Virus record (IMG/VR): IMGVR_UViG_3300005613_003813
Location: 1 to 56,632 of that record
DNA from: a virus
Taxonomy: Duplodnaviria > Caudoviricetes
Length of the DNA stretch: 56,632 nt
Reading direction: 5' to 3' (one strand)
Shown: positions 1 through 56,632 of the stretch, one piece after another
Position numbering within the stretch: the first letter of the stretch is position 1
Layout: each line of letters begins with the position of its first letter
Made by a program: the position numbers and the translations under genes
The notes under the pieces: generated by a model
Seen by the model: only the letters and a program-made list of their open reading frames with translations
Databases searched by the model: none
Told to the model about the DNA's origin: nothing

Positions 1-123
1 ATTTTCCATAACGCACGCTCCTCTGGCCAGGACGGTACTGGCCAAAACTTCTCCACCAACCAAGAAAAGGGATGCTTCATGCCGACTTCCTCGTTGTTTA
101 TCCAGTGCTTCGCCGCTCGGGAG
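1..123. repeat. Terminal direct repeat (circular assembly overlap), copy 1
   Basis: Bases 1-123 are identical to 56510-56632, and an ORF reads in frame across the join. Confidence 0.97.
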
Positions 124-875
124 TGGCGCGCCCTTGTGCGTCGATTAAGTTTGTAACTTCTCGGGGCAGCGTCTTCCCTCTCGTAATAGTTGCTGTTCTT
201 AAACAGGTGGGCGTAGTAGGTCTTCTTGTTGACTTTTACCTCTCCGCCACCCAACCAATACTTTGATCCTACCTCCAGCGGCTCATCAAAGAAAGAGGTG
301 TATTCCTTGTCCTTCAAGAGACCAACGTGTTCCATAAAATACTTACGATTGGCAAAGTAGCAACTCCCCTGAAAAGTCATCGTGTCGTCAATGACATATT
401 TTGGGTCTTTGAGCCGTTCGTAAGTCCTCTGTGGCCACTCACTGGGGAAAGTGCCAAACCCGTGGATGTTTCTCTTAGGGAATGAAAGATAGTGGTAGTC
501 TTTGATGTACCCCTTCTTACTTATCCGCCACTCGTCTAGGTTCAATGGGTAGCGTCGGGGTATCATCAACCAGTTCTCTTGACAATCCTCCGCCATAATT
601 CGGTCGTATCCTTTTCCAAACAAGCAATGAGAGTCCGTCTTCATTATGAAGTCGCCTTTGGCAACTTTAAGACCCTCATTGATAGCCTTCCTCATCCCTA
701 CATTCTTTTTTAGGTAGATTGGTTTGAGCCGCGTGTCTTTTTTAATTGGTAGGTTGGGTTGGTAGCCATCTAAGACAGGAATAACCTCAATTTCCCCCCC
801 GGAATTGTCCAAAAGGGAGTCTATCGTCCTGTGAAGCACGGGGTCTTTGTAACTAGGAATAACTACACTAAGCAT
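1..875 (-). CDS. GT-A glycosyltransferase, ppGalNAc-T (GT27)-like paralog 1; spans the circular junction (stop at 56506-56508; 292 aa)
   Basis: Manual translation, absent from the ORF track: MLSVVIPSYKDP...FIMKTDSHC (DxH)...FQGSCYFANRKYF...EVGSKYWLGGG...YYAHLFK...SWLVEKFWPVPSW...ALWKI*. Confidence 0.85.
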   Translation of the reverse strand, partial: MLSVVIPSYKDPVLHRTIDSLLDNSGGEIEVIPVLDGYQPNLPIKKDTRLKPIYLKKNVGMRKAINEGLKVAKGDFIMKTDSHCLFGKGYDRIMAEDCQENWLMIPRRYPLNLDEWRISKKGYIKDYHYLSFPKRNIHGFGTFPSEWPQRTYERLKDPKYVIDDTMTFQGSCYFANRKYFMEHVGLLKDKEYTSFFDEPLEVGSKYWLGGGEVKVNKKTYYAHLFKNSNYYEREDAAPRSYKLNRRTRARHSRAAKHWINNEEVGMKHPFSWLVEKFWPVPSWPEERALWK

Positions 876-881
876 TATGCG

Positions 882-1151
882 CTACCTCCAGGCCAGTATG
901 TAAAGGGTTCCACTGGTCGAATCCTGAATAGCCGAAACGCTGGTAAATTTAACTGGAAACATCAGCATCGTGTCCGCCTTCAAAAGGAAATCGCTCGCAT
1001 TCGCTGCCCTATCAAAAGCAATGTGGGCGTCCTCAGTACAATGGAGAACACAACCCAAACATTGGGTTTCAAAATCGGCCTTTTTTGAAGTCGTGCCAGT
1101 AGTTATACCTTCTTGTTCAGTTGCTAAATCCGCATTAGCGGGAACTGCCAT
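882..1151 (-). CDS. Small beta-rich virion/structural protein (89 aa)
   Basis: Start moved to MAVPANAD behind a GAGGGGGGTGG SD; lies in the head-gene operon. Confidence 0.55.
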   Translation of the reverse strand: MAVPANADLATEQEGITTGTTSKKADFETQCLGCVLHCTEDAHIAFDRAANASDFLLKADTMLMFPVKFTSVSAIQDSTSGTLYILAWR

Positions 1152-1222
1152 ACTTACCACCCCCCTCAAATTAAATACCCAGAGATAAGCACATCTAAAG
1201 GTGCTCACCTCCCGACATTCAA

Positions 1223-1588
1223 CTACTTCTCGACCGGCTCCCAGATAACGGTAACGTGGGCGTCGTCGGTGTGAATAGAACCACCGTTAAGTGGTAGACC
1301 GGGCTCACCAAAGTCGATTTCTCTAACCCAATCACAGCCCGCGGCGTGCGTTGCCTGGGTAAACTTGAAAGCTGCTTCGGTCACCGCTACGCTTCCCATA
1401 CCCGATGCGTGTCCTGGTTGCGACTGAGCATCGTGGAGAATAGTAACCGCCCCATCCGTCGGACCACCAAAGAGAATCTTCTTAACAAAAATATCCCTGT
1501 TTGCTCCGGCACCGGTGGCCTCGTCCCTACCCTCAAGATTAGTCGAGTCGGTAGCGCTATTATCTGCGTTTACATATGTAAATTTCAT
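1223..1588 (-). CDS. Putative head decoration/structural protein
   Basis: 121 aa, beta-rich composition, GGAGGTGG SD, downstream of the capsid gene. Confidence 0.5.
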   Translation of the reverse strand: MKFTYVNADNSATDSTNLEGRDEATGAGANRDIFVKKILFGGPTDGAVTILHDAQSQPGHASGMGSVAVTEAAFKFTQATHAAGCDWVREIDFGEPGLPLNGGSIHTDDAHVTVIWEPVEK

Positions 1589-2262
1589 AATTTTTCCACC
1601 TCCCTTCGAGAATTCAAACCTTCCGTTTGGTAGTTATCAACACAACTATTTTCAACTACCTCATAAAAACCGATATTATCCTCCCTACGAATCTTATCCA
1701 TCGCCGGTATCCTTAAATGGGTACAGGTAACTCCTTCAAGAACGGCCTTACCAACACCGGCGTCACCACACTTGAGTCCAAACCAAATGTCGTGGCCCCC
1801 ATATTTGTACGGCGTGTCAATCACATTTAGGTCCAAATCTAGGCTCTTTTCCGTATAAAACCACGGTTTTTCTATCTTTTCAAAAACCCCGCGCGCTATT
1901 AAAGTACACCCCATCCCGCCCCAAAGGATTTGATCCCCGATCCTCTTAACACAGGACCAGTTCTCTTGCCCAACCGGATAGTCAACGTAAACTACTTCTT
2001 TTTTGAGCGCCAGAGCTTCCTTGAGCGCCTCATCGGGAACGACCACATCTTCTTCAACGAACCAGAGATGAGTAACCTTAGGGTCTTTAAGCCCCTCTTT
2101 GGCAAGGAAGTTGAATGCTTCTGGGATGCCTCGATTATGAGAGTAAAAGGTTTCATAATTAAATCCTTCCAAATTCCGCCCAACGGACTCCATCGTCCGC
2201 GAGTGAATTAATCCGCGAGACGGGATCAAAACCGCAATCTTAACCTTCTCTTTCAAGCCCAT
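1585..2262 (-). CDS. GT-A (GT2-like) glycosyltransferase
   Basis: IAVLIPSRG N-terminal strand, LWFVEEDV (DxD-like), GGMGCTLIxRxVFEK, GGHDIWFG; start refined to MGLKEK. Confidence 0.8.
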   Translation of the reverse strand: MGLKEKVKIAVLIPSRGLIHSRTMESVGRNLEGFNYETFYSHNRGIPEAFNFLAKEGLKDPKVTHLWFVEEDVVVPDEALKEALALKKEVVYVDYPVGQENWSCVKRIGDQILWGGMGCTLIARGVFEKIEKPWFYTEKSLDLDLNVIDTPYKYGGHDIWFGLKCGDAGVGKAVLEGVTCTHLRIPAMDKIRREDNIGFYEVVENSCVDNYQTEGLNSRREVEKL

Positions 2263-2410
2263 ACTTTCTGGCCTCCTCCTGTCTCCGGCGACGCTGATCA
2301 AGAATCTTTACCCCCTGTCGCCCGGAAATGATTGTCCCATCGGGCATCCGTACCCGACTTTCGACCTCCCTCCGACGATCTCTTACTGACATATTCTTTC
2401 GCTTAATCAT
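2240..2410 (-). CDS. Small basic hypothetical protein
   Basis: MIKRKN... Arg-rich ORF immediately after the capsid gene. Confidence 0.4.
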   Translation of the reverse strand: MIKRKNMSVRDRRREVESRVRMPDGTIISGRQGVKILDQRRRRQEEARKYGLEREG

Positions 2411-2490
2411 TTTCCTAGGAGGGGATGTTAGGGACATCCCCAAAAACCCACCCCGCTGAGTTATAGAGCCGGGGTCACACTCCGAAAACC

Positions 2491-3363
2491 TTACGAGCGC
2501 ATCTCGACCCCCCAAGTTGTCCGCATAGCGGCAACACCATAGAGGATGTCACTAACCGTCAACCAACCAAGGTATTCCAGCTTGTACTCGGCTTGAGTAC
2601 GAGGCTTCTGTTGCATCGCCAAAGCGAATGCTTCCTTGTGGAAGACTAGGTTGTGAACCTGAGTTGGTGTTCCAGCCGTTGTTGGAACCTGGTTAGTCCA
2701 GTAGACCGGAATACCATAGATGTCACCCCACAGACGCTGACTTGCCGGACCTGTTTGAGAAGGCATCTTCTTTTGAGCCTCACCCAAATAGTCTGCACGA
2801 ACGAACTTGTCGATCTTAGCAATCGCCGTCTTTTGAGAAGGAGCAATAATGATTGCTCGGTTCTCCATCGGTACGTCAACCTCATCTAACGTTTGGATAG
2901 CCGACAGGATAACGGCATCAGTGATGTCGCTACCGTAGGTACCAACATCAGTTGAAGTTAACGACGAATAGAGCGCCAAAACATCACTATCGACCTTCTG
3001 GGCAATCGCGTAACCGGCCTTTTCTGTATACTCGTGCATCAAGTCGTACTGAGATTGAGTTTTAACAATATCCTCAACCAAGAACGAGACTTCCTCGTGC
3101 GTATCAATGGAAATTGTTTGTTCGCCCTCAGTAACCGTTTGTAGAGTAACCGCAGTGCTGGCCGATTTAGAGTTGGTCGTCAAGTTGCTGATCTCCGGTA
3201 CGTGGATAGTGTCTCCCTTTTTGGAAACATCAGCATCGTAGCGCTTAACAAGATTAGCGGCAACGAGCTGGCTCTCCGCCTCACGGATAATCTCGCGCGA
3301 CCAAATCTCCGGAATAAAGACAGCACCGGTCGTAGTCGTCATATGATCTGTTCCTAGAGCCAT
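2491..3363 (-). CDS. Major capsid protein (HK97 fold, P22-coat/N4-gp56-like)
   Basis: FIPEIWS, GDTIHVP, GxIYGIPVY, FHKEAFALA, DILYGV motifs; follows portal and scaffold. Confidence 0.9.
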   Translation of the reverse strand: MALGTDHMTTTTGAVFIPEIWSREIIREAESQLVAANLVKRYDADVSKKGDTIHVPEISNLTTNSKSASTAVTLQTVTEGEQTISIDTHEEVSFLVEDIVKTQSQYDLMHEYTEKAGYAIAQKVDSDVLALYSSLTSTDVGTYGSDITDAVILSAIQTLDEVDVPMENRAIIIAPSQKTAIAKIDKFVRADYLGEAQKKMPSQTGPASQRLWGDIYGIPVYWTNQVPTTAGTPTQVHNLVFHKEAFALAMQQKPRTQAEYKLEYLGWLTVSDILYGVAAMRTTWGVEMRS

Positions 3364-3417
3364 TTTTATACACCCCCCTTCGAGAGAAGTTCAAAACACC
3401 AAGACCGCAACCCTCTA

Positions 3418-4143
3418 TTAGAGAGCCTGCATCCTAAGTGCTTCCATAATCTCCGGACGGCGGCGCTCGTATTCTCGAGGAGACATCTTCTCAATATCTC
3501 CCTTAGACAACGGCGGTTTCCGCTCTCCAGGAGGCGCAGACTTCTCCGAATAAGGAGTTGCCGGTTTGGAGGTAAGGGCCTGTTTAACGTGCCATTCCCT
3601 CAATTCATCCTCAAAAAGGTCATTGTAGGCGGCGCGGGGATTAAAAATCCCTGCACGAACTGCATGGTCTTGAATAACCTTCCGATCAAATTTCGGACGG
3701 CCATCTTCACCATCAATTTCCCGCTCCAAGCGATCATACTCCACATTTAGACTTTGACGATCCTGTTGCTTAGCAAGCTCCTCTTTCGTAACAAAGCCCA
3801 AATTGCGAAGTTGCTCGGTAACTTGCCTTCCCTCTGGAGTGCTGTCAAGAGGCGGTGGAGGAGTTGCTGGCGAAGGTGTTTTCACCCCACCCCGCAACTT
3901 CTCAGCCTCCTTACGAGCTTCATCACGCTCACCAATAAGCTGACGAATCCGTTTGGAAGACCTAGTTTCCTTTTCAGGTGCTTGAGGTCCAGGTTGCCCT
4001 GCCTCCTTAGGTTCTCCAGCCCCAGCCTGTGACGTCGGCTCAGACGGTGTAATGGGCGCTGAATCCCCAGATTCAATTGTGGGAGTTGACGAATCTCCTC
4101 CGACGGAACCCGTCGGATTTACGTCAGTAGCTATTTCAGCCAT
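3418..4143 (-). CDS. Scaffolding protein
   Basis: Low-complexity N-terminus, KRIRQL coiled coil, C-terminal IEKMSPREY..RRPEI motif; directly upstream of the capsid gene. Confidence 0.75.
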   Translation of the reverse strand: MAEIATDVNPTGSVGGDSSTPTIESGDSAPITPSEPTSQAGAGEPKEAGQPGPQAPEKETRSSKRIRQLIGERDEARKEAEKLRGGVKTPSPATPPPPLDSTPEGRQVTEQLRNLGFVTKEELAKQQDRQSLNVEYDRLEREIDGEDGRPKFDRKVIQDHAVRAGIFNPRAAYNDLFEDELREWHVKQALTSKPATPYSEKSAPPGERKPPLSKGDIEKMSPREYERRRPEIMEALRMQAL

Positions 4144-4310
4144 TCCTATCACCCCCCTTCTACGACCGTAACGTGGTTCGACACGGTAAAAGAAGGTAAC
4201 GAAAAGGCCCCCTTTAGGAGCCTTATCTGGCGGCGGGGAAAGAAGACGATCAAAACCCGCCGCCAGAGAAACCTCCTAGCAGTTGCTATCTTTTCATCTT
4301 TTTAATGTCC

Positions 4311-4514
4311 TTACCGGTACGACTTTTTCTTTTTGGTAACAACCTTTACCTTACGTCCCCCAATCCGATGTTTCCGACGTTGAAAGCAGCCCATTACAGC
4401 GGCGTAGAACCTGCTCCCCGTCTTACCCCACTTAGGATGAGACTTAGCTACCGATTTTCTGCACTCCGCCCACCGCTTCTCGTCTTTAGCGGTCTTAACT
4501 ACTGAAATAGGCAT
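4311..4514 (-). CDS. Small basic hypothetical protein
   Basis: 67-aa Lys/Arg-rich ORF between portal and scaffold. Confidence 0.5.
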   Translation of the reverse strand: MPISVVKTAKDEKRWAECRKSVAKSHPKWGKTGSRFYAAVMGCFQRRKHRIGGRKVKVVTKKKKSYR

Positions 4515-4640
4515 AACTCACCTTCTCCTCTTACCCCCTCTCTTTTTGGGAAAGCTCTTCAACGTTCCGTGCAACCGTTTGTGTCGCTTCCTCCTTTCCG
4601 CGTTACTCCGTGGTTTTCCCCTAGGCATAGATCACCCCCC

Positions 4641-6749
4641 CTACATTACAGGCATGGGTGCCCCCGAAGGGGCCCCTACCCCACCACCAGTCATCATCGC
4701 CTCGTGCTCAAGAATGTGTGATTGGGCCTGGGGAACCTGGCCAACAATCTCTTGGTGGATCGAAATATGTACTTGGTGGTCGTCCATCGGATCCACCTTG
4801 ACCAAATCCATCCGTCCGGTCATCATCGCCTCATTTTCGGCAGCAGCTAAAAGCTCTTGCTCCCCCATCGGACCCCCGGCTCCTGATCCCCCCATCGGTG
4901 CAGCCCCCGCCCCAGGTCCCACCTGTCCGCCAGGCATCGACGCCGGTGGCGGAGCTGGCGCTGGAGCCACTTGGGCCATTGGCCCCTGTTCCTTACCCGT
5001 CACACCAGCTGTAATTGGCCCGACCCCCAGCTTCTTTTCCTCGCGGGTCCGCTGAATAATACTGGCAATGTCTCCAAATTCAAGATGCTCCAAAAGTGTT
5101 TCTTGGTCAATGGCCCCCTTCTCATAAAGAGCCTCCAGGCGCTCCTGCTTAGCCCCCAAGGTCTGATTGAGCCAAGAACCGATTGTCACCCTAACCTCAT
5201 TATCCTTTCCAATAACAGCCACCTTCAACTTGCCACCACCCTGTTCCAAAAGCCTCTCCCCGTCTTCATTAACATCGGGCTTACTGGGAGCGTTTTCCCC
5301 CAAAGCCAAAAAGTATTCTGGGCTCCCCTCTCGACCAACAATCCTCACCAATCGCGAGGAGATATAGTTTTCGGCAATTAAATTGAGAACCCGCTCGCCA
5401 GCCCGAACCATAAAATCTTCGAGGTTATCAACTAAGTCAGCTTGATTAACGGCGTCGTTCTGCCGGAGCTGGGCAATTCCCACCCCCGAACGGACCCCGG
5501 TCGGAACCCGACCCAAACTGACATCGTGAGCTCCGCCCAAATCTTCGATATAACGGAGGAAGTTAGCAATCTGCGTAAACGGGGTTTGCGGCAGAGGTGA
5601 AATCGCCAACGAAGTTACCTCCGCCCCACGGTTCTTTTCGATAATTTGGCCGTGGACGTTGGCAACCATTCTCACCCCACTATTCTTATCAATAACGTAG
5701 CGGCCCTTAGCAAAAATATGGTTATACTCAAAAACGCTGCCCTCCAGAGCATTGACCACTCGGTTCAGAGCAATCACGTGGCGGGCCCATCCCTCGCCGT
5801 AAATCTCCAGGGGGTTAATATCGGCGGAGTAGATCAAGAAAGGAAACTCAGTAGTCTCGACCACCTCATCACGGATCAGGGCCAAAGAATCCTGAGTAAA
5901 GGCCACAACCCGCATCTTGACCCCGCCCTCATCGTCCCGCTCCTTCTTCCAAAGTTCGTAGAGAACGGTCATCTCGTCGCCACCCTCCGGGGCCCGTTCC
6001 CAACTCTTCAGGGCCTGCATCAAAAAGGCCTTGTACTCCGAAGCGGCCAATTCACTAGAGTGTCCCAACTCGTCAGTATTTTTGTAATTGGGGTTGGCCT
6101 TGATCTCGGATACCGGCCGACGGACAGCCTTAATCACATACTCGGCGTCCTCCAAGCTAGTAGCATTAGGATCGACAAAGAAGTCAAAGGGATCAATAAC
6201 ACTAATAAAAACCTCGCCCGGTACTTCGTCCTCTCCGTTAGAGGCTAGGTCATCCCAACCGATCTGCCAAATGCCGATGGAAAACTTCAAACCGTGAATG
6301 ACCACCTCCTTAATCTTCCGCCGCAACCCCAGCTTGCGGTAGAGATAGTCAAGTAACTTGCCACTACATTTAGCATTCCAAAGACTTTCCTTGTCGACCC
6401 GCCGCGGCAATACCTCCCACTTGGGTTGGAAACCAGTTACCTGATTCTTGACCGAACGCATTTGGGCTAAAGCTAGATTAATTGGAATTCGGACCTTAGT
6501 CCTCGAAGACAGAATAAAAGTATTGCTGGTTTGATTGTAGCGCGCAAACTGGTAGCCACGGAGAAATAAGTCCCTCGTCAGCCATTCCCAGTCATATTTC
6601 TTCCTTGCTAACTTAGCAGTTTGAAACAGCCGTTGGTAATAATCCAACGTCGCCGCCTCTTTAACTTTAAGCTGATTTACGGCGAACGACTGATCGATCT
6701 TTTCCTTTTTTCTTTTCTTTTTAACCTTTGTAACCTTGACCTTAGCCAT
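4641..6749 (-). CDS. Portal protein
   Basis: 702 aa; VIDPFDFFVDPNA, SGVGIAQL and C-terminal DDHQVHI..H motifs; sits between TerL and scaffold. Confidence 0.88.
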   Translation of the reverse strand: MAKVKVTKVKKKRKKEKIDQSFAVNQLKVKEAATLDYYQRLFQTAKLARKKYDWEWLTRDLFLRGYQFARYNQTSNTFILSSRTKVRIPINLALAQMRSVKNQVTGFQPKWEVLPRRVDKESLWNAKCSGKLLDYLYRKLGLRRKIKEVVIHGLKFSIGIWQIGWDDLASNGEDEVPGEVFISVIDPFDFFVDPNATSLEDAEYVIKAVRRPVSEIKANPNYKNTDELGHSSELAASEYKAFLMQALKSWERAPEGGDEMTVLYELWKKERDDEGGVKMRVVAFTQDSLALIRDEVVETTEFPFLIYSADINPLEIYGEGWARHVIALNRVVNALEGSVFEYNHIFAKGRYVIDKNSGVRMVANVHGQIIEKNRGAEVTSLAISPLPQTPFTQIANFLRYIEDLGGAHDVSLGRVPTGVRSGVGIAQLRQNDAVNQADLVDNLEDFMVRAGERVLNLIAENYISSRLVRIVGREGSPEYFLALGENAPSKPDVNEDGERLLEQGGGKLKVAVIGKDNEVRVTIGSWLNQTLGAKQERLEALYEKGAIDQETLLEHLEFGDIASIIQRTREEKKLGVGPITAGVTGKEQGPMAQVAPAPAPPPASMPGGQVGPGAGAAPMGGSGAGGPMGEQELLAAAENEAMMTGRMDLVKVDPMDDHQVHISIHQEIVGQVPQAQSHILEHEAMMTGGGVGAPSGAPMPVM

Positions 6750-7063
6750 TATGTGCCCCCCTTCACCTCACCCTTTTCCGGAACCCCCTCCTCTACCGCA
6801 ATATTGTAATCCTTTGGAAGATCAAAATTGGACATATCCTGGAGATCGAGCTCATTGGGGTCCTCCTTAGCAATCTGGTTCATTATCTGAGGCTCGCCCA
6901 ACTCACTCACCTTCGGGGCCGCCGAAACAACTACCCCACCGCCGAAGATCTGGTTGATCTTACCAACCAACTTTTCCTGCCGCTCAAGAGAACGGCGCCA
7001 TTGGATATAGTCACGAACTAGAATAAACCCCAAAAACAGTAAGATGTACGCCTCGGTAGCCAT
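6749..7063 (-). CDS. Small membrane-anchored protein
   Basis: N-terminal hydrophobic helix (YILLFLGFILV) followed by an acidic tail; start refined. Confidence 0.5.
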   Translation of the reverse strand: MATEAYILLFLGFILVRDYIQWRRSLERQEKLVGKINQIFGGGVVVSAAPKVSELGEPQIMNQIAKEDPNELDLQDMSNFDLPKDYNIAVEEGVPEKGEVKGGT

Positions 7064-7141
7064 AGCAACAAAAAAGGAACCGCTCTCGCGGTCCCTATGG
7101 TAGTCCTTCAGGACACTCAAAAACCAGACTAGCACATAATT

Positions 7142-7351
7142 TTAAGCCTTGTCAAGGTGCTTTTTCCAAACGGTTCCACTACTGGTACTGGTGTCACTAG
7201 TCGTTTTAAAAAGGTGCTTCCACTTTCGCATCTGCATCGTCGCCCTAACCTCCCCGTGTCCAGTAGTATCCCGCACATCCGACCAAGCCTGCCAGAACTT
7301 GATTAGCAGCTCCTCCTCCTTTTCAGAAAGTTTACCTAACTCTTCAAACAT
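7142..7351 (-). CDS. Hypothetical protein
   Basis: MFEELGK... start overlaps the TerL stop. Confidence 0.45.
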   Translation of the reverse strand: MFEELGKLSEKEEELLIKFWQAWSDVRDTTGHGEVRATMQMRKWKHLFKTTSDTSTSSGTVWKKHLDKA

Positions 7352-9785
7352 CCAAATCTCCGAAAATAGGGTCGTTCGACTCCCCATATCCGCCCTCAAT
7401 AATCAAATTGGAATGCTTGCGCTCAAATTCAGAGATCATTGCGTCATCTACATCCCCACTCAAAAGCAGATCCGGCTGCTCCATCATCATATAGCGCATA
7501 ACGTCCATCGCGTGGTTATTCTTATCGATCGGCTCCTCCTTCAAGTCTAGCCCAGGCATCCCCCCCTTGGGCTGTTTCCATTCATATCTTTCAATTTCCC
7601 AAATCGTCTTTTCACAGCTCGAAAAAATCTTGAGCTTGTTCTTGGCTAGGTACTGGGCCACCCTGCTAATCCCCAGAGTGATATTAGTAGTACCCTTATA
7701 GCAAGAAATATCAAAATTGTTAAGCTCGTTAATCGTATCCGGACGGGAGGGGTCGCAAGGCCCAGCCTCTAGAACCTCGTTCTTAGAAAGCGTCTTAAAA
7801 TCGGCAATAACATCCATCAACCTCCGCTGGGTTCGGTAGTACTCCCGATAAATGTAGACCACCCCGTCCTCCGGATTAACCGCCCCCCACAGAATACAAA
7901 AAGGATCAATGTAGCCAGGGTCAAAGGCCGGCATCCGTTTCCAATTCTTAGGAATCTCAAACGGTGCAACAATATGGCTTGTCCGGTCAAATTCCTTGTA
8001 AATCAGACCGGAGAACCTTCGAAAGTCCGCCTCGTATTCCTGATAATAGACGTCAGCAAAAGAACCGTCGGGTTGCTTATAGAACTTCTGAATCTTCCGC
8101 ATCTCCGACCGCGGAAAAAAGGGATTTTCCCAGGTCGGCAACTTCCAAGACTTCCAATAAGAATCCCGCTTTGGTCCCGGTTGGCCCAAAAGATAGGAAT
8201 CATAGAAATGATTAAACCCCGCCGGCGTTCCCGTAAAAAGCGCCCTACCCTCAGTGATCCTCAAAGCGGGCTCAATAATCATTGGCCAAATGTGAGACTT
8301 CATATAGGCATACTCGTCCAGGACCGCCAAGTGGATATTAGGAATACCTCGTAAAGAGTCCTCGTCCTCCGTTCCTTTTAAGGAAATAAACGAGTCCTTA
8401 CGAGGATCGGAGTTCCGCCCCAGCCGCCTTTTAAGTTGAATGGTCAACTCAACCTCATTCTTCCTCCGAATTAACTCTGGAGGCAGAAACTGAACCAGCA
8501 TCTGCCACGCAATCATCTTCGCCTGTTTGTAGGTTGGGGCCAGATACCAAACCACTGCGTTATCTCTACTCAAGGCAGTGAAGATACACTCAATAACCGC
8601 CATTGTAGTATTGTGGGTAGCCACCAATCCCCTACCAGCAAGAAAAAGACGAGAGGGGCTATCAACCTCGATACATTTCACTGGAACACTATCAACAAGC
8701 TCAATCCTCTTAATCGACCGCCGATCGGTCTTCGTCCTACTTTTGTGGGCAACCCGCTTCCTTTTAATTCTGGCAACCTCTCTAGTAGCCGCAAAATGGA
8801 TTCTAAACCGCGCCCCACAATCCCTACCATATAGCCTGCTCCTAGACTCATTCATTGTCGGCCTAAAGCCCAACGACCTTATCAGTTCGAAAGCGCCCTC
8901 AGCTAGGGGTCGTTTGGTACTACAAAATTCAGCATAACCAAGTTCGTTAATATGCCCATCACTATCAATTAAACCCATTAGAAGTTCCATCCTCTGGGAA
9001 ACATCCGCAGTAAGGTACATACTAGGAATATGCTTATTGTTCAAGACATTAATATCTCTTAATTCCTTCTGTAGGGAGAACTCATCAGAGTTGCCACCAC
9101 TGCCCCCGCCCCTAGTTATTGAAAAACGGGGCGCTCTGTCATCTTGCTCAGTCTTAGTAACCTGCAAACCTAACCTCTCCGCGTACTTATGGATATAACC
9201 AACAACCTCTCTATCTACAGCAGTAACGCCCACATCACCAGAGTTCCCATCCCCCAACCAAATACCCAGAAAGTACGGCTCGACCGGCAAATCCTTCGAT
9301 GGAAACTCTAGTGGTGGCGCGCAAGGGATAGAGTAGTTTCGTTCAAATCGGCCATCAGACCTTTTAATCAGATAGCTCGTGAACATTTCCCTTGTAGTCA
9401 ATGTTTGTGGCCTAACCTTTGTATTGGGATTCCTGGCAATGTTCTTACGATAGGACTTAGTTTCCACAACCCAATCGTGGTCTGCGTCAGCAACAATCTG
9501 CTCCCCATCCGAAAATGTAATCCGGTAGCACTCTCGATCATAATAGGTTGGACTGACATAAGTAACCTTTGTTTGTTTGCCAAGATCATCAAAAACGACA
9601 TCGCCAACACTAATCCCGTCCAACCAGCGATTTCCCCCTAAGGGCTTAAACCCAGTATTGGTTAGAATAGGCGTATCAATACTCAAGGCTTTACCAAACT
9701 TCCTTCCACAAACGAGGACACGAAAACGGCTAGGATCGTTATGTATTTCCTCTTGAAGAGGATGAGGATGATAATCAATAACCAT
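7344..9785 (-). CDS. terL: Terminase large subunit containing an intein
   Basis: PHPLQ, Walker A GRKFGK|T, YLAPTYKQA, Walker B AVLDEYA, TGTPAG, nuclease FDPG and DKNNHAMD. Confidence 0.95.
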   Translation of the reverse strand: MVIDYHPHPLQEEIHNDPSRFRVLVCGRKFGKALSIDTPILTNTGFKPLGGNRWLDGISVGDVVFDDLGKQTKVTYVSPTYYDRECYRITFSDGEQIVADADHDWVVETKSYRKNIARNPNTKVRPQTLTTREMFTSYLIKRSDGRFERNYSIPCAPPLEFPSKDLPVEPYFLGIWLGDGNSGDVGVTAVDREVVGYIHKYAERLGLQVTKTEQDDRAPRFSITRGGGSGGNSDEFSLQKELRDINVLNNKHIPSMYLTADVSQRMELLMGLIDSDGHINELGYAEFCSTKRPLAEGAFELIRSLGFRPTMNESRSRLYGRDCGARFRIHFAATREVARIKRKRVAHKSRTKTDRRSIKRIELVDSVPVKCIEVDSPSRLFLAGRGLVATHNTTMAVIECIFTALSRDNAVVWYLAPTYKQAKMIAWQMLVQFLPPELIRRKNEVELTIQLKRRLGRNSDPRKDSFISLKGTEDEDSLRGIPNIHLAVLDEYAYMKSHIWPMIIEPALRITEGRALFTGTPAGFNHFYDSYLLGQPGPKRDSYWKSWKLPTWENPFFPRSEMRKIQKFYKQPDGSFADVYYQEYEADFRRFSGLIYKEFDRTSHIVAPFEIPKNWKRMPAFDPGYIDPFCILWGAVNPEDGVVYIYREYYRTQRRLMDVIADFKTLSKNEVLEAGPCDPSRPDTINELNNFDISCYKGTTNITLGISRVAQYLAKNKLKIFSSCEKTIWEIERYEWKQPKGGMPGLDLKEEPIDKNNHAMDVMRYMMMEQPDLLLSGDVDDAMISEFERKHSNLIIEGGYGESNDPIFGDLDV
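8610..9689 (-). mobile_element. Class 3 (Ala1, W-C-T) intein with LAGLIDADG endonuclease, 360 aa, inserted in TerL Walker A
   Basis: Starts ALSIDT and ends THN before Thr+1; block B HDW, block F VKCI; LGIWLGDG and GLIDSDG motifs. Confidence 0.92.
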
Positions 9786-9903
9786 CTCAATACGGGGCTC
9801 TATCTTTTAGCCACTAAGCAAAAAGCTAACTAGAAACCAGCCCCAGCTCCATTCCACCGACTCCGAGACTAAAGCCAGTAAAATATAAAACAGTATTGCC
9901 ATC

Positions 9904-10116
9904 TCAAAACCCGTTAGGGAAACCCCGTCTCCTAGAACCAAGATACTTCTCAAGCATCATCCCGGCAAGAAAAAACTTGGCACTGAGGAGCCTATCCTTA
10001 GCGCCCTTTGGCCAATTTTCTCTTTCGGCGCCCTTGTTACCAACCTGGGGATCAATCATTCTACAAACTTCCCTTACTAGATTACGGTATTCAGTTACCA
10101 CCCAAATCACCTCCAA
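9904..10116 (-). CDS. Hypothetical protein
   Basis: Co-oriented small ORF upstream of TerL; start uncertain. Confidence 0.4.
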   Translation of the reverse strand: MEVIWVVTEYRNLVREVCRMIDPQVGNKGAERENWPKGAKDRLLSAKFFLAGMMLEKYLGSRRRGFPNGF

Positions 10117-10121
10117 TCAAG

Positions 10122-10346
10122 TTATTTTTCGCCCCCTCCGCTGGGGGAACTTTTGTCCTTTTCGCCTGTGGGGAGGACTACTCCCCTTTCTGCTAAGAAG
10201 ACCTTAGCTCGTTTCTCGTAGGCAGCCCGTTCGGAACCGCCAAGTCGCCTGTAATTCTTCTTCAGACGCTCGTAGAATATCTCTACCCCACCAGGAGCGG
10301 CGGCCTTAGCCACTGCTCTCAACATCTTAGCCCTTTTTTGATTCAC
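10122..10346 (-). CDS. Hypothetical basic protein
   Basis: Co-oriented ORF overlapping the upstream ORF. Confidence 0.5.
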   Translation of the reverse strand: MNQKRAKMLRAVAKAAAPGGVEIFYERLKKNYRRLGGSERAAYEKRAKVFLAERGVVLPTGEKDKSSPSGGGEK

Positions 10347-10524
10347 GGCGCTTTATCCTCCTAGCAGTCTTTCTCCTATTCCTCATTATCTCTTGCTGAT
10401 TCCTTCTACGGACCCGACGGGACTCACTAGGAAACTGGCAGGTAAGATGGACATACCCACCCCCCGATCTAACAAGCGTGCCGCCAGGTTTTTTACATCT
10501 TTGACAAACGAAAATCTTAGTCAT
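10327..10524 (-). CDS. Small Zn-finger protein
   Basis: CQRC...HLTC motif and a basic tail. Confidence 0.5.
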   Translation of the reverse strand: MTKIFVCQRCKKPGGTLVRSGGGYVHLTCQFPSESRRVRRRNQQEIMRNRRKTARRIKRRESKKG

Positions 10525-10810
10525 CAGAGTTATTTTCTACCTACGGGGTCTGACATAAAACGACATTGGGTCGACCACGATAGAGTAGAAAGCACTATAC
10601 CCGCCTGGGAGACCAAAAACACAATCGGTGCCCCCCCCCATGTCAATGCTGGTGATACGTCGTAAATCATACCATTTACGCCGTCTACATCAGTATACTA
10701 CAAGATAATATCAAAATCTTATCCCACCCGTGAGCGGCCCGCACTTTGTGCTGTAGCTATCACATCGCATAATTCCGGTATTTTGTGATATAGGACAAGA
10801 AACTGCCATT

Positions 10811-11323
10811 TTATTTATGTTTTGTATGACTATCAGATGAACCCACAGGAATTACCGGCGGTTGCCAATTCTTAAATTCTATCTTCACTTCTTTTTCTGC
10901 CTGCTGTTTGACTGCCACCCGGGCCACCGGTTTGCCCGTCACTCTGTCTAGTATCGCCTCTGCGGTCTTCCGCTTTGTATCCGTCTTGCTATCCTTTAGA
11001 TCCTTCAGGAGAGTGTAGAGCGCTTGGGCGGCCTCTGGCGCGGCAATGGACAGGATAGTCAGACTACGCCGTTGGAGCTTGGGGTAGATCTTTTGGAGGA
11101 GTGGCTTCAGTCTCTTCTTCGTGCGCTTGGCCCGCTGTTGAGTAAACCCCACAACCTTTCCCGCTTCGGTGATGTTCTTGGTAGTCAATAGCGCCATTAC
11201 AAAATCAGTCTCTTCAGTGGATAGTTTGGCCTCAGTCAAGTCTCCAATTATCTCATCAACAACAACATCCGGAGAAGAAAGAGCGGCGGGGCCATGGTTA
11301 TTTTTGCTCATCTCGACAATCAA
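10811..11323 (-). CDS. Terminase small subunit-like protein
   Basis: N-terminal HTH-like NITEAGKVVG and C-terminal AEAILDRVTGKP; first gene of the late operon; start uncertain. Confidence 0.55.
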   Translation of the reverse strand: MIVEMSKNNHGPAALSSPDVVVDEIIGDLTEAKLSTEETDFVMALLTTKNITEAGKVVGFTQQRAKRTKKRLKPLLQKIYPKLQRRSLTILSIAAPEAAQALYTLLKDLKDSKTDTKRKTAEAILDRVTGKPVARVAVKQQAEKEVKIEFKNWQPPVIPVGSSDSHTKHK

Positions 11324-11558
11324 TGCGTAGTCAAACGCAATCCTCCAATCATTTTGGACCTACCTTTCACCCCAAGAATACCAAAAGAACTCGACAGACG
11401 CAAGCCCAGAGACGCTAGGAAACACCAGCTTCGAACCCACCAAGAGCCGCGGCGGTTACTCTTTTAACCCCAACGCCCACATTGCCGTCGTTCAAGCAAT
11501 CCCGAAACCCAAACCCTTTACCTACAACATCGCAAAAAAACTCGTCTCTTTTGACCCC

Positions 11559-11587
11559 TTGACAACTTGTCCGTTCCGTGGTATATT
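11559..11587 (+). promoter_or_regulatory. Strong sigma70 promoter for the early cassette
   Basis: TTGACA-17 nt-TATATT with TG extended -10; GACAA-C-TTGTC palindrome overlaps the -35. Confidence 0.8.
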
Positions 11588-11635
11588 CTCGTCAAACACT
11601 ACAGCAACAAGCAATGCGAGGAGGTGAACAAAAAA

Positions 11636-12113
11636 GTGACAATTCGGGAACTTAAAAAAGCGACTATCAAAACTTACAAAGACGGAGACCGCTCGCTTGG
11701 GGATTTATGGAGCGGTGAAGTCAGCGATTGCTTTGATAACATTCTTAACTACCGAGACACCACAGAAGTGGACAAGGACATTCTAGAGGAGATAAGAAGG
11801 GCAGAGGACACGCTTGGAGACATCGCCGACGGAATGGTCGACGTTTACTCGAGCTCCCTCCTTAAATGGTATAACGAAAATATAGCCCTTTCTTCCTATG
11901 CCGACGACGCTATCAAACTTCCTAGAGCTTGGAGCAGATACGCTCTTGAAAATCCTTTCCGGCGGGCAATATCGTTACTTCAACGAGGCACTTCATATAA
12001 CACTGGACGCAATCAAGGAAACAGTCGAAAATGAGGAACTGGCCGAGAAAGCAGAAGCACAAGAAGACGCGGAAATCAAAGAAGCTATGGACAAAGTAAA
12101 GAAAGGAAAATAG
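11636..12113 (+). CDS. Acidic Ocr-like (DNA-mimic) protein split by a +1 frameshift near 11915
   Basis: Frame A ...LGDIADGMVDVYSSSLLKWY...YADDAI joins frame B LELGADTLLKILSGGQY...; GGAGGTG SD before GTG at 11636. Confidence 0.5.
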
Positions 12114-12208
12114 TGGCGCTTGACCATGCTCCCTAAGTTGGGCAGGGCTTAGGGGGCAGGGCCAGACACCAAAAGGGGGAACTAAGCAATAAAGGGGGTG
12201 ATAAAAGA

Positions 12209-12358
12209 ATGAACAACAAACAAGAACATAAGAAACAGACCTATGAGGAACAAGTTGAGGAACTTGTCAAACAAAACCCAGATGTTCCGACGGAAATTTA
12301 CGATATCGAAGCAAGTCAAGAAGTAGTCGAGCAGTATCACGAAATGTTTGGATACTAA
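12209..12358 (+). CDS. Small acidic early protein (49 aa)
   Basis: Manual translation MNNKQEHKK...EMFGY with a GGGGGTGA SD. Confidence 0.6.
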   Translation: MNNKQEHKKQTYEEQVEELVKQNPDVPTEIYDIEASQEVVEQYHEMFGY

Positions 12359-12426
12359 CCCTCATTGGCTCCTGACTGGGCGGGTTTGTGTGGGAGCGCA
12401 AGCCCTCCCAGATGAGGAACTAAGCA

Positions 12427-12561
12427 ATGACTATCAAACAACGCAACCTATTAAGATTATACCGGAAACATCGGCGCGACGCTCTCGAGTGGCTTCTGGC
12501 GCTGGTGCTTGCTGGCCTAGTTGAGTGCTATTTTATCGACGGGGTGCTGGCGAGACTGTAA
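12427..12561 (+). CDS. Small membrane peptide (44 aa)
   Basis: Manual translation MTIKQRNLLRLYRKHRRDALEWLLALVLAGLVECYFIDGVLARL; GAGG SD. Confidence 0.5.
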   Translation: MTIKQRNLLRLYRKHRRDALEWLLALVLAGLVECYFIDGVLARL

Positions 12562-12575
12562 AGGAGGTGAACAAA

Positions 12576-12758
12576 ATGGACAAACCCAGGGAACACACAA
12601 AAGAGGATTATTTACGAGTTTACATAGAAGGAGAGGTGGGGCAGGTGCTGGAGAATTTAGAAGAACAACTTCGGAACCTCTACCCACCACACCACCACAA
12701 GCACATCGAGGTTTGGGGAAAGTATTGGGGGCTCTTTGAAAGTATAATAGAGGACTAG
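12576..12758 (+). CDS. Small early protein (60 aa)
   Basis: AAGGAGGTGA SD before MDKPRE. Confidence 0.65.
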   Translation: MDKPREHTKEDYLRVYIEGEVGQVLENLEEQLRNLYPPHHHKHIEVWGKYWGLFESIIED

Positions 12759-13140
12759 GCGCTTTACCTTGCCGCTTTAGATAAGCGCATAAGGCGGCAA
12801 GGTAAGATACTTAGCAAACTACACGGACAAACAAACGAAAGGGGGTGAAATGACACAAACAAACTTTCTACACTACGGAGCAGGATACACGGAAATGGAA
12901 ACGCTTAACCAAAAACTTGAACGGGCGCAGGCCCAATGGGAAACCAAGGGGGACTAAAGCTCGCTGATGTGAGGGACGACCAGTGGGAAGATATTGCCCA
13001 CTATACCCAAAGAGGACTAGAGGGATTTATGGACGGCTGGGATATTATTATCACCAGCGCCGTTGAGCTGGCACTGGGACACACCCCCGCTAGCGGTAGA
13101 CTAGATTGAAGGGCTTATGCCCAAAAGGAGGTGAATAGAA

Positions 13141-13332
13141 ATGGACTATATGATTACAGGAGAATACCCACGAGACGAGCAATACAACGAGTTTCGCGAT
13201 GATGTTAAGGTGCTAAAGTTTTGCTCCTCACTAGAGGAGGCAAAGAAAGCATTTAGAAACTTCGATGAACAGAAATTTGAGCTACTTAAAATTCGCAGTT
13301 TTGAGGACGTGTATTTTCAACGGGTCGGTTGA
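13141..13332 (+). CDS. Small early protein (63 aa)
   Basis: AAGGAGGTGA SD before MDYMIT. Confidence 0.65.
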   Translation: MDYMITGEYPRDEQYNEFRDDVKVLKFCSSLEEAKKAFRNFDEQKFELLKIRSFEDVYFQRVG

Positions 13333-13451
13333 GGATGTGAATATCCACTAGCGCCTGTTAGGGCCGTCGAGATTTTTCCACTTGCTCGACGGTCTTAAAC
13401 AGCTACTAGCAAGCCGTTTTCATATACGCACAAACCGAAGGGGGGGCAGAA

Positions 13452-13727
13452 ATGGATACTGAACAAGAAAGAGACAAATTCACTTTCGGGATTAAAAGGA
13501 TACCGTTCAACGCCGAGATGAGGAAAGCAAGAGAACGAAAGAGGTTGACACAAGGGGACTTAGCAAACCTAATTGGAATTCCTGAACAATATATTAGCCT
13601 AATCGAAAGGGTAAGACGGTGGCCCGGCGAAACCACCGCACACCAGAGAATAAGGCAAATTGAGACGAGGGCATTACGAAAATTAAGACACCCATCAAGG
13701 GCTAAGAAGTTGGAACCGTTTCTATAG
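13452..13727 (+). CDS. XRE-type HTH fused to a sigma70 region-4.2 C-terminal tail
   Basis: [31 protein letters not shown] (XRE), then [27 protein letters not shown] (RpoD-like C-terminus). Confidence 0.8.
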   Translation: [91 protein letters not shown]

Positions 13728-13734
13728 GAGGAGG

Positions 13735-13800
13735 GCGCTTCTTAGGGCTACCCTTTGACAGACGCACAAGGGTAGCCCCAAAGAGGTGCTATTTTGTTTC
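13735..13800. terminator. Long hairpin between convergent transcription units
   Basis: GGGCTACCCTT...AAGGGTAGCCC stem followed by a T-rich tract. Confidence 0.5.
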
Positions 13801-13831
13801 CCCAGTTACGACACACACAAACTTCACAAAC

Positions 13832-14206
13832 TCACTTTTTCTTTTTCTTCTTAGACTTGGCCGGCGCTGGCTCCTTTTCCTCTTTCTTCTCCGGTTCCTC
13901 TACTTTCTCCGGTGCCACGGGCTTCTTCGCAGGAATACCGGTACCGACTACCTCTACCCCCTCCGGAGACTTCCGCGCCATGGCCGTCGGAACCTCAACG
14001 TCTGAGACCTCAAGCACCCGACGATCGAAGTCAATTCGGGTTATCTCGCGGTTCATCGGAACTTTGTTGACCACAAAGAGCTGGTTACAGTAGAACCGGT
14101 AGCTAAGGTTGGCGTCTTCCCAGTCACGCTTCTTAACATCCACCCGGCCCAGCTTCATCGCTAGCTCATGGGCCTCCTCGTTACTTAACTTAATAATTGT
14201 TGGCAT
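13832..14206 (-). CDS. Hypothetical protein with Lys/Glu/Pro-rich tail
   Basis: GGGGGTGA SD; 124 aa. Confidence 0.6.
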   Translation of the reverse strand: MPTIIKLSNEEAHELAMKLGRVDVKKRDWEDANLSYRFYCNQLFVVNKVPMNREITRIDFDRRVLEVSDVEVPTAMARKSPEGVEVVGTGIPAKKPVAPEKVEEPEKKEEKEPAPAKSKKKKKK

Positions 14207-14221
14207 TTAAATCACCCCCTC

Positions 14222-14443
14222 TTACCTCCCCGCCATCTTTTCCTTTAGAACTACTGCCGATGTCGCCCCAGCCTGTATCTTGGCTACACTATCTTGGGCA
14301 TCCTCGAAACATCTTTGACTGCAGTAGAACCCCCCCACTGGTGGGTCGCCGGCCTCGAGTTTCTTGATAAAGAAACCTTGTCGGGTCGCTCGATTACAAA
14401 CACAACACCGACGTTGGGTACCATCATTGCCAATACGATACAT
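14222..14443 (-). CDS. Small Zn-binding protein (TRASH-like)
   Basis: CCVC...YCSQRC; GGAGGTG SD. Confidence 0.6.
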   Translation of the reverse strand: MYRIGNDGTQRRCCVCNRATRQGFFIKKLEAGDPPVGGFYCSQRCFEDAQDSVAKIQAGATSAVVLKEKMAGR

Positions 14444-14457
14444 AAACTAACACCTCC

Positions 14458-14682
14458 CTACTCATTCTCCTCATCAAACCGCTCCGCCCCCTCACGGATA
14501 ACTTCGGCAAGAAACAATTTACCAAACTTCATTCCCTCCTTATTCGCCATAAAACTCTTCGCCAACTTTTCCGGAGTCAGTCCGGCGGCGCGGGCCGTCG
14601 CCATCAACAAAGCGAGGAGCATATCCGGATGCAACGCTAACTCCGGAGTGCCTATACCCATCGAAGAAATACCTGCTTTCAT
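14458..14682 (-). CDS. Hypothetical protein
   Basis: GGAGGTGA SD; 74 aa. Confidence 0.55.
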   Translation of the reverse strand: MKAGISSMGIGTPELALHPDMLLALLMATARAAGLTPEKLAKSFMANKEGMKFGKLFLAEVIREGAERFDEENE

Positions 14683-14699
14683 TCTCTATCACCTCCTCT

Positions 14700-15755
14700 T
14701 TATGTCAACCTTTCCAAAAACGCCTCAATCTCCTTCTGCTCTTTATCAAAGTTTACCACACTCCTGAACCTATCATAGGCATTCCGGCACACCTCTCTAT
14801 GAAGCTCCGGCTCAGCAAACCTTCTAATTCGCTTGATATTTTCCTTCAAACTTCGCCCGTCCATATCAATACAGGTCTTCCCATCTTCCATTAACTGACC
14901 GGCTAATTTGTCCCGATATTGACTAGACCGGATTATTGGCGGGCGACCAACGGCAAACCAGTTATGGATAATGTGACCAAACCCATCGCCCCCCGCCTTC
15001 AAATGAAAACCGAAGGCACTTTTCTGCATCTTCTTAGCCACATTCTCCCACCCATTAACCGGACCATCGTCGCACGCCGTCCCGAAACTCTTGAACTCAA
15101 ACTCCGGCAGGGCTTTCTTCAACTTTTTGTATATCTCATAATCCTCGGGGCGCTTCGAAAGCAGGTGAACAAAGCTATAAACCCCCTTACCATCCACAGA
15201 GGGCACATATTTAAAAGTGTCAAGGTCGAACTCTTGGTGGTAGAACACCACATTGACCCCTTTTGGCACCTCAACGGGCAAAGTGCTAGACATAATGTTT
15301 TTGGCTAATTTAAAATCAATTGGACCAAAGTCGTTCCCAATCTGGTAGATCAGTTTAGCAGTTGGTTGATACTCCTTGATAAGCCTGGTGTACGGCTCGA
15401 GGTGCTGGGGAATTGAGGCGATGATAATGTCAAACTTTGTACTCTTAAACTGCTCTAGGGTTACGGCTTTCTGATCTTTCCCAGGAGCTTTGATCGACCA
15501 GTAACCATCCTTGACGGCCTTTACCTCATTCAGTGGGGGGCTACCATCCTCCGGCATATACGTCTCACCCCGTATCCCTAGAAACTGGGTGACCGTCCCC
15601 GGATAATTTCCATAGGGCTCCGCGACCTTCCAATAGCCCCGGTCGAACCACTCTTCTCCAATCGGGCGGTACAGCTCCCACCCCAACCGCTTCTCAAACA
15701 GAAGCTGGAGCGAGTAGTACAGGGCGTTGTGGTGCAGATCGCTAAAGATCTTCAC
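14700..15755 (-). CDS. GT-B fold glycosyltransferase-like protein
   Basis: C-terminal HLKAGGDGFGHIIHNWFAVGRPPI resembles the GT4 E-x7-E region; 351 aa, inside the glycan cluster. Confidence 0.65.
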   Translation of the reverse strand: MKIFSDLHHNALYYSLQLLFEKRLGWELYRPIGEEWFDRGYWKVAEPYGNYPGTVTQFLGIRGETYMPEDGSPPLNEVKAVKDGYWSIKAPGKDQKAVTLEQFKSTKFDIIIASIPQHLEPYTRLIKEYQPTAKLIYQIGNDFGPIDFKLAKNIMSSTLPVEVPKGVNVVFYHQEFDLDTFKYVPSVDGKGVYSFVHLLSKRPEDYEIYKKLKKALPEFEFKSFGTACDDGPVNGWENVAKKMQKSAFGFHLKAGGDGFGHIIHNWFAVGRPPIIRSSQYRDKLAGQLMEDGKTCIDMDGRSLKENIKRIRRFAEPELHREVCRNAYDRFRSVVNFDKEQKEIEAFLERLT

Positions 15756-16528
15756 AGCACCGACTTCCCCACATACCCAATCAGCCGTTGGGCCTTCTTA
15801 ACCGAAAACAACGGTTCCGTTGAAGACTCCAGGCGCACTTCCGCATCCGGATGCACCTTTTTTAACCAAGCAATCGTATCCGGACAATACTTATTCGTTG
15901 TTGGGTCGCCAATGTTAAACACATCTGAGGGACCCTCGTACTCCGCCAACTTCTGCATAAACTCAATGAAGTTCTCCCTCGATACATGGGCAAAGAAGTG
16001 GGTCGGATCCAGCGGGGCCCCCGTCTCGAGCGCAATCGGGCCCTCCAGTCGGAAACAATATGCCTTAATGTCCTTCTGCCCCAGCAGATAGTCCTCGCAG
16101 GCCAACTTCGTCTTGCCGTAGACGGTAAGAAACTTATCAGGCGAACGGGGATAGTCCTCATCTATTGGGTAATACCCAAGATTAAAGGGCCTCCCCCCAA
16201 GTTCGATTCCGTAGGCCGCCCCCGAAGAAGAGAAAAGTATCTTCTTCACTCCAGCCAACCGCATACAACCAACAACGTGTACCAGCCCCCCAAGATTTAA
16301 CCTCATAAAATCTACATCAGATACGCCCTCAATTGGTCGCGGGTAAGCGGCAAGGTGGACAACCACATCCTTGCCCCGCATCCTTTCGACCAGCCGCGCG
16401 GTATCCCAAATGTCATCCTCGGTTGGCGCAAAAAAGTCATCAACCACATCGTAGGCATCAGACTCAAATGCTGGTCGGATTATTTTTCCCATCGCCCCAG
16501 CTCCGCCGGTAATTAGTGCTTTAACCAT
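15752..16528 (-). CDS. NAD-dependent nucleotide-sugar epimerase/dehydratase (extended SDR)
   Basis: ITGGAGAMG, VVHLAA, FSSSGAAYG, YGKTK. Confidence 0.9.
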   Translation of the reverse strand: MVKALITGGAGAMGKIIRPAFESDAYDVVDDFFAPTEDDIWDTARLVERMRGKDVVVHLAAYPRPIEGVSDVDFMRLNLGGLVHVVGCMRLAGVKKILFSSSGAAYGIELGGRPFNLGYYPIDEDYPRSPDKFLTVYGKTKLACEDYLLGQKDIKAYCFRLEGPIALETGAPLDPTHFFAHVSRENFIEFMQKLAEYEGPSDVFNIGDPTTNKYCPDTIAWLKKVHPDAEVRLESSTEPLFSVKKAQRLIGYVGKSVL

Positions 16529-18423
16529 TTCTTAATTAACACCTCCCATCGCTCCCTCTGTTTCTTGTACAACTCAAAGTAGGGATCATCCTCTTCCCCT
16601 TTCCAAAAGCCCTCGTTGAGACCGATCCCCCTGGCCTCCTTGACCAAGTTTTTATAGACATTGCTAGCACGCTCGTGCTTAACCGAAGCATAGCCGGTAA
16701 CGACCGCCCATCCTTTTTGGTCGATAATTCGTTTACTGACTATCCCCAACCAAATATCGGCGAACCTGTCCAGCCCTACTTTCTTTCCCATTGGCGCCCA
16801 ATACATATAAGGTAGCATCTTCCGCTTGAACGCCACGTTCATTCCGCAGTTGTGCACAACGAATCCCTCTGCCAAATAGGTACTATCAGTATCCACAGTT
16901 AAATCGTAAACATCTCCGGTATACTCGATCTTCTCAACACTACCCACCCCCACCTCCACGAAATCGGGGACACTTTTGTAAATGTGACTAGTTTTCTTCT
17001 TTTGTTGCTCCCACTCCATTTTACTATCCAAAATCTCCTTAGCAAAACTGGCGGCGTTCTCTCCATACAAAGTAACCTTGTACTGGGGATATTTTCTATT
17101 CCGCGCAGAATACTCTGTCAACCCACAATAAAAACCCAAACCAGTTACTAACAGTCGCACCTGTTCTGCCAACCCCTTACTAATCGTATGATAGCTTACA
17201 ATAGGGCGGCCCCTATTACTGCCAATATACCCATCCCCATCAAAAAGCCCCTGTAAAAGTTTTTGGATATTTCTACTACGCAAAACCTCCTCGGGAATAG
17301 TTTTCCCCCAAGCGTACTCTCCAACAAGTTCGTAAAAATACTTTGCTATCTCAACTCCGTATATTTCGTACCTAACACTATTTCCTACTACATACTTCGC
17401 AGGAACCTTGTTGTACTTTCCTCTGAAATAATCCTCTACTCTCCTACCAAATGTATCTTGCTCATTTGCCGCCAAACTGAAAGTAACACCATTTACCTTA
17501 TGAGAATTGGCCATATTTTTGTTTTTAGAGAAGCTCCCCTCCGCTATAAATAAACCAAGAATGTACATATCCTCATTTGATAAAGGCGACTGCCCACTAA
17601 ATGCAAGTTTGGGCAAGCGCAGACGGTCATCAGGAGATAAATCCCCACAACGCTTCCAACCAGCCGCAGTCAAAAACTCGTGGTCGGGGGTAGAGAACAA
17701 ATCAACCCCGCTACGCAAACTAACTCTCAAATGCTTGCCCTCAGAACTTCTTTTTATTTTCCTAAGCACCCTCCTCGTTTCCCCATTACCCGAGGTAACT
17801 AAATCTCCAACCACAATATCCTCTATCTTCCTCATCTCCCCGTTACCCATAACGACCTCGGTACCTGGAAGAAAACACATCGGGTAGTAGGTCCCCCTAG
17901 GAACGGGACCTCTGTAGAACTCAACATCAGGGTTGCCCTTAACAAGTTGGGTCGGAGCGTCGTAATCAGGAACCCCATACCAAACCCCGTGGGAAAGCAC
18001 CACCTCCGCCTCTTCCCGTATCTCATAGGGAAATCCCCGCATATACTCGTCGGCCGTTGACAACCACCTAATCGGCACATGCTGACGGAGTGCCTTAATG
18101 TGCTGGTCAATCGTATCGAACTTCGGAATGAGATCGTCGTCAAGAGTGATAATATACTCCACATCTGGTAGGTTTTTGGCAACATAAGCAAATCCCAAAT
18201 TCCTCACCCCGTCGTTGAAGTTGTAGATAAGATCGCTATCCATCCCCATTATATCCTCAACCGAGTTGTCAACACCGTTGTAAGTCAGCACAGGTTCTTC
18301 GCCATCCTCAACTACCACGAACGCCACCTCGTGAAGATTAAACAACCTCTGCCATGCCGGAATAAACTTTTCCTCTAGAAGATCGGGTCTAATCGTCGGA
18401 ACCACTACTGCGATGTTCGTCAC
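16513..18423 (-). CDS. RGP / UDP-arabinopyranose mutase-like (GT75) protein containing an intein
   Basis: ITLDDD, RGFPY, SHGVW..VPDYDAPTQLVK, PM|CGMNVAF, RFADIW match plant RGP signature motifs; start refined to GTG at 18423. Confidence 0.85.
   Translation of the reverse strand: MTNIAVVVPTIRPDLLEEKFIPAWQRLFNLHEVAFVVVEDGEEPVLTYNGVDNSVEDIMGMDSDLIYNFNDGVRNLGFAYVAKNLPDVEYIITLDDDLIPKFDTIDQHIKALRQHVPIRWLSTADEYMRGFPYEIREEAEVVLSHGVWYGVPDYDAPTQLVKGNPDVEFYRGPVPRGTYYPMCFLPGTEVVMGNGEMRKIEDIVVGDLVTSGNGETRRVLRKIKRSSEGKHLRVSLRSGVDLFSTPDHEFLTAAGWKRCGDLSPDDRLRLPKLAFSGQSPLSNEDMYILGLFIAEGSFSKNKNMANSHKVNGVTFSLAANEQDTFGRRVEDYFRGKYNKVPAKYVVGNSVRYEIYGVEIAKYFYELVGEYAWGKTIPEEVLRSRNIQKLLQGLFDGDGYIGSNRGRPIVSYHTISKGLAEQVRLLVTGLGFYCGLTEYSARNRKYPQYKVTLYGENAASFAKEILDSKMEWEQQKKKTSHIYKSVPDFVEVGVGSVEKIEYTGDVYDLTVDTDSTYLAEGFVVHNCGMNVAFKRKMLPYMYWAPMGKKVGLDRFADIWLGIVSKRIIDQKGWAVVTGYASVKHERASNVYKNLVKEARGIGLNEGFWKGEEDDPYFELYKKQRERWEVLIKKWLKH
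16849..17877 (-). mobile_element. Class 1 intein with LAGLIDADG endonuclease, 343 aa
   Basis: Starts CFLPGT and ends VHN before Cys+1; TPDH block B; LGLFIAEG and GLFDGDG motifs. Confidence 0.93.
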
Positions 18424-19175
18424 TTCTTCTCCTCCAATGGAGTAATTTTGTCCTCCTCCCGTTCCCACCACTTCATATCTATTGCCGGATCGCCGAAGGG
18501 CATAAGAAACTTCTCTTGTGTGTGTACCCCACCCCACTTCCTCCGGTAGTAGTCGTCGATGTGGGCCACATTATTTTGATAGTGCCGCATCAGCCGGGGG
18601 TCCTTAGTTACCCCGCCCGCCGTCGGGTGTGAGTGCCGGTTAAGTTCAATCCGTCTCCGCTCTAGTCCCAACAGTCCCATCCGGTAGCCGTGGTCGCAGT
18701 CTTCGTAAGAGTAAGGAACAATGTTTTCATCAAAAAGCCCCATCCTTTCTACACACCGGCGCATTACCGCAAAACAGTGCATATCCGTCTGGTGCTCAAT
18801 ACTCGGTGCCCAGTAGTAGTACCCCGGCTCCTCAGCCTCTGTGTTCTCGACCGCTTTAACCATTTCCTCAACCGACTCGTTGAAGATACAAGAGGGACTA
18901 AGGATTACCACATAATCAAGACCCTCTCGCATAGGTGAATCCCACTTATGATCGCGTCCCGCAAGCGCTATGTTAAAGTAGGCGGCGGCTCCTGGATTGG
19001 TCGGGTCGTGAATATACTCCGCGCCCTCCTTTTCTAATTCCTTAGCAAAAGCATCAACTTCAGGATTATCGAACCCGTTAAAAACAATCAGTTTGGATTT
19101 ATCGGGGATCTGGGCGGCCAACTGCTTGAATTCCTCAACCTGCGCCAAGACCCCTATTGCTATTTTGTAGTTCAT
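18420..19175 (-). CDS. GT2-like glycosyltransferase
   Basis: NPGAAAYFN, MGLFDEN...YEDCDH..RM, YYRRKWG. Confidence 0.75.
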   Translation of the reverse strand: MNYKIAIGVLAQVEEFKQLAAQIPDKSKLIVFNGFDNPEVDAFAKELEKEGAEYIHDPTNPGAAAYFNIALAGRDHKWDSPMREGLDYVVILSPSCIFNESVEEMVKAVENTEAEEPGYYYWAPSIEHQTDMHCFAVMRRCVERMGLFDENIVPYSYEDCDHGYRMGLLGLERRRIELNRHSHPTAGGVTKDPRLMRHYQNNVAHIDDYYRRKWGGVHTQEKFLMPFGDPAIDMKWWEREEDKITPLEEKK

Positions 19176-19822
19176 TTTGCCACCTCCTCAGTTTTAATCT
19201 TATGTACCCAAATAGTCGTGGCAACCCCAGGCACGCTTAGTGTTGTAAAGTCATTTCCACAAAGCCGATCCACCGCGCAAGTCACATCCGAACGGGCCAA
19301 CTCTCCCTCTGGCCCCTCTCGATTACCGTGATCGTGACCAGAGATGGTTCCCCCCGGCTTAATCTTTTTTGCGTAGTAGTAAATGTCATCGTCAATCACC
19401 GGATAGTTGTGGTTGCCGTCAATAAAACAAAAATCAAACGCCCCATCCGGCAGATACTTACGGATTTCCTGCGAGTTCCCCCTCAAAACAGCTACCGGTA
19501 AACCCCGCACATTTTCCCAGCAAATCTTAAAAAAGTCGGAATCGGAGACTGCCTCAGAGTAATTGTTTGTGTTGTTCGGTTTGTTCTTATACGAGTCTGG
19601 ATCCTCTACCCCCGCAAAGGTATCAATCGTGTAGAGAACCGCCCCCTTTTCTTTACAAACCGTGCCCAAAACATAAGTTGAGCGCCCTTTCCAAGCGCCG
19701 ATCTCAATTGCCCGCCCACCAGAAGGGATACTCTCCCAAGCCAAATCCCAAAGGCAATCCAAGTCGGCCCTAGTCATAAACCCCTGAATCTTTAATGCCT
19801 GTTCAATCGTCTTTTCCTTCAT
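19172..19822 (-). CDS. Class I SAM-dependent methyltransferase (Methyltransf_24-like)
   Basis: IEIGAWKGRST, FCFIDGNHxY, KPGG..SGHD. Confidence 0.9.
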   Translation of the reverse strand: MKEKTIEQALKIQGFMTRADLDCLWDLAWESIPSGGRAIEIGAWKGRSTYVLGTVCKEKGAVLYTIDTFAGVEDPDSYKNKPNNTNNYSEAVSDSDFFKICWENVRGLPVAVLRGNSQEIRKYLPDGAFDFCFIDGNHNYPVIDDDIYYYAKKIKPGGTISGHDHGNREGPEGELARSDVTCAVDRLCGNDFTTLSVPGVATTIWVHKIKTEEVAK

Positions 19823-20441
19823 AGAACTTAAAATCCTCCTTCCGCGGTCGGTAAAAGCAAGTCAAACCCCGCGGCGTCGCAAAATGGAACGGCCGCAACC
19901 TGTCCTCTTTGACTAACTTGATGATTTCCTTTGGCAGTTTTCCGAACGGCCAACCAAACCCCAACTCCTTGTTCTCTACCTGGCACATCCCCCCACCTAA
20001 ATCGTGAATCATTACTATTCCCCCGTCTTTTAGATTCTTTTCAAACTTTAGAAGCTCCTCAAATCTAATCTGCGGTTCGGTATCTAAAAGGATAATGTCA
20101 TACAGGTGCTGCGCGGCAAACTCCAATGAGTTCTCAATGTAGAACGTAATAAACTTCTCCAACCCCAACTCTGCCCACCTTTCCCTAGCTGTGTTCAAGT
20201 GCTGACCTTCCCACTCAATTGTATCCAAATGCCCAAAATCGTTTTCTTTCAAAGCCGCCGCCATATAGGAAGATGCTATCCCTTGGTGTGTGCCTGTTTC
20301 ACATATCCTTTCTGGTTTCATCATTCTAACCAACCCGTAAAGGAACTCACCCACCTCCAATTCCACACCCCCCGTGTTATTGCACACATATCTAGCGTCC
20401 GTTGGTTCCTGAATCTTACTCAACTTATCTGTAACCCACAT
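19803..20441 (-). CDS. Class I SAM-dependent methyltransferase
   Basis: ICETGTHQG, YDIILLD, LKDGGIVMIHD. Confidence 0.85.
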   Translation of the reverse strand: MWVTDKLSKIQEPTDARYVCNNTGGVELEVGEFLYGLVRMMKPERICETGTHQGIASSYMAAALKENDFGHLDTIEWEGQHLNTARERWAELGLEKFITFYIENSLEFAAQHLYDIILLDTEPQIRFEELLKFEKNLKDGGIVMIHDLGGGMCQVENKELGFGWPFGKLPKEIIKLVKEDRLRPFHFATPRGLTCFYRPRKEDFKFYEGKDD

Positions 20442-20444
20442 TAT

Positions 20445-21038
20445 TTATTTCCTCACCCACAACGACTGCTGCCCGTCGTATAAAAGATGCCAACCCTTCT
20501 TGAAAAGAAACTCCTTTGCCAGCCTGGTCTTTCCCCCACCGGGAAGATCGTTATCATCCAAAAGAACCACCGCCTTGGGGGCTAGATTTGGATACGCCAG
20601 CTTCAACTCCCTCAACTGGTGTTCCTGACAAGGCCCGACCGGCCCCTCCTCTGGTGTCAACGGGTAGTCCATCGTGTCCAGGTAAAGAAGATCAATCCTC
20701 TCGTCGAGCCCCTTTAGAAACTCCAGCGAGTCCATTTCAATGTGAGTAATACTACCCGCCCACGACTCCGTAATTATTTTACAGGCCTCAATGTGCGGCG
20801 GGTAGTTGTCAACAGTATAAATCTTACCCCCGTATTTGCCAACTACCTCAGCAAAGAGAAGGGTTCCCATCCCCGCTCCCCAATCATCCGGAGCCTTGGT
20901 CGTCCCCAGCTCAACGATCGTGTGCCCATGTCGCTGAAGAAACAGATTCAAGGCCAGCTTAAAGGTTACATACCGCCCGCCGGACTTCTCCTTATACTTT
21001 TCCTCAAACCAACCCCCGACCTGTAAGAAATCTTTCAT
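20445..21038 (-). CDS. Class I SAM-dependent methyltransferase
   Basis: IVELGT, DSLEFL, IDLLYLD, VVLLDD. Confidence 0.85.
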   Translation of the reverse strand: MKDFLQVGGWFEEKYKEKSGGRYVTFKLALNLFLQRHGHTIVELGTTKAPDDWGAGMGTLLFAEVVGKYGGKIYTVDNYPPHIEACKIITESWAGSITHIEMDSLEFLKGLDERIDLLYLDTMDYPLTPEEGPVGPCQEHQLRELKLAYPNLAPKAVVLLDDNDLPGGGKTRLAKEFLFKKGWHLLYDGQQSLWVRK

Positions 21039-21042
21039 AACT

Positions 21043-22107
21043 TTACAAACCTTCTAAGAATTCAGCCCACTGTTTTTTAATCCCCGCCTTCCCAAAAACC
21101 TCAATCGCTTTTTCCCGACCGGCGTCGCCGATCTTCCTGGCCAGCGCGCCGTCCTCTAAGAGCACCCCGACATACTTCTGTAACTCCTCAATCGTCTCCC
21201 CAACAAACCCCGTCACCCCGTTCTCAATCAACTCCGGCACCTCATAGGTATCTTGGTCAGGAAACTCCCGATAGAAACTCTTACCCAACGCTACTATAGG
21301 TATCCCTGTCATCCACGCCTCCATAAAATTCAAAACGTACGAGGCGGGTTGCGTGCCCGTAAAAAAGTATACCCGACTAGCCCTCAGCTCCTTTTTCAAG
21401 TCCTCAAAGCTCAGCTGTCCCCCAATAAGCCCACTTGCCTCGTTCCCTGGACCAAACAGCCGCCGCTCAAAAGGTCTGGTTGCTTCCTCAAAAGCCCCGA
21501 AGTTCAGGGATGTTCCCCGCTGTTTCATTGACTGCGCTATCGTTATCACCCGCTTCTCTATCCCGTTCCAGTCTTTGAACTCATTGGGGTCTTTATAAAA
21601 TCTAATTATTGCGTCGCCACCTACATACCCCGGAATAGTCTCCTCTTTAGGAGAGTAGCGAACAATCTTCAAACCGTCGTCACGGAAATTCTGCAAAGCC
21701 ACCTCCGTCGTCTCGTTTGACTGCCCTATGCTCCGCCAAACAACCGGTTTCTTTTTCAACCTTTCCCAATTGTTACCGGTCAGCCCGCCCGAAGTTGCCG
21801 GGGTTGCCCCTAGCCAGGGTTGGGGGTGGTCAATTACTTGAACCCTAGAATTGTGCATCATTACAACTATGTCTGCCCAATCCACCAACTGCGGGTGGAT
21901 ATTTTCTTTGGAACACTGGAGATAGATGGCGTGTAAATCGGGATGAACCCTTGCCCCCTTAATTGCCGGCCTGGTTATCCCCGCGTGGGCCGGGTTGCTG
22001 TACGCGCCCATAGAGTAAACGTCGTACCCCATCTCTGCAAAGAGAGAGACCTCGTCGTGCTCCAGAATTTCGTGCTAATGGCACGAGAGGTAAAGTATTT
22101 TCCTCAC
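21043..22107 (-). CDS. GT4 (GT-B) glycosyltransferase with an in-frame TAG at codon 11
   Basis: FMEAWMTGIPIV, ELIENGVTGF; GGAGGTGG SD and GTG at 22107 give MRKILYLSCH*HEILEHDEV, in frame with the ORF-track start at 22032. Confidence 0.8.
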
Positions 22108-22242
22108 GTGCTCACCACCTCCTTCGTAGTCTTACGACTAGCCTCCTCAGAGGACTTTACAAACCTAGTAAGAAACTTGTTCCAACCTTTCCATCCATAA
22201 CTATCTGTTCCTCGATGACATACTTTACAATAGGAAATGTTT

Positions 22243-23406
22243 TCATTTCGGCCACTTCAGTCCTTTCTTCCGTTCAATATTAATCTGTTTCTGAATATCC
22301 CGCAACCGGTCCTTCATGTACCGCCCCACCTGCTCAAAAGAAAAGTTTTGGTGAACAAAACTACAGCCCCGCGCCCCGATCTCCTTTGCCTCCTTCTGAT
22401 TCTCGAAAACCCAACGCATCTTCTTCCTCAACTCCCCAACCGACGGATTCGCCCACATCTGCTCAGTCCCGTACCACGGCGCAAACTCCATCCCGAAAAC
22501 ATTAACCAGGTCCGGAGTCAGGGGAAGGTAGCACTCCTTAGTAAACCAATCGTGGACGCCACCATAATTAGTAGCAATCACGGGCTTACCAAAACCCGAG
22601 GCCTCTACCATCGGAATACCCCAACCCTCACCACGGTGCGGCAACACAAAACAATCCCCCGTCTGGTGAATTCGGAAAACATCCTTCTTATCTAGCAACC
22701 CCACGTGGACAAAAATATCCGCGGGGTTCTTATTAGCCGCGCTGTTCTTCCACTCCCAAATCTTAGCCACAATATCCTGCATCTCCCCCGATGTAAAGTG
22801 CTCCCGGTAGGTTTTAAGCAAAAGCCCCACATTCTCATCAGACGAAAACTCCTCTAAGAACGCTTTAACCAGCGCTTCGGGGTTCTTCCTTTGGATCCAT
22901 TGAAAGATAGAATAAAAAAGGTAGCCGTTAAAGCCACCACGGAGCTTGAAGTTGTTATATCTTTTATTAAACATTTCGGTATCAATTGGTTCGGGGAAGA
23001 TATAGATCGGTCTGGTCACGCCCGATTTCAAAAAGGCCTGTTTGTTGTGCTCGCTCCCTGTCCAAATCTCATCCATTAGGTTACAGTTCCAAACCCAGAG
23101 CGGAGACATCCTATCCGTTTCCCAAAACAGGTGGCCGATGTGGTACTTACAGGGCTCCATATACTTCATGTAACCATCACAGGGAACGTGAACAATTCTA
23201 ATATCGTAGGGAATATCTCGCCCCTCAAGCTCCCTAACGAGCTTGTAAGCGTCACCAAAGTAGTTAGTATCATTATTACTGTAGGAGACAATCTCGGTTA
23301 CTACATCGACCCCTGCCGCGTTCAGGGCGCAAACAAAGTTACGGTTGGCTTCCCCATACCCACTAGGATCTACAAGGGGACCAACATATTTACAAGCCGC
23401 CCTCAT
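22243..23406 (-). CDS. GT4 glycosyltransferase
   Basis: SGYG, RKNP, FVLPHRGEGWGIPMVEA..GKPVIATNYGG. Confidence 0.92.
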   Translation of the reverse strand: MRAACKYVGPLVDPSGYGEANRNFVCALNAAGVDVVTEIVSYSNNDTNYFGDAYKLVRELEGRDIPYDIRIVHVPCDGYMKYMEPCKYHIGHLFWETDRMSPLWVWNCNLMDEIWTGSEHNKQAFLKSGVTRPIYIFPEPIDTEMFNKRYNNFKLRGGFNGYLFYSIFQWIQRKNPEALVKAFLEEFSSDENVGLLLKTYREHFTSGEMQDIVAKIWEWKNSAANKNPADIFVHVGLLDKKDVFRIHQTGDCFVLPHRGEGWGIPMVEASGFGKPVIATNYGGVHDWFTKECYLPLTPDLVNVFGMEFAPWYGTEQMWANPSVGELRKKMRWVFENQKEAKEIGARGCSFVHQNFSFEQVGRYMKDRLRDIQKQINIERKKGLKWPK

Positions 23407-23621
23407 ACCCGAACGACCTCCAAAATATCCTTCTCGCCCACGGGAACCTCCTTTAGTTTTTTCGCTATGCGCGGAACCCGCGCCCGGCGATCAAAGATCG
23501 GATTGTAATCTCCAGTCATCCCCTCAGGCTTCCGCACCCACCCCTTTTTCAAAAATGTCTGTACGTTTTCGTCAGCAATTGGTCGCGCGCGACCGTCAAA
23601 ACCAATCATATGAACTGTCAT
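23403..23621 (-). CDS. Hypothetical protein
   Basis: Translationally coupled to both neighbours. Confidence 0.55.
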   Translation of the reverse strand: MTVHMIGFDGRARPIADENVQTFLKKGWVRKPEGMTGDYNPIFDRRARVPRIAKKLKEVPVGEKDILEVVRV

Positions 23622-23920
23622 TTGTGCAACCTCCTAACAATCAACCAAGGATAGGACCGCCCATCCTTTTTTGAAACTCGTTTAACCATTAAAGTATCTG
23701 CGCCCTTTTCCTCCAGCCACTTGTAAAGGCATTTAGGTATAGATGCCCGGTACTTGACTTCCCAGCGCTCCCCGCTAACCCAATCTTCCCTACTAACCCC
23801 CAGGTCTGGGCTCTTTGGGTCCTCCGCTTGCCAAGTTACCTCATATCCCAGGTTCTCCAAGAGTTTCCGTGCCTTGTATTCACCAATATAGCCCTTCTGT
23901 CTTGACTTCCTACCGCTCAT
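23618..23920 (-). CDS. PD-(D/E)xK Holliday junction resolvase-like nuclease
   Basis: SRQKG..GE, PDL, WEVK; start refined to MSGRKS. Confidence 0.75.
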   Translation of the reverse strand: MSGRKSRQKGYIGEYKARKLLENLGYEVTWQAEDPKSPDLGVSREDWVSGERWEVKYRASIPKCLYKWLEEKGADTLMVKRVSKKDGRSYPWLIVRRLHK

Positions 23921-24104
23921 TTTTCCTCCACCACTTCCCATACTTCTTTTTCCTTCGTTCGTATTGTGCCTTTTGTCTACAGGTCCCCGAGCAGTATTTC
24001 ATATTGTCCCACTGTCTCTGAGTCCTCATGCCATAGTCCCCCCGTGTAAACCGCTTTAAGCAGTTTGGGCAAATCTTACTTGGGTCAGTTTCGCCATTAC
24101 TCAT
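23910..24104 (-). CDS. Small Zn-finger protein
   Basis: CPNC...KYCSGTC. Confidence 0.6.
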   Translation of the reverse strand: MSNGETDPSKICPNCLKRFTRGDYGMRTQRQWDNMKYCSGTCRQKAQYERRKKKYGKWWRKNER

Positions 24105-24251
24105 CCCGCTACTCCATTTCTACCTACCGAAATTAAACCAAGGATACCAACCGCCCCTATAAGAACGATAGTTAAACAAATAACTACAAACGCTTGAATT
24201 AGGTTCATCTAATACCTATCAACAAACTCACAAATTATTACAAACACATTG

Positions 24252-24806
24252 TCATTGTTTTTCCTCAACCCTAACCTCTATTACCCCCCTACTTGTTGGT
24301 GCCAACTCTTCAAACGCCCCCCGCGATAAATCGATCACTCTTCCTAGTTTTTCGAACGCCCCCGTATCCGTCACCACAATATCCACACACCTTCCCGTGT
24401 CCACAGCGCAAACGCGAAGCCGATCCCCACAGCCGTGGCGAAGAGAAGCAGCAGTAAACTCATCAGGATTAAAAACATCCCCACACGCAGTAGTCCGTCC
24501 AGCAAACGCCTCCCCGTACCAGCTTGCCGCCCCTGTATATGATGTTTCGCTATATAATCCAGCTGCATCAGGTCGTAATGGTTTAAATTGTTCGGCTTTG
24601 ATTTTGAAAATAGTGATTGTATTCGCATAGTTTACTCCTCGAGAAGTGTTAGCAGTAGCAACACAAAGATTACCCCAAGTGGTACAAGTATTACTAACGT
24701 AAGAATGTCCATAACCAATTACCGCCCTTCTCCGTAGGACTACAACTGCCAAAAATATCAAGCCCAACGCCCAGATGATTAAGGTCAACCGCCTCGAGCC
24801 AAGCAT
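24252..24806 (-). CDS. Membrane-anchored RlpA-like (double-psi beta-barrel) lytic transglycosylase
   Basis: N-terminal TM helix; GAASWYG, RTTACG, FTAA, VTDTG, RVIDLSRGAF. Confidence 0.88.
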   Translation of the reverse strand: MLGSRRLTLIIWALGLIFLAVVVLRRRAVIGYGHSYVSNTCTTWGNLCVATANTSRGVNYANTITIFKIKAEQFKPLRPDAAGLYSETSYTGAASWYGEAFAGRTTACGDVFNPDEFTAASLRHGCGDRLRVCAVDTGRCVDIVVTDTGAFEKLGRVIDLSRGAFEELAPTSRGVIEVRVEEKQ

Positions 24807-24809
24807 AAA

Positions 24810-24975
24810 CTCTGCAAAGCGTGCAGATTAGGTAGGGTAAGTCAAAAAGTGACTTAGAGGTACCAGAAAGGAGGTGAACCCCAAAGGGTACCTACCCTAC
24901 CAAACCTACGCGCTTTGCAGAGGATGCTAGAGGAGGCATTGACCACACTGCCCCCGTGGTCAACTTCCTCTAGCA
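24810..24975 (-). ncRNA. Candidate structured RNA (long three-way-junction hairpin plus a second hairpin)
   Basis: Nested complementary stems read directly from the sequence; see findings. Confidence 0.55.
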
Positions 24976-24982
24976 ACCCCTA

Positions 24983-25627
24983 CTAATCGGTATGTATTAT
25001 TAAATTGTAAAGGTCCGCCGTAATCACCGGATAAAGTTTATCACCTTTGGCAAACTTCTTCACCTGGTTAGCGATCAGCCCCCCAATGACTGCCGTATTG
25101 TAGACCACGCTCCGTTCGGTACAAGGACCGTTTTCCACATCCGCCGGAGGGACCAACGTCGTAAGAAACTGACTCGGACTTTTTACCGTATAAATCTCGA
25201 TCTGTTCTCCCCCCATCCGACCGTCAATCAGAAGTTTCCAAAATCCTCCAGATAACCCCGCCTTCCCCAATTCCCATCGTACGGCCATCGAATCTACTGC
25301 CAAAATCACAATTCCTCCCAGTGGCTCCGATGAGTAGTGCCGCGGCACCGCAATAATATCCACCCCAGCAAATTTCTTAATGTGCCCGGCCAACGCCTCG
25401 GCCTTATTCCTCCCTACGTCTTCTTCCGCGTAGAATTGGGAGGGTAGATTGTGCCCCTCAACTTTGTCCCCGTCAAAGACGGTAATGGCTCGGCAGCCGA
25501 TTTTACTAAGGTATAAGGCGGCCCAAGATCCGATTCCTCCAACTCCAATGATGGTGATTGGTTCGAGGAGCGCTTCGGGTAGGACGATGCTTTCTTGTCT
25601 TTTGAACTTTTCTTCTTCTTTCCCCAT
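24983..25627 (-). CDS. E1-like (ThiF/MoeB family) ubiquitin-like activating enzyme
   Basis: GVGGIG, DGDKVEGHNLPSQ, KAEAL, AVDS, IDGR, putative catalytic GPCT; no Zn-binding CxxC pairs. Confidence 0.92.
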   Translation of the reverse strand: MGKEEEKFKRQESIVLPEALLEPITIIGVGGIGSWAALYLSKIGCRAITVFDGDKVEGHNLPSQFYAEEDVGRNKAEALAGHIKKFAGVDIIAVPRHYSSEPLGGIVILAVDSMAVRWELGKAGLSGGFWKLLIDGRMGGEQIEIYTVKSPSQFLTTLVPPADVENGPCTERSVVYNTAVIGGLIANQVKKFAKGDKLYPVITADLYNLIIHTD

Positions 25628-26136
25628 CCGAATCGGAACTTCACCTCCTTTACCTTCTCTTTCATCTCAGCATCACACCACTCCAAAATTGCGTCGTTCT
25701 CCGATGAGTAAAGCCAAGGTAACTTATCAAAGGTCAACCGAGAGGGCTCAAAAACATCTACACGACAGAGCAGGTCTATCTCGTCACCGCCCTTAGAAGC
25801 TACAATAGAAAGAACCCACGGCATATTCATCTCTTCAATAGTTGTATCGTCGGTCAGACTCCAAAAAGCGTTCATATTCCCGTGAGAGTGCCACCAAATG
25901 TTCCAATCGGCTGGGTTCTCGCCCTTCTCAATTAAGTCTTGAAGAAAGTCGCTAACCGCATCTTCCTCAATGATCGTCGAAGCCGACGAAACCCGCTGCT
26001 CAAGGACAATAATATCCTTCACGAAAATACTCTCGCCGGTGACTTCTGTCCGACCAAAGCCGCTAACCTCTCCCGTCGCCAGGCTTACAAAGTATTTAAT
26101 TTTTAAGAACGCCTCGTTTGTAAAATGAATTTTCAT
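25414..26136 (-). CDS. JAB/JAMM metallopeptidase (deubiquitinase-like)
   Basis: GEVSG...WWHSHGNMNAFWSLTD (E..HxH..S..D); start refined to MKIHF; the last 214 nt overlap the E1 gene. Confidence 0.88.
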   Translation of the reverse strand: MKIHFTNEAFLKIKYFVSLATGEVSGFGRTEVTGESIFVKDIIVLEQRVSSASTIIEEDAVSDFLQDLIEKGENPADWNIWWHSHGNMNAFWSLTDDTTIEEMNMPWVLSIVASKGGDEIDLLCRVDVFEPSRLTFDKLPWLYSSENDAILEWCDAEMKEKVKEVKFRFGWGKKKKSSKDKKASSYPKRSSNQSPSLELEESDLGPPYTLVKSAAEPLPSLTGTKLRGTIYPPNSTRKKT

Positions 26137-26138
26137 TA

Positions 26139-26774
26139 TTACCCAGTCATCATATTTGCATTTGCCCCTTCGGTCCACGTGGTCCCCACCGTTTGCCAAT
26201 TTTGCGCATAAGAGAGCCCCTCTGGGGAACGCCCCGGCCCCGTTCTAGCACTAGGAACCGTAAGAATCTCCCCGTCACCTATCCAAAACCCAGACAGTTC
26301 GAGAGACTCCGAAACCTCTGGAACCTCATCAGCCCCCCTCAGAGCTCTCTTTTTCCGACCTGTAATCAGATCCTCCCTCTCATCTCCAGAGAGTGGGTCC
26401 GTGTGCGCTTCCCACTTATAGGGGTGTATCCGGGGGTCCTCCTCACTCCAAGTCTCCAAGTACTCAAAGGCTGTATCGACCAAAAGGGAAAGATTACCCT
26501 CCCGGTACAATCTCTCAATGACTCTCCCAAAGTCCCCCCAACAAGCCTGACCATGTTCCTGCGTAACACAGGGGTGGCTGTAACCGCCGCGGCGACCGTG
26601 CGCCACCTGGGTAAGGTTAAAAAACCTAATCTCTTGGCAACTGGAATTCGGGATCTCTACCAAAAAGCGACCCAAGGTAATCCGACTTCTCCCGTCGGCC
26701 ATCTCTAATTCTTTTGTAAAAAGTGCTAATGTGTTACCCCAGACCTCAACTTTCTCAAGCGGATACTCCTTCAA
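26139..26774 (-). CDS. E2-like conjugating domain (probably the C-terminal part of a coiled-coil-E2 fusion)
   Basis: HPCV...GQACWG resembles the E2 HPN...C active-site motif; position between Ubl and JAB. Confidence 0.7.
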   Translation of the reverse strand: MKEYPLEKVEVWGNTLALFTKELEMADGRSRITLGRFLVEIPNSSCQEIRFFNLTQVAHGRRGGYSHPCVTQEHGQACWGDFGRVIERLYREGNLSLLVDTAFEYLETWSEEDPRIHPYKWEAHTDPLSGDEREDLITGRKKRALRGADEVPEVSESLELSGFWIGDGEILTVPSARTGPGRSPEGLSYAQNWQTVGTTWTEGANANMMTG

Positions 26775-27073
26775 CTCCTGAACAAACTCCTTAACCCTTG
26801 CCTCGACGTACTTTTTTTTTTTTTTCTCTGCTCCTTCAATTCGGCGACGCCCTTATCTATCTCCTCCAAACGCTTCTTTTCCGCTTTTAACTTATCTTCG
26901 TAGACCTTTACCTGCCGCCTCGAGGACTCCACGTAAGACTTTGCCGATTCCAAGTCCTTCTCAGCCACATCTACACGATGCGCCTGTTTGTTCTTTTTTC
27001 CTTCGGCCACTGCTAACTCCTTGTTAAGGAATTTCCGGTAGTAGCCTACTAATTTCTCAAAAGTTATTTTCAT
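26771..27073 (-). CDS. Coiled-coil protein (N-terminal part of the E2, separated by an A14 tract)
   Basis: Heptad-rich charged sequence; the -1 frame after the A14 run continues without a stop into the E2 ORF. Confidence 0.65.
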   Translation of the reverse strand: MKITFEKLVGYYRKFLNKELAVAEGKKNKQAHRVDVAEKDLESAKSYVESSRRQVKVYEDKLKAEKKRLEEIDKGVAELKEQRKKKKSTSRQGLRSLFRS

Positions 27074-27113
27074 CGGTATAGTAGTCTCCCCCCTTTAGTG
27101 TTCCCCTCCTTTT

Positions 27114-27332
27114 CTAGCGTCCACCCTCCTTGCGTCCGGTAACAGTAATCAAATCCCCATCTTTAAGATCTACATCCTCAAAATCTCTGCGAACCTTTTT
27201 CCTGTTCACCCGAACGACATCGCTTCGCGTGGAACTCATCCCCGCTAAATCCAATGCGTCCTCCAAGGAGAACTCGTCATCGACCGTGTACTCTTTGGTT
27301 TGGGCACCCAACCTACCAATCTTTATCTGCAC
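27114..27332 (-). CDS. Ubiquitin-like (beta-grasp) protein, 72 aa, ending GG-R
   Basis: GTG start behind a GGGGGTGA SD gives MQIKIG...VRVN...LKDGDLITVTGRKEGGR. Confidence 0.85.
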   Translation of the reverse strand: MQIKIGRLGAQTKEYTVDDEFSLEDALDLAGMSSTRSDVVRVNRKKVRRDFEDVDLKDGDLITVTGRKEGGR

Positions 27333-27361
27333 CTTTTTCACCCCCTTCCACGGGTCTAAAA

Positions 27362-27991
27362 TCAAAAAAACTGGAGTCTCTCTTTCCAGTCACCGTTGTT
27401 ATTCCTCTCTTCGAGAACCACCTCCTTCAGACGCCTGCACTCTTCCTTGGTCTCCGCCAACTTCGCTGTTAGTTCTGCGTTCTGCTCAAGAAGCTCCTGG
27501 TACCGTTTCTCAACGAACGCCACCGCCGCACTCTGGACCCCCTTAAAAGCGGTATCCAGCTCCTCAAAAGCATCATCAGGGGCATCCTCTTTCTTGGTGG
27601 CGGACAAACGCGGTTTGTAGATTTTCTTACCCCACTCATTCCTCCCTTTAAGGTAATGGGTCACGTAACGCTTGGCCGTCGTACCTGCCACACCAAGCCT
27701 TTCCCCAAGCTCCTTCCACGTAAGTCCTTCCTCTTTCCGCAACCGTGCCATTTCATCCGCGGCCTCACGACTGACCTTCATAAAGGGCTTCCTACCCGTA
27801 CCCTGTGCCCTCATCTTGGACGTCGAACCAGGCGAGTAAACGCCGGCTACCGTACAATTGCTAGAGATAGTCCCAACAGGAACATTAAACATCCTTGAAA
27901 TTTCGGTCAGGGACGTTCCCTTGCGACGCTCCTCAAACCACATCTCTTTCTCTTGAGCGTCGTATTTAAATCTTTTATCTTTATCTGCCAT
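27362..27991 (-). CDS. Tandem-HTH protein with C-terminal coiled coil
   Basis: GTSLTEISRMFNVPVGTI and GLTWKELGERLGVAGTTAKRY; start refined to MADKDK. Confidence 0.7.
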   Translation of the reverse strand: MADKDKRFKYDAQEKEMWFEERRKGTSLTEISRMFNVPVGTISSNCTVAGVYSPGSTSKMRAQGTGRKPFMKVSREAADEMARLRKEEGLTWKELGERLGVAGTTAKRYVTHYLKGRNEWGKKIYKPRLSATKKEDAPDDAFEELDTAFKGVQSAAVAFVEKRYQELLEQNAELTAKLAETKEECRRLKEVVLEERNNNGDWKERLQFF

Positions 27992-28007
27992 CTTTTTATC
28001 ACCCCCC

Positions 28008-28601
28008 CTATGCCGGAACTTTAACTTCTTCCGGTTCAACATCCTCACCACCCGACGGTACACTCTTGTCCTCCGGCTCTGGGGCCTTTGGAGCCGCCGG
28101 CGGGTTAACCTTTTCTCGCTCCAGCCGGCGCTCTTCTATTCCTTCGATAAGGTCCTTGGCAAACTGCTTCTCGCCGTCGTCTAACTTCTTGGCATCGGCG
28201 CCCGCGTCCTTAACCTTAACAATGTTGGCCCAAATCCTACCCTTAGAATCAGTCTTGTGGGAAACCTTACCCTTGAAGAACCCCCCAACCAAGTCATTGA
28301 TATTAAAGGGCTCAACGTCCTCAAGAATCTCCTTGGTGACGGCACAAGCAAGATCGTACAAATGGGACGAGCTCCCACCCTCAAACCCTGCGGTGTAGGC
28401 GCGACTAATCCGACGAGTAATAAGTTTTCCCCGTTGGGCATCGTCAAGAACGATACAGTAAACACGAAGGAAATCCCTTACCCCATACGCGGTCTCCACG
28501 TCGATCAATTCGTCAATATCAACAATCTCGAAGTTATAGAGGCCCTCTGGCAACGCCTCTGGCGGTTCGTTTTTTATCGAAGCTCTATCATCAGTCAGCA
28601 A
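28008..28601 (-). CDS. Putative phage single-stranded DNA-binding protein (OB fold)
   Basis: LPEGLY, DLVG, KGRIWANI and an acidic tail; TTG start behind a GGGGGTGA SD. Confidence 0.55.
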   Translation of the reverse strand: MLTDDRASIKNEPPEALPEGLYNFEIVDIDELIDVETAYGVRDFLRVYCIVLDDAQRGKLITRRISRAYTAGFEGGSSSHLYDLACAVTKEILEDVEPFNINDLVGGFFKGKVSHKTDSKGRIWANIVKVKDAGADAKKLDDGEKQFAKDLIEGIEERRLEREKVNPPAAPKAPEPEDKSVPSGGEDVEPEEVKVPA

Positions 28602-29244
28602 TTTCTTCACCCCCTTCCCGTAAAATATCTCTATAATTAGTAGTTGCCGCACGTTTTCCGGAATTACAACTACGGCACAACGGCTGTATATTATCAATAT
28701 AATCCGAACCACCCATACTCAAAGGAACGATATGGTCCTCTGTTAACCTAATTTCCGGTTCAAACCTTTTACAACAGAGACACATATACCCAAAACTCTC
28801 TTTCAGATCTTCCCACTCTTCAAAAGTGTGGCTACCAACAGCCCCCCTTTTACTTGCTCTATACCTCTGATTTCTAAACAACTTCTTTTCTCTTTGCGAT
28901 ATCCCCTTAGGATAACTACGAACCCTCTGCCCCCGCTTCTCCACACCTAGCTTTGATGCCCCAACTCTTTGCTCCCGACCCTCCGAGGAATTAGCCCACC
29001 TACGCAACTTTTCTTTAGTTTCCTCGGAATGTTTATTACCAATGTGCGCAATACTTAAATTTCTTTTGTGCTCGTCGCTAAACTTACTCCCCACCAAAAC
29101 AACACTCATAGCCAAACCTATGTTCCGTTTATGCTCATCCGAAAACTCTTTTCCCGACCAATAACATACCGGGTTTCTCAGGCGGGCACGCCGCATCTTA
29201 ACTTTAGTTTCCTCTGTATGTTTATAACCTGCTCTTCTTCCCAT
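28591..29244 (-). CDS. Free-standing NUMOD3-HNH homing endonuclease
   Basis: Repeated H(T/S)EETK and SDEHKRN motifs; CLCC..DHIVPLSMGG..NIQPLCRSCN. Confidence 0.88.
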   Translation of the reverse strand: MGRRAGYKHTEETKVKMRRARLRNPVCYWSGKEFSDEHKRNIGLAMSVVLVGSKFSDEHKRNLSIAHIGNKHSEETKEKLRRWANSSEGREQRVGASKLGVEKRGQRVRSYPKGISQREKKLFRNQRYRASKRGAVGSHTFEEWEDLKESFGYMCLCCKRFEPEIRLTEDHIVPLSMGGSDYIDNIQPLCRSCNSGKRAATTNYRDILREGGEEIAD

Positions 29245-29275
29245 ACTTACCTACTTTCAAATTACAAATCTATAC

Positions 29276-29539
29276 CTAGATCACTCTCCAGTCCTCACTA
29301 AGAAGATCCCCATCACCAACAATCCAGGGATGAAACTTACCATCACCTTTAACACCACCCTTGATCATCAACCTCTCATTTTTGAGAACCCCATAAATCT
29401 CCGGATCTTCCCACTCGTCTCTGGTGATCTTCGCTCCGTCGGTAACTTTATCGACCGCCTCACCAAAGGTCATCCCCTTTTTTTGCCCCAACTTCTTAAC
29501 CACAGGACTCGTTGCCGGACTTGTTGTATGTTCTGCCAT
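29276..29539 (-). CDS. DUF2829 / Tad2-like anti-defence sponge protein
   Basis: MTFGEA...GAKITRDEW...PW...DLLSEDW family pattern. Confidence 0.75.
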   Translation of the reverse strand: MAEHTTSPATSPVVKKLGQKKGMTFGEAVDKVTDGAKITRDEWEDPEIYGVLKNERLMIKGGVKGDGKFHPWIVGDGDLLSEDWRVI

Positions 29540-29555
29540 CTTTTATCACCTACTT

Positions 29556-29762
29556 TCAAAACGGTAAATCCTTAACACCCCGCATCTCCTCTAAAAGATC
29601 TTCTTCCATCTCCTTATTCTTAGCCAGCCCCTTCTCAATCTTTTTAACCTCGGCAAAGAAATCCTTTTCTAGCTTTGACTTCCTTATGTGGAGTATCTTA
29701 CGCTGGCTCCTAAATCCTCTTATCGCTATCCGGTACTTCTTCTGATCCTCCTCAGTAATCAT
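29556..29762 (-). CDS. Hypothetical protein
   Basis: Coupled small ORF ending in DLPF (SSB-tail-like). Confidence 0.5.
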   Translation of the reverse strand: MITEEDQKKYRIAIRGFRSQRKILHIRKSKLEKDFFAEVKKIEKGLAKNKEMEEDLLEEMRGVKDLPF

Positions 29763-29943
29763 TGCTGATCAGCGCCTTGTTAAACCGATTACGCGCTTGT
29801 AACAACTGCTTCGTTAAATTCGGAATGTCCATATCCTTTACCGCATCCCTAGTAAACGTTGTCTCGTGAACAACCGCATCTATCAATTCCCCCGTTGTCA
29901 GCCGGAGAACATTATTGAGATTAAAGAACCTCGCTTTCGTCAT
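29752..29943 (-). CDS. Hypothetical protein
   Basis: Coupled small ORF. Confidence 0.5.
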   Translation of the reverse strand: MTKARFFNLNNVLRLTTGELIDAVVHETTFTRDAVKDMDIPNLTKQLLQARNRFNKALISNDY

Positions 29944-30109
29944 CCTTCTTAGCCCCCTTAATTATCTCTACATAACGCCGAGCCGTCCGCTCGCAAACCC
30001 CTATCTCAGCCGCAATCTTAGTTGACGACATGCCCATCTCGACCATTTCCCCAGCGCGCTCAATATTCTTCAGGGCACCCTTTTGAATCCAGCTTCTTCT
30101 TCTTTTCAT
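29921..30109 (-). CDS. Small HTH DNA-binding protein
   Basis: GMSSTKIAAEIGVCERTARRY. Confidence 0.7.
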   Translation of the reverse strand: MKRRRSWIQKGALKNIERAGEMVEMGMSSTKIAAEIGVCERTARRYVEIIKGAKKDDESEVL

Positions 30110-30113
30110 AGCA

Positions 30114-30266
30114 CTAACCCAACTCCTGTAACAACCTATCCTTCTCTTTCCGAAGTATCCTCTTCATAGGATTGTCCCCCACCTCCGTCTTGACGAAGGG
30201 AACCCCCCTTGTAAGGAGCGCCGCACCTAGGAAGAGATCCTTGGTTTTGTAGTAGGTATCACTCAT
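30114..30266 (-). CDS. DUF5659-like small protein
   Basis: YKTKDLFLGAALL pattern; start refined to MSDTY. Confidence 0.4.
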   Translation of the reverse strand: MSDTYYKTKDLFLGAALLTRGVPFVKTEVGDNPMKRILRKEKDRLLQELG

Positions 30267-30366
30267 TTTTCTCACTTTAACATATTGACAACTGTTTGTC
30301 AACAATGCGTCCGTTTATAATTTACAGCTTCTACCAGCGCTTGTCAAGGACCAATTCGTTTGACGG

Positions 30367-30561
30367 TTACGGCGTTTTACTAAAAACGGACCTCGCCACC
30401 TCGGAAATCTCCGGCCAGCACTCTCCTGCCGTCTTTTTGCTGAGCTTGTAATAGTATTTCAAAACGTCGCCCAATCTTTTGGCGTCGACCAATTTACCCC
30501 AGTTCGTTTTAATAAACACCTTCAGCTCCTTCGGATCGGTGATAGACTCCCAATTGACCAT
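30367..30561 (-). CDS. Hypothetical protein
   Basis: Start refined to MVNWES. Confidence 0.45.
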   Translation of the reverse strand: MVNWESITDPKELKVFIKTNWGKLVDAKRLGDVLKYYYKLSKKTAGECWPEISEVARSVFSKTP

Positions 30562-30566
30562 AAAGT

Positions 30567-30707
30567 TTAACTGCTTTTTCTGCAATCTTTGAAACCCTGG
30601 ATCCAACCATCAGACTTTCCCAAATCATACCCTAAATAAATCCCAAGTAGAAGGGGGGACCCCATTACAATTAGAAATCTGATTGTATCGTAAATCCCAG
30701 TACTCAT
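30567..30707 (-). CDS. Small membrane protein (46 aa)
   Basis: Manual translation MSTGIYDTIRFLIVMGSPLLLGIYLGYDLGKSDGWIQGFKDCRKSS. Confidence 0.45.
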   Translation of the reverse strand: MSTGIYDTIRFLIVMGSPLLLGIYLGYDLGKSDGWIQGFKDCRKSS

Positions 30708-31286
30708 TTCTTTTCCTTAAATGCTCGCGCTAATACCCCCCTGTAGGCAAGGTATTTAAGAGTATCTTATGGTCGGAGACTGGTAGAAAACGGCGCCACT
30801 TTTTCGAGATTTCTCGACGCTTGATTCACGTATGCTCGCGTATTTTGAGCAGAACCCTTCGAGGACTTTATTTTCTCTTGTAACCTCGAGGGAAAATCGG
30901 CTTCCTTACGGAGTCTGGTTACTCCACCTTGTTGGAGAGGTTCGGCACTCGTAGCCGACCCATCGCCAGACAAACCCCCCGCGAACTTACCTCCGGTCGC
31001 GGCCGAGTGGGTTGGATTACTCCTTATTTTGGCTGTGACCTCCGGATAGAGGCTGCTATCCCTACCATCCTCTACTAGTGTATCCTGTACAGTAGAGGTA
31101 ACTTCTTTTAGGGAACCTAGGAAGTTGCCTCTTTTTTGTTAAAAAACAAAGGGCCCGCTTCGACGACTTGCGCCCTCAAAGCGGGTCCTTTGCTAACAAA
31201 AAATCCGCACCTTCCGCGTGCGGTTTTGCTCGACTTGATTTAGTTTTAAGATCTTGGTAAACTACTCTCATAAGATCTCCACCCCG

Positions 31287-31316
31287 ATTGTAAAACAGTC
31301 GGGGTTTCTTTGTCAA
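31287..31316 (-). promoter_or_regulatory. Sigma70 promoter with a palindromic operator over the -10
   Basis: TTGACA-18 nt-TACAAT on the minus strand; ACCCCGA...TCGGGGT inverted repeat straddles the -10. Confidence 0.6.
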
Positions 31317-31468
31317 GACCTAAATTATCCTTTACCTACGGGAAACTGTTAGCTGTAAATTATAAATTGACAACTGTTTGTCAACATAGGAAGTGCCGAG
31401 CTCAACTCAAGCCGCATAAAGCGGTTGTTGAGCTCGGCGCTCTCCCCCTCCCCAGTTCGCACAAGAAC

Positions 31469-31732
31469 CTACTTCTTTCTTTTCTTCTTCTTCTTCGGAA
31501 ACGGTCGTCCGCCCTTGGCGCGGAACTTCTGGGTATTACGCCGCGCAGTACGAGAGAATTGCCAATCGGCGGTCGTATCCCAGTAGGGTTCCCCCTCTTT
31601 GGAACATAGGCGGTGCCCCTCTACCATCTGATCAAAGGCATCGGTGTTACCAAGCGCGTACTGGCGACGGGCCTCCTTCATATCGGGATGCACCACAAAG
31701 TCTTTGGTGAGTTTCTTCTCTTTCTTTGACAT
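31469..31732 (-). CDS. Hypothetical protein downstream of the spliced HNH gene
   Basis: GGAGGTGA SD; 87 aa. Confidence 0.55.
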   Translation of the reverse strand: MSKKEKKLTKDFVVHPDMKEARRQYALGNTDAFDQMVEGHRLCSKEGEPYWDTTADWQFSRTARRNTQKFRAKGGRPFPKKKKKRKK

Positions 31733-31735
31733 TTC

Positions 31736-32795
31736 TCACCTCCGCCCCTTGCGCTTCTTGCCCGTGTGCAATCTGTTGCTTATTAACCACTTTCGTGGCG
31801 AGTAGGTCATTTCTGCCTACTTCTCATAGTCGCCTATGAGCTCGGACTTTCCCTTCACTTAAACCTCCCAACGCGATCTCTTTCCCTATCCCTGTCGTGA
31901 ATTGCGGCATGTTCTGATGGAGAAATAATCCTCAGGTTCTCAACAGAGTTGTTTTGCCTATCCCCGTCTATGTGGTGGATATGCTCATCCTCTCTTAAAA
32001 TCCTGCCCGAATGTTTCTCCATAACTGCCCTGTGCTCATAGATATAATGGCCAGCAACAGGACGAGGATGCCCTGGGTCTAATACCAAAACATATCCTCT
32101 TTCATTAACATACCTTCCTTCCCCCGTCGGTTTTCCGGCTCGGAACTCGGATTGACACTTGCGAGAACAGAAATTATTTTTCCTGCCCCGCAGCTTGTTC
32201 CACTTAACCACCGAAGGATAGACCTTGTATGTCTTCCCGCAATTATCACAAGTTAAAGTGCGCTTTCCCTTGCGTTGGGATTTTGACTTGCAATCAACCG
32301 AACAATACTTGGCGTCCTTATGGTATGCCCGGAACTCTTTGCCACATATAGGGCACACATATTTAATCTTATCGCCAAGCCATCTCGGATGGTTTTCGCC
32401 AGTTAGATATTCTCTGCTCATACAATCTAATTATACTATGCAGGGAATATGATTGCAAGGGTCTAAGTGCTACCCGTCAAGTCTCTACACTTTTTACAGC
32501 TTTCGCTGATTTTAGCTCGGGATTGTCTCTTTTCAGAGATGTTCCCCGAATTTGGGTAGTTTTACAAGCACCAATTACAATGCTTACCACAGAGAGTTAT
32601 CAAGTTCCCTGGTCTATTAGGGTCGGTGCTCTTGACGTTCTCTTTGGCAAACCTTTCGGGAAGAATATGGTGCACCTCTAGGTCTTCCGCGCTTTCGCAC
32701 CGATACCACCTACCGTCGTCGCCCTTGTAGCAGAGTTGGCACTTCCCTCCGTCCCGCGCCTTTACCCACTCCTTCTGCTCCCTAGTTAGAGGCAT
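31736..32795 (-). CDS. Spliced HNH endonuclease (exon 1 32795-32580, exon 2 31768-31736)
   Basis: RDGGKCQLC, LEVHHI; splicing restores NLITLCGKH|HTGKKRKGRR*. Confidence 0.75.
31855..32421 (-). CDS. Intron-encoded HNH homing endonuclease with Zn ribbons
   Basis: Two CxxC...CSxxC units; YEHRAVME..IHHIDGDRQNN..ENL. Confidence 0.9.
   Translation of the reverse strand: MSREYLTGENHPRWLGDKIKYVCPICGKEFRAYHKDAKYCSVDCKSKSQRKGKRTLTCDNCGKTYKVYPSVVKWNKLRGRKNNFCSRKCQSEFRAGKPTGEGRYVNERGYVLVLDPGHPRPVAGHYIYEHRAVMEKHSGRILREDEHIHHIDGDRQNNSVENLRIISPSEHAAIHDRDRERDRVGRFK
32430..32458 (-). promoter_or_regulatory. Intron-internal promoter for the homing endonuclease (near-leaderless)
   Basis: TTGCAA-17 nt-TATAAT, with the ATG 8 nt downstream. 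Confidence 0.65.
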
Positions 32796-33145
32796 TGGGG
32801 GCCTTCCTAGGCTTGCGGTCTTTGCGTTGCGGCTTCTTCTTAGTCTTAGCAGGATGCCGCCGCTTCGGTCTTTTACCGCGGTTTACGGCTAGTTCCACCT
32901 TTTCCATCGTCTTCCTCCCTTCTCTATTCGGTTGTCCTTGTGCGTTTAACTGGCTAATCCAAATCTGCTAATTGACAGAGCGGGCGGTGCGAGACTCCAA
33001 CTCGCATTCCATCCGTCTTTTCCTCCAGCTTCAGATTAGACCAGCCCGCAACTGCGTGCCGTGTTGGATGGGTGTTTTGCCCTGTCTGGACACTAACCGC
33101 CCCCGCTATCAACTAACTGTGGGGTCTCTCCCCTTCCCCTTCTTA

Positions 33146-33379
33146 TCACTTACTTAGTACTGCCTTCCCACCTGAATAAAGCCCGCTCGCGCTGAGCCCG
33201 AAGGCTCCCCCTACTAAGAGGGCCTGTGTAGGATCAGAATAGGTAAAGAACCCCAGGATAAGCCCTAAGGCTACAGAAAGCACCGGAGCAAATTTGGAAG
33301 GAAGACCGAGCCGCTTAACGACCTCGACTAAACCAACCACTAATGGAACTAAACCAATCCCATAAAATTCCGTGTTCAT
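33146..33379 (-). CDS. Holin
   Basis: 77 aa, three hydrophobic segments, GLSASGLYSG motif, adjacent to the lysin. Confidence 0.85.
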   Translation of the reverse strand: MNTEFYGIGLVPLVVGLVEVVKRLGLPSKFAPVLSVALGLILGFFTYSDPTQALLVGGAFGLSASGLYSGGKAVLSK

Positions 33380-34406
33380 TCTTCCTCACCCCCTCTCCAC
33401 CAACCGTTTTGTCGCTACTGGCACTGGGGGCCGGATTTTCAAGAAGTTTTGGTAGTTTTTTCTCTATTTCCGCTAATCTTTCCCCCAGGTTCCCCAGTTG
33501 GCCTGTAAGAGTAGTGACCCCCTCTTGAAGCTCTTTCACCGTCTCCCCCATTGTATCCACCTTAGAAGAGGTTTCAGAGGCAACTTTTCTGTCTGCTTCC
33601 AATTCAGAACGTAATTGACTATTGTCTACTGCCAAATTGTCAATTTTAGTATTGAGGGTTGTAGTTAGTTTGTTCACTGCCCGTTCGGTGTCCGAAGCAT
33701 GGGTGGTGAGTGCGGAAAGTTTGTTTTCCAACTCCAACGAAGCGAAAAGCTCAGCGACGGTTACAGATGTGTTCTTTTGGCTCGCATCCCACCTATCCAA
33801 TTCTTGCTTGGTTGGGTCCCTATGGTAAAGGGCTCGATAGATACTAACAATTGTGTCTCTTCTGTTCATTTCTATCTCCTCACCCCCCTCCAACGATCCA
33901 GTAGGAATCAAAACTTGACAGTTTTTATTTCCGTGCTCCTGGTTCGTTGATTGCCACATCTTCCTCCAGGGCTCGTTTTTAATTGTGACGGTATCCCCAT
34001 AGACCTTTCCTCGTAACCGGTTAGGGTCGTGACAAATAATTGTATTCGCCGTTTGGCCAAAGGCGACTACAAAATGCGGACCGTTGTACTTATCTTGTTT
34101 TTTAGGAAAGTGTCTATAGTTGACTAAGGCGACCGCAGGAAAACCCTCTTTGATTTTCTGCTTCAAGGTATCGAGACTGAAAATGTGGTGCTCGACATTT
34201 AGTCCGTACTTTCTTGAGGCAATACCCAATTTGTCAAAGGTAATGAGAGAATTAGGGGAGGCACCGGTTGCGCGGAACACTTCGTCAACAGACTTATCAA
34301 TTCCGTAGGCTGCCAACAACATTGAGACACAGGCCGGACCACAATCGTCTCGGCTTTCATTAGCGCCAACACCCCATTGGGACTTGTAGGGAACTTTAAG
34401 TTTCAC
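33315..34406 (-). CDS. Peptidase C39-like endolysin with C-terminal coiled coil
   Basis: VPYKSQ, DCGPACVSM, HFVV, HDP catalytic-triad pattern. Confidence 0.8.
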   Translation of the reverse strand: MKLKVPYKSQWGVGANESRDDCGPACVSMLLAAYGIDKSVDEVFRATGASPNSLITFDKLGIASRKYGLNVEHHIFSLDTLKQKIKEGFPAVALVNYRHFPKKQDKYNGPHFVVAFGQTANTIICHDPNRLRGKVYGDTVTIKNEPWRKMWQSTNQEHGNKNCQVLIPTGSLEGGEEIEMNRRDTIVSIYRALYHRDPTKQELDRWDASQKNTSVTVAELFASLELENKLSALTTHASDTERAVNKLTTTLNTKIDNLAVDNSQLRSELEADRKVASETSSKVDTMGETVKELQEGVTTLTGQLGNLGERLAEIEKKLPKLLENPAPSASSDKTVGGEGVRKNEHGILWDWFSSISGWFSRGR

Positions 34407-34514
34407 TTTTAGCTCCTCTCGTCATTTTAGCAAGAAATTCAACAAGAAACCAATAGCACTTCAGTGCTCTTCGTAATCGCCTATCCCTCCGGCCTTTTTT
34501 GGTACGTTTTTTTT

Positions 34515-34766
34515 TCACTGACGAAACAACCAACCCACTAAAGCACTAGCAAGCAAGGAGGCTATGGCCGCCCCAATAGTAACCTTGACCGTCAACGCTG
34601 TTATCTGGTTAGAAATGTGCGGTAGGTGGTTGGTAAGAATTTCTTTAACATCACTTTTAACTTCCGCAATATCCCGTTCTACAACAGTTACTCGTGCCGC
34701 TATCCCAACAACACTCCGAGTATTATTCGAAATTTTCTCCCATAGTTTACTGTCGTCCGAGGTCAT
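34515..34766 (-). CDS. Coiled-coil plus C-terminal TM protein (lysis-associated, XhlA-like)
   Basis: Heptads followed by IGAAIASLLASALVGWLF; ATGA overlap with the upstream gene. Confidence 0.6.
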   Translation of the reverse strand: MTSDDSKLWEKISNNTRSVVGIAARVTVVERDIAEVKSDVKEILTNHLPHISNQITALTVKVTIGAAIASLLASALVGWLFRQ

Positions 34767-35551
34767 TCCAATGCCTCCCACCACTCAGCGAAAGTCGGCC
34801 AATACCCCCCACCTTCCAAATTATAGTGGGGCGCTATCATCTTTTTAATCGTTTCCAAATCAAGCACCGTCCCCCTAGGAATTTTGTAATACCCCCCCGG
34901 TTTAGTGAATTCCTTAGCTAGCGCCTCGGTCGCCCCAGGGATAGACTCATACGACAGCGGGACCCGCCTTCCCCCTTTTGCATAGGTAAGCCCGTAGGGG
35001 TTAGAGGTTCCTTGTAGCATATTGTGTCCCCCACTTGATTCAAGTTGAGAAATGAGCGCCGCCACCTTCGCAAAGCCCGGAAGGTCGTATTCCTTTTCGG
35101 TTTCAATTAACGCGGGGATGTGCTCTTGCATAGGGAACCCGCCCCGCCGTTTAACCACCCCACCCCAGAACTTGCCCAATTGTTCTGGTGTTGTTGCTTG
35201 CGTGGTTGGGGAGGAGGTGGTGCGGATAGGAATAGGGGCGGGGGTAGAAGAAGGAGTAGCGGTAGGGGTGGGGGCAGGAACATTGCTAACCATGGGCTCC
35301 TTCATCTTTGCTACAGTCGCCTCTTGCTCTGGAGACCACCCCATTCCCGGAAAGGTGATAGTTTTTGGAGTAACTGCTGACTTTCCTAATTGGAGAACTT
35401 TTTGAATAAGCCCACCAAGCCCGCCCGTTGAAGCGGGTTGGTTAGCTGGTGGGCTGACTGGGGTCGGGACCCGTGGCTTATCCGCCAAAGGACTAAGTAT
35501 TTCTTGCGGCCCCTGTAAAGCCCGTAAAATTTTCTCAAGCCACGATGCCAT
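34763..35551 (-). CDS. Virion protein with Pro/Thr-rich linker and lysozyme-like (glucosaminidase-like) domain
   Basis: ISQLESSGG..NPYGL..YES motif; PAPTPTATPSSTP linker. Confidence 0.6.
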   Translation of the reverse strand: MASWLEKILRALQGPQEILSPLADKPRVPTPVSPPANQPASTGGLGGLIQKVLQLGKSAVTPKTITFPGMGWSPEQEATVAKMKEPMVSNVPAPTPTATPSSTPAPIPIRTTSSPTTQATTPEQLGKFWGGVVKRRGGFPMQEHIPALIETEKEYDLPGFAKVAALISQLESSGGHNMLQGTSNPYGLTYAKGGRRVPLSYESIPGATEALAKEFTKPGGYYKIPRGTVLDLETIKKMIAPHYNLEGGGYWPTFAEWWEALE

Positions 35552-35553
35552 AA

Positions 35554-38500
35554 CTACCTCCTCAACCCCGGAAACATTTTGTAAACGCCCTCCAATACTC
35601 CGGTTGATTGTGTCGGGGCAGTCTGCTGCCCCTGTGAGAGCTTCTGTAAAAGCGCGGGGCGGGTGCTAACGGGCGCCGATTCGTAGATACCCTTTAACTC
35701 TTGCTCTGGGCCCATACGTACCTCATCCACAGTTACATCGACCCCAAATCGCTCACTAAGTTCTCGCGCCTCGTCCTCTTGGCCCATTCTAATCAATTCA
35801 ATTATACGCTGTTTAACAGCACCCCGCACCTCTTTGACACTAACATCGATCCCGCTTTTTTCCGATACTGCCCTTGCTGTACTTTCATCTCCCTCAATAA
35901 TTAGACTAAGTATCTCCTCCCGGCTCGCTAAGAGTTCCCGCGTGGCTCCGTAGGCCTCGGTGGTCCCCCCCCACTCCGGACCAGCCTCTCTTCCCGTTAA
36001 CTGTAATATCTCATTACGGTTGCGGTCTAACGCCTCGTACAGCTTCTTGTACTCTTTCTCCTTTGCTGATACAGACATTCCCTTGTGTCGAGCAACCAAT
36101 CCTATCTGTGCTTTAATATCGTTAGTCTGACTCTCCAATCGGTTGAATTTCTTTTCGTACTCTTGTTCCCCACCCGCCTGGATTTTAACTCCGACGAGGG
36201 TATCTAGTAAAACTGTGGAGAGATCCCGAACGCGGCCGTAGTAATCTCCCTCTCCCCTACCGGCGGCCTTTATCTTTTCCCAACCGTAACCTCCTGGCAC
36301 CAACGAGGGAACAAGCCCGCGAGTGGCGAACTCTGTCTGTTTCTGTAGCCGCTCCTGTGGGGTCTCCCACTCCTTTGCCAACGGCTCTCCCCAGTAAGGG
36401 TCGTAGTTAGAAACAAATGCGTTGTAAAGAATTGTCAACGGGTTGCCCGGCTCAAGGGCTTGCGGTAGGAAATCCCCGACCCGCTGTGTCCAGGATCCCC
36501 AAGGAGACACATAAGAAAAGTCAAGATATTGTAGGTTTCCCGTATTATCTTTCCATGGCAACAAGATAGTGGTTGCCCCCTGTTTTTGTAACCAGCGCGG
36601 CTTTTGCTCCTCCTCCTCCTCTTGGGAAATCCCAAGCTCGTTTCTCGATAGGGCATTGGCTCCAGTAATAGCCGCGGCAAGGAGGACGAACTTCTCCGGT
36701 TTTCTGACAACAGTTTCTACCAAACGAGGAAACATCTTGGCCGACCAGGTGATAAACGGCATAAAACCTTTCCGGCCCGCCTCAGCCGCCTTAGAGGTCC
36801 TCGAGTAATCAAAGAGCCACTTGTCGGCGTAGCCAATTGCCTGCTCTGTACTAGCGCCCCTACCTAGCGTGTGGCGTGCCATTACCGTCTTTGATATATC
36901 TTCAAAGGCACCGTAGATCTTGGCCGGTGTGTTATACATCTTAGCCAACTTGTTTACTAGGGTAGCGACTCCCCCATCTTCTACTGCTAAAGCCATCTGT
37001 TTTAGCTCATTTTTAGTATATGAACCACCATATAACCCCCTATCCCTCAGAGATTTATAAACATCATCCCTGGTCATAAAGGACTCAATACCTCTTTTCC
37101 ACACCATTGGGTTGTAGACGGGAACATCTCCCATCCACATAGCGATGATATTAGACTGAATGTTCCTTGAAACTGTAGCTGGGTTGAAGACAACCTTCCA
37201 CATTTTCCATTGCTGGTTGAGTTTTGCCAATACCCCATCAAGACCTTCGGGGGCGCGCGTAACCGCCATCAGCTCTTCATAGAGATCTTTGTTGACATAT
37301 TTACCACTCAGGTTACCTAGTTGTTTGGTTTTCGGCAGTTGCTGCCACCCCTCAATTAGAGTCTTAGAGGTAATCCCTGGGGTATTGTCAATCATATTGA
37401 ACGCCTTGACAGAGTAGACCGATTGGATGAGTTGGTCTAGCCGGCGCTTGAGCGGATAGGCTGCCGTCTTAATTAGCTTCATTTCCTCCCGACCGGTGCG
37501 ACCAAGTCTCTTCAGCTCATCCGACCCCATCGCGTCAATCTTTTCTTTGGTTGACGGCCAGGTTCCTAGTTTAGCTTCCATTATTCGACGGCCCATCTCC
37601 TCGTCGGTTAACCGCCTCTTGTAACCAGAGAGATCTGCCCTTAACTTCTTCCAGTCGGTAAACCCGAGGTTCTTTTTATTGCTTTCAAACTCCTTGGTTT
37701 CGTAGAAGTACGGGAAGTATTGACCGACCCGATTCCAAAACGCCTCATCATTAAGAATACCCAGCTTCCGGGCCTCGTTGCCCCACAACGCCAACTCACT
37801 ACGAGCTTCTTCGGCAAGTGGAATATCTGATTTCTCGAACTTTTGGAGAACTTCCGCAACCCGCCGGCTCTCCTCTTTGGTCATTTTGGCAATAGGATCG
37901 ACGATCTCTTGGTCAATACGCATCTGTTGACCGGAAACGAGCTTGGCCCGTGATCTCAAAATACGATCAACCGTTGGAGGAAGACCCCTTGTTTCTGTGA
38001 GGTACCCCCCAACTTTGGTTTTTCCAACCTTTTCGGTTACGTCAGAGATAGTATTCCAAATCTTATCCCCGACGTTCCGGCGCCAGAACTTCTGTAGAAC
38101 ATTGCCAGGCTCGTCATACTCAGGCATATCTCCGGTAATTTCGGGAATCTCTCGCACAGCGTCAACAAACTCAAGTACCGGCGCGAAACTATCTCTCCAT
38201 TGCTTGAGCTTATCGACCGCGAACTTAACCTCTGGTTCCTCATTGTAGGATTGTTCAAAAATCTTGGTAAAGACCGGGGCGTGTTCTCTCGCCATCTCAG
38301 GATCTTTATCATAAGCAGAAACGAATTCGGCAATAAGCTCCCTGCTTTGTCGGCGTGTTTTTACATAACTAGGAGGACCTTCAATGGGTCCAGAAAGTTC
38401 CTCGGTTAAAGCAAGTAGCTCACCTCGGAGCGCCTTATTGTAACTAAGCACCCCCCTATTAGCCTTAGTACCCGAATAGGCCCGTCCCATTGCGTAGTCT

Positions 38501-40503
38501 AGGTAGTGCCCCGTCTCGTGGGAAAGCGTCTGCAGATCCCCCAAAGACTTTATCTTAATCTTGATAGGTTCTCCCTCGGCAGTGGCATAAAACCTTCCTA
38601 GGGAGCTTCTGAACAAATTACTCTGCTCCAGTGGGATTCCAAACTCCTTTTCGTAAGTTTTAGTTACTTGACGACCCCCCTCTTCCACCCACGGCTCTTG
38701 TTTGCCAAACTCTACTCGCCCTTCGGTAGCGGTCTCTGGTGGAAGTCCGGGGAAGCGGTATCCTGTTCCTTTTCCTTCTAACGCCCGCCCCACAGGACCC
38801 TCTAGCACCTCTGGTACCTTCGGCACGGTCTTCAATTTCGGCTTCCGTCGTGTCTTTCCTCTAGGGGCATCCCCGCCAACAGAGCCCGCCACCTTAATAA
38901 CCTTTTCCATAAGCTCGTTTTCTGAAATGCCCATTCTGGATGAAATTTCGTCAGAGCCGATCCCAAATACAGATCTTGGGATATGCTCTCTGAACAACAG
39001 CCCCGTCTCCTTGGATCTCTTCTCGCCGGCAATCCTCAAAAGCCTAGCCATCCTTTTTACAACCGGCTCTAAATCACCAAACTCTCCCGATTGGGCCTCG
39101 ATCCGCGCCTCTGCCTCAACAGACCGCAGATATTCTTCCTCTGATTCGACCTCCTCACGGGTAAGAGGACGACCAAAAGCGTCTTCGGGCTCTTCGGTTG
39201 GTTTAGCCTCTGGAACCTTAGAACGAAGCTCTGCCTCCTCCATTGGTGTTGGGGTCTTTCTTTTAATCTCCGTTTCTAGCGGCGAAACTTCCCCCGGTTT
39301 TGGTGCCCGCTTTTCTCTAAGTTTTGCTTCTTCCTCTGAAATTCTCCTTTGAGCCAGTCGGGCCCGATCTTCTGGAGCCAACTCCCCCTCTCCAGTTTTT
39401 CCAAGCATAGACTCTTGCTCTGGTGTTAGTTTGCCCTTAACCTCCTCACCGAAAAGAGTCTTACCAGGAATCTTAGCAAAGCCCTCTTCGCCTAGTTTAT
39501 AGTTTTTGACCGTTTGTTGGACTGAGTTTCTGACAATAGGCAAAAGTGTCTTAGTATCCAGAACCGTGTCTACCCCCGCAAATCCAACGTTCATCACGAG
39601 ATTGCTTACCGCCTGCTCCGCAATACTGTCCATTAATTTTTGTCCTTCTGCCTTATCTTTAATCCCGTAGGCAAACGCCTCGACAGGGGTTTCTAAAAGC
39701 ACCGCCCTTGCCATTCTTAACAAACCTGCGGTACCCACACCTTTAAATGCCGTCGGTAGTGCCTGTCCCACTTTCGGTGCGGCCGCCTGTATGCCCCCCT
39801 GGGTCAGCGACTTTAATCCGGGGATCTTTCCAGCCAGAGACTCTACCCCAGTTACAGTTAGTCTTTGGGTTGGAGCAGTCTCCGCGGCCATCATTGCCCC
39901 ACCTTTTACACCTTGCAGAACCTCCTTTCTGGCGTCCTCCCTACCTAAGTTCTTCACCATCTCCAATACCCCGCCCGCCTCTTTGGTCTGTCTGTACATT
40001 GTTCCTAAACCACCAATAATTCCACCGGTGGCAAGTACCCGCGGAATAGCTGTGGCCGGCAGTCCTGTTGCCACCGCCCCAACGAGACCCCCAGCAGACC
40101 GATAAGGTTGGTACTTTTCGCGTTCTGGTAGGTTGGCACCGAGAGCAAGTTGTTCAATAGGTAAGGGGGTAACGCCGGCGGCAAAGTGCGCCATCGGCAA
40201 AGCTGTTTCCGGTTTGGCCTTGGCAACCGTTGAGGCCATTGAGGGAATTGGGCCAAAGGCACCCATTTCCGCAAGCGCCCCAATGGCGGCACGGGGCGCG
40301 CCCAACTCCTGACGTTCCTGATAAGCGGATACAAGCGGGGGTGGTTTTCGGGCTTCCGCGGCGACCCGTTCCCCGACAGGCCGGAGTTTTTCCACTAGGG
40401 CAAGTAGGGCCTGGCGTCGCTTTTCTTCTTCTTCGGCGCGACGTTGTCGGCCCGCATCATAAACACTTCTAAGCCGCTGAAGAATATCTGCGAGACCCGT
40501 CAT
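35554..40503 (-). CDS. Large ejection/polyvalent protein (1649 aa) with zincin HExxH motif
   Basis: LSHETGHYLD; C-terminal FDYS..FMPFITW region typical of large polyvalent proteins; follows the tail genes. Confidence 0.7.
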   Translation of the reverse strand: MTGLADILQRLRSVYDAGRQRRAEEEEKRRQALLALVEKLRPVGERVAAEARKPPPLVSAYQERQELGAPRAAIGALAEMGAFGPIPSMASTVAKAKPETALPMAHFAAGVTPLPIEQLALGANLPEREKYQPYRSAGGLVGAVATGLPATAIPRVLATGGIIGGLGTMYRQTKEAGGVLEMVKNLGREDARKEVLQGVKGGAMMAAETAPTQRLTVTGVESLAGKIPGLKSLTQGGIQAAAPKVGQALPTAFKGVGTAGLLRMARAVLLETPVEAFAYGIKDKAEGQKLMDSIAEQAVSNLVMNVGFAGVDTVLDTKTLLPIVRNSVQQTVKNYKLGEEGFAKIPGKTLFGEEVKGKLTPEQESMLGKTGEGELAPEDRARLAQRRISEEEAKLREKRAPKPGEVSPLETEIKRKTPTPMEEAELRSKVPEAKPTEEPEDAFGRPLTREEVESEEEYLRSVEAEARIEAQSGEFGDLEPVVKRMARLLRIAGEKRSKETGLLFREHIPRSVFGIGSDEISSRMGISENELMEKVIKVAGSVGGDAPRGKTRRKPKLKTVPKVPEVLEGPVGRALEGKGTGYRFPGLPPETATEGRVEFGKQEPWVEEGGRQVTKTYEKEFGIPLEQSNLFRSSLGRFYATAEGEPIKIKIKSLGDLQTLSHETGHYLDYAMGRAYSGTKANRGVLSYNKALRGELLALTEELSGPIEGPPSYVKTRRQSRELIAEFVSAYDKDPEMAREHAPVFTKIFEQSYNEEPEVKFAVDKLKQWRDSFAPVLEFVDAVREIPEITGDMPEYDEPGNVLQKFWRRNVGDKIWNTISDVTEKVGKTKVGGYLTETRGLPPTVDRILRSRAKLVSGQQMRIDQEIVDPIAKMTKEESRRVAEVLQKFEKSDIPLAEEARSELALWGNEARKLGILNDEAFWNRVGQYFPYFYETKEFESNKKNLGFTDWKKLRADLSGYKRRLTDEEMGRRIMEAKLGTWPSTKEKIDAMGSDELKRLGRTGREEMKLIKTAAYPLKRRLDQLIQSVYSVKAFNMIDNTPGITSKTLIEGWQQLPKTKQLGNLSGKYVNKDLYEELMAVTRAPEGLDGVLAKLNQQWKMWKVVFNPATVSRNIQSNIIAMWMGDVPVYNPMVWKRGIESFMTRDDVYKSLRDRGLYGGSYTKNELKQMALAVEDGGVATLVNKLAKMYNTPAKIYGAFEDISKTVMARHTLGRGASTEQAIGYADKWLFDYSRTSKAAEAGRKGFMPFITWSAKMFPRLVETVVRKPEKFVLLAAAITGANALSRNELGISQEEEEEQKPRWLQKQGATTILLPWKDNTGNLQYLDFSYVSPWGSWTQRVGDFLPQALEPGNPLTILYNAFVSNYDPYWGEPLAKEWETPQERLQKQTEFATRGLVPSLVPGGYGWEKIKAAGRGEGDYYGRVRDLSTVLLDTLVGVKIQAGGEQEYEKKFNRLESQTNDIKAQIGLVARHKGMSVSAKEKEYKKLYEALDRNRNEILQLTGREAGPEWGGTTEAYGATRELLASREEILSLIIEGDESTARAVSEKSGIDVSVKEVRGAVKQRIIELIRMGQEDEARELSERFGVDVTVDEVRMGPEQELKGIYESAPVSTRPALLQKLSQGQQTAPTQSTGVLEGVYKMFPGLRR

Positions 40504-40515
40504 TATATTTGCTCA

Positions 40516-41553
40516 CTACCTATTGAAATAACTCTGATCCCCCGTATTTGGTCGATAGGTGGCAACGTACGCATCAAAATCCCCCAACAAACTTGGGTAT
40601 GATTTTGCCAAAGTTTGTCGTAGTTTGGCGGCGTACGTTTCATAGGTAACGGGCTGACCACCAATGGTCATTCCTTGTAGTGCGTCGAGACTTGCCGCCT
40701 GTGCCAATTTTGCGGCGTAATCCGCCAGCACATCCGCCCCCCCACTGGCTAATACATTTTTTTCTGTTTCCCATTGAGTTGGGCGCGGTGCCGAGGGCCC
40801 CGCTTCCGGTCTTAACGCCTGTACTGTTAGTGCCTCTTTATACGCGCGTTCTGTCGGCCACTGGGCTTCTTGGAACCTGGCCGCCGCCTCCTCCATTGCC
40901 CTCTGATACTCATCCTGCTGTTTTTGGTAACTAAATTGCTGACCCCATTCAGTTCGGCGTTGGGCCTCTTGTGCTTCTTGCCATTCTCTAGCAAGTTGGT
41001 CAGCGGTTTCTTGATACCCCTGTTGGTACGCTTTAGTAACCAGCCCGGTTTCGGCCGCGAGCCCTTGTTGGGCGTGACCTAGCATAGACTCCCGACCGGC
41101 TACCTCTACTTTAGCCCGCTCGGTCCCCGCCTGGTAAGCCGCAATAATACTATTGATCGCTTCCTGACGAGTTCCCATTCGGGTCTGCATAATATCTTGC
41201 AGCCCGGTAATCTCGGCCCGTCGGCCTTCCTCAGCTGCGGAAATCAGGGACTCCACCCGGTAGGGGTTTACATAGCCCGCCTCTCCTGGTTGTAGGGTAT
41301 ACTGTGCCCGCATCTGTGGTCTAACTTCGGCCAAAGCAGTTTCCCGTCCCCTCTGGGCTTCCTTGAACCCCGCCATTTGAACATCACGTTTCCGAAGCGC
41401 TTCCTGAGCCTTCCCCGCAATAGTCACGTCGCCACCCACACGAGGGGTGTACTGCCCCAAAGCCTCCTCTAACTTTCGTTTCTGCTCGGTCACCTCCTCC
41501 TGGTAGGGATGAAGGGCGCTTTTGTATTGTTTCAAAACATCTAAATAAGCCAT
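40516..41553 (-). CDS. Gln/Ala-rich helical ejection protein
   Basis: Coiled-coil composition; lies between other internal virion genes. Confidence 0.55.
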   Translation of the reverse strand: MAYLDVLKQYKSALHPYQEEVTEQKRKLEEALGQYTPRVGGDVTIAGKAQEALRKRDVQMAGFKEAQRGRETALAEVRPQMRAQYTLQPGEAGYVNPYRVESLISAAEEGRRAEITGLQDIMQTRMGTRQEAINSIIAAYQAGTERAKVEVAGRESMLGHAQQGLAAETGLVTKAYQQGYQETADQLAREWQEAQEAQRRTEWGQQFSYQKQQDEYQRAMEEAAARFQEAQWPTERAYKEALTVQALRPEAGPSAPRPTQWETEKNVLASGGADVLADYAAKLAQAASLDALQGMTIGGQPVTYETYAAKLRQTLAKSYPSLLGDFDAYVATYRPNTGDQSYFNR

Positions 41554-41567
41554 TTTTCCACCTCCAA

Positions 41568-43946
41568 TCAGTATTTACTAGCCGTCTGCTGCCGCGCAAT
41601 CTCTGCTAGGTATTTCTGGTACCCGCGCTTTTGGGCTTCTTCAGCAGCCAACTTACTCGCCTCCCAACGCTTTTCCTGCAACTCCCTTTGTTTGGCCTCC
41701 TCGGTGTGCTGTAAATCTTCGGTAGCACGCCCGTATTCCAATTCCCTGGCCGCCGTCGCTCGTTCTGTAGCAAGCAGGTACGGCTCACGTGCAGTTCTCT
41801 CTCGTTCGGCAATGTCCTCCATACCCCTTGTGTATGTCTGCCCCTGGGCTAGCTGGGCCCGGCGCTCTGCTTCTAGGTAGTCTCTGGAACTTTGAGCCTT
41901 CGCCGTTGCTATATCCTCGGTGGTACGACCATACTCCCTAGCCAAAGTACCTTCTGCTCCATATGTTCGCTCCCACGGAGTCATAAACTTCTCTTCTGCT
42001 AAACGCCTTTCGGTTGTAATATCCTCTACCGATCGCCCTGTGGTTCTAAGTAGGTCCTCCATTCGGCGATTGTAGCTATCCATATAATCCCGCTCTTCTT
42101 TGGTTTTAGTTTCGGCAATATCGGTCAAAGCCCGTGTATAAGAGGTTTCGGCACCCTCTGCCTCCCGTCCGTACTCCTTTTCGTACTTTGCTTCCGCCTC
42201 GCTGGCCTCTTGAAGAATATCCTCACGGGACCGCCCCGTCTCGCGCATCAGGGTTTCGATGTCCCGCTCGGACATAATTTCGTATTCCTCCCCCTTGCGA
42301 CCATATTCTCTTGTAATGTCCTCAAGCCCCCGACGGCGGGCCTGGGCCGCGTCTTCCAGCTCGCGGCGCTGTTCTACCTCTTGCTTTCTTAAAAGGAATC
42401 CTCTTTCCGTTTCTAAATCCTTTAATTCTCTATCCTTCAAACCACTCCAGTAGGTTCCTTGAAGGTTGTGTTTCTCTCTGGCGCCCTCGACGGCCTTTTC
42501 GTAGGTATACTTTTCTTCCTCCTTGAAGATCCGATCTTCTTCTGCCAAACGACCAGTAGTAACCGCGTAGTCCTCATTGATCCGACCACTAAGTAGGCGC
42601 TCGTCCTCAGCAATCTGGCCTAGATAACGAACTTGATCCGCCCGCTTTTCTGATAGGGCCCTGTCGTAATCAGTTGTGAGTCTGGAGATAAGGAGGTCCC
42701 TGTCCCCAGCCAACTCAGTCAGAAAGTCCGTCCGGTCTTGGTCTCGCTCGCTCTTGGCTGTATCGTAATCTTCAACCAGACGGGTCGTGGCCTTATCTGC
42801 GCTCTCTGCCAAATCAGAAAGGAACTTCGCTTTGTCCGCCTCACCGCGCTCGATGGCGCTGTCCTTATCCTCGTTTAACCTCGCCAACGCCAGCTCAGTT
42901 CTTTCCCCTAACTCAGCTAGGAAACTGGCCTTGTCTTGATTCCCTTCTGCGACTGCCTTTTCAAAATCTGTCCTTAGCCGACCCAGCTTGGTTAAAGCAG
43001 TTTCCTCTAAATCAGTAAAGAAGGTTTCGTGGTCAATTCTGCCCTGTTCCTGGAAAGTGGCGTAATCCTCTTCTAAGCGGGCGGTGTCCTTAGTAATTAC
43101 GGTATCAAGGTCTCTAAGGAACCGCTCCTTATCTTCTTCGTCCTCCCTAATTGCCGTATTCAAGTCTTCGGTCAGTCGGGACTTGGCGCGGTTGTAGTCC
43201 CCCTCGCTATCCTCTAAGAGGGAGTCGTAATACTCCTCGTACCTCTGGGCCTCCAGACGGGCCTCTTCTTCGGCTTCGGCGGCATAGGGCGTCTCCTCAT
43301 AGGTGGGATACATATACTCCTTGGCCTCCGCCGCGATTTCTTCCTCTTCCTCTGTTAGCGACTCGCCAGCAATTATCTTCTCTTGAATTTTGTAGTATTC
43401 TTCGGCCAGCTCTTTGGGGGGCAGCCTCATTGCCTTAGCCTGTACCTCAATCAAACCCACTTTTTCAGCAGCGGCAGCCGGCGTCGCCCCACTCAAGACC
43501 TCCTCACTTAGGGAGTTAACAATAGATTCCGAAACCTCCCCTGTTTTAGATCTGTAGGTGCCAATCGACTCATACAACTTACCAAAGGCGGCCCCGTATT
43601 CTTCGGCGCTAAGAGTTCTTCCGGTCTCCGCTATCTGTGCGGTTACCGCCCTTCTTGCAAGAATGTTATCAGCTAGGGTATTCTCATCCTGGTTCACTGC
43701 CCAGTTAAGGTGGCCAAGAAAGTCCCAGGGGCTGTCTATATTTTCCTCTAAATTTTCGCTTTCATAAGCATACCGGTGGGCCTCAATGCTTGCTTCAACT
43801 GACTCAGGACTGTTTTCAATCGCGAAATTGTAATAGTCGCCCCAGTTCTTTCCTGTTCGCGGCCAAACAGTGCCCCCCCTGGTAGCCATATGGTAAGCCT
43901 CGTCTGCGAAGTCTCTTGCTGCTTTATCTGGATATTGTTCAGCCAT
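41568..43946 (-). CDS. Long helical ejection protein with 33-aa repeats
   Basis: RLxED(Y/F) and RxxEDI motifs recur about every 33 residues. Confidence 0.6.
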   Translation of the reverse strand: MAEQYPDKAARDFADEAYHMATRGGTVWPRTGKNWGDYYNFAIENSPESVEASIEAHRYAYESENLEENIDSPWDFLGHLNWAVNQDENTLADNILARRAVTAQIAETGRTLSAEEYGAAFGKLYESIGTYRSKTGEVSESIVNSLSEEVLSGATPAAAAEKVGLIEVQAKAMRLPPKELAEEYYKIQEKIIAGESLTEEEEEIAAEAKEYMYPTYEETPYAAEAEEEARLEAQRYEEYYDSLLEDSEGDYNRAKSRLTEDLNTAIREDEEDKERFLRDLDTVITKDTARLEEDYATFQEQGRIDHETFFTDLEETALTKLGRLRTDFEKAVAEGNQDKASFLAELGERTELALARLNEDKDSAIERGEADKAKFLSDLAESADKATTRLVEDYDTAKSERDQDRTDFLTELAGDRDLLISRLTTDYDRALSEKRADQVRYLGQIAEDERLLSGRINEDYAVTTGRLAEEDRIFKEEEKYTYEKAVEGAREKHNLQGTYWSGLKDRELKDLETERGFLLRKQEVEQRRELEDAAQARRRGLEDITREYGRKGEEYEIMSERDIETLMRETGRSREDILQEASEAEAKYEKEYGREAEGAETSYTRALTDIAETKTKEERDYMDSYNRRMEDLLRTTGRSVEDITTERRLAEEKFMTPWERTYGAEGTLAREYGRTTEDIATAKAQSSRDYLEAERRAQLAQGQTYTRGMEDIAERERTAREPYLLATERATAARELEYGRATEDLQHTEEAKQRELQEKRWEASKLAAEEAQKRGYQKYLAEIARQQTASKY

Positions 43947-43949
43947 AAT

Positions 43950-44165
43950 CTATAGCACCTCCCCTGGTGTAAACACAGCATCTCCTTTTTTAACCTTCCT
44001 AACTGGTGCCTTCTTTTTAACAACGCCCGCCTTTATCTTTTCGTACTCCTTCTCAGAAACCTCACTGAATTTTCCAACCATACTCTTGTCCAACTTAGAA
44101 TCAAAATCCGTTCTGATAACTGCCCTTGCTTTGCCAATATTGTCTTTTTCAACGTAAAATTTCAT
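43950..44165 (-). CDS. Small tail-associated hypothetical protein
   Basis: Closely coupled downstream of the tail receptor-binding candidate. Confidence 0.5.
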   Translation of the reverse strand: MKFYVEKDNIGKARAVIRTDFDSKLDKSMVGKFSEVSEKEYEKIKAGVVKKKAPVRKVKKGDAVFTPGEVL

Positions 44166-44166
44166 C

Positions 44167-45420
44167 TTATGACCTCAAAAATAACGCATAAACACTCACT
44201 TCCAAATTATCACCAGGTTGACCATCGTAGAAGAAAACCGTGTTTCTCTCGATCTGTATTTTTGGAAGTTTGGCACGTTTCCAATAGCCCAATAACTGAA
44301 AATAGGTATCGGCGTAGTCCTCCGAATAAATTTCCAAGATTCGATCAGAATCTAGTGCTACTGTAGCTGTGTAGCCACTTCTACCATCAGCACCTGGGCT
44401 ACTAACATCGAAATAGCGATTAGCACTTGACCCGTTTGCTCTGATTCCGCACACCCGCGCCGCTCCGGTATCCGCGTTTTCAATGTAGAATTCGGCCGCC
44501 TCTGCCCCCGCTGGAACTACCGAAGAAATGTTCAAATCCTGCCACGTTGCGTTTGCCGAATTTTGACCTACGCCGCTGGCCTCGGTATATATTTCTCTTG
44601 TATCACAGGAGTTAATATTGGGGTCAGCAATCCTAACACCTATAATGCTAAGAAACTCGTGCCCGTCAAAAACTGGGAAAGTTGCTGTCGCGTAACCACC
44701 GCTGCTCAGATTACCAGAGTAACTTAGGGCGGCCTGAACCTGGTAGAGGTTCGTTCCGCCCAACATCGAGCCCACCTCAAAACCGTCAAAATGAAAATTG
44801 GTACCAGTCGCCGATGGGTTCTTATCTGATCGGAGAGCTACTTTTATTGTATGTTCCACATTCGGATTGAGACCTGTTTTGGTATAGACCGAGAACTTCG
44901 TCAAAAGAACCGCACTATACAAGTCAACAGTCTCATCTAAAACACCATCAATATAGACATCAATTTTGCCCATCAACTTATCCTTGGCGGCGAAGATACC
45001 AATCCTAGACATACCACGGAATGTATATTCAAGATATGGGTCTGTTAACGGATCCATTGCTAAATGGTACGACCGATTAAAGTATTGTATGTTATTCGTC
45101 GTTGAGTACCATCCCCCTGAGTAGGTAATACTAGAATCTTGATCGTCAACAATTGTTACTATCTTTTCGGATCCGACAGATCCACTATAGAGGGACGCCC
45201 CATCTATGGTAGTAAGGTCCTCCTGGCGTCTAATGTCGCCAGCTTGGGCTATATCAGGAATCCGCGCAGCGAAATCGGCACCCATTTCCTGTAACGGCTT
45301 TCGGTGTTCTAACCCATAATACTCGGCACCTTGAACTGGTCCGGAAAGAAGCCCCACGCCCTCCTGTTCGAGAAAGTTATTAAATCCTAACGATAGGTAT
45401 GTTACTCGTTCTTTTGCCAT
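44167..45420 (-). CDS. Tail protein with a galactose-binding-like (CBM-type) beta-sandwich
   Basis: VDDQDSSITYSGGW, YTFRG, VYIDG..TVDLY, FDGF pattern; start refined to MAKERV. Confidence 0.65.
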   Translation of the reverse strand: MAKERVTYLSLGFNNFLEQEGVGLLSGPVQGAEYYGLEHRKPLQEMGADFAARIPDIAQAGDIRRQEDLTTIDGASLYSGSVGSEKIVTIVDDQDSSITYSGGWYSTTNNIQYFNRSYHLAMDPLTDPYLEYTFRGMSRIGIFAAKDKLMGKIDVYIDGVLDETVDLYSAVLLTKFSVYTKTGLNPNVEHTIKVALRSDKNPSATGTNFHFDGFEVGSMLGGTNLYQVQAALSYSGNLSSGGYATATFPVFDGHEFLSIIGVRIADPNINSCDTREIYTEASGVGQNSANATWQDLNISSVVPAGAEAAEFYIENADTGAARVCGIRANGSSANRYFDVSSPGADGRSGYTATVALDSDRILEIYSEDYADTYFQLLGYWKRAKLPKIQIERNTVFFYDGQPGDNLEVSVYALFLRS

Positions 45421-46850
45421 CAATCCCAATCCTCGTGCAAGTCGTAATAAACTACAAAGCCGTAGATTTCAAATGGTTGGTCCTTAGCATTGTTAGAAAA
45501 TTCCCAACTGATGTGTTTGGCGGTTATATCCTCTGGAGAGAACTTTTTAACAATTAGGGCATCTTCTCCAAGATCGACCGTTCCGTAGGCGACATAGCTC
45601 CCGAGATCCTTTGAGACCTTGACTGTTAGAGTCGTCCCCGTTTGTTTTTTAGCAATCAGGTAAAGGGCCTTGATCGTCTTCCGGTACTCTGGGCGGTCCA
45701 TGGAGTAGTCGTTAGTTCTAAACCACCCGTTAATTGCCCCCTCGTTAAAGTTGTCGTCCTCAAAAAGTTCATAGACATTTCCGTCGTCGGCCCCCATATA
45801 GAGTTTCTGTGCCCCCGAGACAATGAACGGGGCTACAACCTTCGGAGTTACCCCATACCCCAACGGGACCCAAGTATTCCCCACAATATCGTAATCGAAG
45901 CCCGCCTGGTTGATACTTTTGGTAGATAGGTCATCAACGAACCAGTAGGCGTGTGTCCCTAAAGGAGCCCCGCAAACATTGGCCAGCTTTGTCTGATCAA
46001 TGTCTTGGGTATAGTCCTCAATCTTGTTAGAGATCCTTGTTGAAACCACCCCGTCGTAGACATAAAAACCGGTTCGGTTGAAGTAAAAGGTGAAACGATC
46101 AACGGTAAATACCTGTTTTGGGGAGTGGGTCCCCGGAGCCCCGTGCACCCTTTCCAAACCAACTCCTTTGGCGGAGCATCGCCACAAAGAACTATCAGTG
46201 AAAATTAACAACTGATCTCCACTTACTGCACAAGCAGTTAAAGGCTCAGAAGAAGGAATATGGAAATAGTTGTTAGCATTATCCCAACTGATACTATCAT
46301 CTGAGGCCGGAAGGTCCGAATAATAGACGGTTGCCCTATTAGTTGAACGACCAACGATATAAAGTTGATTTTTAAAGAGCTCAATATCCTTTCCTTTGGG
46401 GGCGCTGGTTACATTGGTAGTAGTTGAGTAAGTCAGTCCTTGTAGGGAAGCAGTTGCATCGTCGTCATTTACCATAAAAACATAATCAACCATTGCGAAG
46501 TAGGCAAACTCCATTTGCGAGCTGGCTGTTAAGGCATCAGCTCCGGAGATACTCGTCCAGGTGCCCGCGTTGTTATATTCCAGCCCCGAGGCCGTATCTC
46601 CAGAATTATTAACTACCGCCAGCTGTCTGGTTGTACCCCCAACTTGCTGGTAATCGAACAGCCCCAAAATGTCCTTGTCCGCCTGTAGGGTATCTCCAAC
46701 CTTGGTGTATCCTTTGGCCTTTTTAACCGTGCCAATTTCCGAAAGGTCAATGTTTTGGGCCGCCTTCAATTCCTCAGCGGGCTTCAAAAAGTTTGAGACC
46801 TTAGAGTTGACCCCTTGAAAATTCATTACCGCAAAACGCTTTTGAGCCAT
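45420..46850 (-). CDS. Tail nozzle / DNA-stabilisation beta-propeller protein (P22 gp10-like)
   Basis: Beta-propeller-type motifs (VYYSD, LLIFTD, GFYVYDG, RISNKI); follows the adaptor. Confidence 0.7.
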   Translation of the reverse strand: MAQKRFAVMNFQGVNSKVSNFLKPAEELKAAQNIDLSEIGTVKKAKGYTKVGDTLQADKDILGLFDYQQVGGTTRQLAVVNNSGDTASGLEYNNAGTWTSISGADALTASSQMEFAYFAMVDYVFMVNDDDATASLQGLTYSTTTNVTSAPKGKDIELFKNQLYIVGRSTNRATVYYSDLPASDDSISWDNANNYFHIPSSEPLTACAVSGDQLLIFTDSSLWRCSAKGVGLERVHGAPGTHSPKQVFTVDRFTFYFNRTGFYVYDGVVSTRISNKIEDYTQDIDQTKLANVCGAPLGTHAYWFVDDLSTKSINQAGFDYDIVGNTWVPLGYGVTPKVVAPFIVSGAQKLYMGADDGNVYELFEDDNFNEGAINGWFRTNDYSMDRPEYRKTIKALYLIAKKQTGTTLTVKVSKDLGSYVAYGTVDLGEDALIVKKFSPEDITAKHISWEFSNNAKDQPFEIYGFVVYYDLHEDWD

Positions 46851-46852
46851 AA

Positions 46853-47542
46853 TTACCTCCTCGGACCGAAGTCCAAACCCTGCCCCGAAAGATCAGTTGT
46901 CAATCTGACTCCCTCAGCAACCCGGTCCTCCAACTCTGACTGCATCCTCTCTCGCTCCTCTTGATACATCCGCTCAAACATCGCCGAACCCTGTAAATCC
47001 CGTTTCCCCTTCATCAAAGCATCGGCACAGGTTCCAATAGAAATTAATCGGTGGTACTGGGCCGGGATTGCCGGCTCGTCGTCGTCATCCGAAAGGTCAT
47101 CCTGTTCGGCGATGTACCAAATCTTCAATGCCGCAGTCCCGTCTTTGTCTGGGATAGGTAAAAAGCCAAGAATATCTCCCTGAATATAATAAGAAGGAAG
47201 GGCCGCAACCCCAAGATCGTCGTTTTCAAGCCTTGTTTGGACATCATCAAGACTGATAGAAGTCGCCTTTTTGAAATTATCGGCGTTGCTGGTTATATCA
47301 TAGTTGAGCTCAACCCGACGCATCCTCTTAAAATCGGAGGGTAGGGTGTATTCCTGCTGGTCCTCATTCATATCAGCAGTCGCTTCGGTTATAAAGTAGT
47401 TTTCGAATACCGTTTCGATCGCCGTTACCAAATCTTGGTAACGGTGATTCATCCAGACCAATAGCTGAGCATCCGTCCAAAAGGCGGCGGTTGTCTCGTT
47501 TAGTCTGGCCCTAATATCAGTAATTATGGTCGCTTTGGTCAT
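46853..47542 (-). CDS. Head-tail adaptor protein
   Basis: IRARLNE, YTLPSDF, FLPIPD, IPAQYH pattern. Confidence 0.75.
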   Translation of the reverse strand: MTKATIITDIRARLNETTAAFWTDAQLLVWMNHRYQDLVTAIETVFENYFITEATADMNEDQQEYTLPSDFKRMRRVELNYDITSNADNFKKATSISLDDVQTRLENDDLGVAALPSYYIQGDILGFLPIPDKDGTAALKIWYIAEQDDLSDDDDEPAIPAQYHRLISIGTCADALMKGKRDLQGSAMFERMYQEERERMQSELEDRVAEGVRLTTDLSGQGLDFGPRR

Positions 47543-47551
47543 TTTCCCCCT

Positions 47552-47580
47552 AACAAAAAAGGCCCGCTTTCGCGGCCCTT
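47552..47580 (-). terminator. Rho-independent terminator after the Ser-Pro repeat gene
   Basis: GGCCGC-GAAA-GCGGGCC followed by TTTTTTGTT on the minus strand. Confidence 0.7.
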
Positions 47581-47635
47581 ATGGTGATCCTTCAGGACTA
47601 CGGTTACAATACCACCAATTTCAAAATAATGCAAA

Positions 47636-50600
47636 TTAATAACTCAACCCGCTTGTCACCTTTGTCCAGGTTGTAGCATCGTTGGTTTGCTTTGTCCAAT
47701 TCGTGGGGGACGGGGAGGGCGAAATTGACGGACTGATTGACGGGCTGATAGACGGACTAAGCGACGGAGATATAGATGGCGATAAGGATGGCGATAAGGA
47801 CGGACTCAAAGATACCGATGGCGAAACACTAGGACTAATACTTGGGCTTAAAGACGGCGAAAGGGACGGGCTAATCGAAGGACTAAGCGACGGACTTATG
47901 GACGGCGACAAGGACGGACTGAGCGAAGGTGAAATTGACGGGCTTAGACTCGGTGAAATTGATGGACTCAACGACGGTGACAATGACGGACTTAAACTAG
48001 GCGATAAACTTGGAGACAACGACGGTGATAGCGACGGGCTAATAGACGGCGATAAAGACACACTCGGACTAACACTAGGACTGATGGAGGGGCTTAGAGA
48101 CGGGCTTATACTAGGTGAAATTGATGGACTAAGCGACGGAGAAATTGACGGACTTATGCTTGGTGAAATACTGGGCGATATGGACGGGCTAATTGACGAT
48201 GAGATACTAGGTGAGGGGGACGGACTAAGTGACGGCGAAAGCGATGGGCTTAATGACGGTGAAAGGGACGGGCTGATAGAGACCGATGGGCTAACGCTTG
48301 GCGAAATCGAGGGACTGATTGATGGCGAAATAGACGGCGATAAGCTCGGTGAAATAGACGGGCTTAGGGATGGCGATAAACTTGGAGATAAACTAACGCT
48401 AGGGCTGACCGACGGACTGATACTTGGGCTTAGAGATGGGCTGATAGACGGGCTAATCGAGGGCGAAAGTGATGGACTTAAACTTGGTGAAAGTGATGGA
48501 CTTAAACTTGGTGAAAGTGATGGACTTAACGACGGTGATAATGATGGGCTAATACTCGGCGACAGCGACGCCGAGGGTGAAACACTAGGTGAAATTGACG
48601 GACTGATTGACGGACTAACACTGGGTGAGAGCGAGGGGGATAGAGATACGCTCGGGCTTACACTCGGACTGATTGACGGCGACAAAGACGGCGATAATGA
48701 CAGACTCAACGATGGCGATAATGACGCACTCGGTGAGACTGAAGGCGAAATACTCGGTGAGATTGACGGGCTCAAACTAGGCGACAGTGACGGCGAGAGC
48801 GATGGGGATATACTAGGGCTAATAGATGGGCTTAGAGACGGGCTTAGTGATGGTGATAGTGAGCCGCTCGGCGAAACACTGGGGCTAATAGACGGCGAGA
48901 TTGACGGGCTGAGTGATACTGAGGGGCTCACCGACGGACTAATACTAGGTGATAAGGACGGGCTCAAACTAGGCGATAACGAGGGGCTTATGCTCGGCGA
49001 TAGACTTGCTGATGGAGAGACCGACGGCGATATACTAAGAGAAATACTCGGACTGATACTGGGACTTATCGAAGGTGACAAAGACGGCGACAAGGAAGGA
49101 CTCAAACTCGGACTGATACTAGGCGAAATGGATGGACTCAGACTGACGCTAGGTGATACCGATGGACTAATCGAGGGGCTAATACTGGGTGAAATACTAG
49201 ACGACAGACTGGGCGAAATACTAGGACTTAAAGACACGCTCGGACTCACCGACGGTGAAATACTTGGGCTAATACTTGGACTCAAAGATGGCGATAGCGA
49301 AGGGGAGAGCGATACTGAGGGACTGACAGATGGCGATGTACTTGGACTTATTGATGGGCTCAATGATGGTGAAATAGACGGGCTGATACTAGGACTTAGC
49401 GATGGTGACAGACTCGGAGACAGACTAGGTGAAATACTCGGCGATAGCGAAACACTCGGCGATACCGACGGGCTAATACTTGGCGAGATTGATGGCGACA
49501 AGGATGGGCTGATAGATGGGCTTAGAGAAACCGATGGACTCACCGAGGGAGAGATGGATGGCGAAATTGATGGGCTCAAAGACGGAGAGATACTCGGTGA
49601 AATACTTGGTGAAAGAGACGGGCTAATCGACGGGCTTATTGACGGCGATACCGATGGAGAGATAGAAGGTGAGATGCTAGGCGATAGGGAGGGGCTTAAC
49701 GACGCCGACGGAGATACACTCGGGCTAATTGACGGACTGATGCTCGGACTTAGGGAAGGAGAGATACTAGGGCTAATACTTGGGCTTATACTAGGACTAG
49801 CCGACACTACTTCATAAGTTACTGCAAGATATGGGTCTTTAGAGGTATCGACCTTTTCAGACGTGAACGGTATAACACGTGAGCGTTTATCGGTTTCTCC
49901 AGGGTCGCCAGGGAAATTATCCTCAATATCGTGTCCCTCTCTTAACCCCAACATTGTTGTTCCTGTTAAAGAAATCCAACCCCTACCAGTTGCATTTAGG
50001 GTAAAATCTTCATAGGCTACAGTGCCTAAACCACTCAGGTCTATATCTGCTGACCCCTTAACTGCCAAATATTTAGCTCTCCCTCCTTCCTCATTTCCAC
50101 TATCGTAACCGCAATCCTCATAATCTGCGTTGGCTAACGCAGAAGTAGATGCTTGAAATGTTTTAACTACTGCTACATAGTCATAACCGTCACCATTGTA
50201 ACCATCACTTACGGAACCAGGATATAATTTAAGAATAGCTGCCGAGATAACGGCGGCGTCATCTAGTCCAGAAGTATCTATTGGAAAGAATCCTCGGTAT
50301 ATCTGAGTCTTATTAGCTGACCCCAAAAGGCTAGAACTAATCGCTGTGTCGACATAATCTAAAGCAGTATCATCCCCCTCGCTAGCATCGTGGACGGTGT
50401 CCCAAGTTGCCTGAGAGGGCTGACCTGACGCGTCCATTCTAACTCGCCCGTCCCCCGCCCCTGCATAGTAGTTTGTAGTGGTGTCTGTCCTCACTGGATA
50501 AACAGCGTTTTCTAAGAACCTTTTGTCTAAGATTTTAGTCAGAATTGTCTTGCCGTCTATTTCTTCTAGTCGGACTTTGATTATTCCTTGATTACCTTCG

Positions 50601-51343
50601 GCATCGGTGAGGTTAAACTTTCTAAACCAAGTCTTTCTAAGTTTCTTGAGGATTATACTGTCTGAAGTGGTTAGTTTGTCTTGCTTATTCCAAGTATCCC
50701 TCTCTAAATCATCCTCCCACCTTTCCTCCTCTTTGCGTCTTGTTTTGTCGTTCTTGAATTTCTTGAGTGCTTTTATCTTTTTGGCACGCAGATTTCTAAA
50801 ATTCTCTTTCTTTGGTTTGACTTCAAATCCGTCTAAAGCGACTTCAAAACTAAACTCCAAATCCTTGCTCAAATCAGCGGGTTTTTCGTTAATAACAATC
50901 TCTTTGACAAATCCCGTGTTCCGAGCCATTACCTCAAGGTCAATACCCGCACCATAGGCGTTCTTATAAAGAACTATTCCCTTACCTTTCCACTCTGGTT
51001 TGGAGATTAGCTTCCCCGTAGCGGGTAAAACATTTAGGGGCTTGATAGAGACTTCTTCGTCTGGTTTGTCCCAATCTTCTCCAGTTCGGGGGTCAACTTG
51101 AACAGTGTTGATAAACTTGAACCAATCGTTTGCTAGTTTGGGGATTTCTAGTTCGTAGTTGTTCTTCCGCATCTCCCAACCGTAATCGGTGGGAAGGAAC
51201 ATACAATCTACATTCTCGAACTTTCTGGTTTTTTTGTCTTTGTAGTGGATATGACCAACGTGACCCTCAAAGGTCATTGACCCGTCTTTATTATCAAAGG
51301 TCTTTGAGTTTAGAGTTCGTAAATCCCTAGCTTCGTTTCTCAT
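47636..51343 (-). CDS. Mucin-like fibre/adhesin (1235 aa): WapA-N-like region, DNRLRE/CBM96-like domain, about 700-aa Ser-Pro stalk, short Trp-Thr tail
   Basis: RTLNSKTF..DGS..IHY and YPV motifs; RGFFPIDTSGL...ISAAILKLY...PYLAVTY; (SPS[ILV])n; TNWTKQTNDATTWTKV. Confidence 0.8.
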   Translation of the reverse strand: MRNEARDLRTLNSKTFDNKDGSMTFEGHVGHIHYKDKKTRKFENVDCMFLPTDYGWEMRKNNYELEIPKLANDWFKFINTVQVDPRTGEDWDKPDEEVSIKPLNVLPATGKLISKPEWKGKGIVLYKNAYGAGIDLEVMARNTGFVKEIVINEKPADLSKDLEFSFEVALDGFEVKPKKENFRNLRAKKIKALKKFKNDKTRRKEEERWEDDLERDTWNKQDKLTTSDSIILKKLRKTWFRKFNLTDAEGNQGIIKVRLEEIDGKTILTKILDKRFLENAVYPVRTDTTTNYYAGAGDGRVRMDASGQPSQATWDTVHDASEGDDTALDYVDTAISSSLLGSANKTQIYRGFFPIDTSGLDDAAVISAAILKLYPGSVSDGYNGDGYDYVAVVKTFQASTSALANADYEDCGYDSGNEEGGRAKYLAVKGSADIDLSGLGTVAYEDFTLNATGRGWISLTGTTMLGLREGHDIEDNFPGDPGETDKRSRVIPFTSEKVDTSKDPYLAVTYEVVSASPSISPSISPSISPSLSPSISPSISPSVSPSASLSPSLSPSISPSISPSVSPSISPSISPSLSPSISPSISPSLSPSISPSISPSVSPSVSLSPSISPSLSPSISPSISPSVSPSVSLSPSISPSLSPSLSPSLSPSISPSISPSLSPSISPSTSPSVSPSVSLSPSLSPSLSPSISPSISPSVSPSVSLSPSISPSLSSSISPSISPSISPSVSPSVSLSPSISPSISPSLSPSLSPSLSPSISPSISPSISLSISPSVSPSASLSPSISPSLSPSLSPSLSPSISPSVSPSVSLSPSISPSISPSVSPSGSLSPSLSPSLSPSISPSISPSLSPSLSPSLSPSISPSISPSVSPSASLSPSLSLSLSPSLSPSISPSVSPSVSLSPSLSPSVSPSISPSISPSVSPSASLSPSISPSLSPSLSPSLSPSLSPSLSPSLSPSLSPSISPSISPSLSPSISPSVSPSVSLSPSLSPSLSPSISPSLSPSISPSISPSISPSVSPSVSISPSLSPSLSPSLSPSLSPSPSPSISSSISPSISPSISPSISPSISPSLSPSISPSISPSLSPSISPSVSPSVSLSPSISPSLSPSLSPSLSPSLSPSLSPSLSPSISPSLSPSISPSLSPSLSPSISPSLSPSISPSLSPSLSPSISPSVSPSVSLSPSLSPSLSPSISPSLSPSISPSISPSISPSPSPTNWTKQTNDATTWTKVTSGLSY
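47705..49798 (-). repeat. Degenerate 12-bp coding repeat encoding Ser-Pro-Ser-(Ile/Leu/Val)
   Basis: About 2.1 kb; protein-level tetrapeptide repeat with strongly varied synonymous codons. Confidence 0.97.
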
Positions 51344-52304
51344 TTTCCTCCTCCTCCAACTTCTTCAAATCCTCATCTGACCAACCTGGAACTGGCCAGA
51401 ACTTCTCTACCAGCCAAGAGACTGGGTATTTCTGCTTCGGCCATTTCATACCCCACAACAAATCTCTGACGTTTTTCTTAGTTCTCAACTGATCTCTACC
51501 GGAATTGGGCCAAGGGAATTTGAGATTTGCGTTGGTTCTAAACATATGCGCGTACCAAGTATTATGATTAACTAACACCCTCCCCCCGGAGAGCCAAGTC
51601 TTACAAGCAACCTCTATCCCCTGATTACCCCACGACCCCATACTCTCATCACACAAGTTGAGCTCGTTGTATTTCTTCCTAGTAACCATAAAGAAACTTC
51701 CTTGTAAACTCATCGTCTCCGTTAAACCTTCTTTCTTACCTTCAATGTATTGTGGTCGTTTTGTGTATTCCCTGAAATACTTAAATTGTGGGGTAGCGTT
51801 GAAACAGTAAGACGTACTCCGAACGTGGGGCCGAGGCCCCCACACCACCTTCCTCCTCATATACCTCGAATCGCCGCACTGAGGACACCTTCCGCCCTCT
51901 TTCCAATTGGCCTGATAAACCCTGAAACCGCACCGGTGGCATTTCCAATCAAATACATGTAGATTGCGCATTACCGGAACCATAACTACGTCGCCCCCTA
52001 CCTTCTCAAACATTTCAATCATCTTGCGGTCGAACCCCTGGTCAAAAGCACAATGAGCGTCTACTTTTGCCACATACTTACCCTTAGCAATTTTACAAGC
52101 AAGGTTAGTAGCGGCTCTTTGTCCAATGCTTTCGGGGACGTAGATGACATTCACTCGCGGGTGCTGGGGTATCGGGGGATCGGCCCATTCTCCGTCAAGA
52201 ACAGCAATCACTTCGGTATCCGCCTCGATGTGTTCGAGGATGTCTTGAATGGTTCGCGCGAGCCACATTTCGTTTCTTGCGGGAATTAAAATACTCAGAT
52301 CCAT
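51327..52304 (-). CDS. GT-A glycosyltransferase, ppGalNAc-T (GT27)-like paralog 3
   Basis: LSILIPARNE, KVDAHC (DxH), QGSFFM..DESMGSWGNQGIEVACKTWLSGG..YAHMFR..FPWP; internal CxxC-CxxC. Confidence 0.88.
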   Translation of the reverse strand: MDLSILIPARNEMWLARTIQDILEHIEADTEVIAVLDGEWADPPIPQHPRVNVIYVPESIGQRAATNLACKIAKGKYVAKVDAHCAFDQGFDRKMIEMFEKVGGDVVMVPVMRNLHVFDWKCHRCGFRVYQANWKEGGRCPQCGDSRYMRRKVVWGPRPHVRSTSYCFNATPQFKYFREYTKRPQYIEGKKEGLTETMSLQGSFFMVTRKKYNELNLCDESMGSWGNQGIEVACKTWLSGGRVLVNHNTWYAHMFRTNANLKFPWPNSGRDQLRTKKNVRDLLWGMKWPKQKYPVSWLVEKFWPVPGWSDEDLKKLEEEENEKRS

Positions 52305-53050
52305 TTCTTGTTCCTCTCTAACATTGCTTTAGTAATTTCCGGTTCGTATCCTACAGACTCTGCCCACGCACGCCACCCATAAACATCTTTGGGGATACAT
52401 TTTGAGTTGAACCCCCGGCTACTAGGAAATACGAACGTCCACCAGAGGTTAAACCGCGGATCGTCGCCGTAAACAACGTCCCTAATGGTGTAGTAGTCGA
52501 CTCCTGCCCTTTCGCAAACATCGTAGAGCTCCTGGCACTGCGCCACTTTAAAAGCTATTGCCCTATTCTCGCTGAGTTTTATCACTTCGGCCTCCAATCT
52601 GCTAACCTGTCGGATGCTTATGTTGGCGTTGTATGTAGTGGTGTATAAATCTATCAACCTCCGCCGATCTTCTGGCTCGCCACCGATTACCAGGAACTTT
52701 CTTTGCTTTGGGTCAAATAGTGGGTGCTCCACCGTTTCACCAAGATACTCCGGCTGTACTACAATTCTCTTCCCATACTTTTTGGCTAAATAGTCTCCAG
52801 TCCCGGGGCTGATCGCTGACCTTATCACAATCAGCGGACACCCGCACCAGGAAACGCACTCTTCAACAATAGACATATCCAAAGACCCGTCCTCCAAATT
52901 AGGGGTAGGGACGCAAACGAAGGCAACATCCCGCTTATTGACCTCCTCCTTGGTTGTTTCTGAGTAAGCTATATCGTAAATGTAGGCGTCAGGAAACAGT
53001 TTCTCTACCGCCTTCCCAACCCAACCGTGACCAATTATCGCTACTGTCAT
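52295..53050 (-). CDS. UDP-glucose/GDP-mannose dehydrogenase family protein (short form)
   Basis: IIGHGWVG, FVCVPTP, PEYL, AEVIKL, GFNSKCIPKD; lacks the C-terminal domain. Confidence 0.85.
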   Translation of the reverse strand: MTVAIIGHGWVGKAVEKLFPDAYIYDIAYSETTKEEVNKRDVAFVCVPTPNLEDGSLDMSIVEECVSWCGCPLIVIRSAISPGTGDYLAKKYGKRIVVQPEYLGETVEHPLFDPKQRKFLVIGGEPEDRRRLIDLYTTTYNANISIRQVSRLEAEVIKLSENRAIAFKVAQCQELYDVCERAGVDYYTIRDVVYGDDPRFNLWWTFVFPSSRGFNSKCIPKDVYGWRAWAESVGYEPEITKAMLERNKKWI

Positions 53051-53778
53051 AGGTTCTCCTCAGGTACTTTCAAACCAAATAACCCCCGCAAATCCCAACC
53101 TGGGATATTCTCTATCGGTATTTCCCGCCAATACTCTGGTTTGTGTTTGAAGCTGTCCAAAGTTATCTTCGGCTTGGAGAAAGTTCTGTCGTGGCGAATA
53201 TCAACCACAGGGTATTCAGAATACCAGACACCAAAGTTATCATCCGAAAAGCCCCCCCGCCTCTTCTTTTTAGTCCCAGGTTCGTAACCCCACAATCTAG
53301 CCCAGCGAGGTTCTCTACTTCTAAACTTGTTCAGCCCAACCTTCTCTATATGCTCCTCCCTTAGTTTGTAGTGCTCCAAAGCAAACTCTCGATTGACAGA
53401 CAAACAAGAAAGAGGAAGCATCCTTTTGTGAGTAATAGCGGTATCCCCCCCGAAGTACCACCGCCAGACATTAGAGTTGTAATAGAAGATATTATCTTCG
53501 GGCGGGGTAAATTCAAAGTGCGATTCTGGGTACAGGCAGTCGTGCTCGCAGAAAAACACGTAATCGGCAGTGCTGTTCTCCAGAGCCGTTTTTATCTGCT
53601 TAATATAGGTAGGGTAACTCCGTTCGCCTTGAACAACGATATTCTTTCCAAAGTCCAGCGGCTTCTTGAGGGACACACTAACAATCGGCAAACCCGACTT
53701 CTTTATGTGCCCCTGAACAACAGGGAAGATTGGTTTACCCAACCTCATGTCCGTGTAGAAAATTACGCCCTTGCTCAT
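53047..53778 (-). CDS. GT-A-like glycosyltransferase (paralog of 54439-55143)
   Basis: LPIVSVS, FFCEHDCLYP, FxP, YYNSN shared with the neighbouring paralog. Confidence 0.65.
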   Translation of the reverse strand: MSKGVIFYTDMRLGKPIFPVVQGHIKKSGLPIVSVSLKKPLDFGKNIVVQGERSYPTYIKQIKTALENSTADYVFFCEHDCLYPESHFEFTPPEDNIFYYNSNVWRWYFGGDTAITHKRMLPLSCLSVNREFALEHYKLREEHIEKVGLNKFRSREPRWARLWGYEPGTKKKRRGGFSDDNFGVWYSEYPVVDIRHDRTFSKPKITLDSFKHKPEYWREIPIENIPGWDLRGLFGLKVPEENL

Positions 53779-54452
53779 TCTTTAACCCACATCCACGAGC
53801 GCCACTTGTCTCGCTTTTCCTCAATACCATTGTGTGCTATCACGCCAGGACGAACCCTCTCACCAGGAGGATTTTTCCTACCAAGAACATACCAATTCGT
53901 TATCCCGAACGCTTTAACATAGGCATGGAGGACATACTTAACGTGGAGAACGTTCGGGTCTCGGGCGCCCTTCTTGTTCAGGGCGTAGTCGTGTCCCGCA
54001 ATAATGCCGCCCTTCTTGACCTTGAGAGGCCACTCGTAAAGGTCTTCGGCGACATAGCGAAACCCGTGATGTCCGTCGATGTAGACGAAGTCCAAACTCT
54101 CATCCTCGAAGTCTTTGACGGCATCCATCGAGGTCTTACGCACTATCACCGCTAGGTCCCCATAGGGTTCAAATACCCGCTTAGTGTGTTCGTAGAGAAA
54201 GTCCTGCCGCTTTTGAAACCCACCAGGGTAGTTCCTATCATTGTAGTTGCCGTATGCCTTCCAGGGGTCAACCGCATACATCTTAAGACCTTCTTTCAAG
54301 AACTCCTCAGTGTATTCTCCCTTGTAGGTTCCAATCTCCGCACCAACCTTGAAGCCCATCTCTTTGAACGCTTTTGGTAAATCGTTCCTCCCGCAGTCGG
54401 GAATTTCAAAGGGTTGCCCACGATGATTTTTGATTGCTTCAGTTATTTTCAT
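53775..54452 (-). CDS. Class I SAM-dependent methyltransferase (Methyltransf_24-like)
   Basis: AEIGTYKG, AVDPW, LDFVYIDGHH, KKGGIIAGHDY. Confidence 0.9.
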   Translation of the reverse strand: MKITEAIKNHRGQPFEIPDCGRNDLPKAFKEMGFKVGAEIGTYKGEYTEEFLKEGLKMYAVDPWKAYGNYNDRNYPGGFQKRQDFLYEHTKRVFEPYGDLAVIVRKTSMDAVKDFEDESLDFVYIDGHHGFRYVAEDLYEWPLKVKKGGIIAGHDYALNKKGARDPNVLHVKYVLHAYVKAFGITNWYVLGRKNPPGERVRPGVIAHNGIEEKRDKWRSWMWVKE

Positions 54453-55143
54453 CTATATTCTGATACACCTCTTTCACTCCCTCCATATACTTTTCCCTAG
54501 TTTCTTTACCGTCGCCCCAATAGGGCAAGGTGTGAATTGGTTTACGCTCGCTGTCGGTATAATATCTCATTGAGCGGTGGGTTTTAATTTGAAAGACGGG
54601 GTTCTCCGTCTCAAACATTTCTATCTGGTTTGGCCAGAATACATCCGACCTGCGGTGCCTCTCTTTAGGAAAATTCTTTTCCTCGGCACTCCACTGCGGG
54701 GCGCCCTCAAATAATTTCTCTAGAGTATTGAGATAAAACACCCTCCCAATCACCTGTGAGTGGGTCGCCCCCCCTGGTTTGTGAAACCAGTAACTGCGGT
54801 GGTCGGGCATCACGTAAAGATTGGAGTTGCGGTAGCAGCGGTCGTCTCTCGACGGGGTGTATTCAAAGTAGTCGGGCGGGTAGAGGCAGTCGGCCTCGGC
54901 GGAGACCACAAACTTTGTTTTAGCGTGCTCGCAAGCAATCTGAGTTTGGCGAAAGAAGTTAAACCCCGAAACCCCGACATCGTCTCCAACGCAAATGTTA
55001 GTCCCAAAGTCAATCGGTTTTTGGGTAACACTAATGATTGGCAAACCTCCACAGTTCTTGAGGATATTGTCTCTTATCCGCTGTTCAAACTTCGGGTCCT
55101 CCATATTGCTACTGCAGTAAATTATAGTTTTCATATCTTCCAC
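54439..55143 (-). CDS. GT-A-like glycosyltransferase (paralog of 53047-53778)
   Basis: LPIISVTQKP, SAEADCLYP, YRNSN. Confidence 0.65.
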   Translation of the reverse strand: MEDMKTIIYCSSNMEDPKFEQRIRDNILKNCGGLPIISVTQKPIDFGTNICVGDDVGVSGFNFFRQTQIACEHAKTKFVVSAEADCLYPPDYFEYTPSRDDRCYRNSNLYVMPDHRSYWFHKPGGATHSQVIGRVFYLNTLEKLFEGAPQWSAEEKNFPKERHRRSDVFWPNQIEMFETENPVFQIKTHRSMRYYTDSERKPIHTLPYWGDGKETREKYMEGVKEVYQNIDENN

Positions 55144-55922
55144 CTCGGTCGAATATCATTCTCGTAGTAATCCCCCCAAACCTTCAAGGCGTAGAGCCCG
55201 CTCTCGTTCCTAATAGACGGGTTCTCCTTTGTACCTTCGTGACGACCCTTAACAAAAGAGCGGTGCTTGTGAGCAAACCAAGTATCCTTATCAACAATCA
55301 ACCGACCCCCCGCTTTCCAGGTCTTGAAGACAATTTCGTGGCTGTCTTGGTACATTTGTCCATACCCCTTGGTCTGGAGTTCTCCAATTACATCCTCCCA
55401 CCACTTCTTGGGCATTAGCCACATCGAACCCTGCATCGCCATCGACTCAACCAGGTTTCTGTCTTTGTATTTTTCGTCCCTCTCTTTCCACCTCATCCCT
55501 GCAAATTTCCTCCCGCCTTGAATAACCAACTTCTCGGTTATCACGGGTTCTAAGTCCATCCTCTCCCACTTTTCGGGGTCAAGGAAATATCTGGTAGCCG
55601 TCATTATCCAGTTCGGTTTACAGTCTCTGGTTAGCACTCTGTCGTATCCCTTGCCAAACATACAGTGTTGGTCGGAGCGGAGGATGAATTCTCCCCCTGC
55701 TAATTGGACACCTGCGTTTATAGCCCCCCTCATACCCCTATTTGCCCCGAGGTGGGCGTAGATGACTCTTGGATCGTCTGGTAGTTCGAAATCGGGCCAG
55801 AAACCATCGAGGACAACAATTATTTCCATCTGGTCTCCCAATTCTGAGTTTTCCAACAAGGAGTTAATCGTTGGAACTACATAGGGATCTTTGTAGGCAG
55901 GGATTACACAACTCAATTTCAT
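55131..55922 (-). CDS. GT-A glycosyltransferase, ppGalNAc-T (GT27)-like paralog 2
   Basis: LSCVIPAYKDP, RSDQHC (DxH), MQGSMW, EIVFKTWKAGG, WFAH. Confidence 0.85.
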   Translation of the reverse strand: MKLSCVIPAYKDPYVVPTINSLLENSELGDQMEIIVVLDGFWPDFELPDDPRVIYAHLGANRGMRGAINAGVQLAGGEFILRSDQHCMFGKGYDRVLTRDCKPNWIMTATRYFLDPEKWERMDLEPVITEKLVIQGGRKFAGMRWKERDEKYKDRNLVESMAMQGSMWLMPKKWWEDVIGELQTKGYGQMYQDSHEIVFKTWKAGGRLIVDKDTWFAHKHRSFVKGRHEGTKENPSIRNESGLYALKVWGDYYENDIRPRWKI

Positions 55923-56518
55923 TTTCTAACCACCACTAATTTATTGTTACGGAACTTCTTCGGAGTAAACCCAACCACCTCAACTTTATAATCACTCAAA
56001 GCCCGTGAGATTTTTCTTGTCCACTCGGTATCTTCAATTATATAGGTAACGCCGTCATCCAACAATGGGAGGAGTGTTTGAGCGAGAAAAATCTGGTGGG
56101 GGGACCTATGGGAGCCGTCATCAACAAACAGATCAATATCCGAGCCCGCCTGCTCTACCAACCGTTCAATATCTTCTTTTTTAGTTTCGTCGCAGAGGAA
56201 GGTTTTAATCCGCTCGTCCTCAAACAGCGTATCTGGGCGGATGTCCGCCCCATAGATTTGGGCATTGGGGAAGAAGTCCCGCCACATTTTTAAACTAGCG
56301 CCGCGTTTGTATTTCCTTTTTAATTGGTTGTCCCAGACCTCACTAACGTGCTTCATACAACCGTAGTAACCAATACCCATCTCTAAGACCTTTTTGACTT
56401 CGCTTCGTTTGTCTTTGAAGAGTTTGTAGTAATAGGGGGTATAGGAGTGCTTAATCTGAGGGCATTTGTCGGTGCCGTATTTGTACGCAATTTCACAAAG
56501 TTCGGTTAGATTTTCCAT
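55919..56518 (-). CDS. Sugar O-methyltransferase (MycE/TylE-like)
   Basis: YGTDK..HSY, LEMGIG, GASLKMWRDFFP, VDDGSH, YIIED; start refined to MENLTE. Confidence 0.8.
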   Translation of the reverse strand: MENLTELCEIAYKYGTDKCPQIKHSYTPYYYKLFKDKRSEVKKVLEMGIGYYGCMKHVSEVWDNQLKRKYKRGASLKMWRDFFPNAQIYGADIRPDTLFEDERIKTFLCDETKKEDIERLVEQAGSDIDLFVDDGSHRSPHQIFLAQTLLPLLDDGVTYIIEDTEWTRKISRALSDYKVEVVGFTPKKFRNNKLVVVRK

Positions 56519-56632
56519 AACGCACGCTCCTCTGGCCAGGACGGTACTGGCCAAAACTTCTCCACCAACCAAGAAAAGGGATGCTTCATGCCGACTTCCT
56601 CGTTGTTTATCCAGTGCTTCGCCGCTCGGGAG
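56510..56632. repeat. Terminal direct repeat (circular assembly overlap), copy 2
   Basis: Identical to 1-123. Confidence 0.97.

What the first reader, a model, noticed from the sequence alone, without database searches (positions are those of the whole stretch)
24983..27332. Complete ubiquitin-like conjugation operon (Ubl, coiled-coil/E2, JAB, E1) on a phage
Seen: contiguous co-oriented genes for a 72-aa beta-grasp protein ending GG-R, an E2-like domain (HPCV...GQACWG), a JAB peptidase (HSH..S..D) and a ThiF-type E1 with a candidate catalytic Cys. No thiamine, molybdopterin or tRNA-thiolation genes are nearby. Known: bacterial E1-E2-JAB-Ubl sets (Bil/Bub operons, CBASS Cap2/Cap3) conjugate proteins, and characterised examples are anti-phage. 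Inference: JAB trims the terminal Arg to expose GG, and the phage then ubiquitinates host or phage targets. Alternatively it counters host Ubl defence with a decoy Ubl and a deconjugase.
Basis: partly seen in the sequence, partly recalled or inferred. Interest (0 to 1): 0.88.

Follow-up and report, generated by a model that had tools for sequence, protein, structure and literature searches.

The report
Phage ubiquitin-like protein-tagging gene cassette
A complete phage genome carries a compact kit of four genes (a small ubiquitin-like tag, its activating enzyme, a carrier enzyme and a trimming protease) for attaching the tag to other proteins; relatives of the kit are common in uncultured phages, and what they tag is unknown.

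Summary
On the minus strand of a complete 56.6-kb phage genome, 24983-27332 encodes four components. (1) A 72-aa ThiS/MoaD-like beta-grasp protein ending GG-R. (2) A UBC-fold E2 domain with an HPx...Cys site and an N-terminal coiled coil. (3) A JAMM/JAB peptidase with the full E...HxHx7Sx2D motif. (4) A 214-aa single-domain ThiF-type E1 whose invariant 'PCT' cysteine aligns with the catalytic-cysteine motif of eukaryotic E1s. Each identity rests on profile searches, and the Ubl and E2 also on structure predictions. The cassette is not a one-off. 127 IMG/VR stretches encode the E1 family. In the 80 examined, 74 have the JAB next to it and 41 have the same E2 family. All 14 aligned Ubls carry 1-34 extra residues after the glycine, so they are precursors. 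Existing Pfam, NCBIfam, PADLOC and PHROG models do not capture the E2 family, and PRTRC and Bil membership features fail. Two irregularities are specific to this genome: the coiled coil and E2 domain are separated by a -1 frame break in an A14 run, and the JAB stop codon is lost. The purpose and the target remain untested. I found no paper describing phage-borne versions, but this scan has already noted about 62 similar cassettes.

The parts
27114..27332 (-). Ubl precursor, 72 aa, ThiS/MoaD/SAMP-like beta-grasp. Gly70-Gly71 lie at 27125-27120, followed by one extra residue (Arg72) and the stop codon.
   Evidence: ORF and sequence. The family profile A4 hits PF1061, ThiS, MoaD, SAMP2 and TtuB at E 2e-4 to 9e-3, with its GG aligned to their terminal GG. 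The AF2 model has pLDDT 87.5 and beta-beta-alpha-beta-beta order. All 50 listed Foldseek PDB rows have probability 0.99-1.00 and are mostly ubiquitin, SUMO or ThiS-type entries; ThiS 3cwi gives TM 0.69/0.72.
26771..27073 (-). N-terminal coiled-coil part of the E2 gene. It is annotatable as a separate 100-aa ORF only because of the frame break.
   Evidence: Only weak coiled-coil-type hits. It aligns to positions 56-115 of an E2-family profile built without the window and its 3 closest relatives, that is, to the coiled coil just before the E2 domain (15.5 bits). In the other viral loci the E2 domain starts 42-257 residues into a single ORF.
26812..26825 (-). Run of 14 A (T on the + strand) where the reading frame changes by -1 between the coiled-coil and E2 parts. 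It is the longest homopolymer in the window.
   Evidence: Sequence. The E2 frame is open upstream through the run and reads ...KKKKKYVEARVKEFVQELKEYP. Homopolymer census. The identical metagenome contig L001 begins 5 nt before the run. There is no stable RNA structure downstream (z +1.27).
26139..26852 (-). UBC-fold E2 domain plus a variable C-terminal tail (the listed ORF runs from TTG 26774). The candidate catalytic Cys78 lies at 26543-26541, and HPC at residues 67-69.
   Evidence: Cys is invariant and His-Pro nearly invariant in 60 family members. The profile matches UBE2L3 at E 1.8e-4, aligning HPx...C with HPN...C. AF2 pLDDT 94.5. The top 19 VIA rows are all UBC E2 entries, Z 7.5-6.4. The Foldseek top rows are nearly all E2 entries, but weakly (E 0.04-0.5).
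25414..26136 (-). JAMM/JAB metallopeptidase. The core ends near 25628; the last ~70 codons overlap the E1 gene and look like read-through after loss of the stop. His83 lies at 25890-25888 and His85 at 25884-25882.
   Evidence: E23, H83, H85, S93 and D96 are invariant in 24 homologues. The profile hits a Caldiarchaeum Rpn11-like protein at 2.1e-11, then Rpn11, CSN5 and AMSH. Pfam Prok-JAB scores only 19.4 bits against a cutoff of 25.
24983..25627 (-). E1: a 214-aa single ThiF-type adenylation domain with no rhodanese domain, no UFD and no separate Cys domain. The candidate catalytic Cys169 lies at 25123-25121.
   Evidence: Pfam ThiF 2.9e-21. G28/G30/I32-G33-S34, D52, D54, K75, D112, R137 and C169 are invariant and R10 nearly invariant in 23 sequences. 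The profile hits UBA1, UBA6, UBA5 and ThiF at about 1e-16, with 'PCT' aligned to UBA6 'PFCT' and the ThiF match ending at residue 184.

Best explanation
This is a self-contained ubiquitin-like (Ubl) conjugation cascade encoded by a phage.

Shown by computation: the four proteins have the folds and the complete catalytic motifs of a Ubl, an E1, an E2 and a JAMM peptidase, and they travel together as a unit in many phage genomes.

Inferred mechanism:
1. The 72-aa Ubl is made as a precursor ending Gly-Gly-Arg. The JAB peptidase removes the Arg.
2. The small, probably dimeric, ThiF-type E1 adenylates Gly71 with ATP and takes the Ubl onto Cys169 as a thioester.
3. The Ubl passes to Cys78 of the UBC-fold E2 domain.
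4. The E2 has an N-terminal coiled coil and a variable C-terminal tail, and no E3 is encoded. It probably chooses the target itself and transfers the Ubl to a lysine.
5. The JAB can also remove the tag again.

The target is unknown. In relatives the cassette sits among replication and nucleotide-metabolism genes. Here it lies 2 kb from a Tad2-like anti-defence gene. My best guess is therefore a phage or host protein acting early in infection, at the interface of replication and defence.

In this genome a full-length E2 needs a -1 frame change in an A14 run. The cause may be a homopolymer miscall, or the frame may be restored in part of the mRNA by transcriptional slippage.
For: Component identities:
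- E1: ThiF 2.9e-21. Invariant ATP-site residues and Cys169. Its 'PCT' aligns with 'PFCT' of UBA6, and the ThiF match ends at residue 184. That these are the catalytic or reactive cysteines is recalled, not shown by any search.
- E2: one invariant Cys, with nearly invariant His-Pro 11 residues before it, in 60 sequences. Profile match to UBE2L3 at E 1.8e-4 across HPN...Cys. AF2 pLDDT 94.5. Top 19 VIA rows are all E2 entries.
- JAB: full JAMM motif invariant in 24 sequences. Rpn11-like hit at 2.1e-11.
- Ubl: beta-grasp model and ThiS/ubiquitin/SUMO matches.

Unit behaviour:
- 127 IMG/VR stretches encode the E1 family, and 80 were kept.
- The JAB cluster is found in 75 of 81 sources, that is 74 of the 80 viral loci plus the window.
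- The E2 HMM hits 41 of 80 viral loci, and all 41 have a JAMM-motif ORF beside it.
- E1s that sit with window-type E2s form one clade (FastTree support 0.78).

Precursor processing: all 14 aligned Ubls have 1-34 residues after the Gly. Group B Ubls end SG plus 1-2 residues. BilC removes a single residue after the reactive Gly of BilA (PMC10557695 passages).

No sulfur-relay, thiamine, molybdopterin or CD-NTase family was hit in 51 window ORFs.
Against: - No member of this phage family has been tested, and I found no paper on it.
- The structural matches of the E2 are only middling. Foldseek gives E 0.04-0.5 and TM 0.3-0.48. VIA gives Z 7.5 at best, a level the tool says can reflect a common arrangement.
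- The window's E2 protein itself matches no Pfam, NCBIfam, PADLOC or PHROG model.
- The E1 has no ubiquitin-fold domain or other obvious E2-docking module. I could not test E1-E2 binding because the complex predictor's queue was full.
- In this genome the E2 gene is frame-broken and the JAB stop is lost, which could mean decay.
- The Ubl is ThiS/MoaD-like, the class that also serves as a sulfur carrier.
- No target and no E3 can be named.
Confidence: 0.6

Rival explanations
1. The cassette is a phage-carried anti-phage defence of the Bil kind. The infected or lysogenised cell tags structural proteins of competing phages.
For: The characterised relatives (Bil, CBASS Cap2/Cap3) are anti-phage (passages). 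The gene order Ubl-E2-JAB-E1 is the same as bilA-bilB-bilC-bilD. The E1 scores against PADLOC Cap2-type 'E1-E2' models at up to 1.6e-14.
Against: The cassette is not in a variable accessory spot. In other phages it sits inside the replication and nucleotide module, next to DnaB, primase, UDG, dUTPase and exonuclease. This includes crAss-like and Flavobacterium phages. The E1 tree follows the E2 type. The E1 is a single 214-aa domain, unlike the multi-domain BilD. No integrase or lysogeny gene was hit in the window.
Confidence: 0.12
2. The cassette is a counter-defence device that works mainly by deconjugation or decoy. The JAB strips host Ubl or cGAS conjugates (Bil, type II CBASS), and the phage Ubl and E1 soak up host enzymes, with no productive tagging of targets.
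For: A Tad2-like anti-Thoeris gene lies 2 kb away (29276-29539, E 3.5e-10). The JAB is the most constant partner of the E1 (75 of 81 sources). JAMM enzymes cleave such conjugates (passages).
Against: A deconjugase alone would be enough, yet an E1 with intact ATP-site residues and Cys, and an E2 with an invariant Cys, are conserved with it. The Ubl precursor tail is conserved across the family, which fits a tag that is activated.
Confidence: 0.12
3. The cassette is a sulfur-carrier pathway. The E1 adenylates the ThiS/MoaD-like protein, which becomes a thiocarboxylate and donates sulfur to a nucleoside, DNA base or cofactor. The JAB only matures the carrier.
For: The Ubl profile's best matches are ThiS, MoaD and TtuB sulfur carriers. 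The best NCBIfam rows for the E1 are ThiF models. The cassette lies among nucleotide-metabolism genes in relatives.
Against: No cysteine desulfurase, rhodanese, PP-loop ATPase, ThiG/ThiH or MoaE family was hit in the 51 window ORFs scanned or in the 27 flanking ORFs of 4 other loci. The E1 has no rhodanese domain (214 aa). A UBC-fold protein with an invariant Cys has no role in known sulfur relays. The ThiF scores are far below the equivalog cutoffs (56.5 against 159).
Confidence: 0.06
4. In this particular genome the cassette is a decaying remnant. The E2 gene is truly frameshifted, the JAB has lost its stop, and nothing works.
For: There is a -1 frame break in the A14 run. ATGA has become ATGG at the JAB/E1 junction, and only 3 of 80 E1 genes have 60 or more open codons in that frame. 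The three closest relatives of the E2 ORF are also called as short proteins starting at the E2 domain.
Against: Every catalytic residue of all four proteins is intact. Both frames stay open right up to the A run. A 14-nt homopolymer is a classic site of assembly error and, from recalled general knowledge, of RNA-polymerase slippage that restores the frame in part of the transcripts. The identical contig L001 breaks off at the run, which suggests read-level trouble there. The JAB extension leaves the catalytic core untouched.
Confidence: 0.12

Closest known systems
Bil systems (BilABCD, Type I and II; Hör et al. preprint 10.1101/2023.09.04.556158; Chambers et al. preprint PMC10557695)
   Same: Separate genes for a Ubl, an E2, a JAB peptidase and an E1, in the same order. 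No E3 is encoded. The Ubl is made with residues after the reactive Gly, and BilC removes one residue. The E2 has a UBC-like fold.
   Different: Bil is a bacterial anti-phage system; this cassette is on a phage. BilD is a multi-domain E1 (inactive plus active adenylation domains and a mobile Cys domain; passage). The E1 here is one 214-aa domain with the Cys in a short 'PCT' loop. The Type II BilB E2 is the CEHH type, whereas this E2 keeps the classical HPx...Cys and adds an N-terminal coiled coil. The Ubl here is ThiS/MoaD-like by profile.
PRTRC cassette (NCBIfam TIGR03735-03738 and neighbours), which earlier notes of this scan equate with operon type 6d of Iyer, Burroughs and Aravind 2006 (PMC1779556)
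   Same: A Ubl with a C-terminal Gly, an E2-like protein, a JAB and an E1-like protein without rhodanese, carried on mobile DNA. The function is untested as far as the search listing shows (listing only). There are weak hits to PRTRC_ThiF (3.7e-10) and PRTRC_A (5e-3).
   Different: All scores are far below the family cutoffs (39.5 against 144.75; 16.4 against 101.8). 0 of 60 E2-family members hit PRTRC_B. The type 6d E2 lacks the classical His and its JAB has a JAB-N domain (section 14 of the paper). Here His-Pro is nearly invariant and the JAMM Glu is residue 23. No ParB and no extra alpha-helical protein was hit.
Archaeal Ubl systems: SAMP/UbaA/HvJAMM1, and the Caldiarchaeum subterraneum ubiquitin-E1-E2-Rpn11-like operon
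   Same: Small ThiS/MoaD-like or ubiquitin-like tags, a compact E1 and a JAMM peptidase. The best solved-structure match of the JAB profile is the Caldiarchaeum Rpn11-like protein (2.1e-11). SAMP2 is among the Ubl matches.
   Different: Those are cellular systems linked to the proteasome and to sulfur transfer. The SAMP system has no E2 (recalled). NCBIfam SAMPActivE1UbaA scores 29.9 against a cutoff of 450.
Type II CBASS Cap2/Cap3 and the 6A-MBL system
   Same: A ThiF-type E1 module with a Cys, a UBC-like E2 module and a JAB. The E1 hits 6A-MBL cap2_3 at 9.6e-13 and PADLOC Cap2-type models. Cap2 and CdnG-E2 appear among the fold matches of the E2 model (Z 5.2-5.4).
   Different: There E2 and E1 (and in 6A the JAB too) are fused, no Ubl is encoded, and the cargo is a CD-NTase or MBL protein. 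No such gene was hit in the window. Here all four parts are separate and a dedicated Ubl is present.
Lambda/T1 tail-assembly pair TAPI (Ubl) and TAPK (JAB + NlpC/P60) (Iyer 2006)
   Same: A phage-encoded Ubl with a C-terminal Gly plus a JAB peptidase (passages).
   Different: That pair has no E1 or E2 and lies in the tail module. This cassette has both enzymes and lies outside the virion gene block.

Membership tests
UBC / E2 superfamily | UBC alpha/beta fold: N-terminal helix, beta-meander, C-terminal helices | tested here: met
   AF2 model with pLDDT 94.5 and pTM 0.88. The VIA top 19 rows are all UBC E2 entries, Z 7.5-6.4, with 119-130 of 147 residues aligned. The Foldseek PDB top rows are nearly all E2 entries but weak (E 0.04-0.5). 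Z below 8 is middling by the tool's own note.
UBC / E2 superfamily | Catalytic Cys about 8-10 residues after an HPN-type motif | tested here: met
   HPC-x8-C in the window. The Cys is invariant and His and Pro are present in 90% or more of 60 sequences. The profile aligns 'HPhV..g.pCl' with 'HPNIDEKGQVCL' of UBE2L3 at E 1.8e-4.
UBC / E2 superfamily | Score above the Pfam UQ_con gathering threshold | tested here: not met
   The window protein has no hit. 1 of 60 family members hits UQ_con, at 24.1 bits against a cutoff of 27. There are no hits to Prok-E2_A to Prok-E2_E.
UBC / E2 superfamily | Forms a thioester with a Ubl | not testable with these tools
   This needs biochemistry.
ThiF/MoeB/E1 superfamily | Rossmann adenylation domain above the Pfam ThiF threshold, with GxGxxG, an N-terminal Arg and an Mg-binding Asp | tested here: met
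   76.2 bits against a cutoff of 28.1. G28/G30/I32-G33-S34, D52, D54, K75, D112 and R137 are invariant and R10 is nearly invariant in 23 sequences.
ThiF/MoeB/E1 superfamily | Cysteine at the crossover-loop position used for the thioester or acyl-disulfide | tested here: met
   C169 is invariant. It aligns with the Cys of 'PFCT' in UBA6, and the ThiF match ends at residue 184. That these are UBA6 Cys625 and ThiF Cys184, the reactive cysteines, is recalled and comes from no call.
JAMM/MPN+ peptidases | E...HxHx7Sx2D metal and catalytic motif | tested here: met
   E23, H83, H85, S93 and D96 are invariant in 24 sequences. Profile hits to Rpn11-like (2.1e-11), Rpn11, CSN5 and AMSH.
JAMM/MPN+ peptidases | Score above the Pfam Prok-JAB gathering threshold | tested here: not met
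   19.4 bits against a cutoff of 25, E 9.7e-4.
ThiS/MoaD/ubiquitin beta-grasp modifiers | Beta-grasp fold with a flexible C-terminal Gly-Gly | tested here: met
   AF2 pLDDT 87.5. Foldseek rows are mostly ubiquitin, SUMO or ThiS-type entries at probability 0.99-1.00, with ThiS 3cwi at TM 0.69/0.72. The profile GG aligns with the terminal GG of PF1061 and ThiS. One extra residue (Arg) follows the GG.
ThiS/MoaD/ubiquitin beta-grasp modifiers | Score above the curated ThiS model thresholds | tested here: not met
   No Pfam ThiS hit at E up to 0.1. NCBIfam ThiS PRK08364 scores 13.2 bits against a cutoff of 80.
PRTRC cassette | Members reach the NCBIfam cutoffs for PRTRC_ThiF, PRTRC_A, PRTRC_B and PRTRC_C | tested here: not met
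   E1 scores 39.5 against 144.75. JAB scores 16.4 against 101.8. The E2 and Ubl have no hit. 0 of 60 E2-family members hit PRTRC_B.
PRTRC cassette | ParB homologue in the cassette, a JAB with a JAB-N domain, and an E2 without the classical His (Iyer 2006 type 6d) | tested here: not met
   No ParB family hit in 51 window ORFs. The JAMM Glu is residue 23 of the JAB, which leaves no room for JAB-N. His-Pro is nearly invariant in the E2 family.
Bil (BilABCD) | Gene order Ubl-E2-JAB-E1, with the Ubl pre-processed by the JAB | tested here: met
   The order is the same as bilA-bilB-bilC-bilD. A precursor tail is present in 14 of 14 Ubls. The processing itself is inferred.
Bil (BilABCD) | [quoted passage not shown] | tested here: not met
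   The E1 is 214 aa with one ThiF domain spanning residues 24-196. The family is about 205-260 aa. BilD architecture is from the passage.
Type II CBASS (Cap2/Cap3) | E2-E1 fusion next to a CD-NTase and an effector | tested here: not met
   E1 and E2 are separate genes. No CD-NTase family was hit in the window.

The most novel reading that the evidence does not exclude
Phages, including crAss-like gut phages and cultured Flavobacterium phages, run their own minimal ubiquitination system as an offensive or house-keeping tool. A coiled-coil E2 acts as its own substrate adaptor and tags host defence or replication proteins, or the phage's own replisome, early in infection. This would be a broad post-translational take-over device, comparable in logic to phage protein kinases. 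In this genome the dose of active E2 would in addition be set by RNA-polymerase slippage on an A14 tract.
Probability: 0.3. Interest if true: 0.85.

Novelty: new variant of a known kind. Interest (0 to 1): 0.62.

Why it matters
The prokaryotic ubiquitin-like conjugation systems tested so far that I saw in the papers consulted (Bil, type II CBASS) are bacterial weapons against phages. Here the same chemistry is encoded by the phage, in the smallest form seen: a 214-aa E1, a 72-aa tag and no E3. It belongs to a family with at least 127 IMG/VR occurrences. That family reaches cultured Flavobacterium phages (FpV4 group) and Bacteroides crAss-like phages, where the E1 is annotated merely as a 'thiamine biosynthesis protein'. 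If it conjugates, it would show that virus-encoded ubiquitin-type tagging, familiar from eukaryotic viruses, also exists in phages. The cultured carriers make the target question directly testable. The E2 family is also not captured by current domain libraries, so these cassettes go unnoticed in routine annotation.

Tried and rejected
It was never queued because the queue was full, so there is no result on E1-E2 binding.
- The look-up of sequencing runs for 26300-27400 listed no run, so read-level A-run length and RNA could not be examined.
- blastn of the cassette against GenBank phages gave no match.
- The close E2 family (A1) in viral contigs gave no locus. In metagenome contigs it gave only an identical contig.
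- The search for homologues of the 100-aa coiled-coil ORF found none.
The single E1 found no relative. The host therefore remains unknown.
- The promoter and terminator scan of 24000-29500 showed nothing above shuffles that helps set the operon limits.
- The RNA fold downstream of the A run shows no stimulatory structure (z +1.27; 180 of 200 shuffles fold as well). A classical structured -1 ribosomal frameshift site is therefore not supported.
- IQ-TREE on the E1 alignment timed out. Only a FastTree tree is available.
- The Pfam scan of 16 long E2-family proteins found no extra domain that would hint at a target.
- The ESM Atlas gave only unnamed, mostly viral clusters.
- I considered a conserved overlapping JAB-E1 gene or a JAB-E1 frameshift fusion and rejected it. 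The long overlap occurs in only 3 of 80 E1 genes by the count, and the tails look like out-of-frame sequence.
- I considered that the E2 starts independently at TTG 26774 (a TTGA overlap) and rated it less likely. That start would delete the N-terminal helix of the UBC fold (model residues 2-15), and homology to relatives continues upstream of it.

Full report
**What is there**

The window is a complete virus record of 56,632 bp with direct terminal repeats. It encodes a major head protein, a portal and a large terminase. Nearly all genes are on the minus strand.

At 24983-27332 the minus strand carries five back-to-back ORFs (sequence):
- A small ORF whose GTG at 27332 sits behind a purine-rich ribosome-binding stretch. 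It gives 72 aa ending ...RKEGGR.
- A 100-aa lysine- and glutamate-rich ORF (26771-27073).
- A 211-aa ORF (26139-26774) containing HPCV...GQACWG.
- A JAB-like ORF (25414-26199, probable ATG at 26136) containing HSHGNMNAFWSLTD.
- A 214-aa ThiF-family ORF (24983-25627).

**E1**

- Pfam ThiF scores 2.9e-21, well above threshold.
- Every NCBIfam equivalog (ThiF, MoeB, TcdA, UbaA, PRTRC_ThiF, 6A-MBL cap2_3) scores far below its cutoff. It is an E1-superfamily protein of no named family.
- 83 homologues of about 205-260 aa exist in metagenomes, many on contigs of 40-60 kb.
- In an alignment of 23, the nucleotide-binding glycines, D52, D54, K75, D112, R137 and a single cysteine (C169, in 'PCT.RS') are invariant. 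The N-terminal 'RQ' arginine is nearly invariant.
- A profile of this alignment finds UBA1, UBA6, UBA5 and ThiF at about 1e-16. It places the cysteine on the Cys of 'PFCT' in UBA6, and the match to E. coli ThiF ends at residue 184.
- From memory, these are the catalytic Cys625 of UBA6 and the reactive Cys184 of ThiF. That identification comes from no call.
- The protein has only one other cysteine, no rhodanese domain and no room for a separate Cys domain or a ubiquitin-fold domain.

**E2**

The 211-aa product matches nothing in Pfam, NCBIfam, PADLOC or PHROGs and has only three close relatives.

An exhaustive profile search found 198 proteins at E up to 1e-3. In most of them the matching ~120 residues lie at the C-terminal end of proteins of 170-650 aa. 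The N-terminal parts of those I read are coiled-coil-like.

Evidence for a UBC fold and active site:
- Of 26 hits scanned against Pfam, one touches UQ_con at 2.9e-5, below threshold.
- In a 60-sequence alignment, one Cys (Cys78 of the ORF) and one Gly are invariant. His-Pro, 11 residues before the Cys, is present in 90% or more.
- The profile matches human UBE2L3 at E 1.8e-4, aligning 'HPhV..g.pCl' with 'HPNIDEKGQVCL'.
- An AlphaFold2 model of the domain is confident (pLDDT 94.5, pTM 0.88).
- Foldseek's top PDB rows are almost all E2 enzymes, but weakly (E 0.04-0.5, TM 0.3-0.48). The exceptions are 2y22_F and 8q5h_K.
- The Foldseek-independent VIA search puts UBC E2 entries in all of its top 19 rows (Z 7.5-6.4, 119-130 of 147 residues aligned). 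These are followed by RWD-type relatives and by the bacterial CdnG-E2 and Cap2 (Z 5.4 and 5.2).
- The tool warns that Z below 8 can be a common arrangement. The fold call therefore rests on fold ranking and the active-site motif together.

**JAB and Ubl**

JAB:
- The window protein scores only 19.4 bits on Prok-JAB.
- In 24 homologues taken from the related loci, E23, H83, H85, S93 and D96 are invariant. This is the complete JAMM motif.
- Their profile hits the Caldiarchaeum Rpn11-like protein at 2.1e-11, then Rpn11, CSN5 and AMSH.

Ubl:
- Its family profile hits PF1061, ThiS, MoaD, SAMP2 and TtuB at 2e-4 to 9e-3, with its Gly-Gly on their terminal Gly-Gly.
- The AF2 model (pLDDT 87.5) has beta-grasp order.
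- All 50 listed Foldseek rows have probability 0.99-1.00 and are mostly ubiquitin, SUMO or ThiS-type entries. The best TM is to ThiS 3cwi.

**It is a family, and it moves as a unit**

- Scanning IMG/VR with the E1 alignment gave 127 confirmed stretches, of which 80 loci were kept.
- Clustering the ORFs of these loci plus the window put a JAB homologue in 75 of 81 sources.
- An HMM of the E2 domain hit 41 of the 80 viral loci, always on the E1 strand. All 41 have a JAMM-motif ORF beside it. Several loci are cut by contig ends, so absences are soft.
- Gene order is Ubl-E2-JAB-E1 or E1-Ubl-E2-JAB.
- A Ubl HMM built from 10 loci plus the window found 6 further loci.

Three subtypes appear:
- The window's type (about 15 loci).
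- A type with a ~590-aa E2 protein and Ubls ending SG plus 1-2 residues (32 loci by clustering).
- A type found in crAss-like phages and Flavobacterium psychrophilum phages. There the protein before the JAB carries 'HSH...C.G' and aligns to the E2 profile only at hhalign probability 56%, E 1.2e-4.

Structure search in BFVD does match the E2 model to proteins of a CrAss-like virus and of phage cr128_1 (TMq 0.58 and 0.56).

In a FastTree tree, E1s that accompany window-type E2s form one clade (support 0.78). That clade holds 11 such E1s, 2 HMM-only ones and 1 from a locus with no E2 hit.

The neighbours in four other loci are replication and nucleotide genes: DnaB, primase, AAA_24, UDG, dUTPase, thymidylate kinase and an exonuclease (also the annotations).

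**Precursor tag**

All 14 aligned Ubls of the window's type continue past the conserved Gly by 1 to 34 residues. None ends at the Gly. This, and the constancy of the JAB, fit a maturation step. In the solved Type II Bil system the JAB BilC cuts between Gly97 and the single last residue Ala98 of BilA (passages of PMC10557695). That is the same situation as Gly71-Arg72 here. The processing itself is inferred.

**Two irregularities of this genome**

1. The frame break in the E2 gene.
- The coiled-coil ORF ends 40 nt after a run of 14 A (26812-26825). This is the longest homopolymer in the window.
- The E2 frame is the -1 frame and is open through the run, reading ...KKKKKYVEARVKEFVQELKEYP....
- I built a family profile without the window and its three closest relatives. 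It aligns the coiled-coil ORF to positions 56-115 (15.5 bits, weak, as coiled coils are) and the E2 frame, including the stretch upstream of the TTG, to positions 93-236.
- In the other loci the E2 domain starts 42-257 residues into a single ORF.
- A start at the TTG would delete the N-terminal helix of the fold.
- I therefore read the two ORFs as one gene with a -1 frame break. One extra A would restore the frame.
- I could not tell whether this is a homopolymer miscall or a real break partly rescued by RNA-polymerase slippage (general knowledge, recalled). No sequencing run was listed. The only other contig with this sequence starts at the run.
- No RNA structure follows the run.
- The three closest relatives are also called as short proteins that begin at the E2 domain. 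The split may therefore be a trait of this small clade.

2. The lost JAB stop.
- The JAB ORF overlaps the E1 gene by 214 nt because the junction reads ATGG instead of the usual ATGA.
- The median open run in that frame is 1.5 codons over 80 E1 genes. Only 3 reach 60 or more codons.
- The extra tail looks like out-of-frame sequence.

**What it is not**

- No thiamine, molybdopterin, cysteine-desulfurase, rhodanese, PP-loop, ParB or CD-NTase family was hit in the 51 window ORFs scanned.
- PRTRC membership fails on the model cutoffs (0 of 60 E2s hit PRTRC_B). It also fails on the type 6d traits described in section 14 of Iyer et al. 2006: a JAB-N domain and an E2 without the classical His.
- Bil membership fails on the E1 architecture (passage).
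- The cassette works like these systems but belongs to none of the named families.

**Purpose**

Nothing computed shows the target. The cassette's place among replication genes in relatives, and a Tad2-like anti-Thoeris gene 2 kb upstream here, suggest an early function at the interface of replication and defence.

Rivals are a phage-carried defence against other phages, a deconjugase or decoy, a sulfur carrier, and a dead remnant. They are weighed in their own sections.

**Literature**

- Iyer 2006 (PMC1779556): I read passages, the outline and the whole of section 14.
- The Bil preprint 10.1101/2023.09.04.556158: passages.
- The Bub preprint PMC11601596: passages.
- Chambers et al. preprint PMC10557695: passages.
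- All other papers were seen only as search listings.
- None of these searches listed a description of a phage-encoded E1-E2-JAB-Ubl cassette. Iyer 2006 mentions phages only for the TAPI/TAPK tail pair.
- Supplements were not seen.

**Earlier notes of this scan**

The notes list 62 findings of similar cassettes on phages and other mobile elements, usually filed as PRTRC-like and untested. They agree on the kind. My tests show that this particular family is not PRTRC by its defining features.

**Verdict**

This is a real, complete-looking phage Ubl conjugation cassette of an undescribed subfamily. The mechanism is inferred by strong analogy and the target is unknown. In this genome it carries a frame-broken E2 gene.

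Noticed in passing
window 29276-29539 (-): An 87-aa protein matches the Thoeris anti-defence Tad2-like domain (PF11195, E 3.5e-10, above threshold). It lies about 2 kb upstream of the cassette.
   Followed up: no
window 7344-9785 (-) and 16513-18537 (-): The large terminase carries a Hom_end/LAGLIDADG insert. A 'reversibly glycosylated polypeptide'-type glycosyltransferase carries Intein_splicing plus LAGLIDADG domains. That makes two intein-like insertions in one phage.
   Followed up: no
window 3-875, 15752-16528, 18420-23406, 51327-56572 (-): An unusually large sugar and methyl-transfer gene set: three GT2 and one GT1 glycosyltransferases, four Methyltransf_24 proteins, a UDP-glucose dehydrogenase and an epimerase. 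No replication gene was recognised in the window.
   Followed up: no
window 24252-24806 (-): Directly downstream of the E1 lies an RlpA/DPBB lytic-transglycosylase-like protein with a hydrophobic N-terminus (DPBB_1 1.3e-15).
   Followed up: no
window 25414-25627 (-); L004, L006: The JAB ORF reads 214 nt into the E1 gene after loss of the ATGA stop (it is ATGG here). The same long overlap occurs in L004 and L006, and the tails look like out-of-frame sequence. By the count, 3 of 80 E1 genes have 60 or more open codons in that frame.
   Followed up: partly
L013:4972-5865; proteins P0003, P0004; window 26139-26370: The C-terminal tails of E2-family proteins are variable but often contain an aromatic, threonine-rich patch (WTTT-like). 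Some end in acidic tails. One ends ...GSDDDSNVPF, which resembles the C-terminal tip of bacterial SSB (resemblance recalled). The window's own tail is not acidic.
   Followed up: no
L021-L030 and similar loci; L083 (Flavobacterium phage FpV4); L084 (Kolpuevirus, crAss-like): crAss-like and FpV4-type phages have the E1 ('thiamine biosynthesis protein') and the JAB ('metalloprotease') preceded by two other proteins. One has an 'HSH...C.G' motif and is probably a divergent E2 (hhalign probability 56%). The other has an N-terminal Ubl-like part ending KSG[SA], followed by a long acidic tail.
   Followed up: partly
window 33315-34406 (-): A Peptidase_C39-like domain protein (E about 7e-12) sits next to the very large (1649-aa) and other unannotated, presumably virion, proteins.
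   Followed up: no

What the first reader, a model, noticed from the sequence alone, without database searches (positions are those of the whole stretch)
47636..56632. Candidate phage-encoded mucin-type O-glycosylation system inside the virion operon
Seen: on the circular map, between the capsid and adaptor genes, the order is GT, two small structural ORFs, GT(DxH), MTase, GT(DxH), GT-A, MTase, GT-A, nucleotide-sugar dehydrogenase, GT(DxH), then a 1235-aa protein with about 700 aa of SPS[ILV] (roughly half Ser). The eight enzyme genes from 875 down to 51327 and the repeat gene overlap end to start. The three paralogous GTs have DSHC/DQHC/DAHC, and the best one reads GSFFM..DESMGSWGNQGIEVACKTWLSGG..AHMFR..FP. 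Known: eukaryotic polypeptide GalNAc-transferases (GT27), which start mucin glycosylation on Ser/Thr near Pro, carry a DSHC-type DxH motif and a WGGEN.E.S.R.W.CGG...GH.FR motif. Inference: the phage encodes both a mucin-like substrate and the enzymes that build a methylated O-glycan brush on it, giving a stiffened or shielded virion appendage. I know of no described phage system with this enzyme-substrate pairing, but could not search.
Basis: partly seen in the sequence, partly recalled or inferred. Interest (0 to 1): 0.93.

Follow-up and report, generated by a model that had tools for sequence, protein, structure and literature searches.

The report
Phage serine-repeat fibre with mucin-type glycosyltransferases
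A complete 56.5-kb uncultivated phage carries soluble enzymes that most resemble the animal enzymes that start mucin sugar chains, placed directly in front of a fibre gene in which every second residue is serine for 700 residues, so the phage probably sugar-coats its own fibre, although no sugar has been measured.

Summary
The window is a complete circular phage genome (56,509 bp plus a 123-bp end overlap). Eight enzyme genes and a 1,235-aa gene overlap end to start between the capsid and tail-module genes. The 700-aa repeat has Ser at every second position (350 of 350), written with all six Ser codons.

The three DxH transferases are closest to polypeptide GalNAc-transferases (GT27). A family profile against PDB gives its 14 best hits to GT27 (E 5e-17 to 3e-12). 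The predicted fold matches GalNAc-T1 at Z 27.2, against 18.6 for the best other glycosyltransferase.

- 26 of 32 enzyme-seeded loci with at least 2 kb downstream hold a Ser-X repeat gene on the same strand.
- 84 of 85 capsid-seeded relatives have neither feature, and one has both.
- A complete relative (capsid 63% identical) lacks both.

Glycosylation itself is inferred, not shown. One listed "GT" (1585-2301) has no detectable transferase signature and lies outside the cassette.

Seven literature searches found no description. Phage virion glycosylation is known from mycobacteriophages. This scan has already noted the same pairing on 14 other genomes (unpublished AI notes).

The parts
47636..51343 (-). 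Fibre gene, 1,235 aa: N-terminal globular part (1-513), Ser-X repeat (514-1213), 22-aa C-terminal tail
   Evidence: ORF; the only Ser-X ORF of the genome; no signal peptide or TM-like segment
49805..51343 (-). N-terminal globular region of the fibre (513 aa), beta-rich, with a CBM96-like lead
   Evidence: AlphaFold2 pLDDT 83.4. BFVD Foldseek matches uncharacterised viral proteins (TMq 0.55) and CBM96-domain phage proteins over ~225 columns. ESM Atlas neighbours carry CBM96 in 54-59% of members. 21 homologues carry other C-terminal domains (Laminin_G_3, Beta_helix, NosD) and 0 of 21 have a Ser-X repeat.
47705..49804 (-). 700-aa (Ser-X)350 repeat, X = P/L/I/V: the proposed O-glycan acceptor stalk
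   Evidence: Ser at 350 of 350 alternate positions, 154 SPS[ILV] units, six Ser codons mixed; no long DNA-level tandem array.
51327..52304 (-). GT-A, GT27-like glycosyltransferase (DAHC, ...AHMFR), with a four-Cys zinc-ribbon-like insert at residues 118-148
   Evidence: PF00535. PDB phmmer best hit GalNAc-T1, E 1.8e-7. Profile E 5e-17. AlphaFold2 pLDDT 94.9. Foldseek: all listed matches (ranks 1-50) are ppGalNAc-Ts. VIA Z 27.2 to 8v9q.
52295..53050 (-). Short UDP-glucose 6-dehydrogenase-like protein (251 aa) that lacks the C-terminal UDP-binding domain
   Evidence: Pfam UDPG_MGDP_dh and _N. NCBIfam NDP-sugDHase E 1e-28. It aligns to residues 85-314 of the 444-aa 3vtf chain with the catalytic Cys motif kept. 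It is fused to GT-A in L061.
53047..53778 (-). Protein C, probably a GT-A-fold transferase, paralogue of E
   Evidence: No Pfam match. ESM Atlas structure neighbours are GT2-type clusters, TM 0.62-0.86. C is 26-41% identical to E homologues in the loci and is fused to GT-A in seven loci: L035, L041, L043, L046, L065, L066, L068.
53775..54452 (-). Methyltransf_24 methyltransferase (sugar O-methyltransferase type, inferred)
   Evidence: PF13578, E 2e-13
54439..55143 (-). Protein E, paralogue of C
   Evidence: No Pfam match. Homologues of 22-67% identity lie in most related cassettes.
55131..55922 (-). GT-F, GT27-like glycosyltransferase (DQHC)
   Evidence: PF00535, E 4e-11. Paralogue of GT-A. 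Forms its own orthologous group of 21 rows, support 99.
55919..56572 (-). Second methyltransferase
   Evidence: phrog_21658 methyltransferase, E 9e-12. Weak Methyltransf_24 and FtsJ matches below the Pfam cut-off.
1..875 (-). GT-H, GT27-like glycosyltransferase (DSHC), 292 aa. Its last codons wrap to 56506-56509 on the circle; 56510-56632 repeats 1-123.
   Evidence: PF00535, E 3e-15. PDB best hit is a polypeptide GalNAc-transferase (6s22), E 5e-6, aligned over residues 48-229.
56510..56632 (.). 123-bp terminal overlap (copy of 1-123) that closes the circle
   Evidence: the IMG/VR record is classed as having direct terminal repeats

Best explanation
This is a phage-encoded protein O-glycosylation module with its own substrate.

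Late in infection one translationally coupled operon makes three kinds of product:
- three soluble GT27-like transferases (GT-A, GT-F, GT-H);
- two probable GT-A-fold transferases (C and E), two methyltransferases and a short UDP-sugar dehydrogenase-like protein;
- a fibre protein whose 700-residue stalk has Ser at every second position.

In the host cytoplasm the GT27-like enzymes are proposed to use their Asp-x-His...His metal site to put the first sugar on the stalk serines. The other transferases would extend it and the methyltransferases would O-methylate the sugars. The result would be an extended, protease-shielded bottle-brush stalk on a virion appendage.

Shown here: the gene anatomy, the strict Ser alternation, the enzymes' nearest relatives, their solubility, and the co-occurrence of enzymes and repeat genes. 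Inferred: the acceptor, the sugars, the order of the steps and the effect on the virion.
For: Enzyme identity.
- A profile of 38 family members against PDB gives its 14 best hits all to GT27 ppGalNAc-Ts (E 4.7e-17 to 2.8e-12). The next hits, chondroitin synthase and GT2 enzymes, cover only the N-terminal half.
- The alignment places DAHC on DAHC of GalNAc-T1 and AHMFR on GHVFR. D82 and H84 are invariant and H253 is at least 90% conserved in the 38 sequences.
- The AlphaFold2 model has pLDDT 94.9. All listed Foldseek matches (ranks 1-50) are ppGalNAc-Ts.
- In an exhaustive alignment to 48,161 chains, GalNAc-T1 scores Z 27.2 (rmsd 2.6, 268 residues) and Toxoplasma GalNAc-T3 scores Z 25.3. The best other glycosyltransferase scores 18.6.
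- Curated bacterial GT2 families match only at E 4e-6 or worse, far below their cut-offs.
- No cassette protein has a TM-like segment; the highest 19-residue hydropathy is 1.37.

Coupling.
- The junctions from the first methyltransferase through GT-A to the fibre gene overlap by 4-17 nt.

Co-occurrence.
- Of 37 loci seeded by GT-A alone, 32 have at least 2 kb downstream. 26 of those 32 hold a Ser-X ORF of 40 residues or more, always on the GT-A strand. In 14 of 32 it is the first large ORF after GT-A.
- Of 32 loci seeded by a fibre C-terminal domain: 22 have repeat and enzyme, 6 have the repeat only, 0 have the enzyme only, and 4 have neither (Fisher p 0.006; 0.02 after removing duplicates).
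- Of 85 capsid-seeded relatives (827 kb without the one positive locus), 84 have neither feature and 1 has both.
- G002 is a complete relative (capsid 63% identical). It has no GT27-like gene and no Ser-X ORF, and it carries a 1,096-aa non-repeat ORF in the same slot.
- Gene fusions in relatives link GT-A to the dehydrogenase (L061) and to C (seven loci).

Selection on the repeat.
- Ser fills 350 of 350 alternate positions, written with scrambled codons.
Against: No sugar, glycopeptide or enzyme activity has been observed. Everything rests on homology and gene neighbourhood.

Identity to GT27 is only 13-19% in the structural alignments. The ricin-type lectin domain and the membrane anchor of GT27 are absent.

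Exceptions to the pairing:
- 6 of the 32 GT-A-seeded loci lack a Ser-X ORF. L016 has 9 kb downstream without one. L059, L060 and L065 instead carry three tandem 373-aa Ser/Thr-rich paralogues. L015 and L024 are short.
- L050 has Ser/Thr-repeat fibres and other sugar genes but no GT27-like gene within reach, even by profile search.

The loci are related phages, so the counts are not phylogenetically independent.

A strictly alternating Ser/hydrophobic sequence could also be a self-assembling structural element that needs no sugar.

The dehydrogenase lacks its UDP-binding domain, so its activity is uncertain.
Confidence: 0.6

Rival explanations
1. The enzymes glycosylate other virion proteins (capsid, decoration or tail proteins), or many proteins at once. 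The Ser-X fibre is merely co-inherited as part of the same accessory module, and its stalk is an unglycosylated spacer or a self-assembling rod.
For: The cassette lies in the virion operon next to the capsid genes. In L059, L060 and L065 the cassette is followed by non-repeat Ser/Thr-rich paralogues, and in L004 and L024 by a 237-aa Thr/Ala/Ser-rich protein. Mycobacteriophages glycosylate capsid and tail-tube C-termini (passages seen).
Against: In the fibre-domain-seeded loci the enzyme is never present without a repeat gene (0 of 32). The 4 loci whose fibre lacks the repeat also lack the enzyme. Capsid relatives of 55-65% identity keep the capsid and its neighbours without the cassette, so the capsid module does not need it. 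GT-A overlaps the fibre start codon by 17 nt.
Confidence: 0.17
2. The cassette builds or alters a non-protein glycan: a free or lipid-linked polysaccharide, a host surface glycan (as in serotype conversion), or sugar-hypermodified phage DNA.
For: PF00535 is dominated by polysaccharide and lipid-acceptor enzymes (recalled, not from a call). Phage glycosyltransferases that modify DNA or host serotype are known (passage in PMC12619734). The genome has a second sugar cluster outside the virion operon.
Against: No cassette protein has a TM-like segment. No flippase, polymerase or priming transferase family appeared among the 10 cassette-region proteins scanned against Pfam. Bacterial GT2 equivalogs match only weakly. 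The nearest solved relatives act on peptides. The tight link to Ser-X genes is unexplained by this reading.
Confidence: 0.08
3. The Ser-X tract is not translated as read. It would be a DNA repeat artefact or a shadow frame, and the neighbouring enzymes would be unrelated to it.
For: The opposite strand also carries a 711-aa open frame over the repeat (47682-49817).
Against: The Ser-X frame runs on from a 513-aa domain that folds with pLDDT 83. In relatives it continues into a conserved 130-aa C-terminal domain. The DNA is not a clean tandem array, and Ser is kept with six codons.
Confidence: 0.02

Closest known systems
Eukaryotic polypeptide N-acetylgalactosaminyltransferases (CAZy GT27; e.g. 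mouse GalNAc-T1 1xhb/8v9q, human GalNAc-T2, Toxoplasma GalNAc-T3)
   Same: GT-A catalytic fold, with by far the best structural match (Z 27.2 and 25.3). DxH motif plus a downstream His in an HxFR context, and a W-G-..-E-..-W-..-GG stretch aligned to the Gal/GalNAc-T motif. The proposed acceptor is rich in Ser next to Pro.
   Different: Only 13-19% identity. No ricin-type lectin domain and no membrane anchor. A four-Cys insert at residues 118-148. Cytoplasmic, phage-encoded setting. Donor sugar unknown. The acceptor has no Thr and a strict Ser-X period.
Serine-rich repeat glycoproteins (SRRPs) of Gram-positive bacteria
   Same: Long tracts of alternating Ser dipeptides form a stalk beside a globular binding region. 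SRRPs are heavily O-glycosylated by dedicated enzymes (passages of PMC12355684). Some related phage fibres carry SASESAS-type repeats very like SRRPs (L011, L020, L022, L025).
   Different: No signal peptide, accessory Sec system or cell-wall anchor. The SRRP initiating pair GtfA/GtfB (GT-B fold; recalled, not from a call) is replaced here by GT27-like GT-A-fold enzymes. The product would be a virion part, not a cell-surface adhesin.
Virion glycosylation of mycobacteriophages (Che8 and relatives; Freeman et al. 2023)
   Same: Phage-encoded glycosyltransferases modify the phage's own structural proteins and form a glycan shield (as cited in PMC12619734 and PMC11256854).
   Different: There the glycans sit on short C-terminal tails of the capsid and tail-tube subunits. 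Here there is a dedicated 700-residue repeat acceptor and GT27-like enzymes. The original paper is not held, so its enzyme families could not be compared.

Membership tests
CAZy GT27 (polypeptide GalNAc-transferases) | GT-A catalytic domain that is closest in fold to known GT27 enzymes | tested here: met
   All listed Foldseek matches (ranks 1-50) are ppGalNAc-Ts. VIA Z is 27.2 and 25.3 for GT27 representatives against 18.6 for the next family.
CAZy GT27 (polypeptide GalNAc-transferases) | DxH motif and a third His as Mn2+ ligands (Asp209, His211, His344 in mouse GALNT1; PMC4202792 passage) | tested here: met
   DAHC aligns with DAHC, and the His of AHMFR with the His of GHVFR of GalNAc-T1. 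D82 and H84 are invariant and H253 is at least 90% conserved in 38 sequences. Metal binding itself was not tested.
CAZy GT27 (polypeptide GalNAc-transferases) | Significant sequence similarity across the whole catalytic domain (the basis of CAZy membership) | tested here: inconclusive
   Profile E 4.7e-17 in two stretches, with the strongest similarity in the C-terminal half. Identity is 13-19%. No dbCAN or CAZy model was available, and no tree with eukaryotic sequences was built.
CAZy GT27 (polypeptide GalNAc-transferases) | C-terminal ricin-type lectin domain (PMC4202792 passage) | tested here: not met
   GT-A, GT-F and GT-H are 325, 263 and 292 aa and match only PF00535.
CAZy GT27 (polypeptide GalNAc-transferases) | Type II membrane anchor and lumenal location (recalled) | tested here: not met
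   The highest 19-residue hydropathy of the three enzymes is 0.58-0.80.
CAZy GT27 (polypeptide GalNAc-transferases) | Transfer of GalNAc from UDP-GalNAc to Ser/Thr of a peptide | not testable with these tools
   Needs an enzyme assay.
Serine-rich repeat protein (SRRP) glycosylation systems | Hundreds of residues of alternating-Ser dipeptide repeats | tested here: met
   Ser at 350 of 350 alternate positions over 700 residues.
Serine-rich repeat protein (SRRP) glycosylation systems | Signal peptide, accessory Sec export and cell-wall anchor (recalled) | tested here: not met
   No hydrophobic N-terminus or C-terminal anchor in the fibre. No Sec family appeared among the 30 proteins scanned against Pfam.
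Serine-rich repeat protein (SRRP) glycosylation systems | GtfA/GtfB-type initiating pair (recalled) | not tested
   Two GT4-type genes lie elsewhere in the genome (21043-22032 and 22243-23406; PF00534). They were not compared with GtfA.
Bacterial polysaccharide or lipid GT2 enzymes (PgaC, NodC, TuaG, MftF and the like) | A score above the curated family cut-off | tested here: not met
   The best match is E 3.7e-6 at 26 bits against a cut-off of 280, covering only the N-terminal ~100 residues.

The most novel reading that the evidence does not exclude
A large, unpublished clade of phage (and ultra-small-bacterium) enzymes is the prokaryotic sister, or even the source, of the eukaryotic initiators of mucin-type O-glycosylation. 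With them, phages would build true mucin- or extensin-like bottle-brush glycoprotein fibres in the bacterial cytoplasm. In this genome the supply may include a plant-type RGP/UDP-arabinose mutase homologue and five Methyltransf_24 methyltransferases, so the glycan may contain methylated sugars and arabinofuranose.
Probability: 0.25. Interest if true: 0.9.

Novelty: new variant of a known kind. Interest (0 to 1): 0.7.

Why it matters
If the stalk is glycosylated, this would be a second and very different mode of phage virion glycosylation. It would use a dedicated repeat acceptor and GT27-like enzymes, and it is spread over thousands of environmental sequences: GT-A has 5,311 homologues at E 0.001 or better in the 5.8-billion-protein search.

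It would give a bacterial-cytoplasm route to mucin-like glycoproteins. It would supply a tractable soluble relative of ppGalNAc-Ts without a lectin domain. It would also open a handle on where the eukaryotic mucin-initiating enzymes came from.

For phage biology it bears on how fibres are stiffened, how they are shielded from proteases, and how they are made to bind or avoid host glycans.

Tried and rejected
Searches that gave nothing or had to be changed.
- The 38-sequence alignment was too diverse for the search for related loci (error), so I used the single protein instead.
- The single capsid sequence found only 6 loci, so I built a 6-sequence alignment and rescanned.
The context of the nearest fibre relative P0271 was reached instead through the search for related loci, the genome search and the fetch from genomes. 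That phage (G001) is unrelated apart from the fibre N-domain and has neither the enzyme nor a repeat.
- Foldseek of the fibre N-domain against PDB gave no clear fold (TMq 0.25 or less).
- Pfam gave nothing for the fibre, and the PHROG hits lay only on the low-complexity part.
- ORF 1585-2301 had no match anywhere.

Prolyl hydroxylase. I looked for one, because it would point to Hyp-linked glycans. None appeared among the 30 window proteins scanned against Pfam. Ten further proteins were scanned against PHROGs only, and smaller ORFs not at all, so absence is not shown.

Tree. The careful tree did not finish; the quick tree is reported.

Literature. Seven searches found no paper that pairs GT27-like phage enzymes with Ser-repeat fibres. 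Freeman et al. 2023 (PMC10527164) is not held, and supplements were not opened.

Not run: complex prediction, the look-up of sequencing runs, read laying and the RNA tools.

Rejected readings: DNA-repeat artefact, polysaccharide synthesis and DNA modification (see the rival explanations).

Full report
WHAT IS THERE

The first 123 bases of the window equal the last 123. The record is a complete circular phage genome of 56,509 bp, which IMG/VR classes as having direct terminal repeats and 100% completeness. All genes of interest lie on the minus strand.

In transcription order they are:
- portal 4641-6749, scaffold-like 3418-4152 and major capsid 2491-3363 (phrog_267, E 2e-47);
- ORF 1585-2301 and two small ORFs;
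- GT-H, which runs 875..1 and wraps by four bases;
- a methyltransferase (55919-56572), GT-F (55131-55922), E (54439-55143), a methyltransferase (53775-54452), C (53047-53778), a dehydrogenase (52295-53050) and GT-A (51327-52304);
- a 1,235-aa gene (47636-51343);
- virion-module genes 46853-47542 and 45420-46850 (phrog_399, phrog_3287).

The junctions from the first methyltransferase through GT-A to the long gene overlap by 4-17 nt. GT-H overlaps that methyltransferase as well. This is the picture of one translationally coupled operon.

Pfam confirms PF00535 in GT-A, GT-F and GT-H, the two UDP-glucose/GDP-mannose dehydrogenase domains, and Methyltransf_24. C and E have no Pfam match. An ESM Atlas structure comparison puts C near GT2-type clusters, mostly viral (TM 0.62-0.86).

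THE REPEAT

Residues 514-1213 of the long protein have Ser at 350 of 350 alternate positions. The positions in between hold Pro 165, Leu 76, Ile 71, Val 29 and nine others. There are 154 SPS[ILV] units.

All six Ser codons are used, 22 to 92 times each. Tandem Repeats Finder sees only short, degenerate arrays. The periodicity is therefore kept by selection on the protein, not by recent DNA duplication.

The frame is real. It runs on from a 513-residue domain that folds with pLDDT 83. In relatives the same kind of repeat continues in frame into a conserved 130-residue C-terminal domain. The 711-aa frame on the plus strand is a shadow of the repeat.

The N-terminal region resembles uncharacterised viral proteins and CBM96-type carbohydrate-binding modules of phage depolymerases. 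Its 21 sequence homologues carry lectin-like or beta-helix C-terminal parts instead of a repeat. This is the modular build of a phage fibre or spike. Which end sits on the virion, and whether on head or tail, is not settled.

THE ENZYMES

phmmer of GT-A against all PDB sequences gives 15 polypeptide GalNAc-transferases before any other enzyme (best E 1.8e-7). GT-H gives the same picture.

A profile of 38 family members raises this to E 4.7e-17. The 14 best hits are all GT27. The following hits (chondroitin synthase, GT2 enzymes) cover only the N-terminal nucleotide-binding half.

The alignments place DAHC on DAHC, and the His of AHMFR on the His of GHVFR of GalNAc-T1. These are the positions given as Mn2+ ligands in a review passage (PMC4202792). 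D82 and H84 are invariant and H253 is nearly invariant in the family.

The AlphaFold2 model of GT-A is confident (pLDDT 94.9). All listed Foldseek matches (ranks 1-50) are ppGalNAc-Ts. In an alignment against 48,161 representative chains, mouse GalNAc-T1 scores Z 27.2 (rmsd 2.6 over 268 residues) and Toxoplasma GalNAc-T3 scores Z 25.3. The best other glycosyltransferase reaches 18.6.

Curated bacterial GT2 families such as PgaC, NodC, TuaG and MftF match only weakly and only at the N-terminus.

The enzymes are not plain GT27 members either:
- identity is 13-19%;
- there is no lectin domain and no membrane anchor;
- GT-A has a conserved four-Cys insert.

The family is large but distinct. It has 5,311 homologues in the 5.8-billion-protein search, the 120 listed being mostly 63-79% identical. 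Only 1,327 cluster representatives match in the 1.84-billion library.

A quick tree separates a GT-A group (32 rows, support 100) and a GT-F group (21 rows, support 99). GT-H-like sequences form a grade. Cassettes therefore keep anciently diverged paralogues side by side.

CO-OCCURRENCE

I defined a Ser-X ORF as one with at least 40 residues covered by 40-residue windows in which 85% or more of alternate positions are Ser.

(a) Loci seeded by GT-A only: 25 from IMG/VR and 12 from GTDB genomes.
- 19 of 25 and 8 of 12 hold a Ser-X ORF.
- Of the 32 loci with at least 2 kb after GT-A, 26 hold one, always on the GT-A strand. In 14 it is the first ORF of 150 aa or more after GT-A.
- L008/L010 and L059/L060 are near-identical pairs.
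- The six misses are L015 and L024 (short), L016 (9 kb downstream, none), and L059, L060 and L065, where three tandem 373-aa Ser/Thr-rich paralogues follow instead.

(b) Loci seeded by the conserved fibre C-terminal domain, which is independent of the enzymes: 32 loci.
- 22 have both repeat and enzyme, 6 have the repeat only, 0 have the enzyme only, and 4 have neither.
- Fisher p is 0.006. After dropping six contigs already in set (a) and two near-duplicates it is 0.02.
- Five of the six repeat-only loci have under 2.3 kb upstream.
- The sixth, L050, has Ser/Thr repeats and other sugar genes but no GT27-like gene, even by profile search.

(c) Loci seeded by the capsid protein: 85 loci. 84 have neither feature (827 kb). 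The one with both is the contig of L033.

Relatives with 55-65% capsid identity run capsid, ORF 1585-2301 homologue, small ORFs and adaptor-like gene without interruption. In the window, the cassette plus fibre is therefore an inserted accessory module, and ORF 1585-2301 belongs to the capsid module rather than to the cassette.

Five of the capsid relatives were searched whole with the enzyme profile, and none matched. One of them, G002, is complete (50,853 bp, terminal repeats, capsid 63% and portal 49% identical). It has no Ser-X ORF, and a 1,096-aa non-repeat ORF sits in the slot where the window has cassette and fibre.

Gene fusions in relatives join GT-A to the dehydrogenase (L061) and to C (seven loci).

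The repeat can be extreme: L068 encodes 2,615 residues, of which 2,329 are Ser-X.

These loci are related to one another, so the counts show a strong association, not independent events.

MECHANISM

The best reading is cytoplasmic O-glycosylation of the stalk serines. The GT27-like enzymes would initiate. C, E and perhaps the GT4 enzymes elsewhere in the genome would extend. The Methyltransf_24 enzymes would methylate the sugars.

The genome invests heavily in sugar chemistry. A second cluster holds a GalE-like epimerase, an RGP/GT75-like protein split by a LAGLIDADG intein (PF03214, E 4e-31), three more Methyltransf_24 genes and two GT4-type genes.

The cassette dehydrogenase is UDP-glucose-dehydrogenase-like with the catalytic Cys motif kept. 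It ends before the UDP-binding domain, and this short form is conserved in relatives.

Steps shown: anatomy, enzyme kinship, solubility and co-occurrence. Steps inferred: acceptor, donor sugars, order of action and consequence for the virion.

COMPARISON WITH KNOWN SYSTEMS

The enzymes work like GT27 initiators but fail two GT27 features, the lectin domain and the membrane anchor.

The substrate is closest in style to the serine-rich repeat adhesins of Gram-positive bacteria, which are heavily O-glycosylated (PMC12355684 passages). It lacks their export and anchoring signals, and their GT-B-type initiating enzymes (recalled) are not what sits beside it.

Phage virion glycosylation as such is known from mycobacteriophages, where glycans sit on capsid and tail-tube C-termini (Freeman et al. 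2023; seen only as cited in passages; the paper itself is not held).

Seven literature searches found no description of GT27-like phage enzymes paired with Ser-repeat fibres.

EARLIER NOTES OF THIS SCAN

After my own analysis I looked up earlier notes. The same pairing has been noted on 14 other genomes in the two look-ups; 12 of those notes carry a follow-up with the same reading, and two concern ultra-small (CPR) bacteria. These are unpublished AI notes, not independent evidence. They agree with what I tested here.

VERDICT

I rate it a new variant of a known kind, with interest 0.7.

Noticed in passing
They belong to the capsid module. ORF 1585-2301 has no detectable family.
   Followed up: partly
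window 16513-18537: RGP/GT75-type protein (PF03214, E 4e-31) interrupted by an intein with a LAGLIDADG endonuclease. It sits in a second sugar cluster with a GalE-like epimerase, three Methyltransf_24 genes and two GT4-type genes (14700-23406).
   Followed up: partly
window 7344-9785: The 813-aa terminase-like gene (Terminase_3C at residues 632-766) carries a homing-endonuclease/LAGLIDADG segment at residues 253-317. This is probably a second intein in the genome.
   Followed up: no
window 52295-53050; L061:788-2740: The dehydrogenase is a conserved short form (about 250 aa) of UDP-glucose dehydrogenase without the UDP-binding domain. In L061 it is fused to GT-A in one 650-aa protein.
   Followed up: partly
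window 51327-52304, residues 118-148: GT-A carries a four-Cys zinc-ribbon-like insert (CxxC...CxxC) that is conserved in the family consensus. No counterpart was seen in the aligned GalNAc-transferases.
   Followed up: no
L068:11845-19692: A 2,615-aa protein with 2,329 residues of strict Ser-X alternation directly follows a GT-A/C fusion gene, on a contig binned as Candidatus Collierbacteria.
   Followed up: no
L059, L060 (about 11100-14500); L065 (about 6300-9700): In three loci from genomes labelled Gammaproteobacteria, the cassette is followed by three tandem 373-aa Ser/Thr-rich paralogues instead of a Ser-X repeat protein, and then by bacterial-looking genes. This may be another acceptor type or an integrated element.
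   Followed up: partly
L014:13470-13871 and 31 other loci: A conserved fibre C-terminal domain of about 130 aa follows the Ser-X repeats in many relatives. The window's fibre lacks it and ends in a 22-aa tail with two W-T-K motifs, which resembles the C-terminus of a 237-aa protein in L004 and L024.
   Followed up: partly
window 47682-49817 (+): A 711-aa open frame on the opposite strand of the repeat; it is a shadow ORF of the repetitive coding sequence.
   Followed up: partly
window 33315-34406 and 24252-24806: A Peptidase_C39-like domain fused to a coiled-coil region, and a DPBB lytic-transglycosylase-like protein. Both are probably lysis or virion-associated wall enzymes.
   Followed up: no
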